Shown piece by piece: positions 1 through 64,000 of a DNA stretch of 64,000 nucleotides. How positions within the stretch are numbered: the first letter of the stretch is position 1; the number at the start of each line of letters is the position of its first letter. The position numbers were made by a program, and so were the translations under genes. A model generated the notes under the pieces. It was not told the DNA's origin. It ran no database searches and saw only the letters and a list, made by a program, of their open reading frames with translations. The DNA lies in the IMG/VR virus record IMGVR_UViG_3300028833_000109, positions 32,350-96,349 of that record; one strand, given 5' to 3'. Source of the stretch: a virus (lineage: Duplodnaviria > Caudoviricetes).

Positions 1-608
1 TTCTTGCGCATGGCGTCGCAGATGCGTTTCCAGTCCTCGGCTGTGACGATGGCGGTTGCCGTGTCGTTGCCTGACTGCAAAAGACTTGCATCGTCCTCGG
101 TCATAACGGCGAGAACACGGGAGTTTGTCGCCGCAAACGTAACCGCTTGCGTCACTTTATCGTACTCGACAAGAACGTGGTTGAGTACAGGGTGTCCGTA
201 ATCGTCTTTCTTTTGCGTGAACTCGGCGAGACGTTTCGCGTCGAACTGCATCGAGAACGATGCGATAATTTCGCGCTCGTCGTTGTCGGGCATCGTGAAC
301 GAATAACCCTTGCCGAATTTCTGCATGATGTCGAGTAGGTTTCTCACGTCGAACGAGCCTTTGAAATTTCCCACCTCGATTTTCTCGATGGGATAATCAT
401 CGGTATCGGCGTACATCTCGAACATGATGCGCAGGAACAGCGGATTGCCGTACCTTGTCTCGGACTTGTTGAGGTCGTTGAAAGTGAGTGTCGGTTTATT
501 TTCCGTTGCTTTGCGCAGTTCCTCGGTGCCTGATGCGGCGTTGAGATACTTGTCGGCGATTTCGCACAGTTTGGCATAGATTGCCTGATTCATTTCCTTG
601 TTGTTCAT
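1..608 (-). CDS. hypothetical early protein (3' end runs off the window)
   Basis: ATG at 608 behind the shared ATTATG spacer motif; frame MNNKEMNQAIYAKLCEIADKY... reads toward position 1; absent from the ORF track, presumably because its stop lies outside the window. Confidence 0.7.
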   Translation of the reverse strand, partial: MNNKEMNQAIYAKLCEIADKYLNAASGTEELRKATENKPTLTFNDLNKSETRYGNPLFLRIMFEMYADTDDYPIEKIEVGNFKGSFDVRNLLDIMQKFGKGYSFTMPDNDEREIIASFSMQFDAKRLAEFTQKKDDYGHPVLNHVLVEYDKVTQAVTFAATNSRVLAVMTEDDASLLQSGNDTATAIVTAEDWKRICDAMRK

Positions 609-683
609 AATTGAATTGGTTTAATTGGTTAATAAAAATTGGTTTGTTCCCATGCGCCCGATTTTGAGCGCATGGGATAGTGA

Positions 684-1136
684 TTAGTAGTGGTAGTCGA
701 GGATGCCGCCGATGTAGAACTTGTCGCCGGGCTTGTAGTTCTCGTAGATGTACTGGCAGAAATAGCCGAAGTCCCAAAATTCCTCGCCGTTCATGCAGAT
801 TTTCACCGCCCATTTCTCGTGGGTTTTCTTCATTAAGTCCTTGAGATTATAGAACGAGAGCCAGTCGCTGAAATCGAGATTGTTTGCCATTTCGACGATT
901 TTCATTTTCCAATCGTCCATAAAACCGCCCATCGGTCTTAGCGTTAATTCCCTGCCCTTGCGGGTGAAGATTTCCAAATCATCGAACCATGCGATGATTC
1001 CTTTTTCCGCTTCCTTTTCGATGTTTTGAATGTAGTCGGCGAAATTGCTGTACTCTTCGGGAATGATGCTTTCCTCGTTGATGTAGTCGGCTCGTTTCTT
1101 TTTCTCGGTGCCGATTTCGATAATTTTTGCGTGCAT
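684..1136 (-). CDS. hypothetical early protein
   Basis: ORF 684..1163; likely start MHAKIIEIG at 1136, after the spacer motif. Confidence 0.75.
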   Translation of the reverse strand: MHAKIIEIGTEKKKRADYINEESIIPEEYSNFADYIQNIEKEAEKGIIAWFDDLEIFTRKGRELTLRPMGGFMDDWKMKIVEMANNLDFSDWLSFYNLKDLMKKTHEKWAVKICMNGEEFWDFGYFCQYIYENYKPGDKFYIGGILDYHY

Positions 1137-1207
1137 AATTGTTGAATTTAATTGGTTTAACAAAGTGAATAGCCAGCGACAACCCGCAAAGGATTGCCGC
1201 CGATAGA

Positions 1208-1486
1208 TTAGTCGTTGAACTCAATGCCCATAAATTCATCATCGTAGCCAATCTTGACTGCGCCAAGTTCAAGGCTGTAGAGTTCTCCAATATCCATTTT
1301 GTACATCTCGCCAGTCGTGTTTTCTGGCCAATGAATGTCACAAACCTGCTTTCCGTTATAGAAACGCAGGAAACCATCATCGTCAAGAAGAAATTCAAGA
1401 TGGCTTTTGCGCATCTTATCAATCAATTCTTCCATTTGCTCGATAAGTGCGTTTTGTTTTTTTGTCGGTTTTAATCTTGAGTCCAT
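1208..1486 (-). CDS. hypothetical early protein
   Basis: 92-aa ORF bounded by hairpin/ATTATG spacers. Confidence 0.7.
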   Translation of the reverse strand: MDSRLKPTKKQNALIEQMEELIDKMRKSHLEFLLDDDGFLRFYNGKQVCDIHWPENTTGEMYKMDIGELYSLELGAVKIGYDDEFMGIEFND

Positions 1487-1558
1487 AATTGTAGAATTAA
1501 TTGGTTAAACTTGTGAAAATTTGCCAGCCAGCGGTTATTATGCCGCCAGCCGAAAAAG

Positions 1559-1903
1559 TCACTTGACAAGTTGCTTGTAATCTTCCTCGTCCAAATCCTC
1601 GTAGTACATCATGCCCATTTGTACGGCGCAGGCTTCCATTGTTTTCCACCAAAGGCCGTCAAGTTCCTCGTTGATGTCCTCGATTTCAAAGTTTGCGTCT
1701 TTCCAGTACTTTAATGTACCTTCGTAGTCAAATTCCCGACCGATTGCATCGGCGAGTTTCTGCATCTGGCTGTCAGACCAGTTGAACGCAATCATAGCAC
1801 ATGGGAGTCCTTCGTAAAGCGAACGCTCGATAGTGTGCCAGCGGCAATTTTCGGGAGTTCCAGGAATGATAAACTCTTTCTCAAGGTCGAATTTCTTGCT
1901 CAT
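1559..1903 (-). CDS. hypothetical early protein
   Basis: 114-aa acidic ORF bounded by spacers. Confidence 0.7.
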   Translation of the reverse strand: MSKKFDLEKEFIIPGTPENCRWHTIERSLYEGLPCAMIAFNWSDSQMQKLADAIGREFDYEGTLKYWKDANFEIEDINEELDGLWWKTMEACAVQMGMMYYEDLDEEDYKQLVK

Positions 1904-1974
1904 AATCTAAAATTTTATTGGTTGATAAAAGTGAAAATTGCCAGCGGACAGGTATTGTCCTGCCCGCCGATAGA

Positions 1975-2205
1975 TTAGCCGAAAAGTTTCAGCAGGTCAT
2001 AAGCGAGGAACCTTTTTGCGCTTTCTTCGCTTTGCCATTCTTTTTTCAGTTCTTCAAGAATGGGCTTGTAGTGCTGGTCGTAGTATGCGAAAAAATTCTG
2101 CCAGTCGGTAAAGCCACCAGGCTTGATGTCGCTGAAGTCGATAAATTCGCGCTCGTTTGTGATAACGGTCGGATTTTCCTCTGCAAGTTGTCTTAAAGTA
2201 GCCAT
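1975..2205 (-). CDS. hypothetical early protein
   Basis: 76-aa ORF, closely following 2218..2481. Confidence 0.65.
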   Translation of the reverse strand: MATLRQLAEENPTVITNEREFIDFSDIKPGGFTDWQNFFAYYDQHYKPILEELKKEWQSEESAKRFLAYDLLKLFG

Positions 2206-2217
2206 TGTCGTAAAGTT

Positions 2218-2481
2218 TTATAGTTCAACAAAAATTCCTTCGGTGATAACCTCGTCGCATGGATCGTCATTGTCAATCACTCGGACTGAAAGATTGTGCC
2301 ACACTGGAACGCCGTTGCTCGGCTCGCCGTAGATGTCGTAAAGAAACCTCTCGTTATCACTGGTGCCTAAATCGCCAATCCAGTAGTCGTAACCGATTTC
2401 GATGATGCCGACAAGTTCGCGCGTGATTGTTTGCCCTTTGTAGGGAAATCGTACTTTTGTGCCGATGTTTGCTCTAATCAT
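2218..2481 (-). CDS. hypothetical early protein
   Basis: 87-aa ORF with ATTATG start. Confidence 0.7.
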   Translation of the reverse strand: MIRANIGTKVRFPYKGQTITRELVGIIEIGYDYWIGDLGTSDNERFLYDIYGEPSNGVPVWHNLSVRVIDNDDPCDEVITEGIFVEL

Positions 2482-2547
2482 AATCGTAAGTTTTTAGTTA
2501 GTAAAGTGAATAGTAAGCGGCAACCGATTGAGATTGCCGCCCAAAAA

Positions 2548-2829
2548 TTAGGACTCCTCGAAATAACATTGCTTGCACCATGTAGGCTTGTTCGCGCCGC
2601 TGCTCTCATAGTAAGCGATGTATCCGCGCATGTCCATAACTCGCTCGCCGTTTTCGTTGATGTGCCACATCATGTTGATTTCAAAATACGCTTCGCTGTC
2701 GCTGTCTTTTTCCTCGACAAGCCAGTAAGAGTAATTTTCATCTTCATAATTGCGGGCGAAATTGTCGGTATCAAGTTCGGTGAAAATTGTCAGTTTTCCG
2801 TTAATCGTTGTTGCGGTTTGTAGTTCCAT
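2548..2829 (-). CDS. hypothetical early protein
   Basis: 93-aa ORF with ATTATG start. Confidence 0.7.
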   Translation of the reverse strand: MELQTATTINGKLTIFTELDTDNFARNYEDENYSYWLVEEKDSDSEAYFEINMMWHINENGERVMDMRGYIAYYESSGANKPTWCKQCYFEES

Positions 2830-2896
2830 AATCTTGAAATTTTAATTGGTTAATAACTCGCGGACTGGCGACTGCAATAGTCGCCCGCCCAAAAAA

Positions 2897-3490
2897 TCAG
2901 TCCTCGAAATCGAGATTCACGCCAGCTTTCTCGCCGCACTGCAACAGGAAATTTTCATCGTGACGCTCGACCTGAATGTCGTAGCCGATGTCACAATAAC
3001 GCTTCGTGAAGTAGGGAAGTTCGGTTTTTGCTGTTTCTTCGCTGAACGAATAGCCGTAACAGCGATACGCGCCCTTGCCAAAACGCCCGATGATGAAATA
3101 CACCGCATCGTTTTTGTCGGGATCATAGTCGCGCAGGTTTTCCCAGTTGTCAACGATTTGACGACCGAGACATGCGATTTTCTCACCATCGGCAATTTCC
3201 TCGCTGATAAGTTTGCGGCCGTAAAATTTCGTGTCGCAATACTTCGTCGGCTTGTTGAGCGGATTGAGAGCGAGAACAGGATAACTGCCGCTTCGCAAAA
3301 CGGAATTGCCGTACTTTGCCATTTTTTCGACTTCTTCTTTGAAGTAGTCGGGCGTGTTGTCCTGATAGTAGGTAATTTCGCGCGTCGGCTGAATGTGTGC
3401 CTGGAAATCTGGTTCAGGTTTGCGACCGCACTCAGTCCAAACACACAGCCCGTTGCCACGATAACCGAAATAGATTTTTTGCTTTTCCAT
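2897..3490 (-). CDS. hypothetical early protein
   Basis: 197-aa ORF with ATTATG start. Confidence 0.75.
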   Translation of the reverse strand: MEKQKIYFGYRGNGLCVWTECGRKPEPDFQAHIQPTREITYYQDNTPDYFKEEVEKMAKYGNSVLRSGSYPVLALNPLNKPTKYCDTKFYGRKLISEEIADGEKIACLGRQIVDNWENLRDYDPDKNDAVYFIIGRFGKGAYRCYGYSFSEETAKTELPYFTKRYCDIGYDIQVERHDENFLLQCGEKAGVNLDFED

Positions 3491-3563
3491 AATTCTGAAT
3501 TTTATTAGTTAAACTTGTGTGAATAGCGCCACAATCCAGAGTTTTCCAGATTGCAGCAATAGG

Positions 3564-4046
3564 TCAGGCGATTTTCCGTACTGATTCAATCAGCTTGTCC
3601 ATTTTGGGGACGTTGAAACGATTTTCCCAAAACGTCTCGCGGAACGGCGCGGGTAGGATTTTCTGAATGATGAAATTCACCAGTTCAACCCACGTTTTGC
3701 TGGATTTTGTTGACCAGTCCTTGACGTAATAGCCGCGCTCGTCGGTGATTTTCTCGGCGAGAAGAATCGGTTTCGTGAGTTCATAAACTCGCTCGTTATC
3801 TTCATCGGACAACAGGAACATTTCTTTTTCATCGGTGATCCTGTCGCCGACTTTGATGCCGATGCGCTCGTAAGCATCTTCAGCGAAAAACTCGTTTTCA
3901 CGCAAAACGCGGTTATAGACTTCATTAACCTGCTGGTCTTGCAACTTGCGGCCAGCCTCGGCCTCGTCGTAGGTCGCTAACAGTTCCCTCAGTTTTTCGA
4001 CGTTCTCCGTGCGGTTGCGAATCAATTCATTTAATAATTTTTCCAT
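3564..4046 (-). CDS. hypothetical early protein
   Basis: 160-aa helical ORF with ATTATG start. Confidence 0.75.
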   Translation of the reverse strand: MEKLLNELIRNRTENVEKLRELLATYDEAEAGRKLQDQQVNEVYNRVLRENEFFAEDAYERIGIKVGDRITDEKEMFLLSDEDNERVYELTKPILLAEKITDERGYYVKDWSTKSSKTWVELVNFIIQKILPAPFRETFWENRFNVPKMDKLIESVRKIA

Positions 4047-4118
4047 AATTGCAAAATTTTATTGGTTAAACAAAAGTTAGTGACCAGCGGGATATTGTTC
4101 CCGCCGGCCTCGTGAGAG

Positions 4119-5018
4119 TTAAACGCCCATAGGATTGTCGCAATACTTGATGTATTCCTCGCGTTCGCGCTTGTATTCCTCAGAGTTGAAATCTACAGGC
4201 TTGTAAATTCCATCGCTGATGTTGGGCGACCATGTGACGATTTCGTTTTGCTCGTTTACGACAAAACCATCGACGATTTTGCCGTTGAAAAGCACCTTAA
4301 TCGGTTTTCCGTTCTTGGGCGCATCTTCTTCGCGTGTGTAACACTTGTGTACAATCTTCTGGTAACTCGCGTCTTTGAGCTCGTTAAACGTGTGGGTTTC
4401 GTAACCGACGTATTTCGCCCAGGCTTTGAAAGCCTTCTCGGATTTGAAACTCATGGCGTTAAAACCATAATCGCCAGTGTTCTCGATCCATACAGCGTAA
4501 CGCGGTGGCTCGCCGTTGCTTCTCGGCAACTCGTCAGAGCGATAAACGAACGAGCGAGTAACCTTGTCGGTGTCGTAGGGAATAATCCATTTGCGGACTT
4601 TCAGCGGGAAATAAATTCCCTGGTGAGCGCCCGCGCCGTGACAGCCCCAAGTCCACACGACGTTGAAATCTTCGCCAGCGGGTTGAAGTTCCGAAGCGTC
4701 TTTGCTGACGAACGCACCGCCAGAGGTGGAAAAATATTTTCCATCGGTGTGCGATGTGCCAGCTTCGCAGATGCAAAGTTTTCCGTTGTGGTACATGTTC
4801 TCGACGATTTTTCCATGCTTGTAAACATGGAAGCCATCGGAAAACTCAACGATGTCGCCGATTTTCGGCCCGTTGATGTGTCCGTATGTCTCGTTGTAGG
4901 TTTTCTCGACCTTGAGCGCGATGTCGTAACAGCGTTGCATTTCTTTCTCGTGATAATCGGGAAATTGATAACTACCAAAAGCTGCGTTTCTCTGCTTGAA
5001 ATTCTCAAAAGTTTCCAT
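4119..5018 (-). CDS. DUF4121-like protein
   Basis: 299 aa; P-x-x-GD, STSGGAF and W-x-WG-x-x-GA-x-x-x-x-G-x-x-F-x-x-x-V-x-x-W motifs recalled from Bacteroidales DUF4121 proteins. Confidence 0.55.
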   Translation of the reverse strand: METFENFKQRNAAFGSYQFPDYHEKEMQRCYDIALKVEKTYNETYGHINGPKIGDIVEFSDGFHVYKHGKIVENMYHNGKLCICEAGTSHTDGKYFSTSGGAFVSKDASELQPAGEDFNVVWTWGCHGAGAHQGIYFPLKVRKWIIPYDTDKVTRSFVYRSDELPRSNGEPPRYAVWIENTGDYGFNAMSFKSEKAFKAWAKYVGYETHTFNELKDASYQKIVHKCYTREEDAPKNGKPIKVLFNGKIVDGFVVNEQNEIVTWSPNISDGIYKPVDFNSEEYKREREEYIKYCDNPMGV

Positions 5019-5088
5019 AATATTGAAAATTATTGGTTAATAAAGTGAGTAAGCGAAACAGGCGGGATTTCTCGCCGCCTGAATCATG

Positions 5089-5592
5089 TTAGCCCCATTT
5101 TGCCGCGCTGTATTCGGCATCGTAACTGACGATGTGGGAAAGAAGTACAAAAATCATTTCGTGCAGGATTTTGTGAAATTTCTCGTACTGTTCTTTTCTC
5201 GGCCATGTGTTGTAAAATTCTGGCCGCATCCAGCCTTTTGCGTCGGTGTTGTACTCGATGCACTGCAAAGTTTTCACAAGCTGGCAAATTCCGATGCACT
5301 TTTGTTTCGTGATGTCGATAGCGTGAAGCGCACAGCCCCAGTCGATAGGCTCGAAATCGGTGAACTCTCCGCGATGATACGCCACAGCGTTGAAAATCCA
5401 TGCGAGGTGAACAAATTCGTTTGCTTTTTCTCTCACGTTTTTTTCATCGTGTTTGTAGTAACCTGTCGGTCCCATGAAAGATTCGCAGAACCACAGCGGC
5501 GTTTCTTTTGTGTGTTCACGCCAGAAAGTTGCGCTGCACATTGTTTCGCGTACTTGTGCGAGAGTGTCGATTGATAACGGAAGTGTACTCAT
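5089..5592 (-). CDS. hypothetical early protein
   Basis: 167-aa ORF with ATTATG start. Confidence 0.7.
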   Translation of the reverse strand: MSTLPLSIDTLAQVRETMCSATFWREHTKETPLWFCESFMGPTGYYKHDEKNVREKANEFVHLAWIFNAVAYHRGEFTDFEPIDWGCALHAIDITKQKCIGICQLVKTLQCIEYNTDAKGWMRPEFYNTWPRKEQYEKFHKILHEMIFVLLSHIVSYDAEYSAAKWG

Positions 5593-5660
5593 AATCGTAG
5601 AATTTAATTGGTTAAATACTCAGCCGACCGACGCGCGGCAAAGCGCACCAGCCGATAGGG

Positions 5661-6245
5661 TCATTCGCCAAGAATGTAGTCAGCGAAATTGTTCGGGCGC
5701 ATCAAATCGTCGTTCCAATCCACTGTGTCGGCAAAATCCTCAAGCACGCTGCTGGCCTCAATCCTTGTGATACCGAGGTCGTTCTCATAATCCGAGAGAT
5801 AGATAGAACCGATGCCGCACTGATTGAACAGCCTGCAAAGTTCCTCGCGGTCGAGGTCGTAAACGTCGCGGTATTCTTGCACATCATCATCGTAGCGCAC
5901 CATGAAGTCGTCGCAGTCTTGCAGTACAACCCTGCCGAGTTCATCGTTTTTGCCGATGCACTTGTAAAGCTGTCCGCAGTAAACGACATCCTTATCGCAC
6001 GGCTCGATGGGGAACAAGTCCTCCAGCCTGATTTGGCTCTCGCCGTGAATATTCTCGACGATTTCAACACGGCACCACTCGCAATATTGTTCAGGTGTCG
6101 GGTCTGGCGAACCGTCGGTGTAATACGGGCGATATTCGCTGATTGTCACGACCTGCGGATCAACGTCAAGGTTGTTGTCCCACTCAAAACTCATGGGGTA
6201 GAAGATAACCTTGTTTCCAGGTTTGATAAAATCTTTGTAGTCCAT
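5661..6245 (-). CDS. hypothetical early protein
   Basis: ORF 5661..6326; likely start MDYKDFIKPG at 6245, after the spacer. Confidence 0.7.
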   Translation of the reverse strand: MDYKDFIKPGNKVIFYPMSFEWDNNLDVDPQVVTISEYRPYYTDGSPDPTPEQYCEWCRVEIVENIHGESQIRLEDLFPIEPCDKDVVYCGQLYKCIGKNDELGRVVLQDCDDFMVRYDDDVQEYRDVYDLDREELCRLFNQCGIGSIYLSDYENDLGITRIEASSVLEDFADTVDWNDDLMRPNNFADYILGE

Positions 6246-6322
6246 AATCAAATCAAATTTAGTGGTTAATAACTTGGTGAGCGAGCGACCGCAACAGCCG
6301 CCCGCCCTGAGTAAAGCAAAAA

Positions 6323-6667
6323 TCAATTTTCGTACTTTGGAAACTCAGCGAGGAATCCATCGACCTTCAGGTCGTGCAGTTCATCGTCGGTCAAATCTTC
6401 TTTGCGCTTGTAATACATAAGCACTTCGGGATTTTTCGTACTGAACACAGGATAAAAACCAAGTTCCGAAAAACTTTGCGCGAAACATTCAAGACCGAAG
6501 CGCAGGTAAATTCCGTACTGGTGGTCTTGTTGGTCGGTTATTGGTCCCCAGTTCCAATTTGATGAATGGTCAGAGGGTGACAAACCGCCGAAATATTTTT
6601 CCTTTAATGCGTAGAGCGCAATATTTTTCAGTTCCAAATCCGTGTAATAACTTTTTTTCTTTGCCAT
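6323..6667 (-). CDS. hypothetical early protein
   Basis: 114-aa ORF with ATTATG start. Confidence 0.7.
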   Translation of the reverse strand: MAKKKSYYTDLELKNIALYALKEKYFGGLSPSDHSSNWNWGPITDQQDHQYGIYLRFGLECFAQSFSELGFYPVFSTKNPEVLMYYKRKEDLTDDELHDLKVDGFLAEFPKYEN

Positions 6668-6731
6668 AATCGTGAATTTTTAAAAGTGAATAATCGTACT
6701 CCCGCCAGCCGCACGGCCAGCGAGAACAATT

Positions 6732-7262
6732 TTAGGCGACAATAGCGCAGGGCTTGTAATACTTGTTGTTTTCCTCGTCGAGCAAATACTCGCTGAGATT
6801 GTAGAAAAACGGCTCGATGTAGCCCACAACTTCAGCGTCGTTAAAATCTTCGCTGTAAATTTTGTAGCAAACATTCTCGGTGTAGTTTACAATCATCACG
6901 AGTTCCTGCTGGTAGAACATTTCGACCAGCCTTTTTGCGTGATACTCGAAAAGATTTGAGCAACGGTCGCGCAATTTCTTGCACATAGCGAGAAGTTTTT
7001 CAAGTTCAGGCGTTGAGCCGAAACTGTAAACGGATTTGTCGATACCATCAATAATTCCATCGTAATCTTTTACGCGGATAAAATTGTGGTTATAGAATCC
7101 GAGGCTCCAGTCGGACAAATACGGCGTGATGCAGTGTAATTTATCCGTGAGCCAGTCCATTTCGCAGTCCTGAACGTAATTGTCAAATTTCTCGCGCAGT
7201 TTTTTGTCGCGCTTGAGCAATTCGATTTGCTTTTCTACTGTGAGTTCTGAAAACTTTTTCAT
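6732..7262 (-). CDS. hypothetical early protein
   Basis: 176-aa ORF with ATTATG start. Confidence 0.75.
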   Translation of the reverse strand: MKKFSELTVEKQIELLKRDKKLREKFDNYVQDCEMDWLTDKLHCITPYLSDWSLGFYNHNFIRVKDYDGIIDGIDKSVYSFGSTPELEKLLAMCKKLRDRCSNLFEYHAKRLVEMFYQQELVMIVNYTENVCYKIYSEDFNDAEVVGYIEPFFYNLSEYLLDEENNKYYKPCAIVA

Positions 7263-7332
7263 AATTGATAAAATTTATTGGTTAATAACTTGGTGAGCGC
7301 GGCAATTATCGTACTGTCGCGCCCAAATTTCA

Positions 7333-7617
7333 TCATCTGCCGATGCTCACAATCTTTGCGCTTGTTGTCACGTTCACGCGCAAAATCGTGTCGTAAACTT
7401 CATCGCCGCCGGTCACTTCAATTTCTTTGCAAAAATCATAGTGCGCTGCCGTGAACACGCCAAATTTTATGTACGGCAAATCATGATACAAACCGCGGAA
7501 ATACGCGGCTTTTTTCTCGCACTCGTGACGTGAGCCACTGCAAACTGATACGGCGTACTTTTCTTCGTCGTGAAACTTCACAACGACGAATTTTTCTTTG
7601 CTTGAAAAGTCAATCAT
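7333..7617 (-). CDS. hypothetical early protein
   Basis: 94-aa ORF. Confidence 0.65.
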   Translation of the reverse strand: MIDFSSKEKFVVVKFHDEEKYAVSVCSGSRHECEKKAAYFRGLYHDLPYIKFGVFTAAHYDFCKEIEVTGGDEVYDTILRVNVTTSAKIVSIGR

Positions 7618-7642
7618 AACTGAAAAAATTTATTAGTGAAAT

Positions 7643-7731
7643 AATTATCGTACTGTCGGCCAGTGGAACACACCAGCCGACAATTTTCGTACTCTCGGAC
7701 AATTATCGTACTACTCAATAATTATCGTACT
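7643..7731 (+). repeat. cluster of AATT(A/T)TCGTACT direct repeats
   Basis: 12-mer at 7643, 7682, 7701 and 7720 (spacings 39, 19, 19); further copies at 7304 and 6325. Confidence 0.85.
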
Positions 7732-7957
7732 ACATGCCCCAGGTAGCGAGATTATTCTGCAAGCCAGACTTTTCAACCTGCCACTGCAAAAAATCATTCT
7801 CGCGTTTCAGTTCCTCGACCTGGTTTAACGCGGCGTTTCTCTCCATGCACACGCGGCTGTAGCCATCGCAAGCGCACAAATAGAGACACACAAGCGTGAA
7901 ACAAGCGATAGCGAGAATCACGCACAAAACACTCAGGGAATAGACAATCTTTTTCAT
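7730..7957 (-). CDS. small membrane-anchored coiled-coil protein
   Basis: N-terminal hydrophobic Cys-containing helix, then a heptad-like segment. Confidence 0.6.
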   Translation of the reverse strand: MKKIVYSLSVLCVILAIACFTLVCLYLCACDGYSRVCMERNAALNQVEELKRENDFLQWQVEKSGLQNNLATWGM

Positions 7958-8001
7958 AGTCGTATCATTTTTTGGTTAATAGCTTTGCGCTTCACAGCGG
8001 G

Positions 8002-8385
8002 TCAAACCGCTGCAAAGTAAAATTTGCGGCACTCAGCCCAATCAATACCGTATTGCGCCAGAGTGTTTTTGTCGATCCGAAAATTTTGCATCGCGTTTCT
8101 CAGGTGTGACCACCAGTTTTCGCGCTTTTGCAGAAAAATATCGGATTTTTTGTTCTTTATATCTTGAAGCTCAAGATATTTGGCGCGGGAAACCCGCAGC
8201 ACTCTGGCCACGGGCTCCATTTCGTCGAGTTCCTCTAAAAAAGTTTTCTTTTCCTTTTTTATCGGCTCGTCGTCGCACCACAAATTTTGCATCGCGCTAA
8301 ATTGTTCGGGCGTGAGACGTTGAATGTCGTAACCCTGGGCATTTGCGAGCGCGAGCACCATTAATTTGCGAGAATAACCGTTCAT
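8002..8385 (-). CDS. hypothetical early protein
   Basis: 127-aa ORF; ATGA overlap with the upstream small ORF. Confidence 0.65.
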   Translation of the reverse strand: MNGYSRKLMVLALANAQGYDIQRLTPEQFSAMQNLWCDDEPIKKEKKTFLEELDEMEPVARVLRVSRAKYLELQDIKNKKSDIFLQKRENWWSHLRNAMQNFRIDKNTLAQYGIDWAECRKFYFAAV

Positions 8386-8543
8386 GCCGTTACAGGTTTT
8401 ACGCCGATAGTCTTGAATCTCACGCCGCCGATTTTATTTCCCGCGGCTGCAAGTTTCGCTAACTTCCTGGCGATTGTTCCTAACTTTTCGGCTGTTTCCT
8501 CGCGTTGTTCACCGTTAACGGTGTAAATGAATGTGTTCTGCAT
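8382..8543 (-). CDS. small basic protein (53 aa), first gene of the leftward array
   Basis: MQNTFIYTVNGEQREETAEKLG...; has the shared spacer motif and an ATGA overlap with the next gene; below the ORF-track cutoff. Confidence 0.6.
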   Translation of the reverse strand: MQNTFIYTVNGEQREETAEKLGTIARKLAKLAAAGNKIGGVRFKTIGVKPVTA

Positions 8544-9398
8544 AACTTAATTGATTTTATTGGTTAATAAAAAGTTTGTGAACGGTGTGGATATTGCGCC
8601 ACACCGCCCAGGAATTTGTGCGTATCATGAATTAAATCTAAGAAATTCACTAACCAAAAAATTCAATTATGGTACGGGCTGTCAAGCGGAAAATTTTCCA
8701 CCGAAATAAATCGGGTAATCTTTTTTCACGCTTTCAGGCGCTGGCTTCCTTATCACGCAGCGCCCGCAAAATTCTGTCGTCGCTCGGACTGTCAAACGGC
8801 GTCACCCTTTGGCGATCCCGATAACACGTTATCACGGTCGCCTGGGCTGTCTCACACGGAAATTTATCGACACGTCGAAATTTTTCCGTTTAACCGGCCT
8901 CGGTTTTAACTCGGTTTTACCGTTTGAATTTCCGTTAAGTTCTTCATCAAAAAATCTCGACTGAAAAACAGTCGAAAAATTTCGATGAAAAACAAGCTGC
9001 AATTTATTGCGGCCCGGCCTGCAAATTGCCCCAAGCCCTGGGGCCTGGGTACATGTGGACTAATAGACCACATCAAAGATCGCATTTAATACCATGGGCG
9101 CGGCTTGCATCGCTAGCAAGCTGTCAAGTCGTGAAACTGTCAAGTTAGACAGGATCACAAGCCAGACAACCGGCCCCGCGTCGCTTTAACCGCGTCGAGG
9201 GTATTATATTTGCCCCTGGGCCACATCATAACCCGCTGTTAGGATATTGCACCCGCGGCGGGTAATAATGTTATCCAGATAGACCAAACAGGCAGCACAC
9301 GACACACACGACACACACGACCGGCCCCGCGTCGATGAGAAGCGAGACAGGCCCCAGGCCGTTATATTTCGGTGTACCTGAATAGTCCAGCAGGGACC

Positions 9399-9431
9399 AA
9401 AGAAAAACAGCCTACATTTTGAATGTAAGCT
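9399..9431 (-). terminator. intrinsic terminator or attenuator just downstream of promoter 9467
   Basis: minus-strand hairpin AGCTTACATT-CAA-AATGTAGGCT (one G.U) followed by GTTTTTCTTT. Confidence 0.6.
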
Positions 9432-9466
9432 ATTATTTTGTGCCTAACATATATCCGATACAGTAA

Positions 9467-9474
9467 CAAAGTTA
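9467..9474 (-). promoter_or_regulatory. Bacteroidota -7 promoter element
   Basis: TAACTTTG on the minus strand; no clear -33 element. Confidence 0.55.
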
Positions 9475-9514
9475 CACGGCCCCACGGCCGTTATTAGGCG
9501 AAATTTTAAGTATT

Positions 9515-9557
9515 AAAAAATTTGGGGCCCGAAAAATTTTCAAGCCCCAAAAATTTG
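9515..9557. terminator. terminator after ORF 9572..9781
   Basis: aaatttggggc...gccccaaaaattt inverted repeat with A/T runs on both sides. Confidence 0.6.
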
Positions 9558-9571
9558 TGAAGGGAAAAATT

Positions 9572-9781
9572 TTAGTCGTTATCAAAAACTTTTTTCACAA
9601 AGCAATACCAAGTATATAACCAGGCACACGAAACAGCGAGGAAAAGAAAAATATTTAACCAGCCGTGATAATTAATAAGGTCTGCAATATAACCGGTAAT
9701 TAAACCGATAACAACCATATTATACAGGCAAATGAAAAACACATGAATTAACGCACATGTATTGTTAATTAACTTTTTCAT
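9572..9781 (-). CDS. small two-TM membrane protein
   Basis: 69 aa with two hydrophobic segments. Confidence 0.55.
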   Translation of the reverse strand: MKKLINNTCALIHVFFICLYNMVVIGLITGYIADLINYHGWLNIFLFLAVSCAWLYTWYCFVKKVFDND

Positions 9782-9837
9782 AGTCTCTAATATTGTGGCC
9801 TGGGCCGCGTCGATGCAAGCCCAGGCCGGGTAAATAA

Positions 9838-10623
9838 TTACAATCTTTCAACGCTGTTGAAGGTACATAAACCGCGAATATTATCCGAAACAACTTGAAT
9901 AATTTCGGACTCGGTGTAAAATCCAGTGAGGGCAATAGCTTTTGCCATGGTACCAAGTGAAGTCAAAGAAAATTTTGCTTCACCTTTAAAATTAATCATT
10001 TTGCCAATTGCATTGCGTTTCATTGAATAGCTTGCAACCGACTTAATAAGATTGCTAACTGTGACGCTGGCAGGCTCAATAAAGTAGCTTATTTCGTCGC
10101 TCAATGTTTGGCGGGTGTAACCGCTGTTTTCGTCGTCGCTACTGTGATAGATATTCACAGAATTACCAGTAACTAAATTGTCACGATCTAAACAGGCATT
10201 ACCGCAATAGTTAAGAATATCATTCTTTAACTCGACATTGCTGTTAATGTGGTTAATAAACTCATCGACTGTGATAGTGTTTGCAGCATCCTTTTTCGCT
10301 TGCTTGATAGTCACTTTAATAACCGACTCATTGAGGCCGGCGGCCTTGAGGGCGTTACGCGTCGCAACTTCATCAAAAGCGACGCCCGCGGGAGTAAACG
10401 ACTCAAAATGTTTTCTCAGGGCCTGAATTGTTTTAGCTTTATTCATTTCGGCCAACTCGGCGTTATCAACCTGGGCAGCAGTCCCGGCGCCCTTTGCATC
10501 GCTTTTTGTAGTCGTATTGTCGTCGATCTCGACTACTGGCAAATTATTTGCCGGGTTAATCACTTGAGGATCGGCGCTACTTTGCACCGCGTCACTCGTT
10601 TTAGTTAATTTACTCATAATCAA
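9838..10623 (-). CDS. hypothetical immediate-early protein
   Basis: 261-aa ORF directly downstream of a full consensus promoter. Confidence 0.7.
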   Translation of the reverse strand: MIMSKLTKTSDAVQSSADPQVINPANNLPVVEIDDNTTTKSDAKGAGTAAQVDNAELAEMNKAKTIQALRKHFESFTPAGVAFDEVATRNALKAAGLNESVIKVTIKQAKKDAANTITVDEFINHINSNVELKNDILNYCGNACLDRDNLVTGNSVNIYHSSDDENSGYTRQTLSDEISYFIEPASVTVSNLIKSVASYSMKRNAIGKMINFKGEAKFSLTSLGTMAKAIALTGFYTESEIIQVVSDNIRGLCTFNSVERL

Positions 10624-10666
10624 TACTTTATTTAAAATGTTAATAATATATGTATCTAAACATCTA

Positions 10667-10697
10667 CAAAGTTATAACAAATAATTAATATAACAAA
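10667..10697 (-). promoter_or_regulatory. full consensus Bacteroidota sigma-A promoter
   Basis: TTTG (10697-10694) - 19 nt - TAACTTTG (10674-10667) on the minus strand. Confidence 0.8.
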
Positions 10698-10730
10698 TTA
10701 TTTATATCTTTTTTTTGTGATTATTGTAAA

Positions 10731-10768
10731 AACTACTGTTTTCGGTAGTAACTACCTTTTTCGGTAGT
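10731..10768. promoter_or_regulatory. tandem palindromic operator-like sites
   Basis: AACTACTGTTTTCGGTAGT + AACTACCTTTTTCGGTAGT: two adjacent 19-mers, each containing ACTAC-N8-GTAGT. Confidence 0.6.
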
Positions 10769-11536
10769 AGTCGCAAATTAGACCTCAGGACAACAAGAAC
10801 ACACAACACGACACAGTTACACCCAGGGACATTTTAAAAGCGTCTCAGGCCGTAATATAAGGTAGTAGGCACAACAGGACACGACAGGCCTGGCACAGAT
10901 CCAGAGACAACCGGCCCAACAGTTAAACGGGATATATAACAACCTGGGCGACGTCTCACAGGATCAGACCGGCGGCACCTGTATAGCTGTGACCCCTCAA
11001 GACCTGAAACAAGGTAAACGGACTATTTCTATATGATGAGTAAATGAAGGGACAGCCAGACCGACAACGGCGGCGGCACGTCTCGACAGATCCAGACCGA
11101 TAACAAGACAACACACACGGCGCCCGGCCTGGGCTATTTCTCGAAATAAACAAGGTAGTATAATAGTCGATGATTAAAACACGACAGAAGACAGGAGAAC
11201 AAGCTACATTATATAATGATTAAACAAGGTAAAACAAGCGAGAAAACAGGAGTAAATAACAAGTGAGTAAATAAGGAAAAAAGGGAGTAAACAGACGAAA
11301 TTTGGTGCATCATTGCAGCCTGGGCGACGTGACGCGGGACACATATTTATATAGGTATATAAATCACTGCAATACTGAAAAACCGCTGAATTATTGACTA
11401 TTACACCACCGGCCCCCCAAATCGGGGAAATTGCCCGACAATGTGACCCCTCGTCGAGATTTTTTAATTTTTTCGATTTTCAATTTTCCGTTTTCCGTTT
11501 TCGGCAATCCCTTTATTCATCGGCATTCGTGACTGG

Positions 11537-11754
11537 AAATGTACCAAATTCCGCAAAAGTGCAAAAAACACGGAAAGTGGCGTTTTTCCTAGTGAAAATT
11601 CGTTAAATTACTGTTAACAATGTACTAAAACGGGGTTTTTGGGGTCAAAAATGTACCTTTCCAGTGAATGAAATTTGATTTCCACTTTTAATGTTTATTG
11701 TTTGTTTTCAATAGTTTACCTTTGTGCCGATGTACCAAATGAACAAAATGTACC
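11537..11754 (+). repeat. ATGTAC(C) iteron-like repeats upstream of the primase
   Basis: copies near 11539, 11620, 11651, 11730 and 11748 in an AT-rich tract. Confidence 0.6.
11717..11724 (+). promoter_or_regulatory. -7 promoter element for the primase operon
   Basis: TACCTTTG about 110 nt upstream of the primase ATG. Confidence 0.5.
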
Positions 11755-11835
11755 TTATTTTGGACATTGGTAAATATGATTTTATATTATTGTTTTTAGG
11801 TCGGTTTCAAAAAATTGAGGGATTCCGTGTCAAAT

Positions 11836-13272
11836 ATGGCTGATTTGGGTGTCATAGAGCGTTTAGGCGGTGAGATTCACTCGTCGTTGAACAAGCGTTC
11901 GTTGCGTAACGCCTATCAGCAGCCGAGGTTCGGTGACAGGCTGTACGGTTACCAGGAGTTGGTTATGGAGGCTTGTTCCAAGGTGTTGCGTTACCGTTTG
12001 GGTGACGTGTACTATTTTGACGGCGTGGTATGGAGGGAGTTGCCCGACATTGTTTTGGAGTCCGCTTTGAACAGGGCTTTGGTCAAGGGTGGCGTGTCTA
12101 AGAGCGATTTGGTCAATGCCAGGTCTAGGCTTATGCACAGTGCCAAGGGTGGTGCTTCTATGAGTCCTTTGATGCTGAGTGCTTCTGTGACTGCTTTCCG
12201 CAATGGTGTTTGGGATTTCAGTGACATAGACAATCCCGTGAGGCATGAGTTCTTTGACAGGATGCCTGTCGTTAGGGTGTTGCCTTACGATTATGACCCC
12301 GATGCCGTGTGTCCGATGTGGCGCGGTTTTCTCGGTTCGATACTCCCTTCGGGTGATGTCGTCAAGTTGCAGAAGTTCCTGGGCTTGGGTTGTGTTGACC
12401 GCACGAAGATGTCGAGCAAGGTCGAGACTGCGTTGTGGCTCATCGGTTCTGGTGCCAATGGCAAGTCAACGATATTCGATGTCGTGCGCGGTGTGTACGG
12501 TGCGGACAACTTGTCGTATGCTGGTTTGGACACGTTGATTGGCGGCAGTCCAGAGGCTCGTGCGAGGTTCATCGGCGGCATCGCTGGCAAGCTGTTCAAC
12601 TATTGCTCCGAGGTGCAGGCCGATGACATGACGAAGTACGCCGACACGTTCAAGGCTTTGTGTTCTGGTGAGCCGCAGACGATACGCAAACTGGGCTGCA
12701 ATCCTGAGACGGCTTTCGACATCCCGTTTTTGATATTCAACATGAACCGCAGACCCGTCAACCGCAAAATCGACAATGCGCTGATGCGCAGGCTGCTCAT
12801 CATCCCGTTCCGCACTACCGTGAGCGCCGAGGACATGAACGCCGAGTTGGGTAGCCAGTTGCAGGGCGAGTTGAGCGGTATCCGCAACTGGATGCTTGAA
12901 GGGTATAGGATGCTTGTGCGCGACAACTTCAAATTCACGACATCGAAAGTCTCCGATGAGCAGATGACTGACTACTTGCTTGAGAACGGCCAGACGGTCC
13001 AGGTGTTCTTACAGAGGTCTGGTTTCTCGCCTAACCGCAGGTCGGGTCACTGGGAGGATAGGATGCAGTGGGTTAGCGCGTCTGAACTGTACGCCGATTA
13101 TGTTAGTTTCTGCGAGCGCTGGGCTCAGGAGCCTGACAACCAGAGGGCGTTCGGCGGCGAGATGACCCGATTGGGCTGGAACGACATGTCTGGTAACCGC
13201 AAAAGGACATCGGCGGGTTATTTATACGGAATGTTTTGTGATGACAAAATCAGTTATGCGTTAGATATATGA
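11836..13272 (+). CDS. D5/P4-like primase-associated SF3 helicase
   Basis: D5_N-like FRNGVWD and YDPDAVCPMWRGFL; Walker A GSGANGKST; motif C-like FNMN; RRLLIIPF. Confidence 0.85.
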   Translation: MADLGVIERLGGEIHSSLNKRSLRNAYQQPRFGDRLYGYQELVMEACSKVLRYRLGDVYYFDGVVWRELPDIVLESALNRALVKGGVSKSDLVNARSRLMHSAKGGASMSPLMLSASVTAFRNGVWDFSDIDNPVRHEFFDRMPVVRVLPYDYDPDAVCPMWRGFLGSILPSGDVVKLQKFLGLGCVDRTKMSSKVETALWLIGSGANGKSTIFDVVRGVYGADNLSYAGLDTLIGGSPEARARFIGGIAGKLFNYCSEVQADDMTKYADTFKALCSGEPQTIRKLGCNPETAFDIPFLIFNMNRRPVNRKIDNALMRRLLIIPFRTTVSAEDMNAELGSQLQGELSGIRNWMLEGYRMLVRDNFKFTTSKVSDEQMTDYLLENGQTVQVFLQRSGFSPNRRSGHWEDRMQWVSASELYADYVSFCERWAQEPDNQRAFGGEMTRLGWNDMSGNRKRTSAGYLYGMFCDDKISYALDI

Positions 13273-13730
13273 TAGTTAAGATTAAGAAATTGAGTGACGC
13301 GGCGATCATGCCTACAAAAGCGACGCGAGGCAGTGCCGCATACGACCTTTATGCCCCTTGCGACATGCGCGTCAAGCCTGGGAGACAAATCATCGACATG
13401 ATGTTCGCCATCGAGTTGCCGTTGGGTTATGAAGCGAAGATTGAGCCGCGCAGCGGATATTCGTCAAAGGGTTTCGCGGGTTCTGCGGCATCCGACATGG
13501 AACCCGACATGCGTTTCGACTGCGACGTGCTTTTAGGCAAGATTGACAGCGACTACAGGGGACCTATCGGTGTTATTGTCAACAACAGGGATAACGCTTT
13601 CTTCATCAAGCGCGGTCAGCGCATCGCGCAAATGACGATATACAAATCCGAAGACGCCGATTTGCGCGAAGTAGATGAACTGTCGGACACCGAGCGAGGC
13701 ACCGGCGGTTTCGGCCACACGGGCAAGTAA
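13269..13730 (+). CDS. dut: trimeric dUTPase
   Basis: motifs AAYDL, PRSG, GKIDSDYRG, RIAQ, RGTGGFGHTG. Confidence 0.95.
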   Translation: MIVKIKKLSDAAIMPTKATRGSAAYDLYAPCDMRVKPGRQIIDMMFAIELPLGYEAKIEPRSGYSSKGFAGSAASDMEPDMRFDCDVLLGKIDSDYRGPIGVIVNNRDNAFFIKRGQRIAQMTIYKSEDADLREVDELSDTERGTGGFGHTGK

Positions 13731-13749
13731 CTTTAAACAATATACGACT

Positions 13750-14157
13750 ATGAGCGAAAAAGAGAACGACAAGAGGGCGAAATGCCCAGTTTGCGGAAGG
13801 TTCTGCAAACAAGAGGCCGTTGACAAGTACAATGGCTTGCTGAACGAGCGAGTGCGCATCGCGAAAGAACTCGACGGCGTTGCCGAAGAGTTGGGGGCTG
13901 TGCGCAAGAGCCTCGTTGAAGCGCAAAACGAGATGGTCAAGGCCAAAAAGACGGCGAAAGACTACGAAGACCTGTACGTCGACACGCGCGGAAGGCTCGA
14001 CCAAGCCTGCGCCGATGTGGACAAACTCCAGGAGAAGCTGGCCAAGTCGGGTGCAGACCTTGTTTCCATGCAGAGCGAGTGCCTGCGTCTGAGCGCCGAG
14101 AACGAGAGGCTGTACAACCGCAACCTCTTGGAGAGGATTCTGAACAAACGAGTATGA
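13750..14157 (+). CDS. coiled-coil protein with N-terminal CxxC
   Basis: CPVCGRFC followed by long heptad repeats. Confidence 0.65.
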   Translation: MSEKENDKRAKCPVCGRFCKQEAVDKYNGLLNERVRIAKELDGVAEELGAVRKSLVEAQNEMVKAKKTAKDYEDLYVDTRGRLDQACADVDKLQEKLAKSGADLVSMQSECLRLSAENERLYNRNLLERILNKRV

Positions 14158-14178
14158 ACCATAAACATCAATTTTATT

Positions 14179-14406
14179 ATGAGCAAGATTTTAGTTGGGC
14201 GCAACGCCCCGAAGGAAGTTGAGGTGGGCAATTCGCTCACGAGAGCCGCCAAAAAAGAAGACGCAGATGCCGAAGAGAAGGAAGAACTGGCTCAAGCGCC
14301 TGTCGAAGTTGAGCAAGTGGACGCTGCTGAAGAGGGTGATGCCGATTCATCCGAAGAGAAGGCGCCCTCTGTTAAGGGACGAGGCAAGAAACGTGGCAAA
14401 GCGTAA
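14179..14406 (+). CDS. small acidic protein with basic tail
   Basis: 75 aa, ATTATG start, ends KGRGKKRGKA. Confidence 0.6.
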   Translation: MSKILVGRNAPKEVEVGNSLTRAAKKEDADAEEKEELAQAPVEVEQVDAAEEGDADSSEEKAPSVKGRGKKRGKA

Positions 14407-14420
14407 GACGAGATACCGCT

Positions 14421-14795
14421 ATGAGTGACCAGATCAGTGTTTGCGTAAGCGTTGACATTCCAGTCGGTTTCGTCGAGAAGGCCGTAAAGGACTTGTCCCA
14501 TGCGGCTCAAGAGAGCGAAGAAGCCTTAGATCGCGAAAAGGAGGTCTTCCAGAGTCTTGATGCCAGCATCCTTGAATCGGGCATCCTTGAGTACTTGAGG
14601 CAGAATTACAGGCAAGGAAAGAGGTTTGCCGTCGGCGATGATGTGTACTTCATCCGTGACGGGGCAGCTTGCCACGACAGGATTTCCGACGCCATCTTCT
14701 TCTTTGAGGGTGGTGGTGTCGGCAAGAACGAGAGCGAGTTATTCCGTTCGATGGATGAACTTGTCGAACACCTGAAAAAGAACGTGCATGGATAA
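14421..14795 (+). CDS. hypothetical protein
   Basis: 124-aa ORF in the operon. Confidence 0.6.
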   Translation: MSDQISVCVSVDIPVGFVEKAVKDLSHAAQESEEALDREKEVFQSLDASILESGILEYLRQNYRQGKRFAVGDDVYFIRDGAACHDRISDAIFFFEGGGVGKNESELFRSMDELVEHLKKNVHG

Positions 14796-15288
14796 CAGGA
14801 GAAAAATTCCGTTCATTAAGCCCGCAAGGGTGGGGAACTACAAGGTCTGGCGCACGAAAGTCACCGCAGGCAAAGGCAAGGACAAGCTCGACATCGAGCA
14901 AATCTGCGTCAGTGACCTTGAGGGGCTTTGGCAGACCAAGGTGCCGCAGACAAGCGAGTGTTTCGCCATGCTGACCGAACTTTACGCTGACGAGCGCAAC
15001 AACGGCGCGTTGTCGAGCATATTCACCAACATGCTCGCCATGTCGTCCATCTACAACGGTTATTTCCACCGTGCCGTGCAGATGTGCATGTCAGTGTACT
15101 TCAACCCAGATTTGCTGCGCAAGAAGAAAGAGCGCAAAGACCTCATAAAAGAGGCAAAGAGGCTCGCTGACGACTTTTTGCAGTGGCGGGAAGCATACGA
15201 TGCCCAAGCCAAAGAAAACGCCCCTACGGAAGAGCAGGAGCGTTCTGATGAGGTCTTGGAGGAGATGCTTAATGAAGTCGAAGAATGA
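14788..15288 (+). CDS. hypothetical protein
   Basis: 166-aa ORF overlapping the previous stop. Confidence 0.65.
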   Translation: MDNRRKIPFIKPARVGNYKVWRTKVTAGKGKDKLDIEQICVSDLEGLWQTKVPQTSECFAMLTELYADERNNGALSSIFTNMLAMSSIYNGYFHRAVQMCMSVYFNPDLLRKKKERKDLIKEAKRLADDFLQWREAYDAQAKENAPTEEQERSDEVLEEMLNEVEE

Positions 15289-15326
15289 TGTTGCTTTTTT
15301 TCCCATTTGGCTGAGAGTGTCGGAGT

Positions 15327-15908
15327 TTAGGCTTCGGCGCTCTTTTTCTTGGCCTTTTTGATGATGGGTTGAGCCATTTCGATGATGCGCCCCATCTCGA
15401 CTGGCCGTACCTGGTCTTTCTTTGATGCCGTTTCGTTGTATGCGAACAAGAAGGGGCATTGGTTGCATTTCAAAGGGAAGAAGAAACTGATGCTCTCCGT
15501 CGCATCCGCTTCCTCGACATCTTTCTTATATCCCATGATGTCGGCATATTTCATCAGTCCTTCTATGCGCTCTTTGCTGTCGTTGGGCTGTTTCAAGGCG
15601 GCTGTCATAATGAGTTTCGCCGTCTTGCGCTTGTCGATGAGTTCATCTTCTCCGTCAACGGGCAAATGGTCGCTCATTCCCTGCTGTTCAAGCCTTGCCG
15701 ACAGCGCACGTTTATATCCCGCTTTCTTCAGCGTCTTTTCCCTTGCGTCACGCATCTGGAAAGTGCTCATGGGCATCATCCCGTTGTATGCGATAGCGTA
15801 TGCGTCGTTTTCCGAGTAGCCGATGCCAACGAGGTCGGCCATAATCATGTCGCGCACCGATGCGCCGTATTTTTTCGCTTTATCTTCTAAATTCTTTGAT
15901 ACGTCCAT
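15327..15908 (-). CDS. putative terminase small subunit
   Basis: N-terminal helical region with DAYAIAY (resembles the TerS HTH); last gene of the packaging operon. Confidence 0.4.
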   Translation of the reverse strand: MDVSKNLEDKAKKYGASVRDMIMADLVGIGYSENDAYAIAYNGMMPMSTFQMRDAREKTLKKAGYKRALSARLEQQGMSDHLPVDGEDELIDKRKTAKLIMTAALKQPNDSKERIEGLMKYADIMGYKKDVEEADATESISFFFPLKCNQCPFLFAYNETASKKDQVRPVEMGRIIEMAQPIIKKAKKKSAEA

Positions 15909-15912
15909 ATAG

Positions 15913-16788
15913 TCAAATAATTACATCGTTAATACTGTAAACGGGTATGGCTACGCATTGGCAGTGATAATGTCTTGGGGGCAGTGCATCAAACTCGTCA
16001 AGCGTGTGAAAGCCGCAATAACTGTCGCATAAATCGCACAAATAATTGCTGCCCCTCATCACTATGAAACCCGTTATGCCGTCATCTTCCTCGAAGTCGA
16101 GTTGCTGGTTGTGTTTCCAGGCCAGTTGCAACGTATGTTTCGCCATATTCACCACGTTTGTGCTGCCGTTGTTCGATATGCCGACCGCTCCGTACTGGAT
16201 TCCCCTGCTGCGGATGTATGTCGCCGTGAACTCCTGCCACTTCTTGAACGCTGAACGTACTTCGGGCATGTTGTAGATTTGATGCAGGTAAGTCTTGATG
16301 CGTGTTGATGCCTGTGCCACGTTAAGCCCCGCATAGCGCATCGCTGCGATAGCCGCTTCCCAGTCCTTCATCATCTTGTACATGTAGTTCTCAAGCGTGT
16401 CTTGCAGGTTGCGGTCACCTTTTCCGAGCAACGCTATCCATGCCGCGAGTATACTCATGCGGTCGCGGTCATCGGTGACGCGGGTGGAGTATTCGTAGAT
16501 GAGGTTGAGTATTGTTTCCTCAAGTTCGTCCATCACATCGGAAATCTCGCTCATCATGTCCTGGTTGAAACCGCTTGAGAAATAGAGCAGTTTGGGATCA
16601 ACATCGTATTTGTAGCAGATTTCAACGACGCGCACCGCACCAACGGCGATAACATCGTCTATGCGCTGTTGCAGCACTCCTGCGTATTGCTCACGTTGCA
16701 GGATGAACTGCTTTGCCGCTTTGATGTCATCGTCGGTCGGAATGCGGTATTTCGTTGTGTCGAGTTTGATGTTAATCGGTTGTGCCAT
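15913..16788 (-). CDS. MuF/gp7-like minor head (morphogenesis) protein
   Basis: C-terminal C-x2-C...PP-x-H-x2-C-x-C signature (CDLCD...PPRHYHCQC). Confidence 0.75.
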   Translation of the reverse strand: MAQPINIKLDTTKYRIPTDDDIKAAKQFILQREQYAGVLQQRIDDVIAVGAVRVVEICYKYDVDPKLLYFSSGFNQDMMSEISDVMDELEETILNLIYEYSTRVTDDRDRMSILAAWIALLGKGDRNLQDTLENYMYKMMKDWEAAIAAMRYAGLNVAQASTRIKTYLHQIYNMPEVRSAFKKWQEFTATYIRSRGIQYGAVGISNNGSTNVVNMAKHTLQLAWKHNQQLDFEEDDGITGFIVMRGSNYLCDLCDSYCGFHTLDEFDALPPRHYHCQCVAIPVYSINDVII

Positions 16789-17401
16789 TATATCCAGTCT
16801 AATGTTGTTTGGTTGTAGTCGGATTTACGCCAACAAAACCATGCGTAACTGACTGCACTCCCGCCGTGTTTACGCATATAGTCGAAGTCAGCGTTTTTTG
16901 CGCATAAGACCCTCTCGATGCACTGTAAAACCTTGACGGGGGGGTAGTTACGAATATCTTGTCATACCTTCCCTTGCTCTCAAGGAACGTCGTTTTGAGG
17001 AAAAGGCAGACCAGCGAGCCTTCGGGAACGAGTTCGAGCGAGTGCAAGACCCAAGGAGTAACCACGGAATATGGCGGGTTTGTCACGATGGCGAAGTCGC
17101 CCTCAAACGGCGGTTCGGTCATCGCAAAGAAGTCCTGCACATCGCCGTAGCCTCGGTCGATGAGGTCGTAGGACTTCACCTCATGACCGAGTTCGGTCAA
17201 TCGTTTGGATAGGCAGCCAGTGCCGCAGGCAGGTTCAAGTATCTGCTTCGGCAGGTCGATTTTCTTCTTCAAGAGGTCGATGGCAGACCAGTGGGTAGCG
17301 TAGAAATCGTGTTTCTCACGTTCTTTGTCGGTGTGGTTGCTTGCGCCGAGCATCTTGAAGATGCTGTTACCATTGCCAGTCCAGTCTTTGTTTTTTGTCA
17401 T
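16788..17401 (-). pseudogene. N6-adenine DNA methyltransferase, frameshifted at a C7 tract
   Basis: DFYAT, LEPACGTG and NPPY motifs; the expected C-terminus (..GSAVSYAWFCW..LDWI*) lies in the -1 frame after the tract at 16938-16944. Confidence 0.8.
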
Positions 17402-18161
17402 TGATTTCGTCATTTATGCGTTTCTTTGCGATTTCGTGATATTCTGGCTCCTTTTCTATTCCGATGAAGTGTCGGTTTTCCCTTATTGCTGCGACCAGAG
17501 TGGAGCCAGAGCCAGCGCAGAAGTCGAGTATTACCCCCCCCGCATCGGTGTAAGTCCTTATTAACCAACTCATTAGGTTGATTGGTTTTTCGGTTGGATG
17601 GAACGATTTGCCAGTCGGATGGAGTTTAGCGACGCTTATGATGCTTGTCGGGTATTTCTCGTCACTGATGATTGTCGGCGTTTCGATGAAATTTCCGTAG
17701 CATCGGTTCTGCGTCGGTTTCTCCATGTTGCCCTTTGAGTGGTTGCGCCTGTGCGGTTCGCACTTGACCATCTGCGGGTTGTATGTCGGTTGCTTGCGGT
17801 AGAACACAGCAATATCCTCATGTTGCCGCAAAGGTGCGCGTTTAGCGTTTAGAAAACCTGTTTTCAGTTTCTTGTCCCACACAAGCGAGTAGCGGTAGTG
17901 TTTCTCGTTTGAGAGGATGAGTTTAGCGGTGAACACTCCTTGACCAAACAACACGATTGCCCCGTTGTCCTTGATGATGCGCTCTAACTGCTTCCACATT
18001 GAAGCAAGCGGGATAACGCTATCCCACTTTGCGCTTGTGTTGCCTTTATTCAAGCATCCAAATGGCGGATCGCAGATGATTGCGTCAATGCTCTTGTCGG
18101 GTATTGACGGCATGATGTCGAGGCAATCGCCGAGGATTATTTGGTCAAGTTCAATTTGCAT
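17367..18161 (-). CDS. beta-class N4/N6 DNA methyltransferase
   Basis: GDCL, DPPF, HPTEKP, ILDFCAGSGST and FIGIE motifs; start MQIELDQ at 18161; in-frame G8 tract at 17534-17541. Confidence 0.9.
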   Translation of the reverse strand: MQIELDQIILGDCLDIMPSIPDKSIDAIICDPPFGCLNKGNTSAKWDSVIPLASMWKQLERIIKDNGAIVLFGQGVFTAKLILSNEKHYRYSLVWDKKLKTGFLNAKRAPLRQHEDIAVFYRKQPTYNPQMVKCEPHRRNHSKGNMEKPTQNRCYGNFIETPTIISDEKYPTSIISVAKLHPTGKSFHPTEKPINLMSWLIRTYTDAGGVILDFCAGSGSTLVAAIRENRHFIGIEKEPEYHEIAKKRINDEINDKKQRLDWQW

Positions 18162-19338
18162 ATTTCCAAACGTAGCCATAAGCGGAATGTGTTCTGCCAG
18201 CAAGATTATTCCCGATGCAGGTCGTAACACCTTTTCCGAGTGTGCGGATTGCATCTTTAATAGAGTTGTGTGTTGCCACATATTCACCATCAAAGGTAAA
18301 TTGATTTATCTTTCGGGTTGCATCGGTTTTGAATGGTTCGGGTGCTGTTTCGCCCTTGTATCTCCAAATAAAACCATAGGCCGTCTTGAGGTTACCTTTG
18401 CAGCAATTTGTTATATCTGAGCATAGTTTTTTACCAAAAGAAATTGCCGCATCTGTTGCACTTGGAAATTCCTTGACAAACTCACCGTCTTTTGTGTATT
18501 GGCATACAGGTTTTGCCCCTTTCCCTTTGAGGTCTGGTCTTGGCCCCTTGCGTCCCTTTGGGATATACTCATTCTCCTTTTGTTCAACAATAAACCTAAG
18601 TCCATTAACCGTTACTACTCCGTCAATCTTTGGTATTCTGGATAACATGTGCCTATCAAAACCGTTTTCGCGCCCTGCTTCTGATACGCTCTTGTATCGC
18701 TTTACCTCGTTGTTGTTGTCGTCAAGAAGTATGACATATTTTTGGTGGGACTTCGGTTTGTCTTCTTCGTATTTGAAGATGCTGTTGTAGCTAAACACAT
18801 AACCATGCGCTGTTTTACTTTTACCATTTAAGCAGTCACCAATATCATAGCCAATCGACTCTTCAAGTTGCTTGACCCCACATTGATGAGCACAAACAAG
18901 GCTACCATCCATATTGAATTGGAAAATAGTCTTATGCTTGCCTTCAAGGTTCTTTCGCAAAGTTGCCTTTCGTTTTGCGTTTGCACTTCCGTATGAGTTA
19001 TTGTACGAGTAATCACAACGCTCCAGATTAGAAAGTACAGAGTTTGATCTATCCTCATCAATGTGGTTTACACAGGGTAAGCCGTATGGATTTGGAATAA
19101 ACGCATCTGCAATCAGTTTATGAACGCAGATGGTTTTCACAACTCCATTTTTTGAAAGATTTATATCAGGATAACCAGTTTGCTTGGAAATTCTGTTCTT
19201 CAAAATCCTTTCTTCGTAGAGCCTTTTTCTTCCCTTTGAGTCTGTGCTAATGCGTGACAATCTTTTAACCCTGCCAAGCGAACTAATCTCGTACAAACCT
19301 TCATAGCCAACAACAGGCTTCCAAATTTCGTTTTCCAT
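18151..19338 (-). CDS. NUMOD4-HNH homing endonuclease with NUMOD1/IENR1 repeats
   Basis: EIWKPVVGYEGLYEISSLGRVK (NUMOD4); VNHIDEDRSN..NLE (HNH); repeated QY/F...S..A..G...TAYG..W units. Confidence 0.9.
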   Translation of the reverse strand: MENEIWKPVVGYEGLYEISSLGRVKRLSRISTDSKGRKRLYEERILKNRISKQTGYPDINLSKNGVVKTICVHKLIADAFIPNPYGLPCVNHIDEDRSNSVLSNLERCDYSYNNSYGSANAKRKATLRKNLEGKHKTIFQFNMDGSLVCAHQCGVKQLEESIGYDIGDCLNGKSKTAHGYVFSYNSIFKYEEDKPKSHQKYVILLDDNNNEVKRYKSVSEAGRENGFDRHMLSRIPKIDGVVTVNGLRFIVEQKENEYIPKGRKGPRPDLKGKGAKPVCQYTKDGEFVKEFPSATDAAISFGKKLCSDITNCCKGNLKTAYGFIWRYKGETAPEPFKTDATRKINQFTFDGEYVATHNSIKDAIRTLGKGVTTCIGNNLAGRTHSAYGYVWKYAN

Positions 19339-19363
19339 ATAATAAAAGAATTATTGTTGGCTA

Positions 19364-19371
19364 CAAAAGTA
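19364..19371 (-). promoter_or_regulatory. -7 promoter element for the HNH gene
   Basis: TACTTTTG about 25 nt upstream of the HNH ATG. Confidence 0.55.
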
Positions 19372-19447
19372 TATACAAAAGTTCCGTATTTTATGATATG
19401 TGACTGGAAACAAATTGAAACAAGTGGAAACGATAGAATTATGATAA

Positions 19448-21208
19448 CTAATGTGAGTTATTCCACCTATCCCAGTTGTTTTCAGAGCCATCCGTCCTAT
19501 TGCCCCATCGGTCAGTGTGCAAGAGATTAGGGCGACCTGGCTTACGTCCAGTGGCTACAGAGCCAGCCTTTTTCTTCGATTGCTTGGCTTTCTTGTCACC
19601 ATTATCTTCTTGATTCTCGTTTTGAGCCTTTATTACATCTACTTGTTGCTTAGTCTGGATTTCTGCAACCTCTTCTTGCATCTCAACAGCGTGTTCGTTT
19701 TGGATTTCGATACGTTGTTCCTCAACGAGCAACTGGTGCATATCTGCATCATGCTTTTCTTGCTGGATGCGCTCCCACTCTTGAGGTGTAGCGTAAGGAA
19801 GTTTTTCCGAAGCGGTCTGCTTTGACAAGAATCCACCAAGTACTGCTGTGTTGAGATTTTGAGTTAACTCGCTGAGGTTGAGGTGGATATATGGCTCAAT
19901 GTAGTGTCTAATGTTGGTGTTCATAAACTCCAGCCTGCTCTCACTCTCGATGCCGTAACCCCAGTTGAAGATGTCGATAATCTTGTCCAAACAACCATCG
20001 TATTCGTGCGCATCGTTCATCGCTTTCTCAAACGCATCCGAATACATGATTTTCAGCGCAACGCCAGGAGTGTCGCCCGATTTCAGTTCTGGAGTCTTGA
20101 CTGCAAAGGACTGCTTGTAGATGCTCTCTTCCAGTTTGTCAAGTTCACCCTTGTAGGCGTTGCTCGCATCCTGTCGGTTAAGGAAGCCAGCCTCGCCGTC
20201 CGACGGCAGGAACATGATTTTTGAGGCATAGGACATATCCTTGCTCTCGATGACCTCGCTGCCTTCACCCTTGACATACATAATCGGCAATCCGAAATCG
20301 TGATTGCTGTGCGCAAGGTTGGAGAATGCGTGTTCGTAGTTCTCGATGGCTTCCTGCGAGAATGTCCAGCATGGGCCGTTATCGTCACGCATGTAAGACA
20401 CGGGAATACTGTCGAACTGGTGCGGTGTCTTCTCCTCAAGTTTGTAGCCATCTGCTGAGAATGCCTTAACAATGGCTTGAACAATTTTGCCAGTGATGGT
20501 TGAAGGGTCGCCGTCTGCAACGAATCGGTAGTAGTACTGATCGTCCCAAACGTCAATATACCGCTTAGACACATTGCCTTTCTCATCAATGGCTGTGTAT
20601 GTCCTTGCAAACGTGTCGAGTTTGCCAGTGCGCAGGTTATAGTGCGGATAGAGTTTGTCGCCGTCAAGGAACGAAAGCACCTTCCATCCGAATTTGCCTT
20701 TGTCCATAAAACCGACAAAAGCACCGTCGCCAGTCGCCTTGACCGACTTGACAAGCTGATACCAGCCGATTTCCATGTTTTTGTTCGCCCATCCGTTGCG
20801 GTGTTCGGTGTAGGTCTTTGTCGCCTTGTCGGTGGCCTTCTTGTCGGAAAGCTCAAACTGCACGTCATTACCGCAAAGGTGCGTCAAGTGCTTGACGAGG
20901 ATAATCTGCTGGAACGAGAAAGCGTAGCGCGGAATCTCCTGCACATACCACCTGCCGTCATCTTCGTTCTTTACCCAAATGTCGGGATAGAGTTCCTTGT
21001 CGTTGATGAGGTGACCGGCAGGGTCGAGTTCACGCAAGAAATCCTCCTGCGTGACGATTTTCCTGCGGATAGTGTCGTGCGGGATGATAATCTCCTTGTT
21101 GTCGCCGTCAATGTAGCCGTGGTCGTACTGACCACCAGGCATGATTCTCGTGAAGGGTCTCTTTGTCAAGAGCTCCCTGAGTTTCGGTTGAGTGATGTTT
21201 TCTGCCAT
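19448..21208 (-). CDS. portal protein (SPP1 gp6-like)
   Basis: 586 aa directly after TerL; HLCGN, PHQFDSIPV and PGVALKIMY motifs typical of SPP1-type portals. Confidence 0.8.
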   Translation of the reverse strand: MAENITQPKLRELLTKRPFTRIMPGGQYDHGYIDGDNKEIIIPHDTIRRKIVTQEDFLRELDPAGHLINDKELYPDIWVKNEDDGRWYVQEIPRYAFSFQQIILVKHLTHLCGNDVQFELSDKKATDKATKTYTEHRNGWANKNMEIGWYQLVKSVKATGDGAFVGFMDKGKFGWKVLSFLDGDKLYPHYNLRTGKLDTFARTYTAIDEKGNVSKRYIDVWDDQYYYRFVADGDPSTITGKIVQAIVKAFSADGYKLEEKTPHQFDSIPVSYMRDDNGPCWTFSQEAIENYEHAFSNLAHSNHDFGLPIMYVKGEGSEVIESKDMSYASKIMFLPSDGEAGFLNRQDASNAYKGELDKLEESIYKQSFAVKTPELKSGDTPGVALKIMYSDAFEKAMNDAHEYDGCLDKIIDIFNWGYGIESESRLEFMNTNIRHYIEPYIHLNLSELTQNLNTAVLGGFLSKQTASEKLPYATPQEWERIQQEKHDADMHQLLVEEQRIEIQNEHAVEMQEEVAEIQTKQQVDVIKAQNENQEDNGDKKAKQSKKKAGSVATGRKPGRPNLLHTDRWGNRTDGSENNWDRWNNSH

Positions 21209-21217
21209 AGTATTTGT

Positions 21218-23965
21218 TTATCTTCTAATGAGTCTTCGGTGTACGAATTTGTTGTGTGATGACCTCGCCCATTCGGGAACGACCGCCTGCGTCTTCTTGA
21301 CATCGAAGATTTCGCGCATGAACAACGCCTCAAAGAAGTCGGGCGAGTGGCCGACAAGCGACTTGTGTTTCATCTGTTCCTTGTGGATAAGGCACCAGCC
21401 CTTGTCGCTTTTCGACATGTCCTGACGGACGCATTTGCGCTCGGTTTGCAGGATGTCGTACAATGTGCGCGTTTCCTTGCCTATCTGATACTTGCGGTTA
21501 AGCAAGGTGTGCTCGATGCTCCATTCGCACTGCTGTGTGCGCTCTGCGAACTTGTACGCGCACTGCGACTTGATGTTGTCGTATAGGTTCTTGTCCTTTT
21601 TTGCGACAGCTTCAAGGTTGTTGAACGGAACGGCGTTCGGAAAAGCGCCTTTAAGCACCTGCCCCATGCCGTTAAGGTCATAGGTGAAGTTTTGCTCAAG
21701 CACGCCCCATTCCTGCAACTTGGCTTTGAGGAGTGAAGCCGTGTTGAACGGGTCTCTTCGGCACACGAACACATCAGCCACATGCCATCCTATCCATAGC
21801 CACGTCACGCAGTTGTCGCCGCCAGTACCTGCAACGTCACACGATGCCCTACGCACGCCATCGTCAGTCTTTTGCGCGTTACGGAACACGCTGTCAAGGT
21901 GGCTGGCTTGTATCATGTCGCTGCTTGTCTTGATGATGTCCCAGTTGCCGTCGAACTCCCTTGCCCTGATTTCGGGTGGTTGGTTAAGCAGGTTTGCGAC
22001 ATACGACGGGTCGTTCTTCAAGAGCGCCTTGTTGTCTTTCAGCGAAGCCTTGATGAACGTGACCGACTTGACGAAAAACGATGTTTTCGTGTAGCCGTAT
22101 TTCTCCCATTCGGGGTCCCATGCGTCATCAATGAGTTCCCTGCATTGCTCATACACTTCTTCGGGTGTGTTGCCCCAAACGATGTTATCAACCGAGTCGT
22201 CGGGCATGTAGCAGTACCTTACCACTCCGTCACGTTCGGGGATGGCGAACCCTTTCAGTTCGGGATGGGTCTGACCATCAGAGTATATGGTATCTTCTTT
22301 CCCTATCCACCAGTCAACGAACTTTCTCAGCCAACTCAGCGGGTCTGGATTGCAGGTGCCGAGGATGCGGGAATGCACGCCGAACGTGTTTCGGTTACAA
22401 GTCATCAGGAACTTGAACATCTCAAACGGAATCTGCGGCAACTCGTCGATGCCGATGTATGCGAACTGCTGACCACGGAACTTGATGTCGAAGTCCACCA
22501 TCGGCATGTCGTAATACCAAAAACCAAGTTTCGCGCCAGAGCGGAAATTCCACGTCATATCGTCTTTCGACTTGTTGTATTTGCCGAGTTTATCAAACCA
22601 CCTGTTGCTCTCGTTGATGATGTTCTCGAAGTCATCCTTGTTCTTACGGAAGATGATGCCATTGAAGTGCCTGTTGCTGATGTCGTACAGCGGCTCCATG
22701 AGCATAGTCACAGTGTTGTGGTTGATGTTGTAGCCTTCAGTGAGATACAAGTGGTCTTTGCCAGTGACCGTAATGCAGCGGAACTGGCGCTTGACGTTAT
22801 CCTTTTTGATTTGCAGGATTTTCTTCGTCAATATACCCTTTGAGTAAGGGCTTGTCGCTTTGTTGGCATTCACTTTAGCGCTTTTGCTGTAATTGACCTT
22901 ACAAGACGGATACAGTTCTGCGTCGTTCGGTGCTTTGAGTGACACGTTCCACCAGCCCCACTTTTCCTGGTCTTCGGTTTCCTCGTAAACCGTCGCATAG
23001 ATTCCGAGCGAACGGGCGAGGTCTGCGATTTCCTCGATGAACTTCTTGTTCTTTAGGCAAATGTAAGGGCCAGGGTTTTTCTTTCCCCTTCTTGCGCGGA
23101 CGCTTATCGAAATCACACCCCACAGGTATTCCCATCTCGACTGCACGGATGCGGTTTTGTACATGTCGGGGATATGCGCGTCCTGCCTTGTCCTGCGTGT
23201 CGTGATTTGGTTGCAGACATCCAGCGGTATGCCGCGTATCTGCCAAATGTGCCTTGATCTCGGCTTGAGTGTCACTTTATAGCCCAACAAAGACAAATGA
23301 TATGATGTGTAGTGGTTGCCGCCGCGCAGAGTAATGCCGTCTTTCCCGAATGTCCATGTGCCGTCGCCGCTGATATGACCGAGCGCGAACGGATGGATGG
23401 GCAGTTTGTCTGGTGTCATATCCTCGTTCATCGCCACTTCTCCGCATAAAGGTATTTCGGCGTATTCAAACACATCTTGGCGCAACGATACTGGATATTT
23501 CGCATTGATGACATACCTGTCGAAAATTTCCCTTGCGGTCATTTCCCTGAAATCCTCGCCTTCGCCGAGCCTTGCCCAAAAGCGGTGGTCATCCATACAC
23601 ACGACCTTAGTGCCGTCATCGAGGCAGACCGTATATGCGGCTTGCCAGCCTTGGTCGTAGATACCGCTCACCTTCTGAACGCCGTCGTATGGAGTGCAGA
23701 TTTCATCGCCGATTTCAAGTGCGCCCATTTTCTTATAGCCGTTTGGTGTTGCGACAAGCGTGTTTACGCTGTTCGCTTTGCCGCCGCCTCGGTTGCCTCC
23801 GAACACAACAATGTCAGCGGTGTTGCTCAATCCGAGTTCCTGTGCGCCGCTTTGGGCGATGAACGATGCCTTGTCTTCCTTCTCACGAAGACCGACAATG
23901 TACTCAAGAGGGTAGATGGGCTTGCCATCTCTGGTATGAAAATCCGATAAATCCTTTGTTGTCAT
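21218..23965 (-). CDS. terL: terminase large subunit with intein
   Basis: Walker A GGNRGGGK|T split by the intein; Walker B IGIDE; GTCNP; nuclease motif CDVAGTGGD; SPDFFEA. Confidence 0.92.
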   Translation of the reverse strand: MTTKDLSDFHTRDGKPIYPLEYIVGLREKEDKASFIAQSGAQELGLSNTADIVVFGGNRGGGKANSVNTLVATPNGYKKMGALEIGDEICTPYDGVQKVSGIYDQGWQAAYTVCLDDGTKVVCMDDHRFWARLGEGEDFREMTAREIFDRYVINAKYPVSLRQDVFEYAEIPLCGEVAMNEDMTPDKLPIHPFALGHISGDGTWTFGKDGITLRGGNHYTSYHLSLLGYKVTLKPRSRHIWQIRGIPLDVCNQITTRRTRQDAHIPDMYKTASVQSRWEYLWGVISISVRARRGKKNPGPYICLKNKKFIEEIADLARSLGIYATVYEETEDQEKWGWWNVSLKAPNDAELYPSCKVNYSKSAKVNANKATSPYSKGILTKKILQIKKDNVKRQFRCITVTGKDHLYLTEGYNINHNTVTMLMEPLYDISNRHFNGIIFRKNKDDFENIINESNRWFDKLGKYNKSKDDMTWNFRSGAKLGFWYYDMPMVDFDIKFRGQQFAYIGIDELPQIPFEMFKFLMTCNRNTFGVHSRILGTCNPDPLSWLRKFVDWWIGKEDTIYSDGQTHPELKGFAIPERDGVVRYCYMPDDSVDNIVWGNTPEEVYEQCRELIDDAWDPEWEKYGYTKTSFFVKSVTFIKASLKDNKALLKNDPSYVANLLNQPPEIRAREFDGNWDIIKTSSDMIQASHLDSVFRNAQKTDDGVRRASCDVAGTGGDNCVTWLWIGWHVADVFVCRRDPFNTASLLKAKLQEWGVLEQNFTYDLNGMGQVLKGAFPNAVPFNNLEAVAKKDKNLYDNIKSQCAYKFAERTQQCEWSIEHTLLNRKYQIGKETRTLYDILQTERKCVRQDMSKSDKGWCLIHKEQMKHKSLVGHSPDFFEALFMREIFDVKKTQAVVPEWARSSHNKFVHRRLIRR
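22715..23776 (-). mobile_element. 354-aa intein (Ala1, class-3-like) with degenerate LAGLIDADG domain
   Basis: starts ANSVNTLVATPNG; block B HRFW; block F CITV; ends NHN/T; LGHISGDG motif. Confidence 0.9.
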
Positions 23966-23987
23966 TTGATTGCATTTATTTAGGTAA

Positions 23988-24089
23988 CAAATTTAGTATG
24001 AATATTTTCGATAGATTTAGGCATTTTGGAAACGAGCGGATTGTTTCCACAAATTTGTATAAAAATACTCTTTTGTTTGCATATCTTTG
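23988..24089. promoter_or_regulatory. divergent promoters for the packaging (-) and head (+) operons
   Basis: TAAATTTG on minus at 23988-23995; TATCTTTG on plus at 24082-24089. Confidence 0.7.
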
Positions 24090-24150
24090 CACCAAAGTAT
24101 CTGCTTGCGAGAAACGCAGGTTAAAAAAAAGAAATCAATTCAAATCAACT

Positions 24151-24972
24151 ATGGAGAGAGACATTCTCATTCAAAATCTCAGGACTAAGGTTGGAGAAGA
24201 CAACTGCAAGTCCATCAGTGACAAGACGTTTGAGGGTATCGCTGACGTGTACCTTCCCATGTTTGCCGATGATTCGGCAATTACCGACGAGACGTGGAAA
24301 TTCCCCGTTGCCGCTCTTAACGAGTTCGCAGGGCAGAAGCGCCACGACGAGAAGGCATTCGCAGAGAAGTTCAAGGCCGACTACGCCAAGCAGTACGATG
24401 AACAGCACAAGAAAGATGTTGAAGACCGTATCGCAAAGGCCGTAGAGAAGGCCGTTGAAGAGTACAAGAGCCAGCACCCCGACAAGAAGACCGGCGAAGA
24501 CGGAAGCAAAGAGCCAGAGAACCTGGACGAGCGAATCGGCAACGCAGTCGCCAATGCTCTCGCAAAGCTCACGGGCGAAGAGGGAGAAATCGGCAAGTTG
24601 TCGAAGACCGTCACCGATTTCATGAAGTCACAGGCCGACAGGGAGAAGACCGAGGCCAAAAACCGTGTCAAGGCGCAACTCCGCAAGCACCTCATTGACC
24701 TCAAGGCCAACAACGAGGCTTGCGTTGACGATGCTTTGGGTGACATCGAATATGGAGAGAAACCCACGTTCGACGAACTCAAGCAGTCGGCGATTGACGC
24801 CTATGAGAAGCGTTACAAGCGCTACTACGGCGACGGAGGAAAACCCTTCGGCGGTGATAGTGGCGGCACGGGTGGCAGCGCGGATTTCGTGAAAGAGCGC
24901 ATTGAAAAACTCAAAGAGGAAAACAAGCGCAACGCGAACTATGCTGCCGAAATTAGCAAAGACTTTAAGTAA
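24151..24972 (+). CDS. capsid scaffolding protein
   Basis: charged helical protein upstream of the capsid genes; start MERDILIQ at 24151. Confidence 0.65.
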   Translation: MERDILIQNLRTKVGEDNCKSISDKTFEGIADVYLPMFADDSAITDETWKFPVAALNEFAGQKRHDEKAFAEKFKADYAKQYDEQHKKDVEDRIAKAVEKAVEEYKSQHPDKKTGEDGSKEPENLDERIGNAVANALAKLTGEEGEIGKLSKTVTDFMKSQADREKTEAKNRVKAQLRKHLIDLKANNEACVDDALGDIEYGEKPTFDELKQSAIDAYEKRYKRYYGDGGKPFGGDSGGTGGSADFVKERIEKLKEENKRNANYAAEISKDFK

Positions 24973-24996
24973 CACACAACAAGTAAACAAGTTAAC

Positions 24997-25662
24997 ATGA
25001 GAGGAACAATCAACAATTATGTGAAGTGGAGCTCGAACTTCGGCGGTGTCCGCAAGTGTTTCGAGGGTCACACTATCGTTGCCGTTGGCGGTTTCAGCAT
25101 CGACCTCGATGACATGCCCACTTATGGCAACGCACTGGCCGCAGGTACTCCCGTGTACGCTGACGAGCAAGCCCGCACCATCGTGCCTCTTTACACCTTT
25201 AAGGTTGTGGCTGTTGACGGCACTTCTGCCACGAAGACCATCACCGTTGAGAAGCACGAGAACGGCACGACCGCAAAGGTCGGCATGAAACTCGGTGTTG
25301 TAGGCTCAAACCTCGGCACTGCCGTTTCAAACGTGGCTACCGTTACCGCAATCGACAGCAGCAATGCTGGCTACGATGTTCTTTCCGTTGATGCCGTTGC
25401 GTCTGGCGGTACCGCCTTCATCGCAGCGAACGACATCCTTGCCGAGTTCAACGGAACCACCAAGAAGGTCAAGGTCGTTCCCAACGGCTTGACTTATCGT
25501 GACAACGTGCTTGACCCCGACGCTACGGCGATGGACGTTGACTACATCTGGAACTGCATGGAGAAGCCCGTGCTTGAGCGCCGTATGCCGCCTCTGACTG
25601 ACAGTCTCAAGGCCGCGTTGCTCGCCAATGGCTGCTTCTTCCGTTTCTCTAACCGCAAGTAA
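24997..25662 (+). CDS. head decoration/auxiliary capsid protein
   Basis: AGTPV motif and C-terminal ERRMPP; lies between scaffold and MCP. Confidence 0.65.
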   Translation: MRGTINNYVKWSSNFGGVRKCFEGHTIVAVGGFSIDLDDMPTYGNALAAGTPVYADEQARTIVPLYTFKVVAVDGTSATKTITVEKHENGTTAKVGMKLGVVGSNLGTAVSNVATVTAIDSSNAGYDVLSVDAVASGGTAFIAANDILAEFNGTTKKVKVVPNGLTYRDNVLDPDATAMDVDYIWNCMEKPVLERRMPPLTDSLKAALLANGCFFRFSNRK

Positions 25663-25680
25663 AGAAAGGAGGACTAAAAG

Positions 25681-26817
25681 ATGATCGACAAGAATCTTTT
25701 CACCATTGGTGGTCTGTACAACTACCTTAACGCAGAGAGTTTCGGTGTTGTTCTGGACAACGTGAACGCAAAGTACAACGATGCCATCTGGCGTCGCTAC
25801 GCAGACTGGGGTGTTCCCAGCAATGAGCGCGAGTGGAAGCAGGGAGTGAAGAAGACTCCTATCCTCGTTCGTGCAAGCGTTTTGGGTACTCATTCCGAGA
25901 AGCCCCAGCGCAGCACCCAGGGTTGGGAAATCTACGGAGGTACCTTGCCCAAGATTGGTCACGGCTTCAGCATCACTGAGGATGATATGATTGAGTTGCG
26001 CCGTATCGCAAAGCTCAACGACCTCACTTTCGGCGAGTCGCTTATCGACGCATTCATCAACAACTCAGGCAACATGCTTGGTGGCGTACACAACGAGTTG
26101 TCGTACATGACCTTGCAGGCGCTTTCGACTGGTGGTATCCACGATGTTGCCATTGATGGTTTCCGCTACGATTTCGACTTCCAGATTCCCGATGCCAACT
26201 TCACCGCGCCCGCTTCTGGCTCCGAGTGGTTCAACACCAACGGCACTGCCAACACCAGCGCAGACCCCATCGAGGACTTTATGACCTTCCAGTCTTATTT
26301 CACCGACACTCTTTCGCTCGGTGTTGACCACTGGAAGATTTCAAAGACCTTGCTGGACAACATCCTCAAGCATCCCGCTGTGACTGCCGCTTACAAGGCT
26401 GGCAAGAACTTCTATGCTCCCGACAACGTGAAGGTTGTCAAGAGCGACCTGCTTGCATGGATGCACGACGAGATGGGCATCTGGCCTTTCGACGTGATTG
26501 ACTTCAAGACCCGCCATGAGGAAGACGGCAAGCCCGTCAACGACGCACCCGCGTTCGATGTACACAACATGGCCGCTTGCAGCCGCTCCTACAAGCCCTT
26601 TGAGATGAAGTGTATGCGCAGCATCCTCGCTGACCGCGCATCCCTCGGCGCACACAACGACAGCGTGCGCACCACTCTGGTTGAGGGTCGCATCGCCGTG
26701 CAGGATGTATGGCATGACCGTCCCATGATGAACATCGTGGACTGCGAACTCTACGCTGGCCCCGTGTTCAACAACGTGAACGATTACGGTATTGTTACCG
26801 TATGGTCTGAGTCGTAA
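25681..26817 (+). CDS. major capsid protein (lambda gpE-like)
   Basis: 378 aa; LPKIGHG, QALSTG, DFQIP and ADPIED segments typical of gpE-like MCPs. Confidence 0.8.
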   Translation: MIDKNLFTIGGLYNYLNAESFGVVLDNVNAKYNDAIWRRYADWGVPSNEREWKQGVKKTPILVRASVLGTHSEKPQRSTQGWEIYGGTLPKIGHGFSITEDDMIELRRIAKLNDLTFGESLIDAFINNSGNMLGGVHNELSYMTLQALSTGGIHDVAIDGFRYDFDFQIPDANFTAPASGSEWFNTNGTANTSADPIEDFMTFQSYFTDTLSLGVDHWKISKTLLDNILKHPAVTAAYKAGKNFYAPDNVKVVKSDLLAWMHDEMGIWPFDVIDFKTRHEEDGKPVNDAPAFDVHNMAACSRSYKPFEMKCMRSILADRASLGAHNDSVRTTLVEGRIAVQDVWHDRPMMNIVDCELYAGPVFNNVNDYGIVTVWSES

Positions 26818-26848
26818 ATTTACGCAAACGTGACCTGAGACAACAACT

Positions 26849-27250
26849 ATGGCAACGGAAAACAGGACTGTGATTGATTACATCAACGGATTTTTCCCTG
26901 GTGCTAACGTCACTGAAACCATCATCGCCAACATCCTTTTCAAGACAGGCGTTGACCCCGAAGCCTCGCAGTGGGATTTGGATGAGCGTCAGCGTGACTT
27001 GATTTACGCTTACCTCATCCTCTATCTCGCCCCAGGTGCGGGGTCGTCGCAGAGGGTCACCGACAGGGATGGCGACTGGGAACACTCGGAGAGTACGAGC
27101 GCATGGACTTACTCCGACAGGAGCAATCTCTTGCGCTTGGCTCGCGCCTTGCTCGCAAAGTGGGGTATCGAGGATGAACTCGCAGATGTCGCAGGCGGCA
27201 AATGGGGTTTTAAGGGTACTGGTTTCCGTAAAATCCGCAGACATCCGTAA
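26849..27250 (+). CDS. head-tail connector protein
   Basis: position after the MCP; D-L-x-Y-A and DGDW motifs. Confidence 0.6.
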   Translation: MATENRTVIDYINGFFPGANVTETIIANILFKTGVDPEASQWDLDERQRDLIYAYLILYLAPGAGSSQRVTDRDGDWEHSESTSAWTYSDRSNLLRLARALLAKWGIEDELADVAGGKWGFKGTGFRKIRRHP

Positions 27251-27254
27251 CGTC

Positions 27255-27683
27255 ATGGCAGTTGACAATCCCCGCTTTCCGCACTTCTGTAGAATCATCC
27301 GATTCGCGGAGGTAAGTCCGATGGAAGACCAGACCATCGTGTCGGATGCTATGTCCGACGAGGTAGGTCAGTGTTGCATCGGATGCGCCTGTTCGGACTG
27401 CGATTGCCCTTGTGCCAGTGCTGGCGAAGGGGCGACGGTAATCTACAGAGGTGTTTGCAGGGGTTACAGCCGTGACACCGTTTCCGACAATGGCGATGTT
27501 AACGCATCGTACCGCTGGCTCTCTTTGCCGACAAAGCAGGACGAGTGGACGGAAGAAACCATTCCGTTGGAAGGTGACAAGGTGATACTGCAACGCTACG
27601 GGTATAGGGAATACGGGCTTGTCGTTGACAAGCGACCGAGCAACTTGGGTACTCACATCCTTTGGAAGTATGTCCGCAACTAA
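27255..27683 (+). CDS. head-tail adaptor/closure protein
   Basis: NPRFPHFCRI start; synteny; Cys-rich insert. Confidence 0.55.
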   Translation: MAVDNPRFPHFCRIIRFAEVSPMEDQTIVSDAMSDEVGQCCIGCACSDCDCPCASAGEGATVIYRGVCRGYSRDTVSDNGDVNASYRWLSLPTKQDEWTEETIPLEGDKVILQRYGYREYGLVVDKRPSNLGTHILWKYVRN

Positions 27684-28227
27684 CAAGCACATACTTGACG
27701 CTATCGACGATTACCGCAAGAAGATAATCGACGAGGTGGAGAGGCGGTGCAGGGATTACTGCCAAGACTTGTGTTGGGCTGCTATCCGTTACAGGAGAGA
27801 AAACCCAGACGCGCATGACTTCACGGGAAATCTCCTCAGTTCGATTGTTGTATGCTTGTATCGGGAGAGAAAGCCACTTACAGCATACTACGCTTCGGAG
27901 CAGTTCATTCCCAAGGCAATCCAAGTCAAGATGTCCGCGAACAACAAGTATCGAAAGAGATATTTCTTTAATCCGGACTATTCGGGTGATACGAGCATGT
28001 TTCGCGCAGATGTGAAGACGGACAAAGGGTGGGGTGAAAATGATGCAAGGCTTTTCTTTAACTCTTTTACACCAAAAGGTAATAATCTATTCGATATTGT
28101 CGTGGCATACCCTGTTGAGTATGCTGACATCATCGAGAACGAGAGGAGCACGACTGGTATCATTGACACTTACACCCACGCAGAGAAGGTTGGAGTATTT
28201 TGGCTAAAACTCGTAAGGAAATCATAA
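27670..28227 (+). CDS. HK97 gp10-like neck protein
   Basis: TGNLLSSI and VEYA motifs. Confidence 0.65.
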   Translation: MSATNKHILDAIDDYRKKIIDEVERRCRDYCQDLCWAAIRYRRENPDAHDFTGNLLSSIVVCLYRERKPLTAYYASEQFIPKAIQVKMSANNKYRKRYFFNPDYSGDTSMFRADVKTDKGWGENDARLFFNSFTPKGNNLFDIVVAYPVEYADIIENERSTTGIIDTYTHAEKVGVFWLKLVRKS

Positions 28228-28628
28228 TGGCGAACGACACATTTCTATATAAGATTTTTAACGACCTCGTAAACGCAGCGGAGAAGACTGGCAAGCCAGT
28301 CTATCTTGAGCGTCCGAAATCGTTGAAGTCGGAAGTGACGCAGTTCGTCGTCGTTTCCTTGCCAGCGCAGATTTACGGAATGGTAAAGGGTGGGCTTGGT
28401 TTCCGCTCTGGCTCAAACGGCTTGATTTCCGTTTTCTGCAAAGCCAAGACCGATGGCACCATGAATGTCAACGCGCAATCCAACCTTGTCCAGCAAGTGC
28501 TCGACTTGTTCCCTATTGTCGGCGATGCCGTAGAAGCGTCAAATCCTGCAATCTTGATGCAAGGAAGTGACGGTTACGGCTATCAGGTTACGCAAATCAC
28601 ATTCAAATTAAGAACGATCAAATCTTAA
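28227..28628 (+). CDS. putative tail terminator
   Basis: 133 aa immediately before the major tail protein. Confidence 0.55.
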   Translation: MANDTFLYKIFNDLVNAAEKTGKPVYLERPKSLKSEVTQFVVVSLPAQIYGMVKGGLGFRSGSNGLISVFCKAKTDGTMNVNAQSNLVQQVLDLFPIVGDAVEASNPAILMQGSDGYGYQVTQITFKLRTIKS

Positions 28629-28643
28629 ATAAACGATTAAACT

Positions 28644-29279
28644 ATGGCAGATTCAACTATTGTAAAGAAAGCGTCTTTGCAGCCCAATGTCTTTGAAGGC
28701 ATTAGCGCAATTTTCGCCGTTGAAGGTGGTTTCACTTTCAGCGGCTCTGCGGCAAACGGCTTCACTCTGTCTCTTGCAGAGAACAAGACTTTGCTTGAGT
28801 TCCCCTGCTCCGAGGATAGCGGTTTCAGTTTCGACACTGGTGCTCCCTCAATCGAGCACTTCAAGGTTCATGGTTTGAACGCCGACTGGGTATCCACGTT
28901 CACCCCTGGTGACACCGAGTTGAGCATCGAGATTCCCTGCCACGACACGCAGATTATGCAGTTGTGTTTCGGTTCGGAAGGTGCTGACACGCAGATCACC
29001 CTGCCTGTCGGTGCGTTGAAGACCCCAAACATTGTAACCGCTATCGCAAGCGGCAAGTCATTTGGTGCTGCGCAGAAGTCCGTTGAGCTCGGTCTGCTCA
29101 TCCTCGATGACACCGAGCAGCGTTTGTTCTACGTCAAGAAGGCAAAACTTACCGCACAGGTGACCTTCGACGGCAGCAACAAGCCTCTCTGCGTTGTGCT
29201 GAGTGGTTCGCTCTCCGAGTCTGGTGACGGCGCGTTCGGTATCTTGGATATTGCAACCACCACCACCTCTAACGGCTAA
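28644..29279 (+). CDS. major tail tube protein
   Basis: 211-aa beta-rich protein; synteny before the chaperones and TMP. Confidence 0.7.
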   Translation: MADSTIVKKASLQPNVFEGISAIFAVEGGFTFSGSAANGFTLSLAENKTLLEFPCSEDSGFSFDTGAPSIEHFKVHGLNADWVSTFTPGDTELSIEIPCHDTQIMQLCFGSEGADTQITLPVGALKTPNIVTAIASGKSFGAAQKSVELGLLILDDTEQRLFYVKKAKLTAQVTFDGSNKPLCVVLSGSLSESGDGAFGILDIATTTTSNG

Positions 29280-29324
29280 TTTGGAAATTCCACAATCGAG
29301 TACTTCAAGGTTCACGGCAACAAC

Positions 29325-29360
29325 AAGGGCAGTGGTGGGTTGACTGCCATTGCCCTTATT
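29325..29360 (+). terminator. hairpin after the major tail gene
   Basis: aagggcagtgg...ccattgccctt stem followed by an AT-rich tail. Confidence 0.55.
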
Positions 29361-29371
29361 AATTTAATCAC

Positions 29372-29923
29372 ATGAAGAAAAAGGAAATTCCAGAGCAAGT
29401 GCTTGAGCAACCGACCCTCGATGCACAGCAGGCGTACCTGTCGCTTATAAACAATGACCCCACCGAGGTGCAGGTTCTCCGTACGAGCAAGAAATACAAG
29501 GTGCGCTGGCTCAAAAACGGGCAGTTGGAGAAACTCACCCGACTGCTGATTAAGGCAGGCAAAACCGATAATGTCAAGTCGTCGGGCATTGACGCTCTTG
29601 ACGAGATTTTGCAGGACTGCAAGCTGGCCTGCAAAGCAGCGGCCATCATCACGCTCAACGGCTACTGGTCAGTCAAGTTCAAGTACTGGTTCCGTTGGAG
29701 ATGGTTCTACTACATCCGTCAGTACGACAACATCCAGTTAGACGCTATCCTCGACATCGGCAAAAAAAAAGTTCCGCTGATGCAGTACTACAGGACTATC
29801 ATGTCCTTGACCGAGGCGAGGGATTCGCTGATGAGGATGAGAGCGAAGGAAGTAGACGCTACCCTTCAAGAACTAAGTATGGCGCAGCGTTCGCAGACCG
29901 AAAGCAACTCCAGTGGCTCGTGA
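29372..29923 (+). CDS. tail assembly chaperone (gpG-like)
   Basis: synteny; A9 slippery run at 29762-29770. Confidence 0.65.
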   Translation: MKKKEIPEQVLEQPTLDAQQAYLSLINNDPTEVQVLRTSKKYKVRWLKNGQLEKLTRLLIKAGKTDNVKSSGIDALDEILQDCKLACKAAAIITLNGYWSVKFKYWFRWRWFYYIRQYDNIQLDAILDIGKKKVPLMQYYRTIMSLTEARDSLMRMRAKEVDATLQELSMAQRSQTESNSSGS

Positions 29924-30216
29924 TGCCGAGGGATTACTTCGGCTTTTGGAGAGTGCCTATGTACGAGTACTATTGGGGTTGCACTGCGGCTCAAATACAG
30001 TTAATGATGGCAGATTGCCCGTTAACGCTCTACAAGAGGCACGACCCTAACGAAGGCAAGAAGCCAGGCGACCCAGGCTGGGTTTCCGACCCGAAGAAAC
30101 TTGACGCGGCTGTCGAGAAGTGGAAGAAGCGCAAGAAGGCGAGAGAAGAGCGGGGTTTCGACCTCAACAAGTTATTGAACACTGGCGAGAAAGTTCCTGT
30201 CGAAAAAGAACAATGA
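29764..30216 (+). CDS. tail assembly chaperone extension (gpT-like, -1 frame)
   Basis: the -1 frame is open from before the A9 run to 30216; a TGATG-coupled ATG also exists at 29923. Confidence 0.55.
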   Translation, partial: KKSSADAVLQDYHVLDRGEGFADEDESEGSRRYPSRTKYGAAFADRKQLQWLVMPRDYFGFWRVPMYEYYWGCTAAQIQLMMADCPLTLYKRHDPNEGKKPGDPGWVSDPKKLDAAVEKWKKRKKAREERGFDLNKLLNTGEKVPVEKEQ

Positions 30217-30458
30217 CCGTCTATGATATTGTGTCGCTTAACCGCGAACTGCTGAAAAGACTGCACAAAAACGGCATTAAGACCGATGACTACAAATGGC
30301 TTGATTTATACAACGATTACATGCAGATGAAAGCCGAAGGCAATAAGACAAGTTACATTGTCGCAAAACTTTCTTGCAGGTATAAAGTGTGTGAGCGTCA
30401 AGTGTTTAAAGTGGTCAAAAAGATGGGTCAAAACTGCCAAAAACGTGCAGTGAAATGA
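30213..30458 (+). CDS. small HTH-like DNA-binding protein
   Basis: 81 aa; C-terminal YIVAKLSCRYKVCERQVFKVV resembles a helix-turn-helix. Confidence 0.55.
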   Translation: MTVYDIVSLNRELLKRLHKNGIKTDDYKWLDLYNDYMQMKAEGNKTSYIVAKLSCRYKVCERQVFKVVKKMGQNCQKRAVK

Positions 30459-30493
30459 CAAAGGATTATGTTACGATATAGGGTTTGGTGTGG

Positions 30494-30501
30494 TAATTTT
30501 G
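30494..30501 (+). promoter_or_regulatory. -7 promoter element for the 30.5-33.4 kb module
   Basis: TAATTTTG followed by an A-rich leader. Confidence 0.6.
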
Positions 30502-30558
30502 CCATGTCGATGCGCATAGACAAATTAACTAACACAAACTTTAAATCTAACACAAACA

Positions 30559-31443
30559 ATGGCTGAAATTTATCAGTTGCCTGACAACGGCAGCAACAAT
30601 GGTAGCAACATTCCTTTTTCAATTCCTATCGGTGGTTTCAATGGTGGCGGTTTCGGTTTCGGAAACGGCATGAACGGCATCGCTGATTTGTTCGGTCTCG
30701 CAATCATCGCCTCGATGTTCGGTTGGGGCAACGGAGGCTGGGGCAACGGTTTCATGGGCGGCGGCAATGCAGGCACTGCATACCTCGGCAACATGATTTC
30801 CAACGACAGCGGTCGTGAACTGGTCATGAACGCCATCACCTCGCAGGGTGAGGCAAGCCGCAGCGCAATCCAGAACCTCGCAACCACCATCGGCCAGGAC
30901 TTCAACCTCGTGAATGCCGGTGTCACCAACGTGCAGAACGCGCTCAACACCCTCGCATTGCAGAATGCAGTGAGTGTTCCTCAGATCATCAACGCCATCC
31001 AGAGTGGTGATGCAAGCCTTGCAAGCCAGTTGTGCAAGTGCTGCTGCGACAACCAGTTGGCCATGTGTCAGCAGACGAATGCCCTACAAACGCAGGCTGA
31101 CCGCAACGCCAATGCTTTGATGCAGGCCATCAACGCTCAGACCGTTGCGATGAACGACCAGTTCTGCGCCTTGAAGGAGCGTGAGTTGCAGTCGAAGATT
31201 GACACGCAGGCCGACATCATCACCCAGTTGCGCGGACAGATTGACAACGCCAACCAGACCGCAGCCATCACGGGTTATGTCAACGGACTCGTTGCTCCCT
31301 TGCAGGCCAAGGTGACCGAGATTGCTGATAAGATGCCTTCGACTGTGCCGGTTCAATGGCCTCAGTTGACCGCAGTCAACACCACACCCTATGTGAATGG
31401 CGGTTTTTACGGCAATGGCTTTGGCAACAACGTAATGTTTTAA
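30559..31443 (+). CDS. Gly/Asn-rich, TM-containing coiled-coil protein with CCC motif (unknown function)
   Basis: GFGFGNG / hydrophobic helix / GWGNGGWG, CKCCCD, then Q/N-rich heptads. Confidence 0.8.
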   Translation: MAEIYQLPDNGSNNGSNIPFSIPIGGFNGGGFGFGNGMNGIADLFGLAIIASMFGWGNGGWGNGFMGGGNAGTAYLGNMISNDSGRELVMNAITSQGEASRSAIQNLATTIGQDFNLVNAGVTNVQNALNTLALQNAVSVPQIINAIQSGDASLASQLCKCCCDNQLAMCQQTNALQTQADRNANALMQAINAQTVAMNDQFCALKERELQSKIDTQADIITQLRGQIDNANQTAAITGYVNGLVAPLQAKVTEIADKMPSTVPVQWPQLTAVNTTPYVNGGFYGNGFGNNVMF

Positions 31444-31446
31444 GTC

Positions 31447-31779
31447 ATGGGATGTTTCAATGTAATAACTAACGTCAACGGAGCGCCTTACATCGCCACT
31501 ACCAATGTGACGGTCGGAACGGATGCAGTGGACTTTGCGCTGGGTTTCCATCGCTTGCAGCCTGTCGGCTATTTCACCGTCAGGATTGCCAATGCGATTC
31601 CAACGGGAACAACGGCGACACTGCCCATCACGTTGACCATGAACGGCACGACCCGCAACCTGACCACGTTCAACGGCACACAAGTGACCGCTGGCGACAT
31701 CACTGGAACGGGCGTACTGCTTGTTTTCAATGACAGGTACAACGGTATTCTCCAACTCATGTCGGTGGCTACCGCTTAA
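31447..31779 (+). CDS. small Thr-rich all-beta protein
   Basis: 110 aa with alternating beta-strand pattern. Confidence 0.7.
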   Translation: MGCFNVITNVNGAPYIATTNVTVGTDAVDFALGFHRLQPVGYFTVRIANAIPTGTTATLPITLTMNGTTRNLTTFNGTQVTAGDITGTGVLLVFNDRYNGILQLMSVATA

Positions 31780-31812
31780 CCAAGTGACTAACAAACAATA
31801 AACAAATTAACT

Positions 31813-32322
31813 ATGGATTTCAACAGTTTAACAGAGGGCAATCCGTTCTACATTCTCCGCAAAGGTGAGAAACCTACGCTTGATGTAGGTGTCGTCAAGA
31901 GTAAATCACAACCCAGGGCGAAGTACCAGATGCAGACCCCTGGCGTGATGAACGGTCTGCTTGCGCAACAGCAGCAGGTCATCGACATCATGGTTACCGT
32001 CAACGGCAAAGACGAGCAGTTTGCGGAACTGCCGTTGAACATCGAAATCGCCTCAAGGGGCGACAACACGTTCAGCGGAAGCCGTGAGGCGATGTTGCAG
32101 GCGGTGGACGCGATGTTGCAGACATCGAAGAAAGCAATCGAGCAGGTTCCTTACCACAAAGCGGTTATCACCGAGAGCGAGAAGATGCTTGAAACGCTAA
32201 ATCCACGCTATGCGGAAGAAAAGCGACAGGCAAGGACGATTAAAGACCTCAAGGACAGGCAGGATGCTACCGAACAGAAACTCGATGAGATTCTTGAGAT
32301 CATCCGCGAGTTCAAGAAATGA
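31813..32322 (+). CDS. hypothetical protein, C-terminal coiled coil
   Basis: 169-aa ORF with A-rich start region. Confidence 0.7.
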   Translation: MDFNSLTEGNPFYILRKGEKPTLDVGVVKSKSQPRAKYQMQTPGVMNGLLAQQQQVIDIMVTVNGKDEQFAELPLNIEIASRGDNTFSGSREAMLQAVDAMLQTSKKAIEQVPYHKAVITESEKMLETLNPRYAEEKRQARTIKDLKDRQDATEQKLDEILEIIREFKK

Positions 32323-32353
32323 CGAAGAAGTCCGACTAAAACACTGAAACATT

Positions 32354-32584
32354 ATGCCTTACATCATTATCAATAACGACGACAACGAGCAGATGCGCGA
32401 GAATATGCGTCAGCAGATGCGTGGCGGTTACCGCCGCAACATGCCGATGCGCCGCAACGCGACCGACCAGTACGAAGAGGGCTATAGAAACGGCTACAAA
32501 CACGGCTGGCAAGATGCGGAAGACGAGAGCGAGACTATGATGGAAAACCGTCGCGGCAGGAGCCGTAACGGGCGCTTCATGTGA
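32354..32584 (+). CDS. small Arg/Met-rich protein
   Basis: YEEGYRNGY and C-terminal RRGRSRNGRFM. Confidence 0.7.
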   Translation: MPYIIINNDDNEQMRENMRQQMRGGYRRNMPMRRNATDQYEEGYRNGYKHGWQDAEDESETMMENRRGRSRNGRFM

Positions 32585-32590
32585 TAACTT

Positions 32591-32624
32591 TGGGTCGGAT
32601 GTCGGCTTGATGTCCGACCCATTT
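32591..32624 (+). terminator. internal hairpin/terminator
   Basis: tgggtcgga...tccgaccca followed by tttt. Confidence 0.55.
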
Positions 32625-32638
32625 TCAACCATTTCGGC

Positions 32639-33034
32639 ATGAAACAGTACATCACTGAAGAACGAGCAATGTATGAGGACAACTTCCACGGCATGTTCAG
32701 CCGCAAGTTGGCGAAATGGGCAATCTCCTGCATGGAGATGAAAGGCCCGGACGGGCAGATGAAGCCCGTTACCATGCGCTCCGTGGATGATGTCCTTGAG
32801 ATACTCTCCGCTAACAAGGTGGAACTGCCAGACGAGTACATATATACCGCCTGGTACCTGTTCCACATGGCGATAGCGGACTACCCCAAGTCGCTGAAGA
32901 CCGATGAACAACGTGCGATGTACGTTGAAGAAACGCTTCTTGATCCTGACGGAGAGCCTTCTGATGCGCTCGCTTGCTTTGAGGCGAAGATGTGCAACGC
33001 GGGCATCCCCATCTACTGGGAAAGGATGATGTGA
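32639..33034 (+). CDS. hypothetical helical protein
   Basis: 131 aa; HGMFSRKLAKWAIS...LLDPDG...IPIYWE. Confidence 0.7.
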   Translation: MKQYITEERAMYEDNFHGMFSRKLAKWAISCMEMKGPDGQMKPVTMRSVDDVLEILSANKVELPDEYIYTAWYLFHMAIADYPKSLKTDEQRAMYVEETLLDPDGEPSDALACFEAKMCNAGIPIYWERMM

Positions 33035-33420
33035 TGCAGACGGAGTACGTTGACGTTCGCGGCAAATGGGGCATTGTTCTCTGCTACGACCTTGACTTGG
33101 ATGACGACATAGACATCATGAACTATATGATGTCGCTCGGTTCAGACGAGGAAGGCGCATACAAGGCGGTTAATGTCTTGTTCGGGCAGGAGAACGCGGG
33201 GCTTTGCGTGACCAACATGGCGTTGCGCATGTCCTTGATATTCATCGGCGACGCAGACTCTGCCGAGCAGTGGTGGGATACGCTCTCCCATGAGTTGTAT
33301 CACGCGCAGCAGGCGATAATCGAGTACTACAATGTCCCGCCTGATACTGAAAAGGCGGCATGGACGATGGGGTATTTGATGCGCAAGTCGGTAGAACTCG
33401 TCGCTCCACCGTGCAGGTGA
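33034..33420 (+). CDS. HExxH zinc-metallopeptidase-like protein
   Basis: TLSHELYH with a downstream E (TEKAAW); TGATG coupling. Confidence 0.6.
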   Translation: MQTEYVDVRGKWGIVLCYDLDLDDDIDIMNYMMSLGSDEEGAYKAVNVLFGQENAGLCVTNMALRMSLIFIGDADSAEQWWDTLSHELYHAQQAIIEYYNVPPDTEKAAWTMGYLMRKSVELVAPPCR

Positions 33421-33486
33421 TTGGCAACAAGTTGTATTTTTATACATTTTCCAACCAATGTTCTATAAGCCAACGCTTTGTTGGCT

Positions 33487-33494
33487 TATTTTTG
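33487..33494 (+). promoter_or_regulatory. -7 promoter element for the tape measure gene
   Basis: TATTTTTG about 30 nt before ATG 33524. Confidence 0.55.
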
Positions 33495-33523
33495 CAAGAT
33501 TAATAAACAAATTAACGAAAGAT

Positions 33524-36500
33524 ATGGCACTTGATCCGTTAAAATTTGCGGTGCAAATCACCGATGAAGCATCGGACAAACTGACCGCGATTAAGAGAAA
33601 TCTTGATGCGCTCCAAAACAAGGACATCGCAATCAATGTTTCTGGTAACCTTGGTGACTTCTTGAACTTATTCAAGGAGGGTGTTGACGCATCTAAGTTC
33701 AGTAACTTGAAAGACGCAATCAGCAATGCTTTGAGTGGTGTCGAGGGTCTTAACAAGGCGGCAAAAGAGGGTAATTTTGCCGATTATGCGGCACAAATCA
33801 AACTCGCGTCTGATGCGGTTACCGCTCTTGGCTCTGCGATTTCTGCCGTCAATAATGTTGTAGGCACGAACGAGGGTTTCCAAAAGTTCATGGTCAGCAT
33901 CGGAGAGGTTGTCACGAGGGTTGATGCCGCGCTCAAGCAACTCAACGAAACCACAACATCTGGCGCTAATGCTTCCAGTTCAAAGAGTATTGAAAAGGCC
34001 AAGTACGAACTTTACCAGTTTGACAATCTTGTCAAGCAGGCAGAGCAGACATCTCGTCTCGGCAAGCAGTTCGGAGATGTTGACACGTCGAAACTTGACA
34101 CGGCAATTCAAAAAGCAAAAGAATGGAGAGATGAACTTGAGCAAATCGCTAAAACTGGTCAAGGGAAAGGTGGACGCGGTTTTGACAAGTTTGCACTACA
34201 GGCCGATTACAAACAAGATATTGATCAAGTAAAGAAACTCACCGCAGAGCAGAATACCGCAGAAATCAGCCTTTCCAGATACAACCAGACCCTTAAAGAG
34301 ACAAATGAGTTACAGCAAAGACTTTTAAACGCTACTGGCCGTAGTCTTATTTCTGGCGCTGGAACGACCGATGGCATTGGTGATGCAGGCAATAAAATTG
34401 AAGAGTTTAAAAACAGGCTCAAATCACTTAACGAGGAAGACCAGAAAAACTCACAAATCGTCAATCAGCTTACCGCAGAGTTTCAGCGGTTGAAGCCATC
34501 TCTTACTGCCGCAGCAAAAGAGCAGGAAAGGCTTAATTCGGCAACGGAAAAGGCCAATAAGAAAGCCGCCAACGATGCAGTCAAAAAGCAGCAGCGGGAT
34601 AACGAGAAACTTACTGAGAGTATGCGCGTTGCTGGAAACGAAGCGACAGCACTCGAAATAAAAATCCGAAAACTGAAAGATACCGAGGCCAAAAGCGCAG
34701 CGGTTGGCGTTGACACATCAGAGTTAAAGAACTATATCTTGATGCTTGAGAGATACGCCAATGTCATGCGTAACATTCAGCAGGGATATAACAGGGCAAA
34801 TGCTGGTGATATTCTTTCTGGCAAAACCATGTTTGGTACACACACTTTGCCAGATGTCAAGAAACTTGCGGATGAATCAGAGCGTCTTACCAACGAAAAG
34901 AGGAGAGCCGCATCCGCTACATCCCAACTCACCAACGAAGAGCAACGTCTCGCGCAAGCCTTGAACCAGACAGCAGAAAGCGCAAAGGGTCAGTCTCAAG
35001 TACTCTCTGACCTCAAGTCAATGGCGATGCAGTACCTCGGTGTTTGGGGTGGTCAGCAGTTCTTGCACAACATCATCGAAATCGGTGGTCAGTTGGAGAT
35101 GCAGCGACTTTCCATCGGTGCTATCCTGCAAAACCAGTCGCAGGCAAATGACTTGTTTGAGAAAATCAAGGGTCTTGCCGTTCAGTCGCCTTTCGGTGTT
35201 GTTGAACTCGACCAGATGACCAAGCAGTTGACCGCTTACGGCTTCAAGTACTCCGAACTCTTCGACATGACTAAGCGATTAGCCGACATCAGTGCCGCAA
35301 CTGGTACTGGCGTTGACCGACTCGCCCTTGCATTGGGTCATGTCCGCAGTGAGGCTGCACTTAGCGGTTACACATTGCGTCAGTTCTCTATGGGTAACGT
35401 GCCGCTGTTGCAGAAACTCTCCGAAAAATTGGGCAAGACAACACAGGAAATCCGCAAGATGGTGCGCTCAAAGGAAATCTCCTACGAAGATGTTGAGGGC
35501 GTTATCAAAGACTTGACCAACGAGGGCGGCATGTTCTACAACATGCAGGAAACCATTTCGCAGTCCGTCAAGGCTCGTTTCAAGAACGTGAAGGACGCGA
35601 TGGACATCATGTATGGTGAGATGGCTGAGAGCGGCATGGGCGATGCGTTGAAGAGTATTGCTGATGCCCTTATGGAAATCACAAAGAACTGGAAGGATGT
35701 CGCAACTGTAATCGGTACTGGTGCCGCAATGTGGGCTGCGCATCGTGTTGCGGTGATGGCATACACAACAACACTTGGTAAAACCAATGCAGCAGTACTT
35801 GCGTCTATCGCATCACATAACAAACAAGAAGCATCAATACTGAGTCTTGCAAGCAAGTATCGTGTTCTCACTATAACTGAGCAAGAAAGGCTTGCGGCTG
35901 CGAGAAAGAATATTGTCGTTGACAAACTGCGTCTTTTGCTTGGCAAGACAACAAAAGCGGAACTTGCGGCAAGGGATGCGGCAACAAAGCGACTGTTCTT
36001 ATCAGACATCCAACTCGCAATGTCCGAAAAGAAACTTACAGTTGAGGAATTGGCAAGGCTTGTCGCACTTGGGAAAGTGACCAAAGCAGAAGCGTTGCAG
36101 ATAATCACCAATCTTCAACTCGCAGACTCGGAAAAGATGGTTGCCGCGAATACCATCATGGGAACCAAGCGCCTTGGTACATTTAAAATGGGATTACTTG
36201 CTGTTGGAGGGGCAGCAAAAACAGCAGCACTTGCGCTAAAGTCGCTGATTTTCAATCCTGCAATGCTTGGTATGGCTGCAATTACGGCATTGATTGAACT
36301 TTGGCAGCGTAACAATGCCGAAATGGAGCGAGCCAAGGAACTTGGCAATGCTATCTTTGAAGCATCACAAGAGGGTTTGAAGAACACTCGCACGATGATG
36401 GAGAACACTGGCATTAATGCTTATCAAGCAGACACCAACAGCAAGGGAGAAATGGTGCTCAGAAACCTCACCAAGAGTTTTGGTACGGAGCAGGAAAGTT

Positions 36501-39500
36501 CACGCACTTTTCTTGTTAAGCCAGAATTTGACTCCGCTACTGCACAGCAAATCATTGATGAATGGTCACAATATATCCGCGACTACGCAGGAACCCCCAA
36601 TAGAATATTGAATCAAGCATTGCTTGATGAGGCAGGCAATGTGCGGACGCTTGAGGAACAATTCGATCATTTGTTCAATTCCGTTCAAAATGTCGCCAAC
36701 GCACAAAAGGCGATTGTTGACATTGCCGATGCGATACAATCAGCACAAGAAGAAACTGGCTCTGGCTGGTTCAACGAAGACCTTGTTGAAGACCTTGCTG
36801 ACTACGATAGCGCGTTAAAGAAATACAACAAGTCTATTGTAATGGCGTATCATGAGCACAGCAGGGCGGTTAAGAAGGGTATTGATGCCGCAAGGAAGGC
36901 TGATGCTACATTCGCCAAAAACACTGCTGGTATGGCGTCGTATAGTGAGATGCTGAAGGAACTCACCGAAAACTCAAAACTATACAGCAGTCGGGCAGGT
37001 AAAGCGTTCAAGGAAGCCGCAGAAGAAAATGAGGGAATACTCAGTGAGATATTTTCCAACAAAACCGACTTCCATCTCGGCTATGAGGTAGAAGCGGAGA
37101 AGGAATTTAAGGTCTTTAAGGACAACCTCAAGATTATGCTTGAGAGCCTTGGGCAAGACGTTGAGAACTTGACACCAGAAATGAAGCAAGGTTTGATGTC
37201 TATGTTTATCAATAAGGTGCTTGGTCAGGACAAACTCGGCAGAATGTCAAAAGAGGCAAAAGACAAGTTTATTAAGGATTTTGCTGATTTTATTGGAGAA
37301 ACCGTTGATGATGCCGAAGAAATTACCAAGAAGCGTCTTGCTGACTGGCAAAAACGAGCAGGTGATGTCTTTATTGTAAATCAAAACATCAAGGTCAAGA
37401 CGAAGACAATCACAAGCCTTCATGAGTTTGCCGAAGAAGTTCAAAAAGACCTCAAAGAGAAACAGGAATATATCACAAAAGAGGCAAGTCACATCAGGCA
37501 AACACTTACAATCCAAACTGGCATCAAGTTCAATATGCAGAAAATGGATGCGTCTGAACTTGATAAGGTTATCGTCCAGTTGGCCGAAAGGGTTAAGAAA
37601 TTAGCAAGGGAGGGTCATGTTGATGCGGCAAAAGCACTTCTTTCCGTTGTTCAAGACGAGTTGATGCCATTCCGTGATGTGATGAAATCCATCGACGAGG
37701 ACAAGAAGTGGCTCAAACAGGAGGGTTATCCCGAAAAAGACCCGACAAAGGACAAGTCGAAGAACAAAAAGGACACGAAGAAATCCTACGAAGACCCAGT
37801 TGCGAAGGAGTGGAAAGAGCGCATCCGCTTACTCAAGGATGCCAACCAACTCTACAAGGAGTGGAACAAGCGTTCTGGTGAGGATGCCGCTTTGAATCGT
37901 GTCCGTGAACAATACGGTGACATCTTCAAGAAATGGCGCACCGACAAGAATGTGCCTTGGACTGATTTCAAGGCAGAGGACATCATCGAGTACCGCAAGT
38001 ATGTGCAGAAGATTGTCGATGAGGCGCAGAAGCGTTACGATGAGCAACGAAACGACAAGGCGAAGAACTACGGCAAGGAAGCCGAAGCGGTGCTCCGCGA
38101 GGGCAAGAAACTCCTTGATGACATCGACCGCTACGACTTTGACGAGAAAGCGAGGGAATTTAAGACCAGTTTTGAAAAGGCTCTCGACGACATGACGCGC
38201 AGGTGGGAAATCTTCACCAGTGTCCGCAATGCGACTGGCAATAAAATGCTCGCTTTCGATATGGCGAATATCGACAAAGAAAGCAGAAACCTGCGAAATG
38301 CGGCAGATGCGCTGAAGGACAAACTCGCCGACGAGATGCAACGTGTGGGCGGCAACGAGTTGCTCACTAAGATACCTTTCAGTATTGATATTGACGAGGA
38401 GAAACTGCGCGACCAGTTCAAGGCTGCGCTTGGTGATTCCGAAAAGTATGCCACAACCATTGACGGACTTGTCGAAGCCTACAAGAAGTGGCAGAAACTC
38501 CAGCAGGATGTCGTCAAGAACGACATTGACGTGTTTGCAAAACTGATGGGTTCGGTTGTAAGTTACAGTGCGCAAATCCGCAAGATAAACGATGAACTTG
38601 CCCAACAGAAGACCGCAATCGCCAACTCTGGTGCAACCGAGCCGCAACAAAGGCAGATGGTGGAGTTTGCAGAAACGCAGGCCGACTGGAAGAAGATGAA
38701 GTTGTCTGCCGACTATTCCAATCTTTACAACAAGACGATTGCCATGTCGCGCACCGAGTTTGAGAGAGCCGCTGATGCCGTGCAGAAGATGATTGACAAA
38801 CTGCGCGACCTTGGCGCAATCTCTCCCGATGAGTACTTGCAGGAGGTTGATAAACTCAACAAGGCGAGGATGGAGTGGAGCACGAATGGTTTCCTTGGCG
38901 AACGCGGTGCTTTCGGCAATTTCATCAGTGGAGGCAACCAAGGCTTGATGGACTACTACCAGCAACGCGCCGATGCCGCAAGGCGAAGGGCAGACCAACT
39001 CAAAGAAACCGAGTTCCTTCCAAGCGCCGCGCAGAAGAACGCAAGGGCAGAGGCCGAGCATTATGAAAAGCTCTACAAGGCACTTAGAAAAGTGACCGAT
39101 GAAGCGCAAGATGTAGTAAATGCTCTCCAAACCTTGCAAAACGGAATAGGGATGCTGGAAAACCTGTTCGATTCACTCGGCATGGAAGGCGCGGCAAACG
39201 CAATGAGCGATGCTGGCGGTATCCTCGGCGGTGCTTTGCAGGGCGCATCTTCGCTATCCGCTCTCGGCCCTTATGGAATGGCGGCTGGTGCTGCGATCGG
39301 TTTGGTTGGCGGCATTGCGCAAGTTCACGACAAGGCTCTTGAGCGACACATCAACAAACTCCGTGAAGATATCAAGGGCATCGAAGCCAACACCGAACTC
39401 ATCGCAAAGGCGAGAGAGCGTACCCTCGGCTACGACATGGGCGATGTGCGCAAGCAGATGGCACAGCAGTACGCGCCATCGCAGCAGGCCAGCGGTCTTC

Positions 39501-40456
39501 CCGCCTACATCGCCATGCTGCTCAGTGGTGGCGGGCAGAAAAAGTCGATGTACGACTTCTATACGCAGAACTCGCAAGGCACCGGCTATCAGCAGGAATA
39601 CGACAACCTTGTCGAGCAACGCGAGAAATACCTTGAAATCCTCAAAGACCAGCAGAGCAAGAAGAAAAAGTCCAACGACGAGATTGAGGAAACCAAGGCG
39701 AAAATCGCAGAACTCGACGACCAGATCGCTTACTTCACGCAAGACCTCGCTAAAGAGTTGTGGAGTATCGACATCAAGGGTTGGGCAGACCAGTTGAGCG
39801 ACGCGCTCGCATCAGCCTTCGAGAACGGAGAGAACATGGCCAAAGCCTACCGTGACACCGTTACGCAAATCATCCAGCAGATGATGCAGAAGATGATGCA
39901 ACTCGCCATCCTTGAGCCGATGTTCGAGCGTTTGCAGAAGCAACTCTTCGGAGAGAACGGCAAGGGCGGCGTGTTCGACCCGAACAACCCCAGGGGCAGC
40001 ATGAGCAAGGTCACCACCATGATCGCTGACTTCTTCGGCAAGGGCGGTGAGGGCGAGAAGGCGATTACCGCTTCGATGGAGTTCATGACCGCTTTCCAGC
40101 GCGGTATGCAGAACGCGGGTCTGACCGTCCTCAACGAAGCCAGCAACACGCTTTCAAGCAGTATGCAGGGAACGACCGAGGAGACGAGCGGCCTGCTCGC
40201 GGGTTATGTCAACGCTCTGCGACAGGATGTTTCCGTCAACCGCATATTGCTCACCCAGTTCGTGTCGCAGATGTGGCCTGACTACATGGATGTGTTCGCA
40301 AGCCAAGTGACGGCTGTGCAGAACATCGACAACAATGTCCAGGTCATCATGACGATGATGCAGATGGGTAGCGGCGCGATGTACAACGAGATTGCCGCAT
40401 TGCGCTCACGCATCGACAACGTGGTGTTAGGTATCGACAAGTTCAGTATCAGGTAA
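33524..40456 (+). CDS. tail tape measure protein
   Basis: ~2310-aa helical protein; core tape-measure motif (AVQSPFGVVEL..KQLTAYG..RLADISAATG..GGMFYNM). Confidence 0.92.
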   Translation: MALDPLKFAVQITDEASDKLTAIKRNLDALQNKDIAINVSGNLGDFLNLFKEGVDASKFSNLKDAISNALSGVEGLNKAAKEGNFADYAAQIKLASDAVTALGSAISAVNNVVGTNEGFQKFMVSIGEVVTRVDAALKQLNETTTSGANASSSKSIEKAKYELYQFDNLVKQAEQTSRLGKQFGDVDTSKLDTAIQKAKEWRDELEQIAKTGQGKGGRGFDKFALQADYKQDIDQVKKLTAEQNTAEISLSRYNQTLKETNELQQRLLNATGRSLISGAGTTDGIGDAGNKIEEFKNRLKSLNEEDQKNSQIVNQLTAEFQRLKPSLTAAAKEQERLNSATEKANKKAANDAVKKQQRDNEKLTESMRVAGNEATALEIKIRKLKDTEAKSAAVGVDTSELKNYILMLERYANVMRNIQQGYNRANAGDILSGKTMFGTHTLPDVKKLADESERLTNEKRRAASATSQLTNEEQRLAQALNQTAESAKGQSQVLSDLKSMAMQYLGVWGGQQFLHNIIEIGGQLEMQRLSIGAILQNQSQANDLFEKIKGLAVQSPFGVVELDQMTKQLTAYGFKYSELFDMTKRLADISAATGTGVDRLALALGHVRSEAALSGYTLRQFSMGNVPLLQKLSEKLGKTTQEIRKMVRSKEISYEDVEGVIKDLTNEGGMFYNMQETISQSVKARFKNVKDAMDIMYGEMAESGMGDALKSIADALMEITKNWKDVATVIGTGAAMWAAHRVAVMAYTTTLGKTNAAVLASIASHNKQEASILSLASKYRVLTITEQERLAAARKNIVVDKLRLLLGKTTKAELAARDAATKRLFLSDIQLAMSEKKLTVEELARLVALGKVTKAEALQIITNLQLADSEKMVAANTIMGTKRLGTFKMGLLAVGGAAKTAALALKSLIFNPAMLGMAAITALIELWQRNNAEMERAKELGNAIFEASQEGLKNTRTMMENTGINAYQADTNSKGEMVLRNLTKSFGTEQESSRTFLVKPEFDSATAQQIIDEWSQYIRDYAGTPNRILNQALLDEAGNVRTLEEQFDHLFNSVQNVANAQKAIVDIADAIQSAQEETGSGWFNEDLVEDLADYDSALKKYNKSIVMAYHEHSRAVKKGIDAARKADATFAKNTAGMASYSEMLKELTENSKLYSSRAGKAFKEAAEENEGILSEIFSNKTDFHLGYEVEAEKEFKVFKDNLKIMLESLGQDVENLTPEMKQGLMSMFINKVLGQDKLGRMSKEAKDKFIKDFADFIGETVDDAEEITKKRLADWQKRAGDVFIVNQNIKVKTKTITSLHEFAEEVQKDLKEKQEYITKEASHIRQTLTIQTGIKFNMQKMDASELDKVIVQLAERVKKLAREGHVDAAKALLSVVQDELMPFRDVMKSIDEDKKWLKQEGYPEKDPTKDKSKNKKDTKKSYEDPVAKEWKERIRLLKDANQLYKEWNKRSGEDAALNRVREQYGDIFKKWRTDKNVPWTDFKAEDIIEYRKYVQKIVDEAQKRYDEQRNDKAKNYGKEAEAVLREGKKLLDDIDRYDFDEKAREFKTSFEKALDDMTRRWEIFTSVRNATGNKMLAFDMANIDKESRNLRNAADALKDKLADEMQRVGGNELLTKIPFSIDIDEEKLRDQFKAALGDSEKYATTIDGLVEAYKKWQKLQQDVVKNDIDVFAKLMGSVVSYSAQIRKINDELAQQKTAIANSGATEPQQRQMVEFAETQADWKKMKLSADYSNLYNKTIAMSRTEFERAADAVQKMIDKLRDLGAISPDEYLQEVDKLNKARMEWSTNGFLGERGAFGNFISGGNQGLMDYYQQRADAARRRADQLKETEFLPSAAQKNARAEAEHYEKLYKALRKVTDEAQDVVNALQTLQNGIGMLENLFDSLGMEGAANAMSDAGGILGGALQGASSLSALGPYGMAAGAAIGLVGGIAQVHDKALERHINKLREDIKGIEANTELIAKARERTLGYDMGDVRKQMAQQYAPSQQASGLPAYIAMLLSGGGQKKSMYDFYTQNSQGTGYQQEYDNLVEQREKYLEILKDQQSKKKKSNDEIEETKAKIAELDDQIAYFTQDLAKELWSIDIKGWADQLSDALASAFENGENMAKAYRDTVTQIIQQMMQKMMQLAILEPMFERLQKQLFGENGKGGVFDPNNPRGSMSKVTTMIADFFGKGGEGEKAITASMEFMTAFQRGMQNAGLTVLNEASNTLSSSMQGTTEETSGLLAGYVNALRQDVSVNRILLTQFVSQMWPDYMDVFASQVTAVQNIDNNVQVIMTMMQMGSGAMYNEIAALRSRIDNVVLGIDKFSIR

Positions 40457-40480
40457 ATCCATATCTTTCATAAAGCGGAA

Positions 40481-40510
40481 GCGGCGGCTACCCTCACGGG
40501 CGGTCGCCGC
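40481..40510. terminator. hairpin at a convergent gene junction
   Basis: gcggcggc-t-a-ccc tcac ggg-c-g-gtcgccgc. Confidence 0.5.
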
Positions 40511-40568
40511 TACTCAATTCACATGTTTAAAACATCCAATAGAAGAAAAGTAAGTAACAAATGAAAAG

Positions 40569-41081
40569 CTATTTCAGATAGTCGAACTCTTCCAGAATCC
40601 GCACCCCTTCAGATGCGGTGACAATCACGTCGGGCGAGTGTTTGATGACGGACACTTTCGCTCTCTCCGAAATCTTCACGTTTACGCACGAGCGCTCAAA
40701 CAGGTGGATAAGAATCAGTCCGTCACCCCTTGCGGTGATATGCGCCTTCGACAAGTCGCGCACACGGATGTTGCCGTAGTACCTGCCGCTGTATCGGTAG
40801 CGGATGTTCGACCCGCCGAGCACAAGGCTCTCCTGCACGTTGCACACGCTGTACTCGTCATCAACGAAAACGCCGTGTGAGCGAAGGAAATCCCTGCCGA
40901 AATTCTTCTTGATGAACTCGTTTGACGGCCAATGGTGCTGTAGGCAGAAATCTATGCCTTTGAACATCCTTTGCACAAGCTGTTCCTGCGAGAAGTTCCA
41001 CTTATCGTTGTAGAACTCATCGCACATGCCGAGAAACCTGCCCTCTTCGCGCAAAACGCTGTTCAATTCCTTCGTTGTCAT
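40569..41081 (-). CDS. hypothetical protein inserted antisense in the tail module
   Basis: ORF MTTKELNS..., with its own TAATTTTG promoter at 41088-41095. Confidence 0.65.
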   Translation of the reverse strand: MTTKELNSVLREEGRFLGMCDEFYNDKWNFSQEQLVQRMFKGIDFCLQHHWPSNEFIKKNFGRDFLRSHGVFVDDEYSVCNVQESLVLGGSNIRYRYSGRYYGNIRVRDLSKAHITARGDGLILIHLFERSCVNVKISERAKVSVIKHSPDVIVTASEGVRILEEFDYLK

Positions 41082-41087
41082 ATTCCG

Positions 41088-41178
41088 CAAAATTACTTGT
41101 TTGCGGTTGCTCATTTTGGAAACGTGTATTTACCACTTTGCATTTTCCAAACCCAAATATAGGTATTGTATAAATTTG
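41088..41178. promoter_or_regulatory. divergent -7 promoter elements
   Basis: TAATTTTG on minus at 41088-41095; TAAATTTG on plus at 41171-41178. Confidence 0.6.
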
Positions 41179-41196
41179 CACAATAAACAATTAACT

Positions 41197-41745
41197 ATGG
41201 CAAAAATATACAAGGCCTATATCCAGCAACTTTGGTTTGACGGGCTGACATACTCCAAAGGCAGTGTGGTTGACATCTTAGCCAGCTTCAATGTCGCCGT
41301 CATGGAGTTTCCCTTCAAGAGAAACCCCAAAGCGAAAGCCCTGCCGACCCGCGATTGGATCGGCACGGATGGCCTTGATGTGTACGTCCCTAACGGAAAC
41401 CTTCCCGTCAACTCATACGACTTGGAGGTTACCTTCCTCTACAAAGGAACGGAGAACACCATTAGGGAAGACTTGTCGAGATTCATTGATTTCATCTACG
41501 GAAGAATCCCAGGAAGGAACATCGACACCGTTAGAAGCGGACGGCTCGCCATCTATGACGAGCATGTAGGCATGGGAAGGAAAGATGTTGTCGTGTCCGA
41601 AGTGGACAACGAACTTTTCTACTGTTCCGAGTACGACAAGGACGCGGTTGCGAAGTTCAAGGTGAAGTTCACCGTGTATGACCCGACCACCGAACTAACG
41701 ATGTCGGTAACCAATGGGATTGTCGAGGATTTATCATGGGAGTGA
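41197..41745 (+). CDS. distal tail protein (Dit-like)
   Basis: RDW..DGLDVY...FKVKFTVYDP; follows the TMP. Confidence 0.65.
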   Translation: MAKIYKAYIQQLWFDGLTYSKGSVVDILASFNVAVMEFPFKRNPKAKALPTRDWIGTDGLDVYVPNGNLPVNSYDLEVTFLYKGTENTIREDLSRFIDFIYGRIPGRNIDTVRSGRLAIYDEHVGMGRKDVVVSEVDNELFYCSEYDKDAVAKFKVKFTVYDPTTELTMSVTNGIVEDLSWE

Positions 41746-44700
41746 TTGAGTTGGACATATACAGGACTGTGAACGGAGTCGAGACGCTTGTGGCGAAAGC
41801 CAACAAGTGGAAGTTCCAGGATGTCGTGATGGGCGAGCAGTTCATCACATGCACCATCACGTCCGAAACGCCAATTGACTGGGAAATAGGCGACCACTGC
41901 ACATTCAGGGGTCAGACCTATACGCTCAACTACATCCCTTCGGTAACGCAGAAAGCGCCGATTGATTCGGTTCTTGACGCGCTCACTTACGAGAATGTCA
42001 AACTCGACTCTTTCCAAGATGAACTCACCCGCTGCATGATGCTCGATGTCACACCGACGACACCTGAGTATCAGGCGGTGCTCGGCACGAACCACACCGG
42101 CAGCAGCCGCTTCCAGTTATACTGCGGCGAGACAACCGTCAACGGCTCAACACTCACTGCCGTATGCGCACTCGCACTGAAGATGCAGGCTAACCTTGAC
42201 AGGCTCTATCCGAACGCATGGCATATCCATGTTGACACGACAACCGCATACGTCAACGTGTCTGGAGAAACCGTGTTGGTCACGCACACCGACTCAAAAC
42301 TGCTGACGTTCGACAACCAGACCGTCGCGCAGGCGTTGGGTCTTGTGCATACCGAGTTCAAGTTGGACTACTGCATCAAGGGGCGCGACATCTACATCGG
42401 TTACTCCATTGACAGCATCGACCCGATCAACCCGATTGAGGACTTGACGGCAGACGACACCGAAGACCGATTCGTGTTCGGTTACGGCAGGGGTTATGCC
42501 AATGCCGACAACCAAGGCAAGAGCCTGTTCCAAATCAAGCAGATTGCCAACAGCCAGCAGAAAATCGTCACCCGCCTCCGTGCGCTCGGCTCAACGAAGA
42601 ACCTGCCGTACAACTACTACTTCAAGAAGTACGGTTTGCTTTCGCAGGCACTCTTCCCCGCCAACCTGCAACTGCCCTGCACGTTCCTTCCTTTGGGAGA
42701 GCCGAGTGATACCGCAGATGCCGAAGGTGGGACGAAGTGGTCGCAGAACAACGCGAGAAGCCAGTACTTGCGCAAAGTGCTTGGCGACACCAACGATTCT
42801 TACATCGACAAGAACGATGATGCCGAATCGTGCCTTGAGGGTATCCGTGAGGACTGCGCACGATGGGACGGCAGCAACGGCGACCTGCCCGAAATCTATC
42901 CGACTATCGAGGGCGTGACATTCGGCGAACTGCGTGACGCGCTTGTTCCCGACCAGACAGGTGCGACAGGCGACGGTGCTTACCAAGGCGATAATGTCCA
43001 GCCTAATGAAGAGCGTGTCGATTGTCTGCTCGCGGTAGGCTATACCGACAACGGAACGCTTATTGATGACACTAACATCGGTGACGGCATCATGCCTGAA
43101 AACGAGGTTGTTGACACGGGTACGCATTTCGCCATCGGCATAGGCCAGACAAAACTCACATACAACCCGAACAGCGGACATGGCGACTTCGAGGAAACCA
43201 GCCCGTTCCACTTTGAGGGAGCGGAGCAGACATTGTTCACGGTCAATGACGTGAAGCCTGGCGAATATTTCATGGCTCCGACAGGGCCTTCGTATTCGTG
43301 TGTGGCGTTCCGTTTCAGCGTTAACGGCGCTGATTCGGTTGACGTGGGTTTCGTTGTGAGGGTATGGCAAAAGACGGACAGCGGCCAGTCGCTGATTGCC
43401 GAGTGGTCATCACCGCTCTTGTCGGTAGTCGGTTCGTCTGACGAGAAAGAGTTGTTCCTTCCCGAAATCCCCGACCAGGCGACAACTGGTCAAGTGTCCA
43501 GTCTTGTTGTCACGGCACAGTCCGATGTCGTTGTGACCATCGCCCCCGTCATTTCCGATGTGTCCGCAAACGGGCAGATGGCGCTAACCTATATGGTCGG
43601 CAGGTCGCAGTCGGGCGAATACGACCCCGAATACAACTGGTCTGCCGTACAGGGTGATGTCGCTTCCAAGTACCCGTTCCATGTGTTCATCAAGGACATG
43701 GGTTTTGACTTGACCGCCACATTCAACGGAGAAACGCCCGTTATGGCGATGAAGAGCGGCATGTGCGTAGGCAGGGAGTTTGAGATCGGGGAAAACGTAC
43801 AGAGAGCCACCGTCAACGGAATACGCGGTTACCTGCTCACGCTCAATAGGGTAGAGGACAGCAACCTGCACATCTACTATCCCAACGAATACTACCAGTT
43901 ATCGGCTGGCGACTATTTCGTGCTGCTCAACATCAACATGCCAGACGCATACATCCGTGCGGCAGAGTTGAGGTTACTGAGAGCCGCAACCGAATACCTT
44001 GCCGACAACTGCGAGACCAAATATACCTACCAGCCTTCCATTGACGACATCTACCTGCAAAGGAACTATGACATCATGGAGGCGGCAGGAACGCGGGAAA
44101 AGAGCATTTTCTGGCGTTTGTACGCAGGTCTTAAATTCAGGTTCAACGGAATCCCGTCGAACGCGGGCGACCCGCTCCCGTTGGTCAGCATGACCATCGA
44201 GCAGGTTGCCATCACGATGGGAGAGGGGCTGACACCGAAGGTCGAACTGACATTGAACGACGATGTTCAGCAGACCACGTTGCAGAAACTCACCGTAGCC
44301 GTTGACAGGATTTACAACGGCAGTATCTTCGGCAGCGGGGGTGTCGGAACGAACATGGAGGCGGTCGTTGACATTTGCAGCAGGCTCTTCTTGTCGAAGA
44401 CGCACGACGACACCGCCAACGGCAGGATAACATTCAACAACTTCACCACATTCTTGTCGCTGATGAAAGCCAAAGGCGGCATCAATGTTGGTGATTTCCT
44501 GTCGGGATTCCTTGGCGCTGGTGCTCACATCGGAGCGGACGGAAGGTCTGAGTTTGAAGAAGTGACAGTCCGTGGCGCGTTAAGAGCCGCAGAGTTAATC
44601 TTCAACAAGATTTCAGCCGAGGAAGGCGAGGCTATCCGCTCCATCGGTCACGGCGAGATAGAGACCGTTGACGAGGAGAACTTCACCGCCACGCTGAAGC

Positions 44701-47669
44701 TCGAAGGCGACGAGTGGGCGACGATTGATGTCGATGACATCTGCCGTGGCCTGTACAACACCGTCAACAAGGAGTTCGACAACGCCACCGATGAAGGCGA
44801 GGATGCTAACGGATTCCGCTTAAAGGCAGGCTTCTTTGCATCGTATTTCCGCATCGAGGAGATTCTCACCAACTCAAAGGGCGTGTGCTCATTCCGCTAC
44901 TCCTTGCAGCCAGGAACAACCGAGCATCCGTGTCCATTGATGAAATTCGCCGTTTACGGCAATTTCAACCGCTATAACGAGGCCAGCAAGAAGGCGAGGC
45001 AGTCGAGCATGTACATCACCGCTATCGGCATCGCTCCCCGCCTGTTGTTCCTTGCCGGTGTCGATGACTGGCAGATCAAGCCGCAGAACATCAAGGTCGC
45101 TTTGGGCAACATTGAAGGTGTAGAGGTATGGGAGAACCGTGACGGAAACATCACCCTCAAGACCCTGCACGGCGATTCAGGCTTGTTCGTCGAGGACAAT
45201 ATCTACCTTGGTGGTATCATCAACCAATTCACCGCAGCCGACTGGCAGACCATACAGGACAAGTTAGGTCAAGGCATCAGTGCGCAGTTGTTGCGCGGTA
45301 GCGACAATATCGTCGTTGACGCATTAGGCAACATCGTCGGAGGTATCTATACCGAGTACGGCAGCGGCACGAACATCGTGCGCAGGTACAAGCTGCACAC
45401 CGGTGTGCTGGTCTATGACAGCGGCAAGGGCATCTACCTCACCGCACAGTCTGACCACACCCAGCCGTTAGGCGATAACGAGTACTACATCTACCACACT
45501 TGCGTAGGCTGCGAGGTGCTGAGAGACGGCAGCGACTACTATGTCGTAGGCATCAACAACACCTTCAACGGGTACGACGGCAGCGCATTGACCGAAGACC
45601 AGCTTGAACTCATGCGCAACACCGAGGAGTGTCTGGTCAACTTCGTCATCGTCACCAAGAACGGCTGGCGCACCATGATGACCTATTCCGTCAAGATTAC
45701 CCATCTTGACACCTCATACATCACGTTTGACCTGACCAACGAGAGCGACTCGTTCTCCTTCCGCACCCAAAACAGGCAATATGCGGGTTTGCCTATCACC
45801 ACCAAGCTGAAAGCGTATGCCAATGGCGAGGAGTTGCCCGACAGTGCCTATCTGTCATCATCCGTTGAGAGTGACGCTTTCACGGGCGAGATTACCGCTG
45901 CTACTGATGAGGACGCGAAGCAATGGGTAGGCAACGATGCTGCGCTCTATGGTCTGCAATGCGTTATCTCCAAGGCAGGCTTGTTCACGTTGAGGGTTAA
46001 TGGCCGTCAGCGCGACATCCCAGACAGCAAGTACTACTTCGACATTTCCTGCATCGTCAAGTATGCTGGCGTGTCTTACATGAGCCCCAAGAAGCGGTTT
46101 ACCGTTAGCGAGGCCACCGACACCACACTCTATAAACTCATGCTCTCTGCGAGTGCCGTTAATAAGGATGAAGGCACTTATACACCGAGTTCCATCGACG
46201 TGAGTGTGCAGATTTGGGACAACACCGGCAACAAGGTAGGCACACCCGCCACGACAGGAGAGAACATCGGTCAGGTAATGGTCAACGGTGTTGCTTTAGA
46301 GAACATATATGTGCGTTATCTCAAGCAAGACTATGTTCCGTCTTGGAATGCGGACACGCTCATGAGTAACTGGTTGTCCACCATGCCAAGTTTTTCGCAA
46401 GTGCCAACTTGCATGACCGTCATGGTTGTGGATATGGAAAACGAGAACAACCCCTCTATTCTCGACATCGAGACCGTCCCCATCACCGCCAAGGGTAGGG
46501 ACGGAGCGGGTCAGCCGTGGGTGGATGTATATCCCGAAACCGTTGTTATCGACTGCGACAGCGACGGCAACATCGCAACGCCCGTGACGATTAACATGAG
46601 TGCAAAACTCTATTATGGAGATACTTTGCAAGTCCTCAACCCAGCGAGTTGCGACATGTACATCTATGACCCGCAGAACCCGCAGTCCGCATCGCCCGAC
46701 AGTTTTAGCGCTGGCAATACCGTAGCCAACCGCAGTTTCACCTTCCAAGGCAACGGTTTCACGAGCAAAGAGATTAGGATTTTCCTCGCTAATGATGATG
46801 AAAACAACCCCCACACCGCATCAAAGACCGTGCAGGTCATTGCCAACAAACAAGGCACGAAGGGCGACACTGGCCGTGCGGGAGCGTCGTTGCGCTTCCG
46901 TGGCGAGTGGCAGGATGGTGTGTACTACGTTTGGGATGAGGTCTTCCGTGACTGCGTGAAGCATGAGGGTATGTACTGGTTTGTCGACGTCGATAGCGAC
47001 GGCACCGAGTTGCTTGGTGAGCCGACATCGGAAAACGAGAACTGGATGCAGGTGTCGAACTTGCAGATAGTCGCCACCGAGTTGCTGTTGGCCGAGAACG
47101 CAACCATCGACATGCTGTATAGCAACATCATCAAAATGCGTGACGCGGACGGCTTGCTGACCGCTACCATCAACGAGGATCAGCACGGAAGTTACCGCAT
47201 CTACTATCCAAGCGGCAATGTGATGATGGAGTTCTCCCATGAGGGTTACATCTACTATTTCAACGATGAGATAGTCAATGGTCAGCAGGTATTGTCTTGG
47301 AAAATCGGTCTTGGCGGCGACATCTCCAAGAACAACAGCGATGATTGGATACCCGCTGCATTGTTCAAGATTAACGATTACCCGACCGGAAATCCCATCA
47401 ACGCTTCCACGAGGTTTGAGCGTAACGTCAACTGCTGGCGGTTTGTCAGTGCCATTGGCGGTCAATTCGCTAACTACAACGGCAGGTATTACGCAGAAAA
47501 TACTGGGCATCCGACAACTGACGCATACATTGACGATGGTTATTATACCCCAAACATAATGCCAGTTCAAGATGTATCGTCAATGGGGAGCACCCGCTTC
47601 GGCATCACGCTCTACCACATTGTTGACGGAGAGATTGAATCTGCGACAACCATTTTTGACACTTACTAA
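41736..47669 (+). CDS. tail tip/baseplate hub protein with C-terminal fibre domains
   Basis: 1977 aa; IVTRLRALGSTKNLP hub motif; short collagen-like GxxGxxG near the C-terminus. Confidence 0.8.
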   Translation: MGVIELDIYRTVNGVETLVAKANKWKFQDVVMGEQFITCTITSETPIDWEIGDHCTFRGQTYTLNYIPSVTQKAPIDSVLDALTYENVKLDSFQDELTRCMMLDVTPTTPEYQAVLGTNHTGSSRFQLYCGETTVNGSTLTAVCALALKMQANLDRLYPNAWHIHVDTTTAYVNVSGETVLVTHTDSKLLTFDNQTVAQALGLVHTEFKLDYCIKGRDIYIGYSIDSIDPINPIEDLTADDTEDRFVFGYGRGYANADNQGKSLFQIKQIANSQQKIVTRLRALGSTKNLPYNYYFKKYGLLSQALFPANLQLPCTFLPLGEPSDTADAEGGTKWSQNNARSQYLRKVLGDTNDSYIDKNDDAESCLEGIREDCARWDGSNGDLPEIYPTIEGVTFGELRDALVPDQTGATGDGAYQGDNVQPNEERVDCLLAVGYTDNGTLIDDTNIGDGIMPENEVVDTGTHFAIGIGQTKLTYNPNSGHGDFEETSPFHFEGAEQTLFTVNDVKPGEYFMAPTGPSYSCVAFRFSVNGADSVDVGFVVRVWQKTDSGQSLIAEWSSPLLSVVGSSDEKELFLPEIPDQATTGQVSSLVVTAQSDVVVTIAPVISDVSANGQMALTYMVGRSQSGEYDPEYNWSAVQGDVASKYPFHVFIKDMGFDLTATFNGETPVMAMKSGMCVGREFEIGENVQRATVNGIRGYLLTLNRVEDSNLHIYYPNEYYQLSAGDYFVLLNINMPDAYIRAAELRLLRAATEYLADNCETKYTYQPSIDDIYLQRNYDIMEAAGTREKSIFWRLYAGLKFRFNGIPSNAGDPLPLVSMTIEQVAITMGEGLTPKVELTLNDDVQQTTLQKLTVAVDRIYNGSIFGSGGVGTNMEAVVDICSRLFLSKTHDDTANGRITFNNFTTFLSLMKAKGGINVGDFLSGFLGAGAHIGADGRSEFEEVTVRGALRAAELIFNKISAEEGEAIRSIGHGEIETVDEENFTATLKLEGDEWATIDVDDICRGLYNTVNKEFDNATDEGEDANGFRLKAGFFASYFRIEEILTNSKGVCSFRYSLQPGTTEHPCPLMKFAVYGNFNRYNEASKKARQSSMYITAIGIAPRLLFLAGVDDWQIKPQNIKVALGNIEGVEVWENRDGNITLKTLHGDSGLFVEDNIYLGGIINQFTAADWQTIQDKLGQGISAQLLRGSDNIVVDALGNIVGGIYTEYGSGTNIVRRYKLHTGVLVYDSGKGIYLTAQSDHTQPLGDNEYYIYHTCVGCEVLRDGSDYYVVGINNTFNGYDGSALTEDQLELMRNTEECLVNFVIVTKNGWRTMMTYSVKITHLDTSYITFDLTNESDSFSFRTQNRQYAGLPITTKLKAYANGEELPDSAYLSSSVESDAFTGEITAATDEDAKQWVGNDAALYGLQCVISKAGLFTLRVNGRQRDIPDSKYYFDISCIVKYAGVSYMSPKKRFTVSEATDTTLYKLMLSASAVNKDEGTYTPSSIDVSVQIWDNTGNKVGTPATTGENIGQVMVNGVALENIYVRYLKQDYVPSWNADTLMSNWLSTMPSFSQVPTCMTVMVVDMENENNPSILDIETVPITAKGRDGAGQPWVDVYPETVVIDCDSDGNIATPVTINMSAKLYYGDTLQVLNPASCDMYIYDPQNPQSASPDSFSAGNTVANRSFTFQGNGFTSKEIRIFLANDDENNPHTASKTVQVIANKQGTKGDTGRAGASLRFRGEWQDGVYYVWDEVFRDCVKHEGMYWFVDVDSDGTELLGEPTSENENWMQVSNLQIVATELLLAENATIDMLYSNIIKMRDADGLLTATINEDQHGSYRIYYPSGNVMMEFSHEGYIYYFNDEIVNGQQVLSWKIGLGGDISKNNSDDWIPAALFKINDYPTGNPINASTRFERNVNCWRFVSAIGGQFANYNGRYYAENTGHPTTDAYIDDGYYTPNIMPVQDVSSMGSTRFGITLYHIVDGEIESATTIFDTY

Positions 47670-47675
47670 AACGAT

Positions 47676-50051
47676 ATGGCAAACACTAACATAACATTAG
47701 AGAACCTTTTAGAGCTCGCCCAAGCCGCTACAAGTATCGGTGATGGTGATTATATCTTCATCTATAAGGCTGGTGCCAACGGGTTCAGCAAGATTGAGAA
47801 GAATGTCTTTTTTCAGGGCATCGCAGCGATTGCTGGCGGCGGTATGTCGGAAGATGTTTATGACGCTATCCAAACCAACGTCGAGGCTTTGCGCTCGATA
47901 CTGTACGCGCTCACCAAGACATGGCTCGCCAATCTCGCCTTTACCAACGGCAGGCCGAGCGACACGTTGCTTGCGTCTATCGCCAGTCAGTTCACATGGC
48001 CAGACAACGAGGGCGGCAGTAGTGGCGGCGACACGCCGACGCCAACCAATCCAACGCTTTCTTTGCCTGCAAGCAGTGTCAACATCTTTATCGGCACGAA
48101 CACTGGTAGTGGCATCAGCAAAGTTGTTAACATTCAAGGAAGTAACCTTACCCAGCAACTCAATGTTGTTGTGAGTGGCACTGGTTTTGCCTTGAGCGCA
48201 GACGGTTTGGTCACTCAAACCTTAATCACTGCTAATGCCGCCAATAATGGCACGAGCGTAACGGTGTACTATCTCGGCACAAACACGAACGGAGAAAGTG
48301 GTACGCTTACAATCTCCAGTTATGGTACTGGCACTGACAACATCAATAGAACGGTTAATATTGCTGCGGTATATCAGGAGCAGGGCGGCGGTGACGAGCC
48401 TGTACAAACACCGACGATTTCCGTCAGCCCGTCCAGCCTCTCGTTTAACGCTGAAGTGGGGCAGTCGGCACAGCAGACCTTCTCCGTTTCCGGCAGCAAC
48501 CTGACGGGTAACATCCAGCTCTCCTCTAACAGCAACCTGTTCACATACGAAGTGATTTCAGGACAATTGACACCGAGCAACGGCAGTGTGAACGCTACCA
48601 TTAGGGTAACCTACACGCCTACTGCGCCGACTGCATCGGACACCGATTCGGGCACCATCACCGCTTCCAGCACTGGGGCGACAAGCAAGACCGTCTCATT
48701 GAGCGGTACCGCAACGGCGGCTGCTTCCACGGTCAATGTGGTGTACAAGCTGCTGAATATAAGTGCGCCGAGCACCGCAACCCAAGACCAGGTATGGGGC
48801 TACTACAAAGAGACGGTCAACAAGAGCGACAACTTCAGTAAGCCGCTCTCGGCTCATAATGCGACCCTGCGTGGTGACCTCACCGTCAAGAGCGGCGGCG
48901 TGGTTTTGTACAAGCAGGGAGGCAGTAACAACAATTCTGGCATCACGTTCAGTAACGGCACGCTCAGTATCACATCGACCGTGCTTAACAGCCTAACCGA
49001 TGACCTCATTGTCGTGGCCACGGCATACACTGACAAGGTTACTATCACTGCGAGCGAAGCCGTCAGCGGTGGCGTGACGATTAACGGCGGGTCGGCACAA
49101 AACCTCGAGTCGGGCTCGAATGAGTTTAATGTCAGCACCATCAGCAGCCTGTCATTTGCGTCGGGAGCGAAGACCAAAATCACCTCGATTGACTTCGGTG
49201 GTGCTCAATTCACGGGACAAAGCCTTGCAAGCATGTTCAGCGGGTTTACTGCGCTCACGCAGTTCAAAGGTCTTGTGGTCACTGGCAGCGTGACAAGCCT
49301 TGCAAGCATGTTCAGCGGCTGCTCTGCCCTTACGGTGTTTGACACCATCGGATGGGATACGTCGGCAGTCACAACCATCGAGGCATTAGCATACAACTGC
49401 ACAGCTCTCACAAAGGTTGACCTTGGCAGCAAGGATATGGGTTCGCTCACTTCTGCTGGCACAACCGATACAACAGGAGCGTTTGGAAAATGTTCCAACC
49501 TTGCTAATTTTGATGTGTCGCACTGGAACGCACCAAATCTCACTTCACTTCGTGCATTCTTGTATCAGTGTACTTCGCTGACGAAATTCGACGCTTCTAC
49601 ATGGGACGCACCGAAGGTTGCGAATATGTGGGGCATGTTCGCAACGTGTAGCGCATTGACGGAAATTGACATCAGCGGAATTGACACCACTTATGCAAAC
49701 GCACAGGGTACGCTTAGTGTCGGCCATTTATTCCATCTCTCACAAGCATCAGCCCGCAATTTGTCGAAACTGACGATAGGCAAGTTTGACACGAGCAAAG
49801 TGGCTACTCTTGAATCGTTCTTCTGGTATGCCTGTGGTGAAAAGAAATTGGAACTGCACTGCAAGAGTGCGGTTGTTCCAAGCATCAGTTCGGACACCAG
49901 CAAGATTTGGTTCAGGGCTGGAAACACATCAGCCAGTCACAATGGTAAACAAATGGTTGGGTCTGTTTATGTGCCGACTGGCTACATGGAAGACTATAAA
50001 ACCGCATGGTCTTCATATCTCTCATCTGACACAACTTGGCACGAGGAATAA
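47676..50051 (+). CDS. tail fibre/adhesin with Ig-like (ASH/BACON-like) domains and BspA/DUF285-type LRRs
   Basis: ISVSPSSLSF..QTFSVSGSNLT Ig-like repeats; SLASMFSGCSALT/WDTSAVT LRRs. Confidence 0.7.
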   Translation: MANTNITLENLLELAQAATSIGDGDYIFIYKAGANGFSKIEKNVFFQGIAAIAGGGMSEDVYDAIQTNVEALRSILYALTKTWLANLAFTNGRPSDTLLASIASQFTWPDNEGGSSGGDTPTPTNPTLSLPASSVNIFIGTNTGSGISKVVNIQGSNLTQQLNVVVSGTGFALSADGLVTQTLITANAANNGTSVTVYYLGTNTNGESGTLTISSYGTGTDNINRTVNIAAVYQEQGGGDEPVQTPTISVSPSSLSFNAEVGQSAQQTFSVSGSNLTGNIQLSSNSNLFTYEVISGQLTPSNGSVNATIRVTYTPTAPTASDTDSGTITASSTGATSKTVSLSGTATAAASTVNVVYKLLNISAPSTATQDQVWGYYKETVNKSDNFSKPLSAHNATLRGDLTVKSGGVVLYKQGGSNNNSGITFSNGTLSITSTVLNSLTDDLIVVATAYTDKVTITASEAVSGGVTINGGSAQNLESGSNEFNVSTISSLSFASGAKTKITSIDFGGAQFTGQSLASMFSGFTALTQFKGLVVTGSVTSLASMFSGCSALTVFDTIGWDTSAVTTIEALAYNCTALTKVDLGSKDMGSLTSAGTTDTTGAFGKCSNLANFDVSHWNAPNLTSLRAFLYQCTSLTKFDASTWDAPKVANMWGMFATCSALTEIDISGIDTTYANAQGTLSVGHLFHLSQASARNLSKLTIGKFDTSKVATLESFFWYACGEKKLELHCKSAVVPSISSDTSKIWFRAGNTSASHNGKQMVGSVYVPTGYMEDYKTAWSSYLSSDTTWHEE

Positions 50052-50054
50052 GCA

Positions 50055-51161
50055 ATGATTACCGAACTGACAAATAGTGACAATGCGGGAACGGTGGTGA
50101 GCCGAATCAACACCGCTATTACCGAGCAGAACAAAGGGGTTGACACACTCGGTGCTGACCCCAACGCTGGCTCGGTGATTTCCTGTGTCAATGCCACCAT
50201 CGACGCAGAGGACAACAACGAGCTTGTCGATGTTTTTCCCAGCGACAACGCTGCTGACTTCATCCGCAAGACCAACGCCCTGTTCGCTTCGATCAACGCT
50301 GGCGGTGGCGATGAGCCCACACCGCCAGAACCTGATTATGCCTACTGGAGCGGAAAGAAATACATCGCCTTTGGTGACAGCATCACGCATACCAGTTGGA
50401 CTGTTGCTCTTGATAAACGCTACTGCTTCCTTGCGGCTCAAGAGTTAGGCATGACTACCTTTACCAACGCTGGTGTTTCGGGTATGATGATGCTCGATAA
50501 TAGTGCATTCAGATACCCAATCACACCAGGCACAAACTCTGGTATAGAGTCCGTGCCAAGGTGTTTTTCAAAGGAGCTTCTCAGCCCGATTGACAACCCC
50601 AATACCACACAAATTGTTGATATTGTTGCTGCTCAGAATGCCTCCGTTGCAAGCAACTACGACGGCAGCTACAGGGGGCCCTATGGTTACAATTTGGTAG
50701 GATCGGGGACTCCACTCAAATTGTGGGAATATGACCTTATCTCGATAATGCTCGGCACAAACGACATCTGGCGCAGCCCAAATAAAGTGGGGTCTTGGGA
50801 GGATACTGGCAATGACACCTTCTTTGGAGCTTATAAGAACGTCTTGGATCACATAACGACCCTACTGGCTCAAAAAAACGCCACCAACACTGTGATTGTT
50901 ATTTGTGTTCCGCCACCCCAAGGAAGCGGTTCAGATTTCCATATTGAGAACATTGAGGGTGCGGTAAGGGAGATTGCAGGTCACTATACGGGAAGCCACA
51001 AGTTGCGCATTGTCGATTTCTATAACGAATGTCCTGAAATCCAGATTGAGAGCACCATGTGGAAAGTCCACCCAACAGAAACAGGCCATAGGACAATGGC
51101 CGACTATTTCAAACTCCGCCTGGGCGAGATTGCCGCTGAACTTCATTTAAGTGATAATTAA
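50055..51161 (+). CDS. SGNH/GDSL esterase tail-associated protein
   Basis: FGDSIT, NAGVSG, LGTND and VHPT..GH blocks. Confidence 0.85.
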   Translation: MITELTNSDNAGTVVSRINTAITEQNKGVDTLGADPNAGSVISCVNATIDAEDNNELVDVFPSDNAADFIRKTNALFASINAGGGDEPTPPEPDYAYWSGKKYIAFGDSITHTSWTVALDKRYCFLAAQELGMTTFTNAGVSGMMMLDNSAFRYPITPGTNSGIESVPRCFSKELLSPIDNPNTTQIVDIVAAQNASVASNYDGSYRGPYGYNLVGSGTPLKLWEYDLISIMLGTNDIWRSPNKVGSWEDTGNDTFFGAYKNVLDHITTLLAQKNATNTVIVICVPPPQGSGSDFHIENIEGAVREIAGHYTGSHKLRIVDFYNECPEIQIESTMWKVHPTETGHRTMADYFKLRLGEIAAELHLSDN

Positions 51162-51173
51162 ACCGAATAAGAT

Positions 51174-52499
51174 ATGAACTGCAACTGCAACAATAAGAAC
51201 GAGATAGTCCCCGACGTGAGAATCGTCCAGGGGAACGTCATGCGGCTGGCGATACCGCTGACCCTGCGCACTCTTGAGAAGGTCGGGGACGAGATTCAGG
51301 CCACCGACACCGATTTCATCCCGTCAAGTCCTGTCACCGTCGAGTTCTCGAAAGGCGCGGTAAAGAAAACGCTTGATGTGGAGATGCGCGGCAATATCGC
51401 CGTCATCACCGACAACGGCACACTTCCTATCGGCGTGTACGATGTCACCATACTCTGCAACGACGAAAACGGCAACCCTTACCGCTTCAAGAAAACGCCC
51501 ATCGTGCAGATTGTTGACACGACAAAAGAGGCTGGTATCACGGCACCTGCTGAATACGAGGTCGGCACATGGTATCTCAACCCAGCCATCTACCTTGCCA
51601 TGAGGGGCGAGGACGGCAACGATGGTGTAGGCATCGAAGATATAACAACCGAGTCGAGCGAGGACATCGGCGGCATGAACACCATAACCATCACGCTGAC
51701 CAACGGCCAGACGAGGACATTCACCGTGATGAACGGCAGCGGATCGGTTGACGATATTCTCAACATCAACTCACCGCATCCAATCGCCAACAAGACCGTA
51801 ACGGCAAAGTTCGATGAGTTGAGCCAAGGCATGGCGCAGTTGGTGGGATATGCCGACTACAACAGGGATAACGAAACCATCCGCTTGTTCGACAAGCAAA
51901 GGCAGACCGTACTCGCAAGCATTAGCGGATTCCCCTTTGTCCGCAACGTGTATATCAGCAACAACACGCTTGTTGTCACGTTCAGCGAGGGTAGCGGAAG
52001 GTCGGCAATCGGCATCCCATTGTCTGGCGTATTTAACCCGAATAACTACTTCACGAGGGCGCAGGTGAATAACCTGATTGACGGCATCTATGATGACCTC
52101 AACGGCATGATTGGCGACAAGGCTAACCTGACCAACGGCAAAGTGCCTTACGGAGAGTCTTCTGCGGTGGTTCTTGACGCGATTAACGTGTCCGTTCCGA
52201 CAAACATACCCGCATGGATGATAGGCAAGGTTCACTATTGTGTTGACGGCAAGATCCGCAGGTACATCAACAGCGGCACGAACTATGCTGTCGCCATTGT
52301 GTCAACTCCCGACCCGTACCTCATCTACTTCAACAAGGACGACGGCAAGTTCTACACATGGGACTCTACGAGCGGAATGGAGGAGATTGAGACTGGTTCT
52401 GGCGGCGGCAGCGGCTACAACGTGAGTTATTCCAATGGTGTGTTGACCTTCAGCAGCGACACCCAACCCACTTACAACAACGGAGTATTAACATTATAA
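51174..52499 (+). CDS. tail fibre-associated structural protein
   Basis: GEDGNDGVGI..TITLTNGQT..V.NG fibre motif. Confidence 0.55.
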   Translation: MNCNCNNKNEIVPDVRIVQGNVMRLAIPLTLRTLEKVGDEIQATDTDFIPSSPVTVEFSKGAVKKTLDVEMRGNIAVITDNGTLPIGVYDVTILCNDENGNPYRFKKTPIVQIVDTTKEAGITAPAEYEVGTWYLNPAIYLAMRGEDGNDGVGIEDITTESSEDIGGMNTITITLTNGQTRTFTVMNGSGSVDDILNINSPHPIANKTVTAKFDELSQGMAQLVGYADYNRDNETIRLFDKQRQTVLASISGFPFVRNVYISNNTLVVTFSEGSGRSAIGIPLSGVFNPNNYFTRAQVNNLIDGIYDDLNGMIGDKANLTNGKVPYGESSAVVLDAINVSVPTNIPAWMIGKVHYCVDGKIRRYINSGTNYAVAIVSTPDPYLIYFNKDDGKFYTWDSTSGMEEIETGSGGGSGYNVSYSNGVLTFSSDTQPTYNNGVLTL

Positions 52500-52503
52500 C
52501 GAT

Positions 52504-55284
52504 ATGGCAACACAAGAGACTATAAAACAATTAAATGTCGGTGGCGTTCTTCGTGACGTTGAGGACGTGACCGCAAGGGGGTTAATCTCATCCTTGCAGA
52601 CTGCGTTGGATGCACTGACCAGCGGTGACACGACCACGGCGATTGAGTCATTCAACGAGATTGTCGCTTTCTTGGAGAACGTGAGCGATAGTTCGACCTT
52701 GCAGGGCATCATCGCAGGGTTGAACACGACTATCGCTGGCAAGGTAGATAAGGTCACAGGAAAGGGTCTCTCGACCAACGACTTCACCAACGAGTTGCTG
52801 ACCAAGTTGAATGGTTTGAGCAACTACAATGACACGGCCTTGCAAACTGCTGTGACCAACCTGCAAACGGCACTTCAAAATGTGTACACCAAGTCGCAGA
52901 CTTACGACAAGAGCGAGGTGGATGCGAAGGTGGCCGATGCTGGCAAGGTCAAGTCGGTAACGATTAACGGCACAAAAAAGACACCAAACGAGACCACTGG
53001 CGATGTTGACCTCGGTACGGTAGTAGGCGAGAAAGGTGACAAGGGTGATAAAGGTGATAAGGGCGACCAAGGTAACAGCGGTGTGGCGAGTGCTGACGGC
53101 ATCGAGAGTGTCAACAACCTCAATGGAGGCACTACGGACACCGCAGAGAAGGTCTATGTCCTCGGTGCGAACATGGGCAAGGAACTGAGTGACAGACTCG
53201 CTGTGTTTGAAGGTGTGGAGACATACGGCCCTGATGCCACACTTGACCATGCTGGGAAGTATATCCATACTGGCACTGGCAATTATTGGGGAGCAAACGA
53301 CTACTCGCTTTCAAGGAAAATTCTTCTCAAGGCAGGACAAACAATCAATGTGCATGTGACTGGAGGTGCTGGCAATAGCTGCGTAATAGTGTTGAGCGAC
53401 AGTGCCACCGAAGAAACAGGATACAAAAAAGCATCACAAGGTTCTATCGCTTATGTCAGCGGAACAACCGACTATTCATATACAGCCACGAATGACATCT
53501 ATGTAGCCATCGGCTACAAGACTGCTGACGGCTTCACCGCCACCATCAACACTGGTTCGCAGATGGAGAAGAACAAGAACTCCATCGAGGCGATGCTTGC
53601 AAATCTAAATGGTGTCAGCATCCCGCTTCACAACCAGGGATGGTATGAGTATTCCAACGGTGGGCTTATTCTCCATAATGCGACTACATCGGATAAATAT
53701 ATGCTTTATACCGACAAAATTCCGTTATCAGAGTTTAACCATATCTTTTATTATGGTAAACAAAGTATTTATATGGGTTCTTTCATCGCCATGTTTTATG
53801 ATAGCGAAGATAATTTTATTGGATTCGCAGGTTGCGACAATAAGTCCAAAACAGAGTATGCGATTGGCGAAGCTATCTATCATTATGTTGACATCAAGAA
53901 ACTCGCACCAGCAGGTGCGCATTCGGTTGTTTTGCAGGGAGCCATCAGTAGTGATGTACAGGTTTATGGCATTACAAACACATATAAGTTCCAGATTGTT
54001 GATGATTGGCAGAAAGATATTTACGGAATAGTTGGTGATGGTTATGCTGATGATACAATAGCACTTCAGCGGTATATTGATGCAACTTACGGAACTGCAA
54101 TCATCCCTAAAGGGAAATATCTCATCACTGCACCAATTTACATCAACACAACGAAAATCCGAAAGATTGTCGGCAACGGTTCGACCATAATCATTGATGC
54201 AGACAACTACGCTTCTGGTGAAGATGTAATAGGGTTTGATATTTTCGGCGACCATACTGGCGCAGCAGACCCTGGCAAGACATCCAAGCAGATGTTCAAT
54301 GCTGGATTCGTCATGGAGGACGTGCATATCACATCCAAGACTGGTCTTGCTTGGCACGACAACCAGACTGGAAGCGATGTCGGAAAAGGCTTGGCTATCC
54401 GTATAAGAACAACCAATATGCTCACGTTGAGGGGTTGCGAGATTTACTCAGTCAATGACGGCATTGAGTTGTATGACATCAATCGCAACATCGTTATTGA
54501 CGGTTGCTTCATCTACAACTGCTGGAACAACGGCATCGTGTTCGCAAGCAACTCCAACCTGCACCAAATCAACATCGTCGGCTGCCACATCAGCTATTGT
54601 AAGACGCTCATCTTCTTCGATAACCCGAATCAGATTAACAACTACCAGATCAGCGGTTGTGACCTTGAGTGTTCAAGGATATATCCGTATGGTGTCACCG
54701 AAGGAACGAAGTGCTGTATCAAGCTGGTATCGACAAAAGAGATTATGAACGGCCAGATTGAGATTACAGGAAACACAATTCAAGCACATGCCAATCGTGA
54801 CAGTGGTGGTGTTGACGCTGAATACCTTATCGACATCGAGTCAATTAGAACCGACCGTATTGGTAATTTCATCTCTATTGTCGGCAATCACTTGAGCAAT
54901 GTCGGCCAGTATGCCATCCGCATCAACGGCGGCGACCAGTACACCATCGTTGGCAACACCGTAGGCAATACTGGCGGCTCGGCCACCAATCAGAACGAAC
55001 TCACTGGCGGTCTGCTCTACCTTGAAGGAACGGTCAGCGACATCGCCATTACTGGCAACACGCTGAGAAACTTCTACAACATCGTCAAGGATGCCTACAT
55101 GGTGAATGTCGATGAGGATGCGAGTGTGACAAGGCTGGCTGTGACTGGCAACGTGGGCAATAATACACCTGTCTTTATCAACGGAGCCTCGCAGGACTAC
55201 ATCAGCGTCGTGGGCAACTGCCTTGGCGGTGGAACAGTGACTATCGGTGACGCAACACATAAACAAGAGGCTAACAACATTTGA
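52504..55284 (+). CDS. tailspike with collagen repeat and right-handed beta-helix (polysaccharide depolymerase-like)
   Basis: KVDKVTGKGLSTNDFT, GEKGDKGDKGDKGDQG, YGIVGDGYADDTIALQ, PKGKYLI, repeated ITGN/IVGN. Confidence 0.85.
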   Translation: MATQETIKQLNVGGVLRDVEDVTARGLISSLQTALDALTSGDTTTAIESFNEIVAFLENVSDSSTLQGIIAGLNTTIAGKVDKVTGKGLSTNDFTNELLTKLNGLSNYNDTALQTAVTNLQTALQNVYTKSQTYDKSEVDAKVADAGKVKSVTINGTKKTPNETTGDVDLGTVVGEKGDKGDKGDKGDQGNSGVASADGIESVNNLNGGTTDTAEKVYVLGANMGKELSDRLAVFEGVETYGPDATLDHAGKYIHTGTGNYWGANDYSLSRKILLKAGQTINVHVTGGAGNSCVIVLSDSATEETGYKKASQGSIAYVSGTTDYSYTATNDIYVAIGYKTADGFTATINTGSQMEKNKNSIEAMLANLNGVSIPLHNQGWYEYSNGGLILHNATTSDKYMLYTDKIPLSEFNHIFYYGKQSIYMGSFIAMFYDSEDNFIGFAGCDNKSKTEYAIGEAIYHYVDIKKLAPAGAHSVVLQGAISSDVQVYGITNTYKFQIVDDWQKDIYGIVGDGYADDTIALQRYIDATYGTAIIPKGKYLITAPIYINTTKIRKIVGNGSTIIIDADNYASGEDVIGFDIFGDHTGAADPGKTSKQMFNAGFVMEDVHITSKTGLAWHDNQTGSDVGKGLAIRIRTTNMLTLRGCEIYSVNDGIELYDINRNIVIDGCFIYNCWNNGIVFASNSNLHQINIVGCHISYCKTLIFFDNPNQINNYQISGCDLECSRIYPYGVTEGTKCCIKLVSTKEIMNGQIEITGNTIQAHANRDSGGVDAEYLIDIESIRTDRIGNFISIVGNHLSNVGQYAIRINGGDQYTIVGNTVGNTGGSATNQNELTGGLLYLEGTVSDIAITGNTLRNFYNIVKDAYMVNVDEDASVTRLAVTGNVGNNTPVFINGASQDYISVVGNCLGGGTVTIGDATHKQEANNI

Positions 55285-55288
55285 TGCT

Positions 55289-55567
55289 ATGAAACGAGAC
55301 AAGTTATTACATATCTTTTGGGGCGCATTTTTTGCTGCCGTGGTGGGTATTGGCTGCTATGTGGGCAGCTACAACGAGACCACCGACACTTACAGCCTGT
55401 TCTCAGGGTTGTGGGGTTGCACCGCAGGCATCATCGCTGGTGGTGTCAAGGAGTGGTGCGACAATAAGTACAACTGGGAGTGGGACTGGAAAGACCTGCT
55501 CGCCACCTGCATCGGTGTCGCTATCGCAGTGTTAATCATCCTTGGACTTCATTTTGGAAAGGGGTAA
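55289..55567 (+). CDS. small membrane protein
   Basis: DKLLH..KE..D..WDWKDLLAT, about 3 TM segments. Confidence 0.6.
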   Translation: MKRDKLLHIFWGAFFAAVVGIGCYVGSYNETTDTYSLFSGLWGCTAGIIAGGVKEWCDNKYNWEWDWKDLLATCIGVAIAVLIILGLHFGKG

Positions 55568-55570
55568 GTT

Positions 55571-56047
55571 ATGGAAGATTATATGCACATCATCAAGGGT
55601 CTGCCCATCATGTACCTCATCGTGGTCGTGGCCATGTGCGTGGTCATCGGTGCCATGTGCATGGATGCCATGTTCGGCTGGCGCAAGGCCAAACTGAGGG
55701 GAGAGGCAAGGACATCGTACCTGTTCAGCCGGTCAATAACCAAGTTCGCTCTCTATGAGGGAGTGTTGTTTATCAGTGCTGGCATCGACACGCTCATTCA
55801 TTTCGTGTGGGCGCAGTTCAGTAGCACATCAGTCCATTGTGTTCCGCTGGCATCTATCCTTGTGTCTATCACCTTGTGCATTGTCGAGATATGGTCAATG
55901 CGTGAGAAGGCCGAGGAGAAGACACGCAGCAACTTCAATCATGCCATTAAGGTCGTGGCCGATGTGTTGCAGAAGGAGCAAACGGTGGAAATCGCAAAGC
56001 ACATCATCGACAAGGCAGCGGAAGGAGGGAACGATGAAACTGAGTAA
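55571..56047 (+). CDS. holin (phage holin 4-like)
   Basis: TM helices; D..FG.RKA..RGE..S...SITK and E..S.RE motifs; precedes the endolysin. Confidence 0.75.
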   Translation: MEDYMHIIKGLPIMYLIVVVAMCVVIGAMCMDAMFGWRKAKLRGEARTSYLFSRSITKFALYEGVLFISAGIDTLIHFVWAQFSSTSVHCVPLASILVSITLCIVEIWSMREKAEEKTRSNFNHAIKVVADVLQKEQTVEIAKHIIDKAAEGGNDETE

Positions 56048-56474
56048 GAATTTCACATTAGAGGAACTGACATTCTCAATCACGGCCAACAATCACGGCA
56101 TCAACAACACACCGAATGCCGAGGCCAAGGCTTGTCTGCAACGGCTGGCGGTTGAGATACTCCAACCCATCCGTGACGCATGGGGTCAGCCGATAGTCAT
56201 ATCAAGCGGCTACCGCTGTCCACGGCTCAACGCTGTCGTTGGCGGTGTCAAGGGGTCGCAGCACCTGCTCGGCCAAGCAGCCGACATCAAAGCGGCCAAT
56301 CCGAAAGACAACGGCAAACTATTCTCCTGCATCGCCCAACTGGTCAAGAGCGGGAAGATTCAGGTCGGGCAACTCATTTGGGAGTACGGCACGAAAACCT
56401 GCCCCAAGTGGGTGCATGTGAGTCTGCCGAGAGCGGGTAAGAAGAACAACCAACTCTTGTACTACTACTCATGA
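56034..56474 (+). CDS. endolysin, peptidase M15A family
   Basis: FTLEEL, SSGYRCPRLN..VGG, SQH..GQAAD, WVHVS. Confidence 0.9.
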   Translation: MKLSKNFTLEELTFSITANNHGINNTPNAEAKACLQRLAVEILQPIRDAWGQPIVISSGYRCPRLNAVVGGVKGSQHLLGQAADIKAANPKDNGKLFSCIAQLVKSGKIQVGQLIWEYGTKTCPKWVHVSLPRAGKKNNQLLYYYS

Positions 56475-56587
56475 ACGACAACCAGCAGCGGGCGATATTG
56501 GGCGGCGGGTGCATATCCCTCATCGTGGCGGTAATCATCATCGCCATCACATTCGTCTGCTGCCTGCTCGATAAGATATTCACCTAA
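56471..56587 (+). CDS. 38-aa membrane peptide in the lysis cassette
   Basis: MNDNQQRAILGGGCISLIVAVIIIAITFVCCLLDKIFT; ATGA overlap with the endolysin stop. Confidence 0.45.
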   Translation: MNDNQQRAILGGGCISLIVAVIIIAITFVCCLLDKIFT

Positions 56588-56599
56588 TCTCGATACGAT

Positions 56600-57289
56600 A
56601 TGGACAAAAAGAAAAAGACAGCGTTAGCATTGGCATTATTCGCCACGTTATGGTTCATCGTAGGCGGTGTGTGCGGCTTTTTTGCTGCCAAAGGTATCTA
56701 CGACCAACCCATCGTCGAAAGCGTCACACGGGACACGACAACGACAATCGACACCATTCCCGACATCGCACCGACACCGAAGGACAGCACACCAGTGAGG
56801 ACTATCATCCGATGGCTACCCATGAAACTGCCCAAGGCATCTGGGAATAAGGAGAGCGTGGATAATCCCTATCCCGCAAGCACCGACACCATCTCGCAGT
56901 GGCAGTTGTTCGGTAATTCCGAACATCCGCAAGACTCGGCGCTGGTGGAGATACCGATTACATCAAAGCACTACTCATCAGAACAGTATGATGCATGGAT
57001 TTCGGGCTATGAGGCTTCACTGGATAGCATCAAGGTATATAGCAAGGAGACCTTAATCACTGAGCGAGTGGTCGTGAGCAAGCCACCCAATAGGCTGTCG
57101 CTCGACGTTGAGGCAGGTGCAGACTATATTACACAAGCCAAGGACATGGCCACATTCGCATTCGGCGACCTCACATATAAGATAAGAGACAGCCGCTTCG
57201 CCATTGGCTTGCGTGGAGGCATCATCAAGCCGCCAGCAGACAAGGCAGAGCTGTTTGTGGGTGGGGTTATCAAGTTAAGGATATTCTGA
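56600..57289 (+). CDS. putative spanin-like lysis protein
   Basis: N-terminal TM, AWISGY..LDSI motif, C-terminal beta strands ending in F. Confidence 0.55.
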   Translation: MDKKKKTALALALFATLWFIVGGVCGFFAAKGIYDQPIVESVTRDTTTTIDTIPDIAPTPKDSTPVRTIIRWLPMKLPKASGNKESVDNPYPASTDTISQWQLFGNSEHPQDSALVEIPITSKHYSSEQYDAWISGYEASLDSIKVYSKETLITERVVVSKPPNRLSLDVEAGADYITQAKDMATFAFGDLTYKIRDSRFAIGLRGGIIKPPADKAELFVGGVIKLRIF

Positions 57290-57546
57290 TTTTGTTTCAT
57301 AATATTAATCGAAAGGGGTTATTAGTTTTGGATTTAGGCGGGAAAGCGATGCGAATCGGTGACCCGCCATTAGGTTTTAAAGGTTAATAGAAAAGTGTCG
57401 CACCCATCCGTGAGGACAGGTGCGATGTCTTTTAATCTTTGACGTGCTGTTGTCTTGTCGTCCAATGCTTATGGCTCTCCTGGTACGCCTTGCGTTGGTC
57501 AACCAGGCTCTTGTTCTCTTCCATTGCGTCGGCTATGGCTTGTTGT

Positions 57547-57741
57547 TCAATCTCGTTCATCTTCAATATATGTTAAACTTGTTCCGTTAGTGTTAAACCC
57601 CACAGTCCTGTCTTCTCCGTCAGTCGGATAACTCTCCGATTTTCTGAATACGACATAACCAAACAGGGCGATTGTTTTCTCTCTCATCACGATGTCGCCG
57701 ATCTTGCTCACGACATCAGTTATTACTATCATCGGTTTCAT
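57547..57741 (-). CDS. hypothetical protein
   Basis: small ORF in the leftward operon. Confidence 0.45.
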   Translation of the reverse strand: MKPMIVITDVVSKIGDIVMREKTIALFGYVVFRKSESYPTDGEDRTVGFNTNGTSLTYIEDERD

Positions 57742-57943
57742 ATCCTTTCCTTTTGCAAATCTTGCGCAATCTTCCAATTGTCTCGTTGTTTGACTCGATT
57801 ACGTTCTGTTTGATTGTCAGTTCTTTCTCAAGGTTCTCGACCTTATCCGACAATTCCTTGTCTCGGTTTCCGTAGATGAACGACATGACGAACATGCCGA
57901 GGATCAGCCCGATGACAAACATGATAATATCTAACTCACTCAT
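57716..57943 (-). CDS. small TM-anchored coiled-coil protein
   Basis: MSELDIIMFVIGLILG... Confidence 0.5.
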   Translation of the reverse strand: MSELDIIMFVIGLILGMFVMSFIYGNRDKELSDKVENLEKELTIKQNVIESNNETIGRLRKICKRKGYETDDSNN

Positions 57944-58108
57944 ATCATTTCTCTCCTCCTTTCTTGTTAAGTGCATCAACCGCATTGCCTATACAATCCA
58001 TGAATTTGACCATTGTTTCACAGTCAACATCCTCAGCGTATGCTGTATATGAATGCCACAATCCGTCCTTCCCTTTAAGGAATGTGACTACTATTCCCCT
58101 ACTCGGTT

Positions 58109-58309
58109 TCATTGCTTGTCTCCTTTCTCACAATTTCTAAGATAATCCACAACTCTTGCAAACTCATCGAATGTGAATATAAGGAACGGGGCGAATTCTA
58201 TTCTGTCTACTGGAAAGACTCCATCACACAATTCTTCGTCACAATTTGGTATACCAAGCATCGACATCACATTTTCAAGTTGCTCTTTATTCTTTATTGA
58301 TAGTGTCAT
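58109..58309 (-). CDS. hypothetical protein
   Basis: 66 aa, coupled to YopX. Confidence 0.5.
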   Translation of the reverse strand: MTLSIKNKEQLENVMSMLGIPNCDEELCDGVFPVDRIEFAPFLIFTFDEFARVVDYLRNCEKGDKQ

Positions 58310-58695
58310 TGTTCACCTCCTTTCTCTATCAAGTCGGGGTTGTCGTGGATGTTGCCCACGACCTCCCAATGTTTAGGGTAACACAACGTCCTAAACCCAT
58401 CATTTGGGCAGAACTGATGTCCGTCATAAATCACATGGTAAGCCTTAACCATGTCTTTGTGACGAATGATGTCGCCCTCGTAGATTTCCTTTCCGTTCTT
58501 GTCATGCAAACCAGTGAACTGACCAAGCGTATTAAAGTCAACCGCTGTTGTGACCTTGGCTAATGTGTCGGGATAGACCCTATCGAAAGTGACGATATTC
58601 GCTGATTTGAACTTCTCCGTGTCAACCATAAGCGGGTATCCATATACCCATTCTCCATCGTACAGCCGTTTCCCTCTAAACCTAATCGTTCTCAT
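58306..58695 (-). CDS. YopX family protein
   Basis: IRFRGK..GEWVYG, GQFTGLHDKNGKEIYEGDI, EVVGNIHDNPDL. Confidence 0.9.
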   Translation of the reverse strand: MRTIRFRGKRLYDGEWVYGYPLMVDTEKFKSANIVTFDRVYPDTLAKVTTAVDFNTLGQFTGLHDKNGKEIYEGDIIRHKDMVKAYHVIYDGHQFCPNDGFRTLCYPKHWEVVGNIHDNPDLIEKGGEQ

Positions 58696-58982
58696 TCCTT
58701 GCCTCCTTTCTTTTGAAGTTCTGTCACCAAAGCATCGGCAACCTTAACTGAATGCCTTACAAGTCGCTCTATATCATTGTGGATATTGTATGCACCCTTA
58801 ACAATATCCATTGCTGCGATAGCCGCTTGGATGCGGACTTGGTTCCAGTCAACATCTACACGGAAATCAAGTTCATCTTTTGTGTAAACCTTAAAATCTC
58901 CTTCGGGAAATAATTGAGCGAACTCATCGCCATAAGGAACTACATCAATAAGTTTACCTGTCGCTTTAATCCTTGCTATCAT
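58692..58982 (-). CDS. hypothetical protein
   Basis: DW..RIQAAIAAM..ADALVTEL, a common Bacteroidales phage motif. Confidence 0.65.
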   Translation of the reverse strand: MIARIKATGKLIDVVPYGDEFAQLFPEGDFKVYTKDELDFRVDVDWNQVRIQAAIAAMDIVKGAYNIHNDIERLVRHSVKVADALVTELQKKGGKE

Positions 58983-59401
58983 AACTTTCTGGTTTTAAAG
59001 TACCACAAATGTTCAATCTCGGCATTGATGTAGAAATACTTGTTGTAATCCTCACTATTTGGATCAAGGTCAATACATTCGTAACACCAATGACCATCAC
59101 TCACTTTGTCAAAGTTTACCGCTTCAACAACCGCATCATGGCAATCCTCGTTGCAAATATGGTCTCCAACATTGAACTTAGGAGCAGCAGGTTCTTTCCA
59201 AAGGCACTCCATGCCAATACTAACCTCAAACACCAACCAACCGATAGTTAAATCGAAGTGCTTGCCGATAAGTGTTTCATCCCAATTACTGCGGTATCTT
59301 GGCGCAGTAAACAGGGTTAGTTTTGGAATGATATTGTAGTAGTTGTAGTCTTCCCAACCGTGAAAGGTCAGAGATGGGCTAAAATCAAATTTTATCTTCA
59401 T
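58979..59401 (-). CDS. hypothetical protein
   Basis: 140 aa with PKFNVGD motif. Confidence 0.55.
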   Translation of the reverse strand: MKIKFDFSPSLTFHGWEDYNYYNIIPKLTLFTAPRYRSNWDETLIGKHFDLTIGWLVFEVSIGMECLWKEPAAPKFNVGDHICNEDCHDAVVEAVNFDKVSDGHWCYECIDLDPNSEDYNKYFYINAEIEHLWYFKTRKL

Positions 59402-59403
59402 AT

Positions 59404-59506
59404 TTTGTAGTTTATAAAATAATTGTTATCTTTGCACTGACATAATTGAACTTTTGTCAGATATTTCTTTAAGACACTTGGCTTGAGCATTGCTCAAGCC
59501 TTTTTT
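59404..59506 (+). ncRNA. candidate ~65-nt small RNA with its promoter and terminator
   Basis: TTTG(59404)-N19-TATCTTTG(59427-59434), then GGCTTGAGC-ATT-GCTCAAGCC-T6 (59480-59506); no ATG-started ORF in between. Confidence 0.6.
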
Positions 59507-59747
59507 GTTGTAAGTCACTTGGAATTAAATCATGTACATATGCCCAATACTCAAAGAAATTAGGTTCAATCACATTACCACTCGTCATTGATTCAAACAT
59601 TCCATCTTCAGTGATTTTACACAAGTCCTCATGCCACCCATCATACCAGATTATACACAATGCAAATGTGTTCCACTTTGCGCCAGTTGTTGGGTCGATA
59701 TACATCTGCGGTATATCCGTACCTTCATGCCAAATCTTCTTATTCAT
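59469..59747 (-). CDS. hypothetical protein
   Basis: IWH..P...WAY..DLIP pattern. Confidence 0.55.
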   Translation of the reverse strand: MNKKIWHEGTDIPQMYIDPTTGAKWNTFALCIIWYDGWHEDLCKITEDGMFESMTSGNVIEPNFFEYWAYVHDLIPSDLQQKRLEQCSSQVS

Positions 59748-59905
59748 ATCTCAAGCCTTTTTGTGTCTTATTTGCGCACCTTGAAGTTGGTATTTCAGCC
59801 AATCCACTTGTTCCCAACTCATAAGAAAGTCACTTACTGTTCTGCCGTCTTCACTGAAATATAGATGCACACCTTGCTTACCTGATTTGATTGAAATATC
59901 CATAA

Positions 59906-60355
59906 TCAGTCCTCCTTGTTAGTTGTTTCACACGTTGGGTTAAAAGGTGGCTTGAACGGACTTTCCACAACAGGGTGTGTAAGCCTATAAAGTATTTCGC
60001 TTTTTTGATTATCAGTCAACTCACCCCAATTTATGTCTTCTGTCAGACAGTTCCTTATTTCTTTAAGCAACTTGATGACTAAACTGCTATCAGCCGACCA
60101 AAAGTTCTCAATGCTTTCGTTGTGTTCCAACAACTTCTTGAATGCAGGAATAAATCCGTCAATCCTGCCATTGGTCTTACCGACCTCTACCTTGATGCCA
60201 TACAATTGGCTGACCACATTGTCAAAGTGCGACCAAGTTGACTTGTGCTGTTCTGCAATGTGGTCAAGTTTCTTGACTGTTACAAGTACACCAAATGCAG
60301 TAATAATAGCACAGGCAGTAACCGCCAATAGTAGTATTGATTCAAATGTTGTCAT
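59906..60355 (-). CDS. hypothetical membrane-anchored protein
   Basis: N-terminal TM, 149 aa. Confidence 0.55.
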   Translation of the reverse strand: MTTFESILLLAVTACAIITAFGVLVTVKKLDHIAEQHKSTWSHFDNVVSQLYGIKVEVGKTNGRIDGFIPAFKKLLEHNESIENFWSADSSLVIKLLKEIRNCLTEDINWGELTDNQKSEILYRLTHPVVESPFKPPFNPTCETTNKED

Positions 60356-60357
60356 AA

Positions 60358-60792
60358 TCAGTCCTCCTTGTTTGTTATTTCATTAAATGCACAATACTTG
60401 TTGATGACGAACTGGTGATATTCTTCCATTGCCTTGCGCAACTGGCTTGCATCGGTTGTCAAGTGCTGTGCCGCCGTATACATTGCATCGGCAAGGCGTT
60501 TTAACTCCCCGTCAACGCGCTGCTGACCGAAATCCATCGCCATAAGCAACACGGTCTTGATGTCCAAGTGGCCACCAATGAAAATTCTCGCAAGCTGCGA
60601 TGCGTACTCCTCACTGTCGGTGATGTTCTTTAACTTGGCGGCTTCTTCAATGAAATCCCCGCCGTCCGCTAAACATTGTTTCCTCGCATCATTGACAAAT
60701 GCGTCAACGATAATTCGCCTGTCTTCGGACAAGTCAATGGCACAGATGATGTCCTCAAGGTGCTTTGCGTATTTTCTCCAGTCCATGATCAA
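60358..60792 (-). CDS. hypothetical protein
   Basis: 144-aa helical ORF. Confidence 0.55.
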   Translation of the reverse strand: MIMDWRKYAKHLEDIICAIDLSEDRRIIVDAFVNDARKQCLADGGDFIEEAAKLKNITDSEEYASQLARIFIGGHLDIKTVLLMAMDFGQQRVDGELKRLADAMYTAAQHLTTDASQLRKAMEEYHQFVINKYCAFNEITNKED

Positions 60793-60975
60793 AATAGTTT
60801 ATCGACATACTGCATCGCCTGTTGAGCGATATTCTTAGTCACCTTGCGGGCATACTTCCCGTCCTTAACGATGTTAAACTCCTCATCGTTTCCCTCAATC
60901 GGCACGACTTGGTATTCGTGGCCTTCGTACAAAAATTTCGTTATCATAAATCCGTTATTTAAAGTTCATAATTTG

Positions 60976-61096
60976 CGCTGGTGACAGGGGTTGAACCTGC
61001 GCTCCTCAAGTGTCCGTCCGAATGGACAGGCTTTAGCCGTCGGTCTGCCAACTGACAATCTCCTTATCGCAAGAGAGGTTTGACGGCTACACCAGC
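60976..61096 (-). ncRNA. atypical tRNA-like RNA (121 nt)
   Basis: acceptor GCTGGTG/CACCAGC; T-arm GCAGG-TTCAACC-CCTGT; D-like arm GTC-AGTTGGCA-GAC; anticodon-like arm GACGG-CT[AAA]GC-CTGTC; ~30-nt insert. Confidence 0.6.
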
Positions 61097-61179
61097 CTGC
61101 GTGGGTTTCACAACTGACGCAGTTGTTAACTACATTATTTATTAACTTTCAATTAAATTATGATGAAAAAACTTTTAGC

Positions 61180-62076
61180 TTACAATGCCAGTCGCAGACC
61201 GACATGGCCTGCCTTGAAGTCGGGTGCGCCCATGTAGCGATATGCGCAACGGCACTCCTTGACGGGGCGATGGTATGCGCCTCCACGATAGACACGCATT
61301 GAGCCGCTTGCAGGGCCAGTCGGGTCGGTGACGGGTTCGGAAGGATAAGGGTACTTGTACCAGTCCTGGCACCACTCAAATACATTGCCGCCCATGTCGT
61401 AGATGCCTAACTCGTTGGGAAGTTTCTGGGCAACTGGCTGCGTTTGGTCGTTGCTGTTGCTGACATACCAAATGTAATCCTTCGGGTTTCCAGCGGTCGG
61501 TGCAGCAACACCAGGGAATACATACCCCTTGCTCAGTGTGCCGCCCCTTGCAGCAAACTCCCACTCGGCCTCGGTGGGCAAGCGGAACTGACGGCCAGTG
61601 ATCTCGTTCAGCTTGGCGATGAACGCTTGGCACTCGATGTAGGACACATGCTCCACGGGCAAATCCTTGTTGCCCTTGTGACTGCTGGGGTTCACCCCCA
61701 TAACAGCAATCCACAAGGCTTGGGTGACTTGGGTCTCACCGATGTAGTACTCTTTGGTGAGTGTGACCTCATGCTGCGGTCGCTCGTTGGTACCAGAACC
61801 AGTCTCGTTGTTTGGCGACCCCATCGTGAATGTCCCCGGCTTGACGGCAATCATCTTGAACGATACCCCGTTGACAGTTGTCTTGCCGTCCCATGCGGGA
61901 GTGGGGTTGAGGGATGCGTCAATGGTGTCGGCAAGGTCTCCAATATCGACCCTTCCGTCCTTGTTTACATCGTACTCTGGTGACTTATCCCCTTTGAGGA
62001 GTGCGCCAGTCATCTCGTTGACATCGTGGTAGTCCACGGTGCCGTCTTTGTTTACGTCTGCATTAATTTCGCTCAT
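61180..62076 (-). CDS. dockerin-like repeats + FGE-sulfatase (CLec-fold) domain protein
   Basis: DVNKDG x2; FTMGS, E.P.H.V, EVT-like ETQVT, RLPTEAEWEFAARGG, PN..GIYDM.GNV.EW, RGG, GLRL. Confidence 0.85.
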   Translation of the reverse strand: MSEINADVNKDGTVDYHDVNEMTGALLKGDKSPEYDVNKDGRVDIGDLADTIDASLNPTPAWDGKTTVNGVSFKMIAVKPGTFTMGSPNNETGSGTNERPQHEVTLTKEYYIGETQVTQALWIAVMGVNPSSHKGNKDLPVEHVSYIECQAFIAKLNEITGRQFRLPTEAEWEFAARGGTLSKGYVFPGVAAPTAGNPKDYIWYVSNSNDQTQPVAQKLPNELGIYDMGGNVFEWCQDWYKYPYPSEPVTDPTGPASGSMRVYRGGAYHRPVKECRCAYRYMGAPDFKAGHVGLRLAL

Positions 62077-62242
62077 TGTTGTAGAAAATTTATGGTTAAC
62101 AACTAAATCCAAATTTCAATCTTGTCGGGTAGAAGTATGATGATGAGGCACAACACGATGATGGCCTTAAACCATTCTGGGCACCCATCGATTATACACA
62201 AGCACATTTCAAACTCGCAAAGTGTAATCCATAAAGGCTTGT

Positions 62243-62569
62243 TCATTGCTCGCCTTCTTTATTGACTGGCGGTTGAGGGAGCGGCATCCAGTGGGTTGGA
62301 TACAATACTGTTCCGCTTTGTCTATACCATATATCGTCTTCGACATCGTATGCGGATTCACACACCCTGTCATGCTTGTCACATACAAGAAACAATCCAC
62401 CATTCTCTTTCGGCAACCTCTCCTCAACGCTCACCCATGCGGGGGCAGTAATCTCGTCGTAGGTATCCGATAAGAACTTGACATCGAGTTCCCTGTCCAT
62501 CGAGGGGGAAGCGAACCAGTTCAGCATCGCCTCGATAAAGTGAAGTTTATTTGTTCTGCTCATAATCAA
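62243..62569 (-). CDS. DUF551-like protein
   Basis: WVSVEERLP...PTHWMPLPQPP. Confidence 0.75.
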   Translation of the reverse strand: MIMSRTNKLHFIEAMLNWFASPSMDRELDVKFLSDTYDEITAPAWVSVEERLPKENGGLFLVCDKHDRVCESAYDVEDDIWYRQSGTVLYPTHWMPLPQPPVNKEGEQ

Positions 62570-63687
62570 CCCTCCGCTTCTTGAACCTTACCGTCAACCA
62601 ACTTGTACCAAGTGTCAGTCTTGACGGTCTCACCGTCGACCTTGACGCACTGCATTCCGAGGATGTGCCAATCTTCATCACGCTCGGTCAAAACAAGCCA
62701 GCAGCCGATTGCGCCTTTGGCCTTGCTGTTACGCCCTGTCACGATTGCGACACTTTCATTGCCGATGACACTTGCTGACGAGTAGTTACCCGTGTTGCTT
62801 GCTGACGAGCAGTTACCCGTGTTGCTTGCTGACGAGCAGTTACCCGTGTTGCTTGCTGACGAGTAGTTACCCGTGTTGCTTGCTGACGAGTAGTCGCCCG
62901 TGTTGCTTGCTGACGAGCAGTTACCCGTGTTGCTTGCTGACGAGTAGTCGCCCGTGTTGCTTGCTGACGAGCAGTAACCCGTGTTGCTTGCTGACGAGCG
63001 GTTACCCGTGTTGCTTGCTGACGAGCGGTTACCCGTGTTGCTTGCTGACGAGCAGTTACCCGTGTTGCTTGCTGACGAGTAGTTACCCGTGTTGCTTGCT
63101 GACGAGTAGTCGCCCGTGTTGCTTGCTGACGAGCAGTAACCCGTGTTGCTTGCTGACGAGTAGTTACCCGTGTTGCTTGCTGACGAGCGGTTACCCGTGT
63201 TGCTTGCTGACGAGCGGTTACCCGTGTTGCTTGCTGACGAGTAGTTACCCGTGTTGCTTGCTGACGAGCAGTTACCCGTGTTGCTTGCTGACGAGCAGTA
63301 ACCCGTGTTGTGGGATTTATGCTCATCATCGTCAATCAGGTGACGCTTTACCCATTCGATATGAGCCTTGACAAGTCCAGGTATTCCGATTTCAGCACCA
63401 ATCGTCAACTCGCTACCGACTATCTTCTCATCGGTGCAGTCGGTCTCTCCACCGATTTCCACCTCGCAGTATCTTGCGGGGTTTCCGTTTTCGTCGCATG
63501 GCGGGTAATAGCCGAACACTCGAAGCGGTGTTTCGTCGGGTGCGATGGCATGGAAGCCGTTACCGCACATCTTGATTTTCTCGCCTTTGGGCAGGGTGTA
63601 AGTCTTGCCGATTTCGTACTGCATACCACGGCATTTGAGTTCGTGGTCGAAGCCCTTGATGGTTTTGATTTTTTCGCTCATAATCAC
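62566..63687 (-). CDS. phage protein with SSASNTG nonapeptide repeats (beta-solenoid-like)
   Basis: KGF..LKCRG.QYEIGKTY..C..GFH N-terminus; 20 repeats; AKG.IG.WLVL.E..VDG..K.DTWY.L C-terminus. Confidence 0.8.
   Translation of the reverse strand: MIMSEKIKTIKGFDHELKCRGMQYEIGKTYTLPKGEKIKMCGNGFHAIAPDETPLRVFGYYPPCDENGNPARYCEVEIGGETDCTDEKIVGSELTIGAEIGIPGLVKAHIEWVKRHLIDDDEHKSHNTGYCSSASNTGNCSSASNTGNYSSASNTGNRSSASNTGNRSSASNTGNYSSASNTGYCSSASNTGDYSSASNTGNYSSASNTGNCSSASNTGNRSSASNTGNRSSASNTGYCSSASNTGDYSSASNTGNCSSASNTGDYSSASNTGNYSSASNTGNCSSASNTGNCSSASNTGNYSSASVIGNESVAIVTGRNSKAKGAIGCWLVLTERDEDWHILGMQCVKVDGETVKTDTWYKLVDGKVQEAEG
62770..63309 (-). repeat. 20 x 27-bp coding tandem repeat
   Basis: unit AAC ACG GG(T/C) (A/T/G)AC (TGC/TAC/CGC) TCG TCA GCA AGC. 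Confidence 0.95.
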
Positions 63688-64000
63688 ATCAGTTTGTCAA
63701 TCAATGCCGTCACATCGGCGATGGTCACCTCGCCGTCACCATTCACATCACCTGCCTCCCTGCCGAGGCAGATTACGGACTCGCTATCTACCTCGCAGAT
63801 GCCGTCCACGCACTCCTCATACTCCCTTGAGTCGGGGCCAGAGGCGAGATAGCCAGCGAGCCTAATCGAGCCACCCACGAAGCCATGCTCGACCTTGACC
63901 TTGAGGATTGCCATTTCAAGGCCAATGCCTGCCTGCCACTTGACGCTTCCGTATGGTGTGCCATCGGACTCATAGCCGAGTTCCATCAGCTTACACCTGC
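63684..64000 (-). CDS. protein with C-terminal dockerin-like motif (5' end outside the window)
   Basis: ends GDVNGDGEVTIADVTALIDKLM; frame is open to the window edge. Confidence 0.6.
   Translation of the reverse strand, partial: RCKLMELGYESDGTPYGSVKWQAGIGLEMAILKVKVEHGFVGGSIRLAGYLASGPDSREYEECVDGICEVDSESVICLGREAGDVNGDGEVTIADVTALIDKLM

Follow-up and report, generated by a model that had tools for sequence, protein, structure and literature searches.

A hairpin-and-leader module repeated between the small early genes of a temperate Prevotella phage

The left part of the window (the whole stretch of 64,000 nucleotides analysed here) carries a leftward array of small genes separated by spacers of similar build, which raises the question of what these spacers do. 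ORF calling placed 18 small genes in the in-window portion (1..8543, minus strand). The array comprised 23 consecutive minus-strand genes from window position 8543 to genome position 28,950, ending 3.4 kb left of the window. Beyond the left edge, four further small genes, an FtsK-like gene, an HTH gene and a tyrosine integrase were annotated. The integrase (278 aa, approximately 4 kb past the edge) is a generic Xer-like recombinase, and it corrects an earlier remark, made for the window only, that no integrase is present. None of the 18 in-window array ORFs had a Pfam match above the cut-off. The phage is a temperate Prevotella siphovirus, and its host belongs to the Shine-Dalgarno (SD)-less Bacteroidota.

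The module between neighbouring small early genes is approximately 70 bases long and present at almost every junction, with approximately 20 spacers of similar build across the 23-gene array. Its order is stop codon, hairpin, CTATTCAC, TTAACCAAT box, A-rich leader and ATTATG. Seventeen array spacers were 64–77 nt long, and approximately 38 nt were nearly identical in every spacer. The hairpin begins approximately 5 nt past the stop codon and has a stem of 9–18 bp (median 12) and a loop of 3–8 nt. The motif TTAACYAAT (at most one mismatch) had 15 minus-strand matches in 615–8567 and was merely scattered elsewhere in the 64 kb. The covariance model R1 also gave 15 matches in the window, all on the minus strand and within 606–8627, and 106 copies were found over this phage and 17 loci of related phages. 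Spacer folds compared with dinucleotide shuffles gave z = −1.1 to −6.9. The shared architecture proposed by a sequence-only reading of this DNA is therefore real, and the layout continues past the window; the spacing between box and ATG is not fixed, as it floats by approximately 2 nt. The four stems quoted as examples all folded as stated. The stems had been described as divergent in sequence, which is not entirely so, since CGGCTGGCGG...CCGCTGGCTGG-like arms recur. No published description of this hairpin-and-leader module was found in the literature.

All in-window modules lie on the minus strand; below, bits are R1 scores, and z and kcal/mol refer to spacer folds. The module before the 396-aa gene (606..686; 57.8 bits) has a 12-bp hairpin at 677–648, the box at 631–623 and ATG at 608–606, and its fold reached −23.5 kcal/mol (z = −6.9). 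The module at 1134..1210 (56.1 bits) has a 13-bp hairpin (1203–1173), the variant box TAAACCAAT (1159–1151) and ATG at 1136–1134. The first quoted example is at 1484..1561 (hairpin 1557–1520, box 1507–1499, ATG 1486–1484; 48.4 bits). It is followed by 1901..1977, with a 12-bp hairpin (1970–1941), box TCAACCAAT (1925–1917) and ATG at 1903–1901 (57.1 bits, z = −5.1), and by 2479..2550, with a 12-bp hairpin (2543–2514), the variant box TTACTAACT and ATG at 2481–2479 (52.2 bits). The latter hairpin is conserved with locus L197, upstream of the family 12 gene. At 2827..2899 (51.9 bits), the hairpin lies within 2899–2854, the box at 2852–2844 and ATG at 2829–2827. The second example, 3488..3566 (50.5 bits), has a 14-bp hairpin with five G.U pairs (3558–3527), box TTAACTAAT (3511–3503) and ATG at 3490–3488; its coding strand folded at −17.0 vs −7.4 for the complement. 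The 11-bp hairpin of 4044..4121 (4109–4082; box 4068–4060, ATG 4046–4044; 47.2 bits) has a T-rich tail, one of just two such in the array. The module at 5016..5091 (44.1 bits) also has an 11-bp hairpin (5085–5055), with the box at 5039–5031 and ATG at 5018–5016. The third example is at 5590..5663 (hairpin 5661–5618, box 5614–5606, ATG 5592–5590; 48.2 bits) and the fourth at 6243..6325 (36.6 bits), where a 13-bp hairpin with six G.U pairs (6307–6279) precedes box TTAACCACT (6269–6261) and ATG at 6245–6243.

Towards the array head, the module at 6665..6734 (hairpin 6731–6692, ATG 6667–6665; 42.6 bits) has a degenerate box (TTCACTTTT), and its coding strand folded at −21.9 vs −9.9 for the complement. 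At 7260..7335 (51.3 bits), the hairpin (7322–7297) carries AGTACGATAATT in its loop, with the box at 7284–7276 and ATG at 7262–7260. An atypical long spacer at 7615..7732 (fold −33.6) has a 14-bp hairpin (7684–7652), the variant box TTCACTAAT (7639–7631), ATG at 7617–7615 and four copies of AGTACGAWAATT, three of them spaced 19 bp. In the short module at 7955..8035 (hairpin 8017–7990, box TTAACCAAA 7978–7970, ATG 7957–7955; 34.4 bits), the stop codon of the upstream gene sits in the hairpin loop. The first module of the array (8541..8627; 41.7 bits) has a hairpin at 8610–8579 with a T-rich tail, which was terminator-like in the terminator scan, the box at 8566–8558 and ATG at 8543–8541. These last two modules were outside the R1 training set.

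Selection acts on the hairpin in its RNA form, on the coding strand. Paired cells made up 84.2% vs 46.1% in shuffles and 39–48% in slid controls, and double-change cells numbered 471 vs 182, a level reached by 0 of 500 shuffles; the alignment behind these counts was fitted to the model, a procedure that biases them towards structure. G.U pairs exceeded A.C at paired columns by 166 to 42 overall (p = 1e-18) and by 44 to 6 in this phage. The coding strand folded more stably than its complement in 18 of 20 spacers of this phage (p = 0.0007) and in 46 of 63 non-redundant spacers from seven phages (p = 7.7e-7). The covariance model that had been suggested as a check thus revealed covariation, and together with the G.U asymmetry it upholds the earlier view of G.U-rich stems kept by selection as a single-strand structure on the transcript strand. 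G.U-rich stems indicate that the hairpin acts at the RNA level and not as single-stranded DNA.

The hairpins are not canonical terminators. Only 4 of the 63 spacers had at least six T within the 10 nt after the hairpin, and only two array hairpins passed the terminator scan, whose total was at shuffle level; most lack a U-tail, as was noted before. The same scan marked hairpins followed by T6 just upstream of the array at 9551–9521, 9434–9406 and 8977–8955. The U-rich CUAUUCACUUUAUU lying 3′ of the stem could support partial termination.

The part of the spacer nearest the start codon corresponds to the signal that Bacteroidia use for SD-independent initiation. An A at −3, −6, −12 and −13 raises translation in a Bacteroidia species (Baez et al. 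2019, PMC6847099). The A frequencies upstream of the array ATGs were 0.97 at −13, 0.97 at −12, 0.89 at −3 and 0.74 at −6. The other 77 genes of the phage showed the same enrichment (about 0.34–0.55) and lacked the box. The A positions are fixed relative to ATG, and the box drifts at 15–19 nt from it. The A/U tract of the spacers is this start-codon-anchored signal, which the sequence-only reading overlooked.

The TTAACCAAT box is phage-specific. Host genes do not use it and it neither matches nor pairs with 16S rRNA, so the known initiation rules leave it unexplained and a promoter or regulator role is possible. Several observations place the box in the mRNA. It may stand 1–4 nt after a stop codon without any hairpin, and overlapping gene pairs have neither the hairpin nor the leader part. 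Canonical −33/−7 promoters were located upstream of hairpin, box and leader (genome 30542; locus L201, 3561). Canonical TAHHTTTG sites stand at other module borders, and the only match in the in-window array, at 6261 in module 6243..6325, is incidental. Apart from this match, the reported absence of TAnnTTTG from the spacers was borne out.

The hairpin moves together with the gene before it; the box, in most cases, moves with the gene after it. A hairpin identity of at least 0.7 was found in 12 of 24 spacer pairs sharing only the upstream gene vs 1 of 23 sharing only the downstream gene (Fisher p = 7e-4). The box variant TAAACCAAT goes with downstream gene family 4 in four phages, with a different hairpin in each. 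Gene maps of the related phages were mosaic, and 24.7% of HSP ends fell inside spacers, which make up 9.7% of the sequence. The 4→9 spacer of locus L199 is a chimera of two L197 spacers, which needs no more than shared homology between spacers. One single-gene indel had its breakpoint within a hairpin arm. Under the cassette model, gene gain and loss would break exactly at the hairpins; single-gene changes do break in the spacers, but crossovers lie on either side of the hairpin or within it. The related phages gain and lose single genes at the modules, as T4-like phages do at PeSLs (promoter-early stem-loops; Arbiol et al. 2010, PMC2839356; Comeau et al. 2014, PMC4122927).

The module is also present in a second phage group, where identity is only about 32% for the primase and 33% for the integrase. 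A sister module was found in Segatella/Prevotella phages (loci L063, L098, L085 and others), consisting of a stop box, a covarying hairpin, a CTATTAACCAAW box and an A-rich leader. Hairpin, box and A-rich leader are common to both, whereas the spacers are 64–81 nt in this phage's group and 45–63 nt in the sister group, and the stop context is TGAC/TAAT in the former and TAGCCWAA in the latter. Only this phage's group has the additional CTATTCAC element and an array terminating in the FtsK-like gene and integrase.

We propose, with moderate confidence, that this accessory early region yields a long early transcript in which hairpins serve as 3′ stabilisers or insulators and portable leaders double as homology patches for gene exchange. 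Leftward transcription from host-type promoters at the array head and before the FtsK-like gene would produce a single long RNA or a small number of them, and every junction would be a two-part RNA module. The hairpin would belong to the upstream gene and act in the transcript, where it probably blocks 3′-to-5′ decay or sets the boundary for processing or attenuation, and may shield the next start region from upstream sequence. The single-stranded leader of the downstream gene (CTATTCAC, the phage-specific box, which presumably has a reader, and the A-rich initiation region fixed to AUG) would grant any ORF, regardless of its sequence, strong SD-independent ribosome loading. Since approximately 38 nt are near-identical per spacer, the modules may also serve as homology patches for the exchange, loss and gain of single genes. 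Among the three roles offered by the sequence-only reading, processing or stabilising sites in a polycistron seem to fit best. Several observations count against this explanation: the promoter scan of 8630–9400 showed no clear promoter for the array head, the hairpin of the first module has no gene upstream, the known initiation rules do not account for the box, and the U-rich CUAUUCACUUUAUU could permit some termination.

The same linkage of 5′ element, ORF and 3′ hairpin would be expected of promoter-gene-terminator units. Each gene would then be its own short-leader PeSL-type unit, in which an attenuator or terminator hairpin is joined to a phage-specific promoter (CTATTCAC plus TTAACCAAT) used by host RNA polymerase with a phage factor. 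T4 PeSLs are a precedent (PMC2839356), the box is confined to one gene class as class-specific promoters are, and the first module has hairpin and box though no gene precedes it. We nevertheless consider this explanation doubtful. TAnnTTTG is not found in the spacers, sigma-70-like hexamer matches put the start site within the ORF, and searches of the phage for a sigma factor domain (regions 2 or 4) were negative. A−13 and A−12 track the ATG rather than the box, so the mRNA 5′ end must lie at or upstream of −14, with no space for a −7-type start past the box. The box can also abut the upstream stop codon, and approximately twenty unrepressed promoters would be awkward for a temperate phage.

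A regulator site was another of the proposed roles, and it is possible. The box would be a class tag on early mRNAs, to which a phage-encoded protein, either an RNA-binding repressor or an endonuclease, would respond by shutting off early translation; this is compatible with the long-transcript explanation. RegA and RegB of T4 act in this manner on early initiation regions. T4 RegB cuts a motif in early-gene initiation regions (PMC3014915), and the box, missing from the host and from the phage's other genes, adjoins the ribosome-loading site in single-stranded RNA. This idea is unlikely on present evidence: the array ORFs, all without Pfam families above the cut-off, offered no candidate protein, a search for trans-acting complementary RNAs or ribozymes gave none, and a pure repressor site leaves the strict retention of the box in more than 100 leaders unaccounted for.

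RNA hairpins that recur regularly between the cistrons of an early operon and lack U-tails also recall the RNase III-type sites at which the polycistron of the T7 early region is cut into monocistronic mRNAs. A substrate of RNase III has to span about two helical turns, and T7 sites contain internal loops. The stems here are only 9–18 bp and mostly continuous, which makes the analogy weak and such sites very improbable. The attC-like role, in which the array-end tyrosine recombinase would move single-gene cassettes through structure-specific sites, is hardly credible: the array, FtsK-like gene and tyrosine integrase are syntenic in seven phages and single-gene indels are located at spacers, but there is no paired core or inverse-core, the conserved box lies unpaired outside the stem without a 5′-side complement, crossover points vary, G.U-rich stems favour RNA over single-stranded DNA, shared homology explains the L199 chimera, and no integron-integrase-specific model was among the profile matches of the integrase.

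Several known systems share features with these modules. REP-type intercistronic stabiliser hairpins (e.g., malE-malF) and T7 RNase III sites are stem-loops at cistron 3′ ends in polycistronic mRNAs that shape segment stability. The hairpins here also stand at the 3′ ends of cistrons, but they are coupled to a conserved leader, number approximately 20 per genome and are tied to gene exchange, and their stems fall short of the length of classical RNase III sites. Integron attC sites likewise form hairpins between promoterless single-gene cassettes, with the array beside a tyrosine recombinase; unlike them, the modules lack paired core sites and a fixed crossover, and their structure is selected as RNA. 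A short motif in early-gene initiation regions that marks an mRNA class for phage-directed post-transcriptional control is known from T4 RegB/RegA (reviewed in PMC3014915), where the motif is the Shine-Dalgarno GGAG itself, whereas the box here is 15–19 nt from AUG. The unstructured A/U-rich leader with A at −3, −6, −12 and −13 resembles the Bacteroidia initiation region (PMC6847099), with near-saturated A frequencies (0.74–0.97 vs about 0.34–0.55 in the phage's other genes); the TT at −2/−1 and the upstream TTAACCAAT box are outside that signal. Like PeSLs, the modules occupy a plastic early region, where a stem-loop and a conserved expression signal recur between small ORFan genes, and recombination among copies, with crossovers possible in or beside the stem-loop, inserts, deletes and replaces single genes. 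In PeSLs, a consensus sigma-70 promoter serves as the signal and the stem-loop is an effective terminator, whereas these spacers have no host-type promoter and their hairpins no U-tails. The conserved part is instead a start-codon-anchored leader with a phage-specific box, carried not by a T4-type phage but by a temperate siphovirus of an SD-less Bacteroidota host.

The source record of the phage (IMGVR_UViG_3300028833_000109) is 96,349 bp with a CheckV completeness of 91%, and the window covers its bases 32350–96349. The phage encodes an SPP1-type portal, a large terminase, a 2,332-aa tape-measure protein and a D5-type primase, and is thus a long-tailed siphophage. An FtsK-like gene, an HTH gene and a 278-aa tyrosine recombinase adjoin the window on its left, so the phage is temperate. 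The FtsK-like translocase (genome 29054–30400; 3055–4401 of L108, a stretch of the same record) consists of the motor domain only, and its nearest cellular homologues are the FtsK proteins of Prevotella and Hoylesella, with ~52% identity. The small recombinase (genome 27415–28251; L108 1416–2252) follows the FtsK-like gene in 7/7 phages, an order that recalls the FtsK–Xer partnership. The large terminase (window 21218–23965, minus strand, 915 aa) showed a weak match to the homing-endonuclease family Hom_end at residues 265–335, before the terminase domain, and possibly carries an intein.

ORF calling showed 23 consecutive minus-strand genes from window position 8543 to genome position 28,950. 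No array ORF matched a Pfam family above the cut-off. Seventeen spacers of the array measure 64–77 nt, and the overlapping gene pairs have neither hairpin nor box. Alignment of the spacers at their start codons showed a common TTAACCAAT, followed by an A-rich stretch and ATTATG. The alignment of 71 spacers, including those of six relatives, revealed a third element, CTATTCAC, between the hairpin and the box. The short box motif has 15 minus-strand matches in 615–8567 and only sporadic matches elsewhere. RNAalifold recovered only 3 pairs from a plain MAFFT alignment, because the stems are out of register there. The covariance model of the spacer (R1) was therefore built with the 12-bp helix given explicitly, and the spacers were realigned with the model. 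R1 found 15 copies in the window, all on the minus strand (606–8627), and 106 copies at E ≤ 0.01 across 317 kb from 19 sources, including copies outside the training set. The regular architecture before the leftward genes, which the sequence-only reading had described, is borne out by the ORF calls, the shared start-aligned sequence and the R1 copies, and the four stems quoted there fold as described.

The hairpin structure is under selection, and it is selected as RNA. Every spacer folds, with energies of −17 to −34 kcal/mol and z-scores of −1.1 to −6.9. In the model-guided alignment 84.2% of the pairing cells were paired, against 46.1% in shuffles and 39–48% with partners slid by 1–3 columns, and six pair types were present at each of the 12 pairs. 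A covariance model had been named as the check for this structure, and covariation was found: two-sided changes reached 471 cells against 182 expected (0/500 shuffles that high), and although the alignment was fitted to the helix, so that the covariation figures are biased towards structure, the margin is still large. Per-strand folding showed that the coding strand was more stable than its complement in 18/20 spacers of the phage (p = 0.0007) and in 46/63 non-redundant spacers of seven phages (p = 7.7e-7). The 63 spacers have 133 G.U pairs on the coding strand and 73 on the complement. The plus-strand A.C mismatches noticed earlier are indeed G.U pairs on the coding strand: at paired columns G.U outnumbered A.C by 166 to 42 overall (p = 1e-18) and by 44 to 6 in the phage alone. 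This asymmetry speaks for a function at the transcript level rather than at the DNA level.

The start-proximal half of the spacer is an initiation signal of the Bacteroidia type. Across 72 distinct spacers, with positions counted from the ATG, A had a frequency of 0.97 at −13, 0.97 at −12, 0.74 at −6 and 0.89 at −3, while A was near zero and T fixed at −1 and −2. These frequencies hold in every class of box-to-ATG distance (15–19 nt from the end of TAACC), so the adenines keep their place relative to the start codon rather than the box. The same four positions are positive determinants of Shine-Dalgarno-independent initiation in ribosome profiling and reporter assays of Flavobacterium johnsoniae, and the array spacers have the described layout of A at −3, −6, −12 and −13 with no Shine-Dalgarno sequence (PMC6847099). 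The other 77 long ORFs of the phage are A-enriched at −14 to −12 and at −3, more weakly (0.48–0.55) and without the box. Since A-13 and A-12 act in the mRNA, the mRNA starts at or upstream of −14, which places the box in the leader.

Near relatives were sought by DNA and by protein. A megablast search of 1–9600 against the phage collection gave no match, single-protein scans of viral contigs found no relatives of the 299-aa and 396-aa array proteins, and a 14-mer from the 5′ flank of the spacers gave chance matches only. Six contigs traced through homologues of the FtsK-like protein have the same order of array, FtsK-like gene and integrase, and the same kind of spacer (57–81 nt). Clustering of the array proteins gave mosaic maps in which single genes are gained or lost between kept neighbours. 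Spacers make up 9.7% of the sequence and hold 24.7% of the BLAST alignment ends (2.5-fold). Hairpin identity of at least 0.7 was seen in 12/24 spacer pairs with the upstream gene alone in common, against 1/23 with the downstream gene alone (Fisher p = 7e-4), and in 0/1,913 unrelated pairs. The variant box TAAACCAA precedes the gene of protein family 4 in four phages, with a different hairpin each time. The hairpin is thus linked to the upstream gene and the box and leader to the downstream gene, so the evolutionary unit is leader–ORF–hairpin.

Individual junctions showed where the exchanges lie. In the relative L199 the spacer between families 4 and 9 consists of the 5′ part of the 4–8 spacer and the 3′ part of the 8–9 spacer of the relative L197. 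The switch, in a shared GCCGT of the 5′ arm, removed a single gene along with a single spacer. At an extra gene between families 13 and 14 in our phage the break lies on the other side of the hairpin. In the spacer before the FtsK-like gene the inner hairpin alone is swapped between L197 and L199, and at the 14–4 junction our phage and L197 have entirely different hairpins between orthologous genes. Breakpoints therefore occur 5′ of, inside and 3′ of the hairpin. Gene-content breaks in relatives do fall in the spacers, as the mosaic maps, the alignment ends and the chimera show, with no fixed point of exchange. Homology-driven exchange predicts crossovers that vary in position within shared sequence, whereas a site-specific recombinase would place them at one fixed point. 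The array genes of the relatives include LPD29, LPD11 and DUF4942 domains (L197 1–1131; L199 2012–3499; L200 1880–3382), which are typical of the polyvalent proteins of mobile elements. These domain matches hint that the cassettes may carry host-takeover or anti-defence functions.

A search of viral contigs for an exact 17-mer brought up a distant second group of at least 10 contigs with tiny genes and 45–63-nt spacers. Their spacers consist of TAGCCWAA, a hairpin, the same box and then GAATTATG. The group is highly mosaic among its own members. Only the primase (32% identity) and the integrase (33%) are shared with our phage, and almost no array genes. That so distant a group has the same module indicates that the module is old and has been kept by selection across a large clade.

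We slightly favor the view that the array is transcribed into a long early RNA whose cistrons are separated by an RNA module, composed of a 3′ hairpin, an initiation leader and a recombination patch. The hairpin would be the 3′ structure of the upstream cistron and may block 3′ exonucleases, mark a boundary of processing or attenuation and act as an insulator. The leader would give each ORF strong Shine-Dalgarno-independent initiation, and the ~38 nt shared by the spacers may double as the recombination patch.

A PeSL-type arrangement, with a promoter at each gene, is rather unlikely. The canonical −7 element TAHHTTTG lies at other module borders and occurs only once, incidentally, inside the in-window array, so that the absence of TAnnTTTG from the spacers was confirmed but for this one match. 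Transcription from the sigma-70-like hexamer matches in the spacers would start inside the ORF. A full promoter (−33 TTG, −7 TACCTTTG) does occur in the long spacer before the FtsK-like gene (L108 ~4500–4545, genome ~30542–30570). A similar TACCTTTG promoter is kept in L197, L199 and the relative L201. The FtsK-like/integrase end of the array thus probably has a promoter of its own. In two cases, this spacer and L201, the −33/−7 promoter is followed by hairpin, box and leader in its 5′ UTR. In some spacers the box lies directly 1–4 nt past the stop codon, without a hairpin. Promoters upstream of the box, a box just after a stop codon and overlapping gene pairs without a box fit an mRNA leader better than a promoter.

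No clear promoter for the array emerged from the ~800-nt ORF-poor region before it (8630–9400). The word TTGACAG occurs there four times, along with GTGTGTGTC repeats, a repeated CGACGCGGGGCCGG and a pair of hairpin+T6 sites. On the minus strand at 9474–9406, a canonical −7 element (TAACTTTG at 9474) is followed ~40 nt on by a hairpin and T-run (9434–9406). Together they mark out a candidate small RNA of ~60 nt, with no Rfam match, at the head of the early region. A 12-mer, AGTACGATAATT in minus-strand reading, lies in or beside array hairpins at 6325, 7304, 7643, 7682, 7701 and 7720, the last three copies being 19 bp apart. The word AGTACGATAAT also occurs in spacer hairpins of four second-group contigs (L098, L085, L086 and L011). 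The 12-mer is probably a conserved site of protein binding, for instance an operator or iteron.

The box is phage-specific, and box and leader variants travel with the downstream gene. The pattern box-N13–15-ATG has 1–9 copies per ~3 Mb in five Prevotella/Hoylesella genomes, equal to the reversed control pattern, which argues against a general host signal. Pairing of the box with 16S rRNA, as proposed for the T7 epsilon enhancer, was rejected, the best run against a Prevotella 16S being 8 nt, the same as for shuffled boxes. Sigma-54 and ECF-type readings were dropped after inspection by eye because the spacing did not fit. No region 2 or region 4 domain of a phage sigma factor was found, and the RbpB CLIP paper holds no motif matching the box. 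We tentatively speculate that UUAACCAAU, often after CUAUUCAC, may be a translation signal of a new kind in bacteria that make no use of Shine-Dalgarno sequences. As an enhancer or class tag particular to mobile elements, it would be recognised by a dedicated RNA-binding factor of the host or the phage. Joined to the 3′ hairpin, it would make up a portable and self-contained "express-any-ORF" cassette for new genes in a large clade of Prevotella phages. By analogy with RegA/RegB (PMC3014915), the box could be a class tag of that kind, which is improbable as a specific proposal and compatible with the RNA module. An inverted box and leader, followed by a tiny plus-strand ORF and a hairpin, lie between the HTH gene and the integrase, facing the array end (genome 28323, plus strand; ~1501 of L001, another stretch of the record).

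The hairpins are not ordinary intrinsic terminators, which require a GC-rich hairpin with an immediate U-tract. Only 2/16 in-window hairpins passed the terminator scan, whose total was at shuffle level, and only 4/63 hairpins are followed by 6 or more T within 10 nt, in agreement with the earlier remark that most lack a U-tail. The same scan found textbook hairpin+T6 sites upstream of the array (9551–9521, 9434–9406 and 8977–8955), so the phage uses canonical terminators elsewhere. T7-type RNase III sites have a duplex of ~20 bp or more, often with an internal loop. The spacer stems are 9–18 bp (median 12), too short for such sites, which makes RNase III-type processing there very unlikely. 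No Rfam family, hammerhead and other ribozymes included, reached its gathering score in the 64 kb, and in 1–11900 none matched at E ≤ 1. A trans-acting ribozyme or guide RNA upstream was rejected on this result and because complementarity to the leader in 8545–11800 was not above shuffles.

The proposal of attC-like recombination sites is hardly tenable, because the box lies outside the helix with no complement on the 5′ side and hence no paired core and inverse core, no single crossover position is fixed, the pairing is RNA-type, and the recombinase is a generic Xer-like enzyme, not of the IntI type. The 278-aa recombinase gave only weak Xer-like matches, all far below the cut-off. Its top match was the combined model "tyrosine recombinase/integron integrase", and no integron-integrase-specific model was among its matches.

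Bacteroidota do not use Shine-Dalgarno sequences, and the recruitment of ribosomes to their mRNAs is only partly understood. In the phage clade one compact leader, with near-saturated initiation determinants and an extra conserved box missing from host genes, is present in more than 100 natural copies. The clade is therefore a ready-made test set for other drivers of initiation and mRNA fate in Bacteroidota. The module could also serve as an insulated expression part in engineered Bacteroides and Prevotella.

A literature search on the motif and on intergenic repeats of Prevotella/Bacteroides phages found nothing relevant and no paper on the module. The nearest described system is the T4-type PeSL (PMC2839356, PMC4122927), and the module is PeSL-like in genome evolution. 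Like PeSLs, it has a stable stem-loop in the intergenic spacer, seen in the folds, z-scores and covariation. PeSLs flank ORFans in plastic regions with indels at the motifs, and the mosaic maps, the chimera and the enrichment of alignment ends show the same here. In PeSLs a consensus host primary-sigma promoter stands beside the stem-loop, whereas the array has the single incidental TAHHTTTG. The PeSL stem-loop is an effective terminator; the array hairpins are without a U-tract, and the module probably lacks this feature too. In PeSLs, neighbouring motifs also recombine to give mini-circles. PeSL-style repeat-guided gene shuffling is not confined to T4-like phages of Proteobacteria, and in temperate gut phages it would have been rebuilt around a translation signal instead of a promoter.

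What the first reader, a model, noticed from the sequence alone, without database searches (positions are those of the whole stretch)
30213..33420. Self-contained 7-gene module of unknown function inserted between tail chaperones and tape measure
Seen: an HTH-like gene, then a dedicated promoter and strong A-rich starts for six genes: (1) a 294-aa protein with a Gly/Asn/aromatic low-complexity N-terminus around one hydrophobic helix, a CKCCC motif and a long Q/N coiled coil; (2) a 110-aa all-beta protein; (3) a coiled-coil protein; (4) a 76-aa Arg/Met-rich protein ending RRGRSRNGRFM, followed by a hairpin; (5) a helical protein; (6) an HExxH peptidase-like protein. The TMP has its own promoter afterwards, so the block is transcriptionally insulated. 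From memory, similar GWG/CCC operons recur in gut phages without an assigned function (not verified here). Inference: the parts list (membrane-inserting oligomeric coiled coil, beta cap, nucleic-acid-binding peptide, protease, regulator) suggests a dedicated assembly such as a membrane spike/pore, filament or protective compartment, not a standard virion part.
Basis: partly seen in the sequence, partly recalled or inferred. Interest (0 to 1): 0.75.

Follow-up and report, generated by a model that had tools for sequence, protein, structure and literature searches.

The report
Mobile six-gene membrane-protein cassette, gut phages
This is a real, self-contained gene cassette inserted into the tail operon of a Prevotella-type phage. 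Over a hundred unrelated gut Bacteroidales phages, crAss-like ones included, carry the same genes in the same order, and none of its proteins has a characterised relative, so its function is still unknown.

Summary
Seven co-oriented genes lie at 30213-33420: g0, a small HTH-like gene, then g1 to g6. Close relatives of this phage have the tail chaperone running straight into the tape measure gene, so the block is a 3.2 kb insertion.

The order g1-g2-g3-g4-g5-g6 is kept in all 103 loci I fetched from viral contigs and Bacteroidales genome assemblies. These have otherwise unrelated backbones: siphovirus tail operons, ends of lysis cassettes, crAss-like phages.

- **g1** has a Gly-rich head, one hydrophobic helix, long helices and a near-invariant Cys-Cys-Cys (one Cys invariant). 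After the scaffold-like p221, it is the non-reference gene whose codon usage is closest to the capsid and tail-tube genes.
- **g3** is an SH3-like barrel plus helices.
- **g4** is an Arg/Gly/Tyr-rich peptide.
- **g5** is DUF7841.
- **g6** is a small stand-alone zincin (HExxH plus Glu).

Nothing matches a known lysis, virion, defence or replication family. The only relative in a well-studied phage is T5.077 of phage T5, and that link is distant and uncertain.

My best reading is a mobile accessory operon that builds an abundant, membrane-anchored, cysteine-linked assembly acting on the host envelope late in infection. The mechanism is inferred, not shown. This scan has found the same cassette many times on other DNA.

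The parts
30213..30458 (+). g0: 81-aa HTH-like small protein. Its start overlaps the stop of the tail-chaperone frameshift product (ATGA).
   Evidence: phrog_17790, E 7.5e-27. Weak Mor-family match to the C-terminal HTH, E 0.01, below cut-off. A homologue lies directly in front of g1 in 33 of 103 loci; elsewhere a different small protein of HTH-like appearance by eye (no family match) takes this place.
30494..30501 (+). Bacteroidota-type -7 promoter box TAATTTTG, 58 nt before the g1 start
   Evidence: The motif is not enriched in the window as a whole (39 hits against 34 expected), but 3 of the 5 plus-strand hits in 24-41 kb fall in the three short gaps of this block. Promoter function is inferred.
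30559..31443 (+). g1: 294-aa lead protein. Gly/Asn/aromatic head, hydrophobic helix at about 41-56, helical body, CKCCC at 159-163, Gly/aromatic tail.
   Evidence: phrog_16490, E 2.9e-27. More than 7000 relatives in metagenomes, none with a Pfam domain. C163 is invariant, and C161 and C162 are kept in at least 90% of sequences. Low-confidence AF2 model, all helical. After the scaffold-like p221, it is the non-reference gene whose codon usage is closest to the capsid and tail-tube genes.
31447..31779 (+). g2: 110-aa Thr/Val/Asn/Gly-rich protein with a Cys at position 3. It starts 3 nt after the g1 stop.
   Evidence: phrog_31654, E 3.7e-13. Present in 85 of 103 loci; missing or replaced by an unrelated 136-180 aa protein in the rest. 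35 of 54 homologues have one Cys, and the listed N-termini often carry a Cys at residue 2-4. Fold not tested.
31813..32322 (+). g3: 169-aa protein, an N-terminal SH3-like beta barrel followed by three helices
   Evidence: phrog_28898, E 9.6e-29. AF2 pLDDT 87.7. The barrel resembles EF-P domain I and Tudor/chromo barrels at Z 5-6.5 only. Foldseek finds only unnamed phage proteins.
32354..32584 (+). g4: 76-aa Arg/Met/Gly/Tyr-rich peptide with a conserved C-terminal RRxRDSRGR-like motif
   Evidence: Conservation profile. A second sequence type in this slot (cluster c27) ends in the same motif. Its codon usage is next after g1's among non-reference genes.
32591..32621 (+). 13-bp hairpin followed by AUUUUC, between g4 and g5. 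It splits the operon 4+2.
   Evidence: -22.4 kcal/mol, z -5.6, 0 of 200 shuffles as stable.
32639..33034 (+). g5: 131-aa DUF7841 protein
   Evidence: PF25223, 31.1 bits against a cut-off of 25.2. The Bacteroides phage C3_41T2LP homologue scores E 5.3e-16. phrog_38431.
33034..33420 (+). g6: 128-aa stand-alone zincin-like protein. Its start overlaps the g5 stop (TGATG).
   Evidence: H86, E87, H90 and E106 are invariant in 39 sequences. Only sub-threshold Pfam hits: M78, SprT-like, DUF6782. 1220 clusters of relatives; the 150 best listed are 76-177 aa. No fused forms found.
33465..33489 (+). 10-bp terminator-like hairpin with a U-run after g6. It overlaps a second -7-like box, TATTTTTG (33487-33494), ahead of the probable tape measure start at 33524.
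   Evidence: -15.1 kcal/mol, z -4.3.

Best explanation
**What it is (well supported).** This is a mobile, self-contained accessory operon of the 'moron' type. In this phage it has landed between the tail assembly chaperone and the tape measure gene. It travels as a unit among unrelated phages of gut and rumen Bacteroidales.

**How it most likely works (inferred).**
- g1 is made in large amounts and sits in the host cytoplasmic membrane by its single hydrophobic helix.
- g1 oligomerises through its long helices and is linked covalently or through a metal at the near-invariant Cys-Cys-Cys.
- g2 (N-terminal Cys), g3 (SH3-like barrel plus helices) and g4 (Arg/Gly/Tyr-rich tail) are made from the same strongly translated first half and are its stoichiometric partners.
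- g5 (DUF7841) and g6 (small zincin) lie behind an attenuating hairpin with weak leaders. They are probably made at low level as a processing or regulatory pair, perhaps trimming g1 or g4.
- g0 or an equivalent small HTH protein controls the unit.

The assembly acts on the infected cell's envelope, not on the virion. It most likely acts around the end of infection, for example by stabilising or timing envelope breakdown, or by protecting the cell and its progeny. That would explain why it works in any phage backbone and so often sits beside lysis genes.
For: **Insertion.** Relatives with 65-69% identical capsid protein have the chaperone directly followed by the tape measure gene.

**Unit.** All 103 g1 loci are colinear. 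g3 is in 92, g5 in 84 and g6 in 68, despite truncated contigs.

**Backbone independence.** g1 stays 60-75% identical in contigs where no capsid, tail-tube or tape measure similarity to this phage is detectable. The context varies: tail operon, after holin and p229, before endolysin, crAss-like late regions.

**Own signals.** A -7 box precedes g1, and there are two strong hairpins.

**Late gene set.** g1, g3 and g5 carry in-frame TAG or TGA in stop-codon-recoded phages. A review states that crAss-like phages use such recoding mostly in late structural and lysis genes (PMC10136315).

**Abundance.** g1 and g4 rank next after the scaffold-like p221 among non-reference genes in codon usage closest to the capsid and tail-tube genes. 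g1, g3 and g4 have A-rich leaders.

**Membrane.** A hydrophobic helix is conserved across the family. It is strongly hydrophobic in crAss-type, T5 and other distant members. A second small protein downstream of g6, found in 8 loci, shares the g1 head (hhalign 95%).

**Not a known system.** No hits in PADLOC, NCBIfam or PDB sequence searches, and only DUF7841 in Pfam.
Against: - No experiment exists for any member, and no paper was found.
- The orientation of g1 in the membrane cannot be called. There are almost no Lys/Arg on either side of the helix (0.14 each). If the helical body is periplasmic, g2-g6, which lack signal peptides, cannot touch it.
- The hydrophobic helix of this subfamily is only moderately hydrophobic (mean 1.67).
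- The codon-usage argument comes from one genome.
- Only 13 of 103 loci have recognisable lysis genes within 4 kb, and 17 have tail genes. Adjacency to lysis genes may only reflect a shared 'end of late operon' position.
- T5.077, the possible T5 relative, lies in T5's early region (from memory), which does not fit late timing.
- This phage already has a separate holin, endolysin and candidate spanin at 55.5-57.3 kb.
Confidence: 0.4

Rival explanations
1. Accessory virion component. g1 would be a cysteine-linked fibre, decoration or ejection (pilot-like) protein, and g2-g4 its tip, chaperone or packaged partners. g6 would mature it by removing the hydrophobic head.
For: - The cassette lies in late or tail operons.
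- Its codon usage resembles that of the capsid and tail-tube genes.
- Homologues are annotated 'viral fiber' or 'spike protein' in crAss-like records.
- A g1 homologue lies alone next to tail proteins in two viruses assigned to Methanomassiliicoccales.
- The architecture recalls the phiX174 H pilot protein: Gly-rich hydrophobic N-terminus, then Gln/Asn-rich helices (from memory).
- Zincin domains in phage polyvalent proteins are proposed to process proteins packaged into phage heads or delivered into the host (PMC5512222).
Against: - The cassette moves intact between siphovirus and crAss-like backbones that share no detectable structural proteins, while g1 stays 60-75% identical. A virion part would have to dock on unrelated partners.
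- The hydrophobic helix is strongly membrane-like in many members.
- The tblastn searches returned no phicrAss001 record, and that crAss-like virion has been solved (from memory).
- The 'fiber' and 'spike' labels are unverified annotation.
- No match to any solved virion protein.
Confidence: 0.17
2. Inter-phage competition or superinfection exclusion. The membrane-anchored g1 assembly would block DNA entry or adsorption by other phages, or shield progeny from receptor-bearing debris. Single-gene membrane morons such as HK97 gp15 or T5 Llp do this.
For: - The architecture is moron-like, with a host-type -7 box, so it could be expressed independently of the late programme.
- It encodes a membrane protein and is accessory and highly mobile.
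- Known exclusion morons sit in tail operons (established knowledge of HK97 gp15, from memory).
- At the same site, relative L129 carries a different cassette, again with a membrane-anchored Gln/Asn-rich protein ending in a Cys-rich tail.
Against: - Six conserved genes, including a peptidase, are far more than known exclusion functions need.
- Recoded stops place the genes in the late set in recoded phages.
- There is no PADLOC match beyond a weak hit to the helical part of g3 (PDC-M05B, E 5e-5).
- crAss-like carriers are not known lysogens.
Confidence: 0.15
3. Cytoplasmic scaffold or condensate. The body of g1 would face the cytoplasm (N-terminus out). With its Gly/aromatic ends and the Arg/Gly/Tyr-rich g4, it would form a membrane-tethered meshwork or condensate that organises replication or assembly, as the membrane protein p16.7 of phi29 does (from memory).
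For: - The short N-tail is acidic and free of Lys/Arg (2.8 Asp/Glu against 0.6 Lys/Arg). Tails of that kind can be translocated.
- g2-g6 have no export signals, so a cytoplasmic g1 body is the simplest way for all six to meet.
- Low-complexity Gly/Phe/Tyr/Trp and Arg-Gly sequences are typical of phase-separating proteins (general knowledge).
- The SH3/Tudor-like barrel of g3 lies next to an RG-rich peptide.
Against: - T5.077 and the two Methanomassiliicoccales-virus members have long, highly charged N-terminal regions that should stay in the cytoplasm, which would put the body outside.
- Many conserved Cys, and Cys-rich tails in crAss-type members, fit an extracytoplasmic, disulfide-linked protein better.
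- There is no evidence of nucleic-acid binding.
Confidence: 0.12
4. Spanin-type lysis component. g1 would be an inner-membrane-anchored helical protein that bridges or fuses the two membranes at lysis.
For: - An N-terminal hydrophobic helix, then a helical body with conserved Cys, as in i-spanins.
- The head is Gly-rich and resembles a fusion peptide.
- The cassette lies directly after holin and p229, or next to endolysin, in at least 13 loci and in crAss-like phages.
Against: - There is no lipoprotein partner: g2 has no signal peptide or lipobox.
- In this window the cassette is 22 kb from the lysis genes.
- The lysis cluster already has p229, which has an N-terminal anchor and a beta-rich C-terminus ending in Phe. 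p229 homologues sit next to the cassette in several loci without replacing it.
- Five cytoplasmic partner genes would be left unexplained.
Confidence: 0.07

Closest known systems
T5.077-T5.079 operon of Escherichia phage T5 (T5.077 = phrog_8119; function unknown)
   Same: T5.077 (321 aa) has the same layout as g1: a Gly-rich region, a hydrophobic helix, a GFGGFG stretch, Gln/Asn/Ala-rich helices and a Cys-Cys-Cys motif (ECCCE). It is the first gene of a small operon with its own annotated promoter and terminator, followed by a low-complexity protein and a Cys-rich peptide. hhalign of the g1 profile against T5.077 gives 92% probability, E 5e-7, over the head and first helices. It matched 223 phage records, mostly from Salmonella and Escherichia.
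   Different: Homology is only suggestive. An HMM of the g1 family scores T5.077 at 14.2 bits with heavy composition bias. That is above all 2000 global shuffles (maximum 9.4) but is nearly equalled (14.0) by the best of 2000 local-composition shuffles. T5 has three genes, not six, and no g3, g5 or g6 counterpart was seen. The operon lies in T5's tRNA region, not among late genes. It is also uncharacterised, so it explains nothing yet.
Phage 'morons': single accessory genes with their own promoter and terminator inserted in late operons, e.g. lambda lom and bor, HK97 gp15 (from memory)
   Same: The cassette is inserted between two adjacent genes of a conserved late operon and is absent from close relatives. 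It has promoter-like and terminator-like signals of its own. It is accessory and includes a membrane protein.
   Different: It is a co-inherited six- to seven-gene unit, not a single gene. It has no sequence relation to any described moron product. It appears in the late, recoded gene set of crAss-like phages, not as a lysogenic-conversion gene.
Spanins (lambda Rz/Rz1, T1 gp11) and lysis-cassette accessory genes
   Same: g1 has an N-terminal membrane helix, a helical body and conserved cysteines. The cassette is often adjacent to holin or endolysin genes.
   Different: There is no outer-membrane lipoprotein partner. The cassette is not in the lysis cluster here. The phage has its own candidate spanin. 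There are five extra cytoplasmic genes and no sequence or profile match.
Zincin-like metallopeptidase domains of phage and plasmid polyvalent proteins (Iyer et al. 2017, PMC5512222)
   Same: g6 has the defining HExxH helix followed by a helix with a conserved Glu (description). The homologue in Bacteroides phage C3_41T2LP is annotated 'PolyVal metallopeptidase superfamily'.
   Different: g6 is a stand-alone protein of about 130 aa and was never found fused. No Pfam peptidase family reaches its cut-off. No substrate is known.
phiX174 H (DNA pilot) protein (from memory, not tested by sequence)
   Same: A Gly-rich hydrophobic N-terminal helix followed by long Gln/Asn-rich helices that oligomerise.
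   Different: The tblastn searches with g1 returned no microvirus records. g1 is not shown to be in virions. g1 has Cys motifs that H does not.

Membership tests
Moron-type accessory insertion | Lies between two genes that are adjacent in close relatives | tested here: met
   In L114, L118, L119 and L123-L125 the chaperone frameshift product is followed within a few to 25 nt by the tape measure gene. In the window, 3.3 kb intervene.
Moron-type accessory insertion | Own promoter and terminator | tested here: inconclusive
   TAnnTTTG boxes lie at 30494 and 33487, and hairpins at 32591-32621 and 33465-33489 with z -5.6 and -4.3. There are no transcript data. g0 is translationally coupled to the tail operon (ATGA overlap).
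PHROG 16490 / 31654 / 28898 / 38431 (unknown-function phage families) | Significant HMM match over most of the protein | tested here: met
   g1 E 2.9e-27, g2 3.7e-13, g3 9.6e-29, g5 2.3e-12.
Pfam DUF7841 (PF25223) | Score above the gathering threshold of 25.2 bits | tested here: met
   g5 scores 31.1 bits, E 3e-7. The C3_41T2LP homologue scores 59.3 bits.
Zincin-like metallopeptidase superfamily | HExxH motif plus a downstream Glu as the third zinc ligand | tested here: met
   H86, E87, H90 and E106 are invariant in 39 sequences.
Named peptidase families (M78 ImmA/IrrE, SprT-like, DUF6782, PolyVal MPTase) | Pfam score above the family cut-off | tested here: not met
   The best hits are far below the cut-offs: M78 in 6 of 39 members, best E 0.0019; SprT-like 5 of 39; DUF6782 5 of 39. 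No PolyVal model was among the 25 families listed of 30.
T5.077 family (phrog_8119) | Sequence homology beyond composition | tested here: inconclusive
   hhalign gives 92.4%, E 5e-7, over 101 columns. The HMM gives 14.2 bits, against a maximum of 9.4 for global shuffles and 14.0 for block shuffles, 2000 each. The CCC motif and domain order are shared.
Two-component spanin | Partner outer-membrane lipoprotein with signal peptide and lipobox | tested here: not met
   No module protein other than g1 has a hydrophobic N-terminus. g2 starts MGCFNV with no signal sequence.
Two-component spanin | Type II topology (N-in, periplasmic helical body) | tested here: inconclusive
   Lys/Arg counts are 0.14 on both flanks of the helix. 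Distant members have charged N-tails that suggest N-in.
Known anti-phage defence systems (PADLOC) | Match to a defence-system protein model | tested here: not met
   Only weak hits on helical segments: g3 to PDC-M05B at E 5e-5, g1 to NsnC at 0.0098, and g1 to ZorA_2 at 17 bits against a cut-off of 100.
Virion structural proteins | Similarity to a solved or annotated head or tail protein | tested here: inconclusive
   There are no significant PDB sequence hits for g1, g3 or g6. The g3 fold search gives only generic small barrels at Z 6.5 or less. The g1 model is too poor to search (pLDDT 48). g2 and g5 were not folded.

The most novel reading that the evidence does not exclude
The cassette encodes an undescribed kind of phage-built cellular structure. 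This would be an abundant, membrane-tethered, cysteine-stapled helical lattice, intermediate-filament-like in layout, with Gly/aromatic ends and an Arg/Gly/Tyr-rich partner. It would have its own small protease and regulator. Phages as different as T5, crAss-like phages and Bacteroidales siphoviruses would install it in the host envelope to control the physical state of the infected cell or of what it releases.
Probability: 0.15. Interest if true: 0.85.

Novelty: categorically new. Interest (0 to 1): 0.62.

Why it matters
The g1 family has more than 7000 members at E 0.001 or better in public metagenomes, and the g6 family has 1220 clusters at 50% identity. The cassette sits in crAss-like phages, among the most abundant viruses of the human gut, and in many Prevotella and Bacteroides prophages. 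Even so, none of its six proteins has a characterised relative.

A unit that is this conserved, this mobile and apparently this highly expressed must do something important for phage fitness in the gut. It is a gap in our parts list for phage infection of Bacteroidota.

It can be tested. A cultured carrier exists (Bacteroides phage C3_41T2LP on B. uniformis). If the distant link to T5.077 holds, the E. coli/T5 system offers simple genetics.

Tried and rejected
- **DNA search.** blastn of the block against 50,697 phage records found no match.
- **Family libraries.** Pfam, NCBIfam and PADLOC on all seven proteins gave only DUF7841, plus sub-threshold noise from helical segments: FliJ, PilO, FliH, ZorA, MakB, PDC-M05B. 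I did not use these.
- **PDB sequence and profile searches** for g1, g3 and g6 found nothing significant.
- **AF2 of g1** with 51 sequences gave pLDDT 48, unusable for fold search.
- **Fold searches for g3.** Foldseek against PDB and BFVD and the wide VIA search gave only unnamed phage relatives and generic SH3/Tudor/EF-P-like barrels.
- **ESM Atlas** for g2 and g1 returned only the proteins' own viral clusters, or nothing.
- **Fused forms.** I looked for fusions of g1 and g6 that might name a function. There was one partial hit for g1 and none for g6.
- **Hosts outside Bacteroidota.** Six genome-assembly contigs are labelled Treponema, Clostridiales, Erysipelotrichaceae, Acholeplasmatales, Bacilli or Lachnospiraceae. 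The Acholeplasmatales contig is crAss-like. The Erysipelotrichaceae contig has almost no long standard-code ORFs, so it is likely a recoded phage. I treat these two labels as likely binning errors and did not check the other four.
- **L129 variant.** Its 194-aa membrane protein is not homologous to g1 by hhalign. It is analogous only.
- **Canonical coiled coil.** Rejected for most of g1.
- **Cysteine parity.** 39 even against 17 odd, which does not settle the location.
- **Literature.** Searches for DUF7841, T5.077, T5p075 and crAss 'viral fiber' found nothing relevant.

Full report
**What is there.** It has a standard late region: terminase and portal on the minus strand, then capsid, tail tube (28644-29279) and a tail chaperone with an overlapping frameshift ORF (29372-30216). 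Further on come a 2332-aa tape measure protein (phrog_9959), distal tail proteins and a separate lysis cluster at 55.5-57.3 kb. Six of them match PHROG families, all of 'unknown function'. The only Pfam family above its cut-off is DUF7841, for g5.

**The block is an insertion.** I searched viral contigs with the chaperone protein. This returned 20 loci. In those with 65-69% identical capsid protein and 60-74% identical chaperone (L114, L118, L119, L123-L125), the chaperone frameshift product is followed by the tape measure gene within a few to 25 nt. Only the closest relatives (over 90% identical chaperone) carry the block. One relative, L129, has at the same site a g0-like gene followed by a different cassette. 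That cassette again starts with a membrane-anchored Gln/Asn-rich protein ending in a Cys-rich tail, and includes a Cys-rich beta-type protein. By hhalign it is not homologous to g1.

**The block is a conserved, mobile unit.**
- g1 has more than 7000 relatives at E 0.001 or better in the 5.8-billion-protein collection, none with a Pfam domain.
- I fetched 72 viral loci and 31 loci from Bacteroidales genome assemblies.
- In all 103 the detectable module genes are colinear. g2 is in 85, g3 in 92, g5 in 84, g6 in 68, and a g0 homologue sits in front in 33. Many loci are cut by contig ends, and g4 is too short for tblastn.
- The surroundings differ. In some loci it lies between chaperone and tape measure. 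In others it lies between tape measure and distal tail protein, directly after holin and a p229-like protein, before an endolysin, or at the end of the late operon facing replication genes.
- Annotated records show the same string in Bacteroides phage C3_41T2LP, in Dulem virus 40 and in a dozen crAss-like phages of two families, often beside holin or endolysin genes.
- g1 stays 60-75% identical in contigs where no capsid, tail or tape measure similarity to this phage can be detected. This argues that the unit does not depend on a particular virion.
- HNH homing endonuclease genes are inserted between g2 and g3, or next to the unit, in several loci. This may help it spread.
- Six assembly contigs carry non-Bacteroidota labels. 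One of them is a crAss-like contig and another looks like a recoded phage contig; the other four were not checked.

**Expression signals.**
- A Bacteroidota-type -7 box (TAATTTTG) lies 58 nt before g1.
- A 13-bp hairpin (-22.4 kcal/mol, z -5.6) with a U-run follows g4.
- A 10-bp hairpin (-15.1 kcal/mol, z -4.3) follows g6 and overlaps a second box (TATTTTTG). This lies 30 nt before an in-frame ATG at 33524, which is the more likely tape measure start.
- The box is not enriched in the window overall, so promoter function is inferred.
- g0 overlaps the chaperone stop (ATGA). g2 starts 3 nt after g1. g6 overlaps g5 (TGATG). A-rich leaders precede g0, g1, g3 and g4 but not g2, g5 or g6.
- After the scaffold-like p221, g1 and then g4 are the non-reference genes whose codon usage is closest to the capsid and tail-tube genes, out of 35 genes scored.
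- Together these suggest a strongly made first half (g1-g4) and a weakly made second half (g5-g6).
- In stop-codon-recoded phages the module genes carry in-frame TAG (six in g1, three in g3) or TGA. A review states that crAss-like phages use such recoding mostly in late structural and lysis genes (PMC10136315). The unit therefore belongs to the late set there.

**The proteins.**
- *g1.* A Gly/Asn/aromatic head, a hydrophobic helix, a conserved block of short helices (76-150, periodicity 3.67), long helices to about residue 258, and a Gly/aromatic tail. C163 is invariant, and C161 and C162 are kept in at least 90% of sequences. Distant members (crAss-type, and two viruses assigned to Methanomassiliicoccales) have a much more hydrophobic helix, five to six further conserved Cys, and Cys-rich C-terminal tails. 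Orientation in the membrane cannot be called from flanking charges. No fused forms exist.
- *g2.* A small Thr/Val/Asn/Gly-rich protein. Most homologues have a single Cys, often at residue 2-4. Its slot is sometimes empty or filled by an unrelated protein.
- *g3.* It folds with confidence (pLDDT 87.7) into an SH3-like barrel plus three helices. Only generic barrels match (Z 6.5 or less).
- *g4.* An Arg/Met/Gly/Tyr-rich peptide with a conserved RRxRDSRGR-like end. A second sequence type in the same slot keeps this end.
- *g5.* DUF7841.
- *g6.* It has invariant HExxH plus a Glu 16 residues on, the zincin signature as described in PMC5512222. It reaches no named peptidase family and forms its own family of 1220 clusters of small stand-alone proteins.
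- *A further small protein.* A 121-aa protein downstream of g6 in eight loci shares the g1 head (hhalign 95%).

**Relation to phage T5.** Earlier follow-ups in this scan named T5.077 as a distant relative, and I checked this. T5.077 has the same order of features as g1, including ECCCE. It heads a three-gene operon with an annotated promoter and terminator and matched 223 phage records, mostly from Salmonella and Escherichia. hhalign gives 92% probability. My shuffle control is less clear. The score is 14.2 bits, above all global shuffles, but the best of 2000 local-composition shuffles nearly equals it at 14.0. I call the link probable but unproven. T5.077 is uncharacterised as well.

**What it is not.**
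- It matches no defence system and no NCBIfam family.
- It has no solved relative.
- It is not a canonical spanin pair. There is no lipoprotein partner, and this phage has its own holin, endolysin and a candidate spanin-like protein, p229.
- It is unlikely to be a core virion part, given its backbone independence.

**Most likely mechanism and rivals.** I commit, at about 0.4, to an accessory operon that builds an abundant, membrane-anchored, cysteine-linked g1 assembly with partners g2-g4 and a low-level processing or regulatory pair, g5-g6. It would act on the infected cell's envelope late in infection.

| Reading | Confidence |
|---|---|
| Envelope-acting accessory operon (main reading) | about 0.40 |
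| Accessory virion fibre or ejection set | 0.17 |
| Superinfection exclusion | 0.15 |
| Cytoplasmic membrane-tethered scaffold or condensate | 0.12 |
| Spanin-type lysis role | 0.07 |

All steps beyond 'conserved mobile unit with a membrane protein and a zincin' are inference.

**Verdict.** This is an undescribed, widespread phage gene system of unknown function. The scan has met it many times on other DNA, and earlier follow-ups reached the same open verdict.

Noticed in passing
window 56600-57289 (+): This 229-aa protein lies directly after the endolysin (phrog_26448, unknown function). It has an N-terminal Lys-rich membrane anchor, a Pro/Thr-rich linker and a beta-rich C-terminus ending KLRIF, which resembles an outer-membrane beta-signal. 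It may be a single-chain spanin equivalent of Bacteroidales phages. Homologues sit next to holin genes in many related loci.
   Followed up: partly
window 33458-33526: The longest ORF of the tape measure gene starts at 33458, inside the terminator-like hairpin after g6. An in-frame ATG at 33524 with an A-rich leader, about 30 nt after a TATTTTTG box, is the more likely start.
   Followed up: partly
L129:7625-11300: A relative of this phage carries, at the same chaperone/tape-measure junction, a g0-like gene followed by a different cassette. It encodes a 194-aa membrane-anchored Gln/Asn-rich protein ending ECPCDGGCGCNG, a 151-aa Cys-rich beta-type protein starting MNC, and several small proteins. 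It is analogous to g1 and g2 but not homologous by hhalign.
   Followed up: partly
L007, L015, L023, L031, L032 (between g2 and g3); L006, L001 (flanking): HNH homing endonuclease genes of about 205 aa are inserted inside or next to the cassette in several phages. They are usually on the opposite strand.
   Followed up: no
L064/L065, L002, L003 (TAG); L059, L063, L066, L068, L077 (TGA): Module genes contain in-frame stop codons in these loci: up to six TAG in g1 and one or two TGA in g5. These are therefore stop-codon-recoded phages in which the cassette is part of the recoded gene set.
   Followed up: partly
L048:7212-7577 and seven other loci, just downstream of g6: A 107-146 aa protein carries a copy of the g1 head (the LFDLFGLGIIGSMF helix with Gly-rich flanks) behind its own helical N-terminus. 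It may be a membrane partner, or a competitor, of g1.
   Followed up: partly
L078 (BK063680) and L079 (NC_092586): Two viruses assigned to Methanomassiliicoccales hosts carry a g1 homologue (phrog_16490; the first has two CCC motifs) without g2-g6. It lies next to a tail protein and, in one of them, a reverse transcriptase, perhaps of a diversity-generating retroelement. The host assignment was not checked.
   Followed up: no
L098 (JAGCWW010000084, 'Acholeplasmatales' MAG), L095 ('Erysipelotrichaceae' MAG): The large proteins of L098 match crAss-like phages. L095 has almost no long ORFs in the standard code. These contigs look like phage contigs binned into the wrong genomes.
   Followed up: partly
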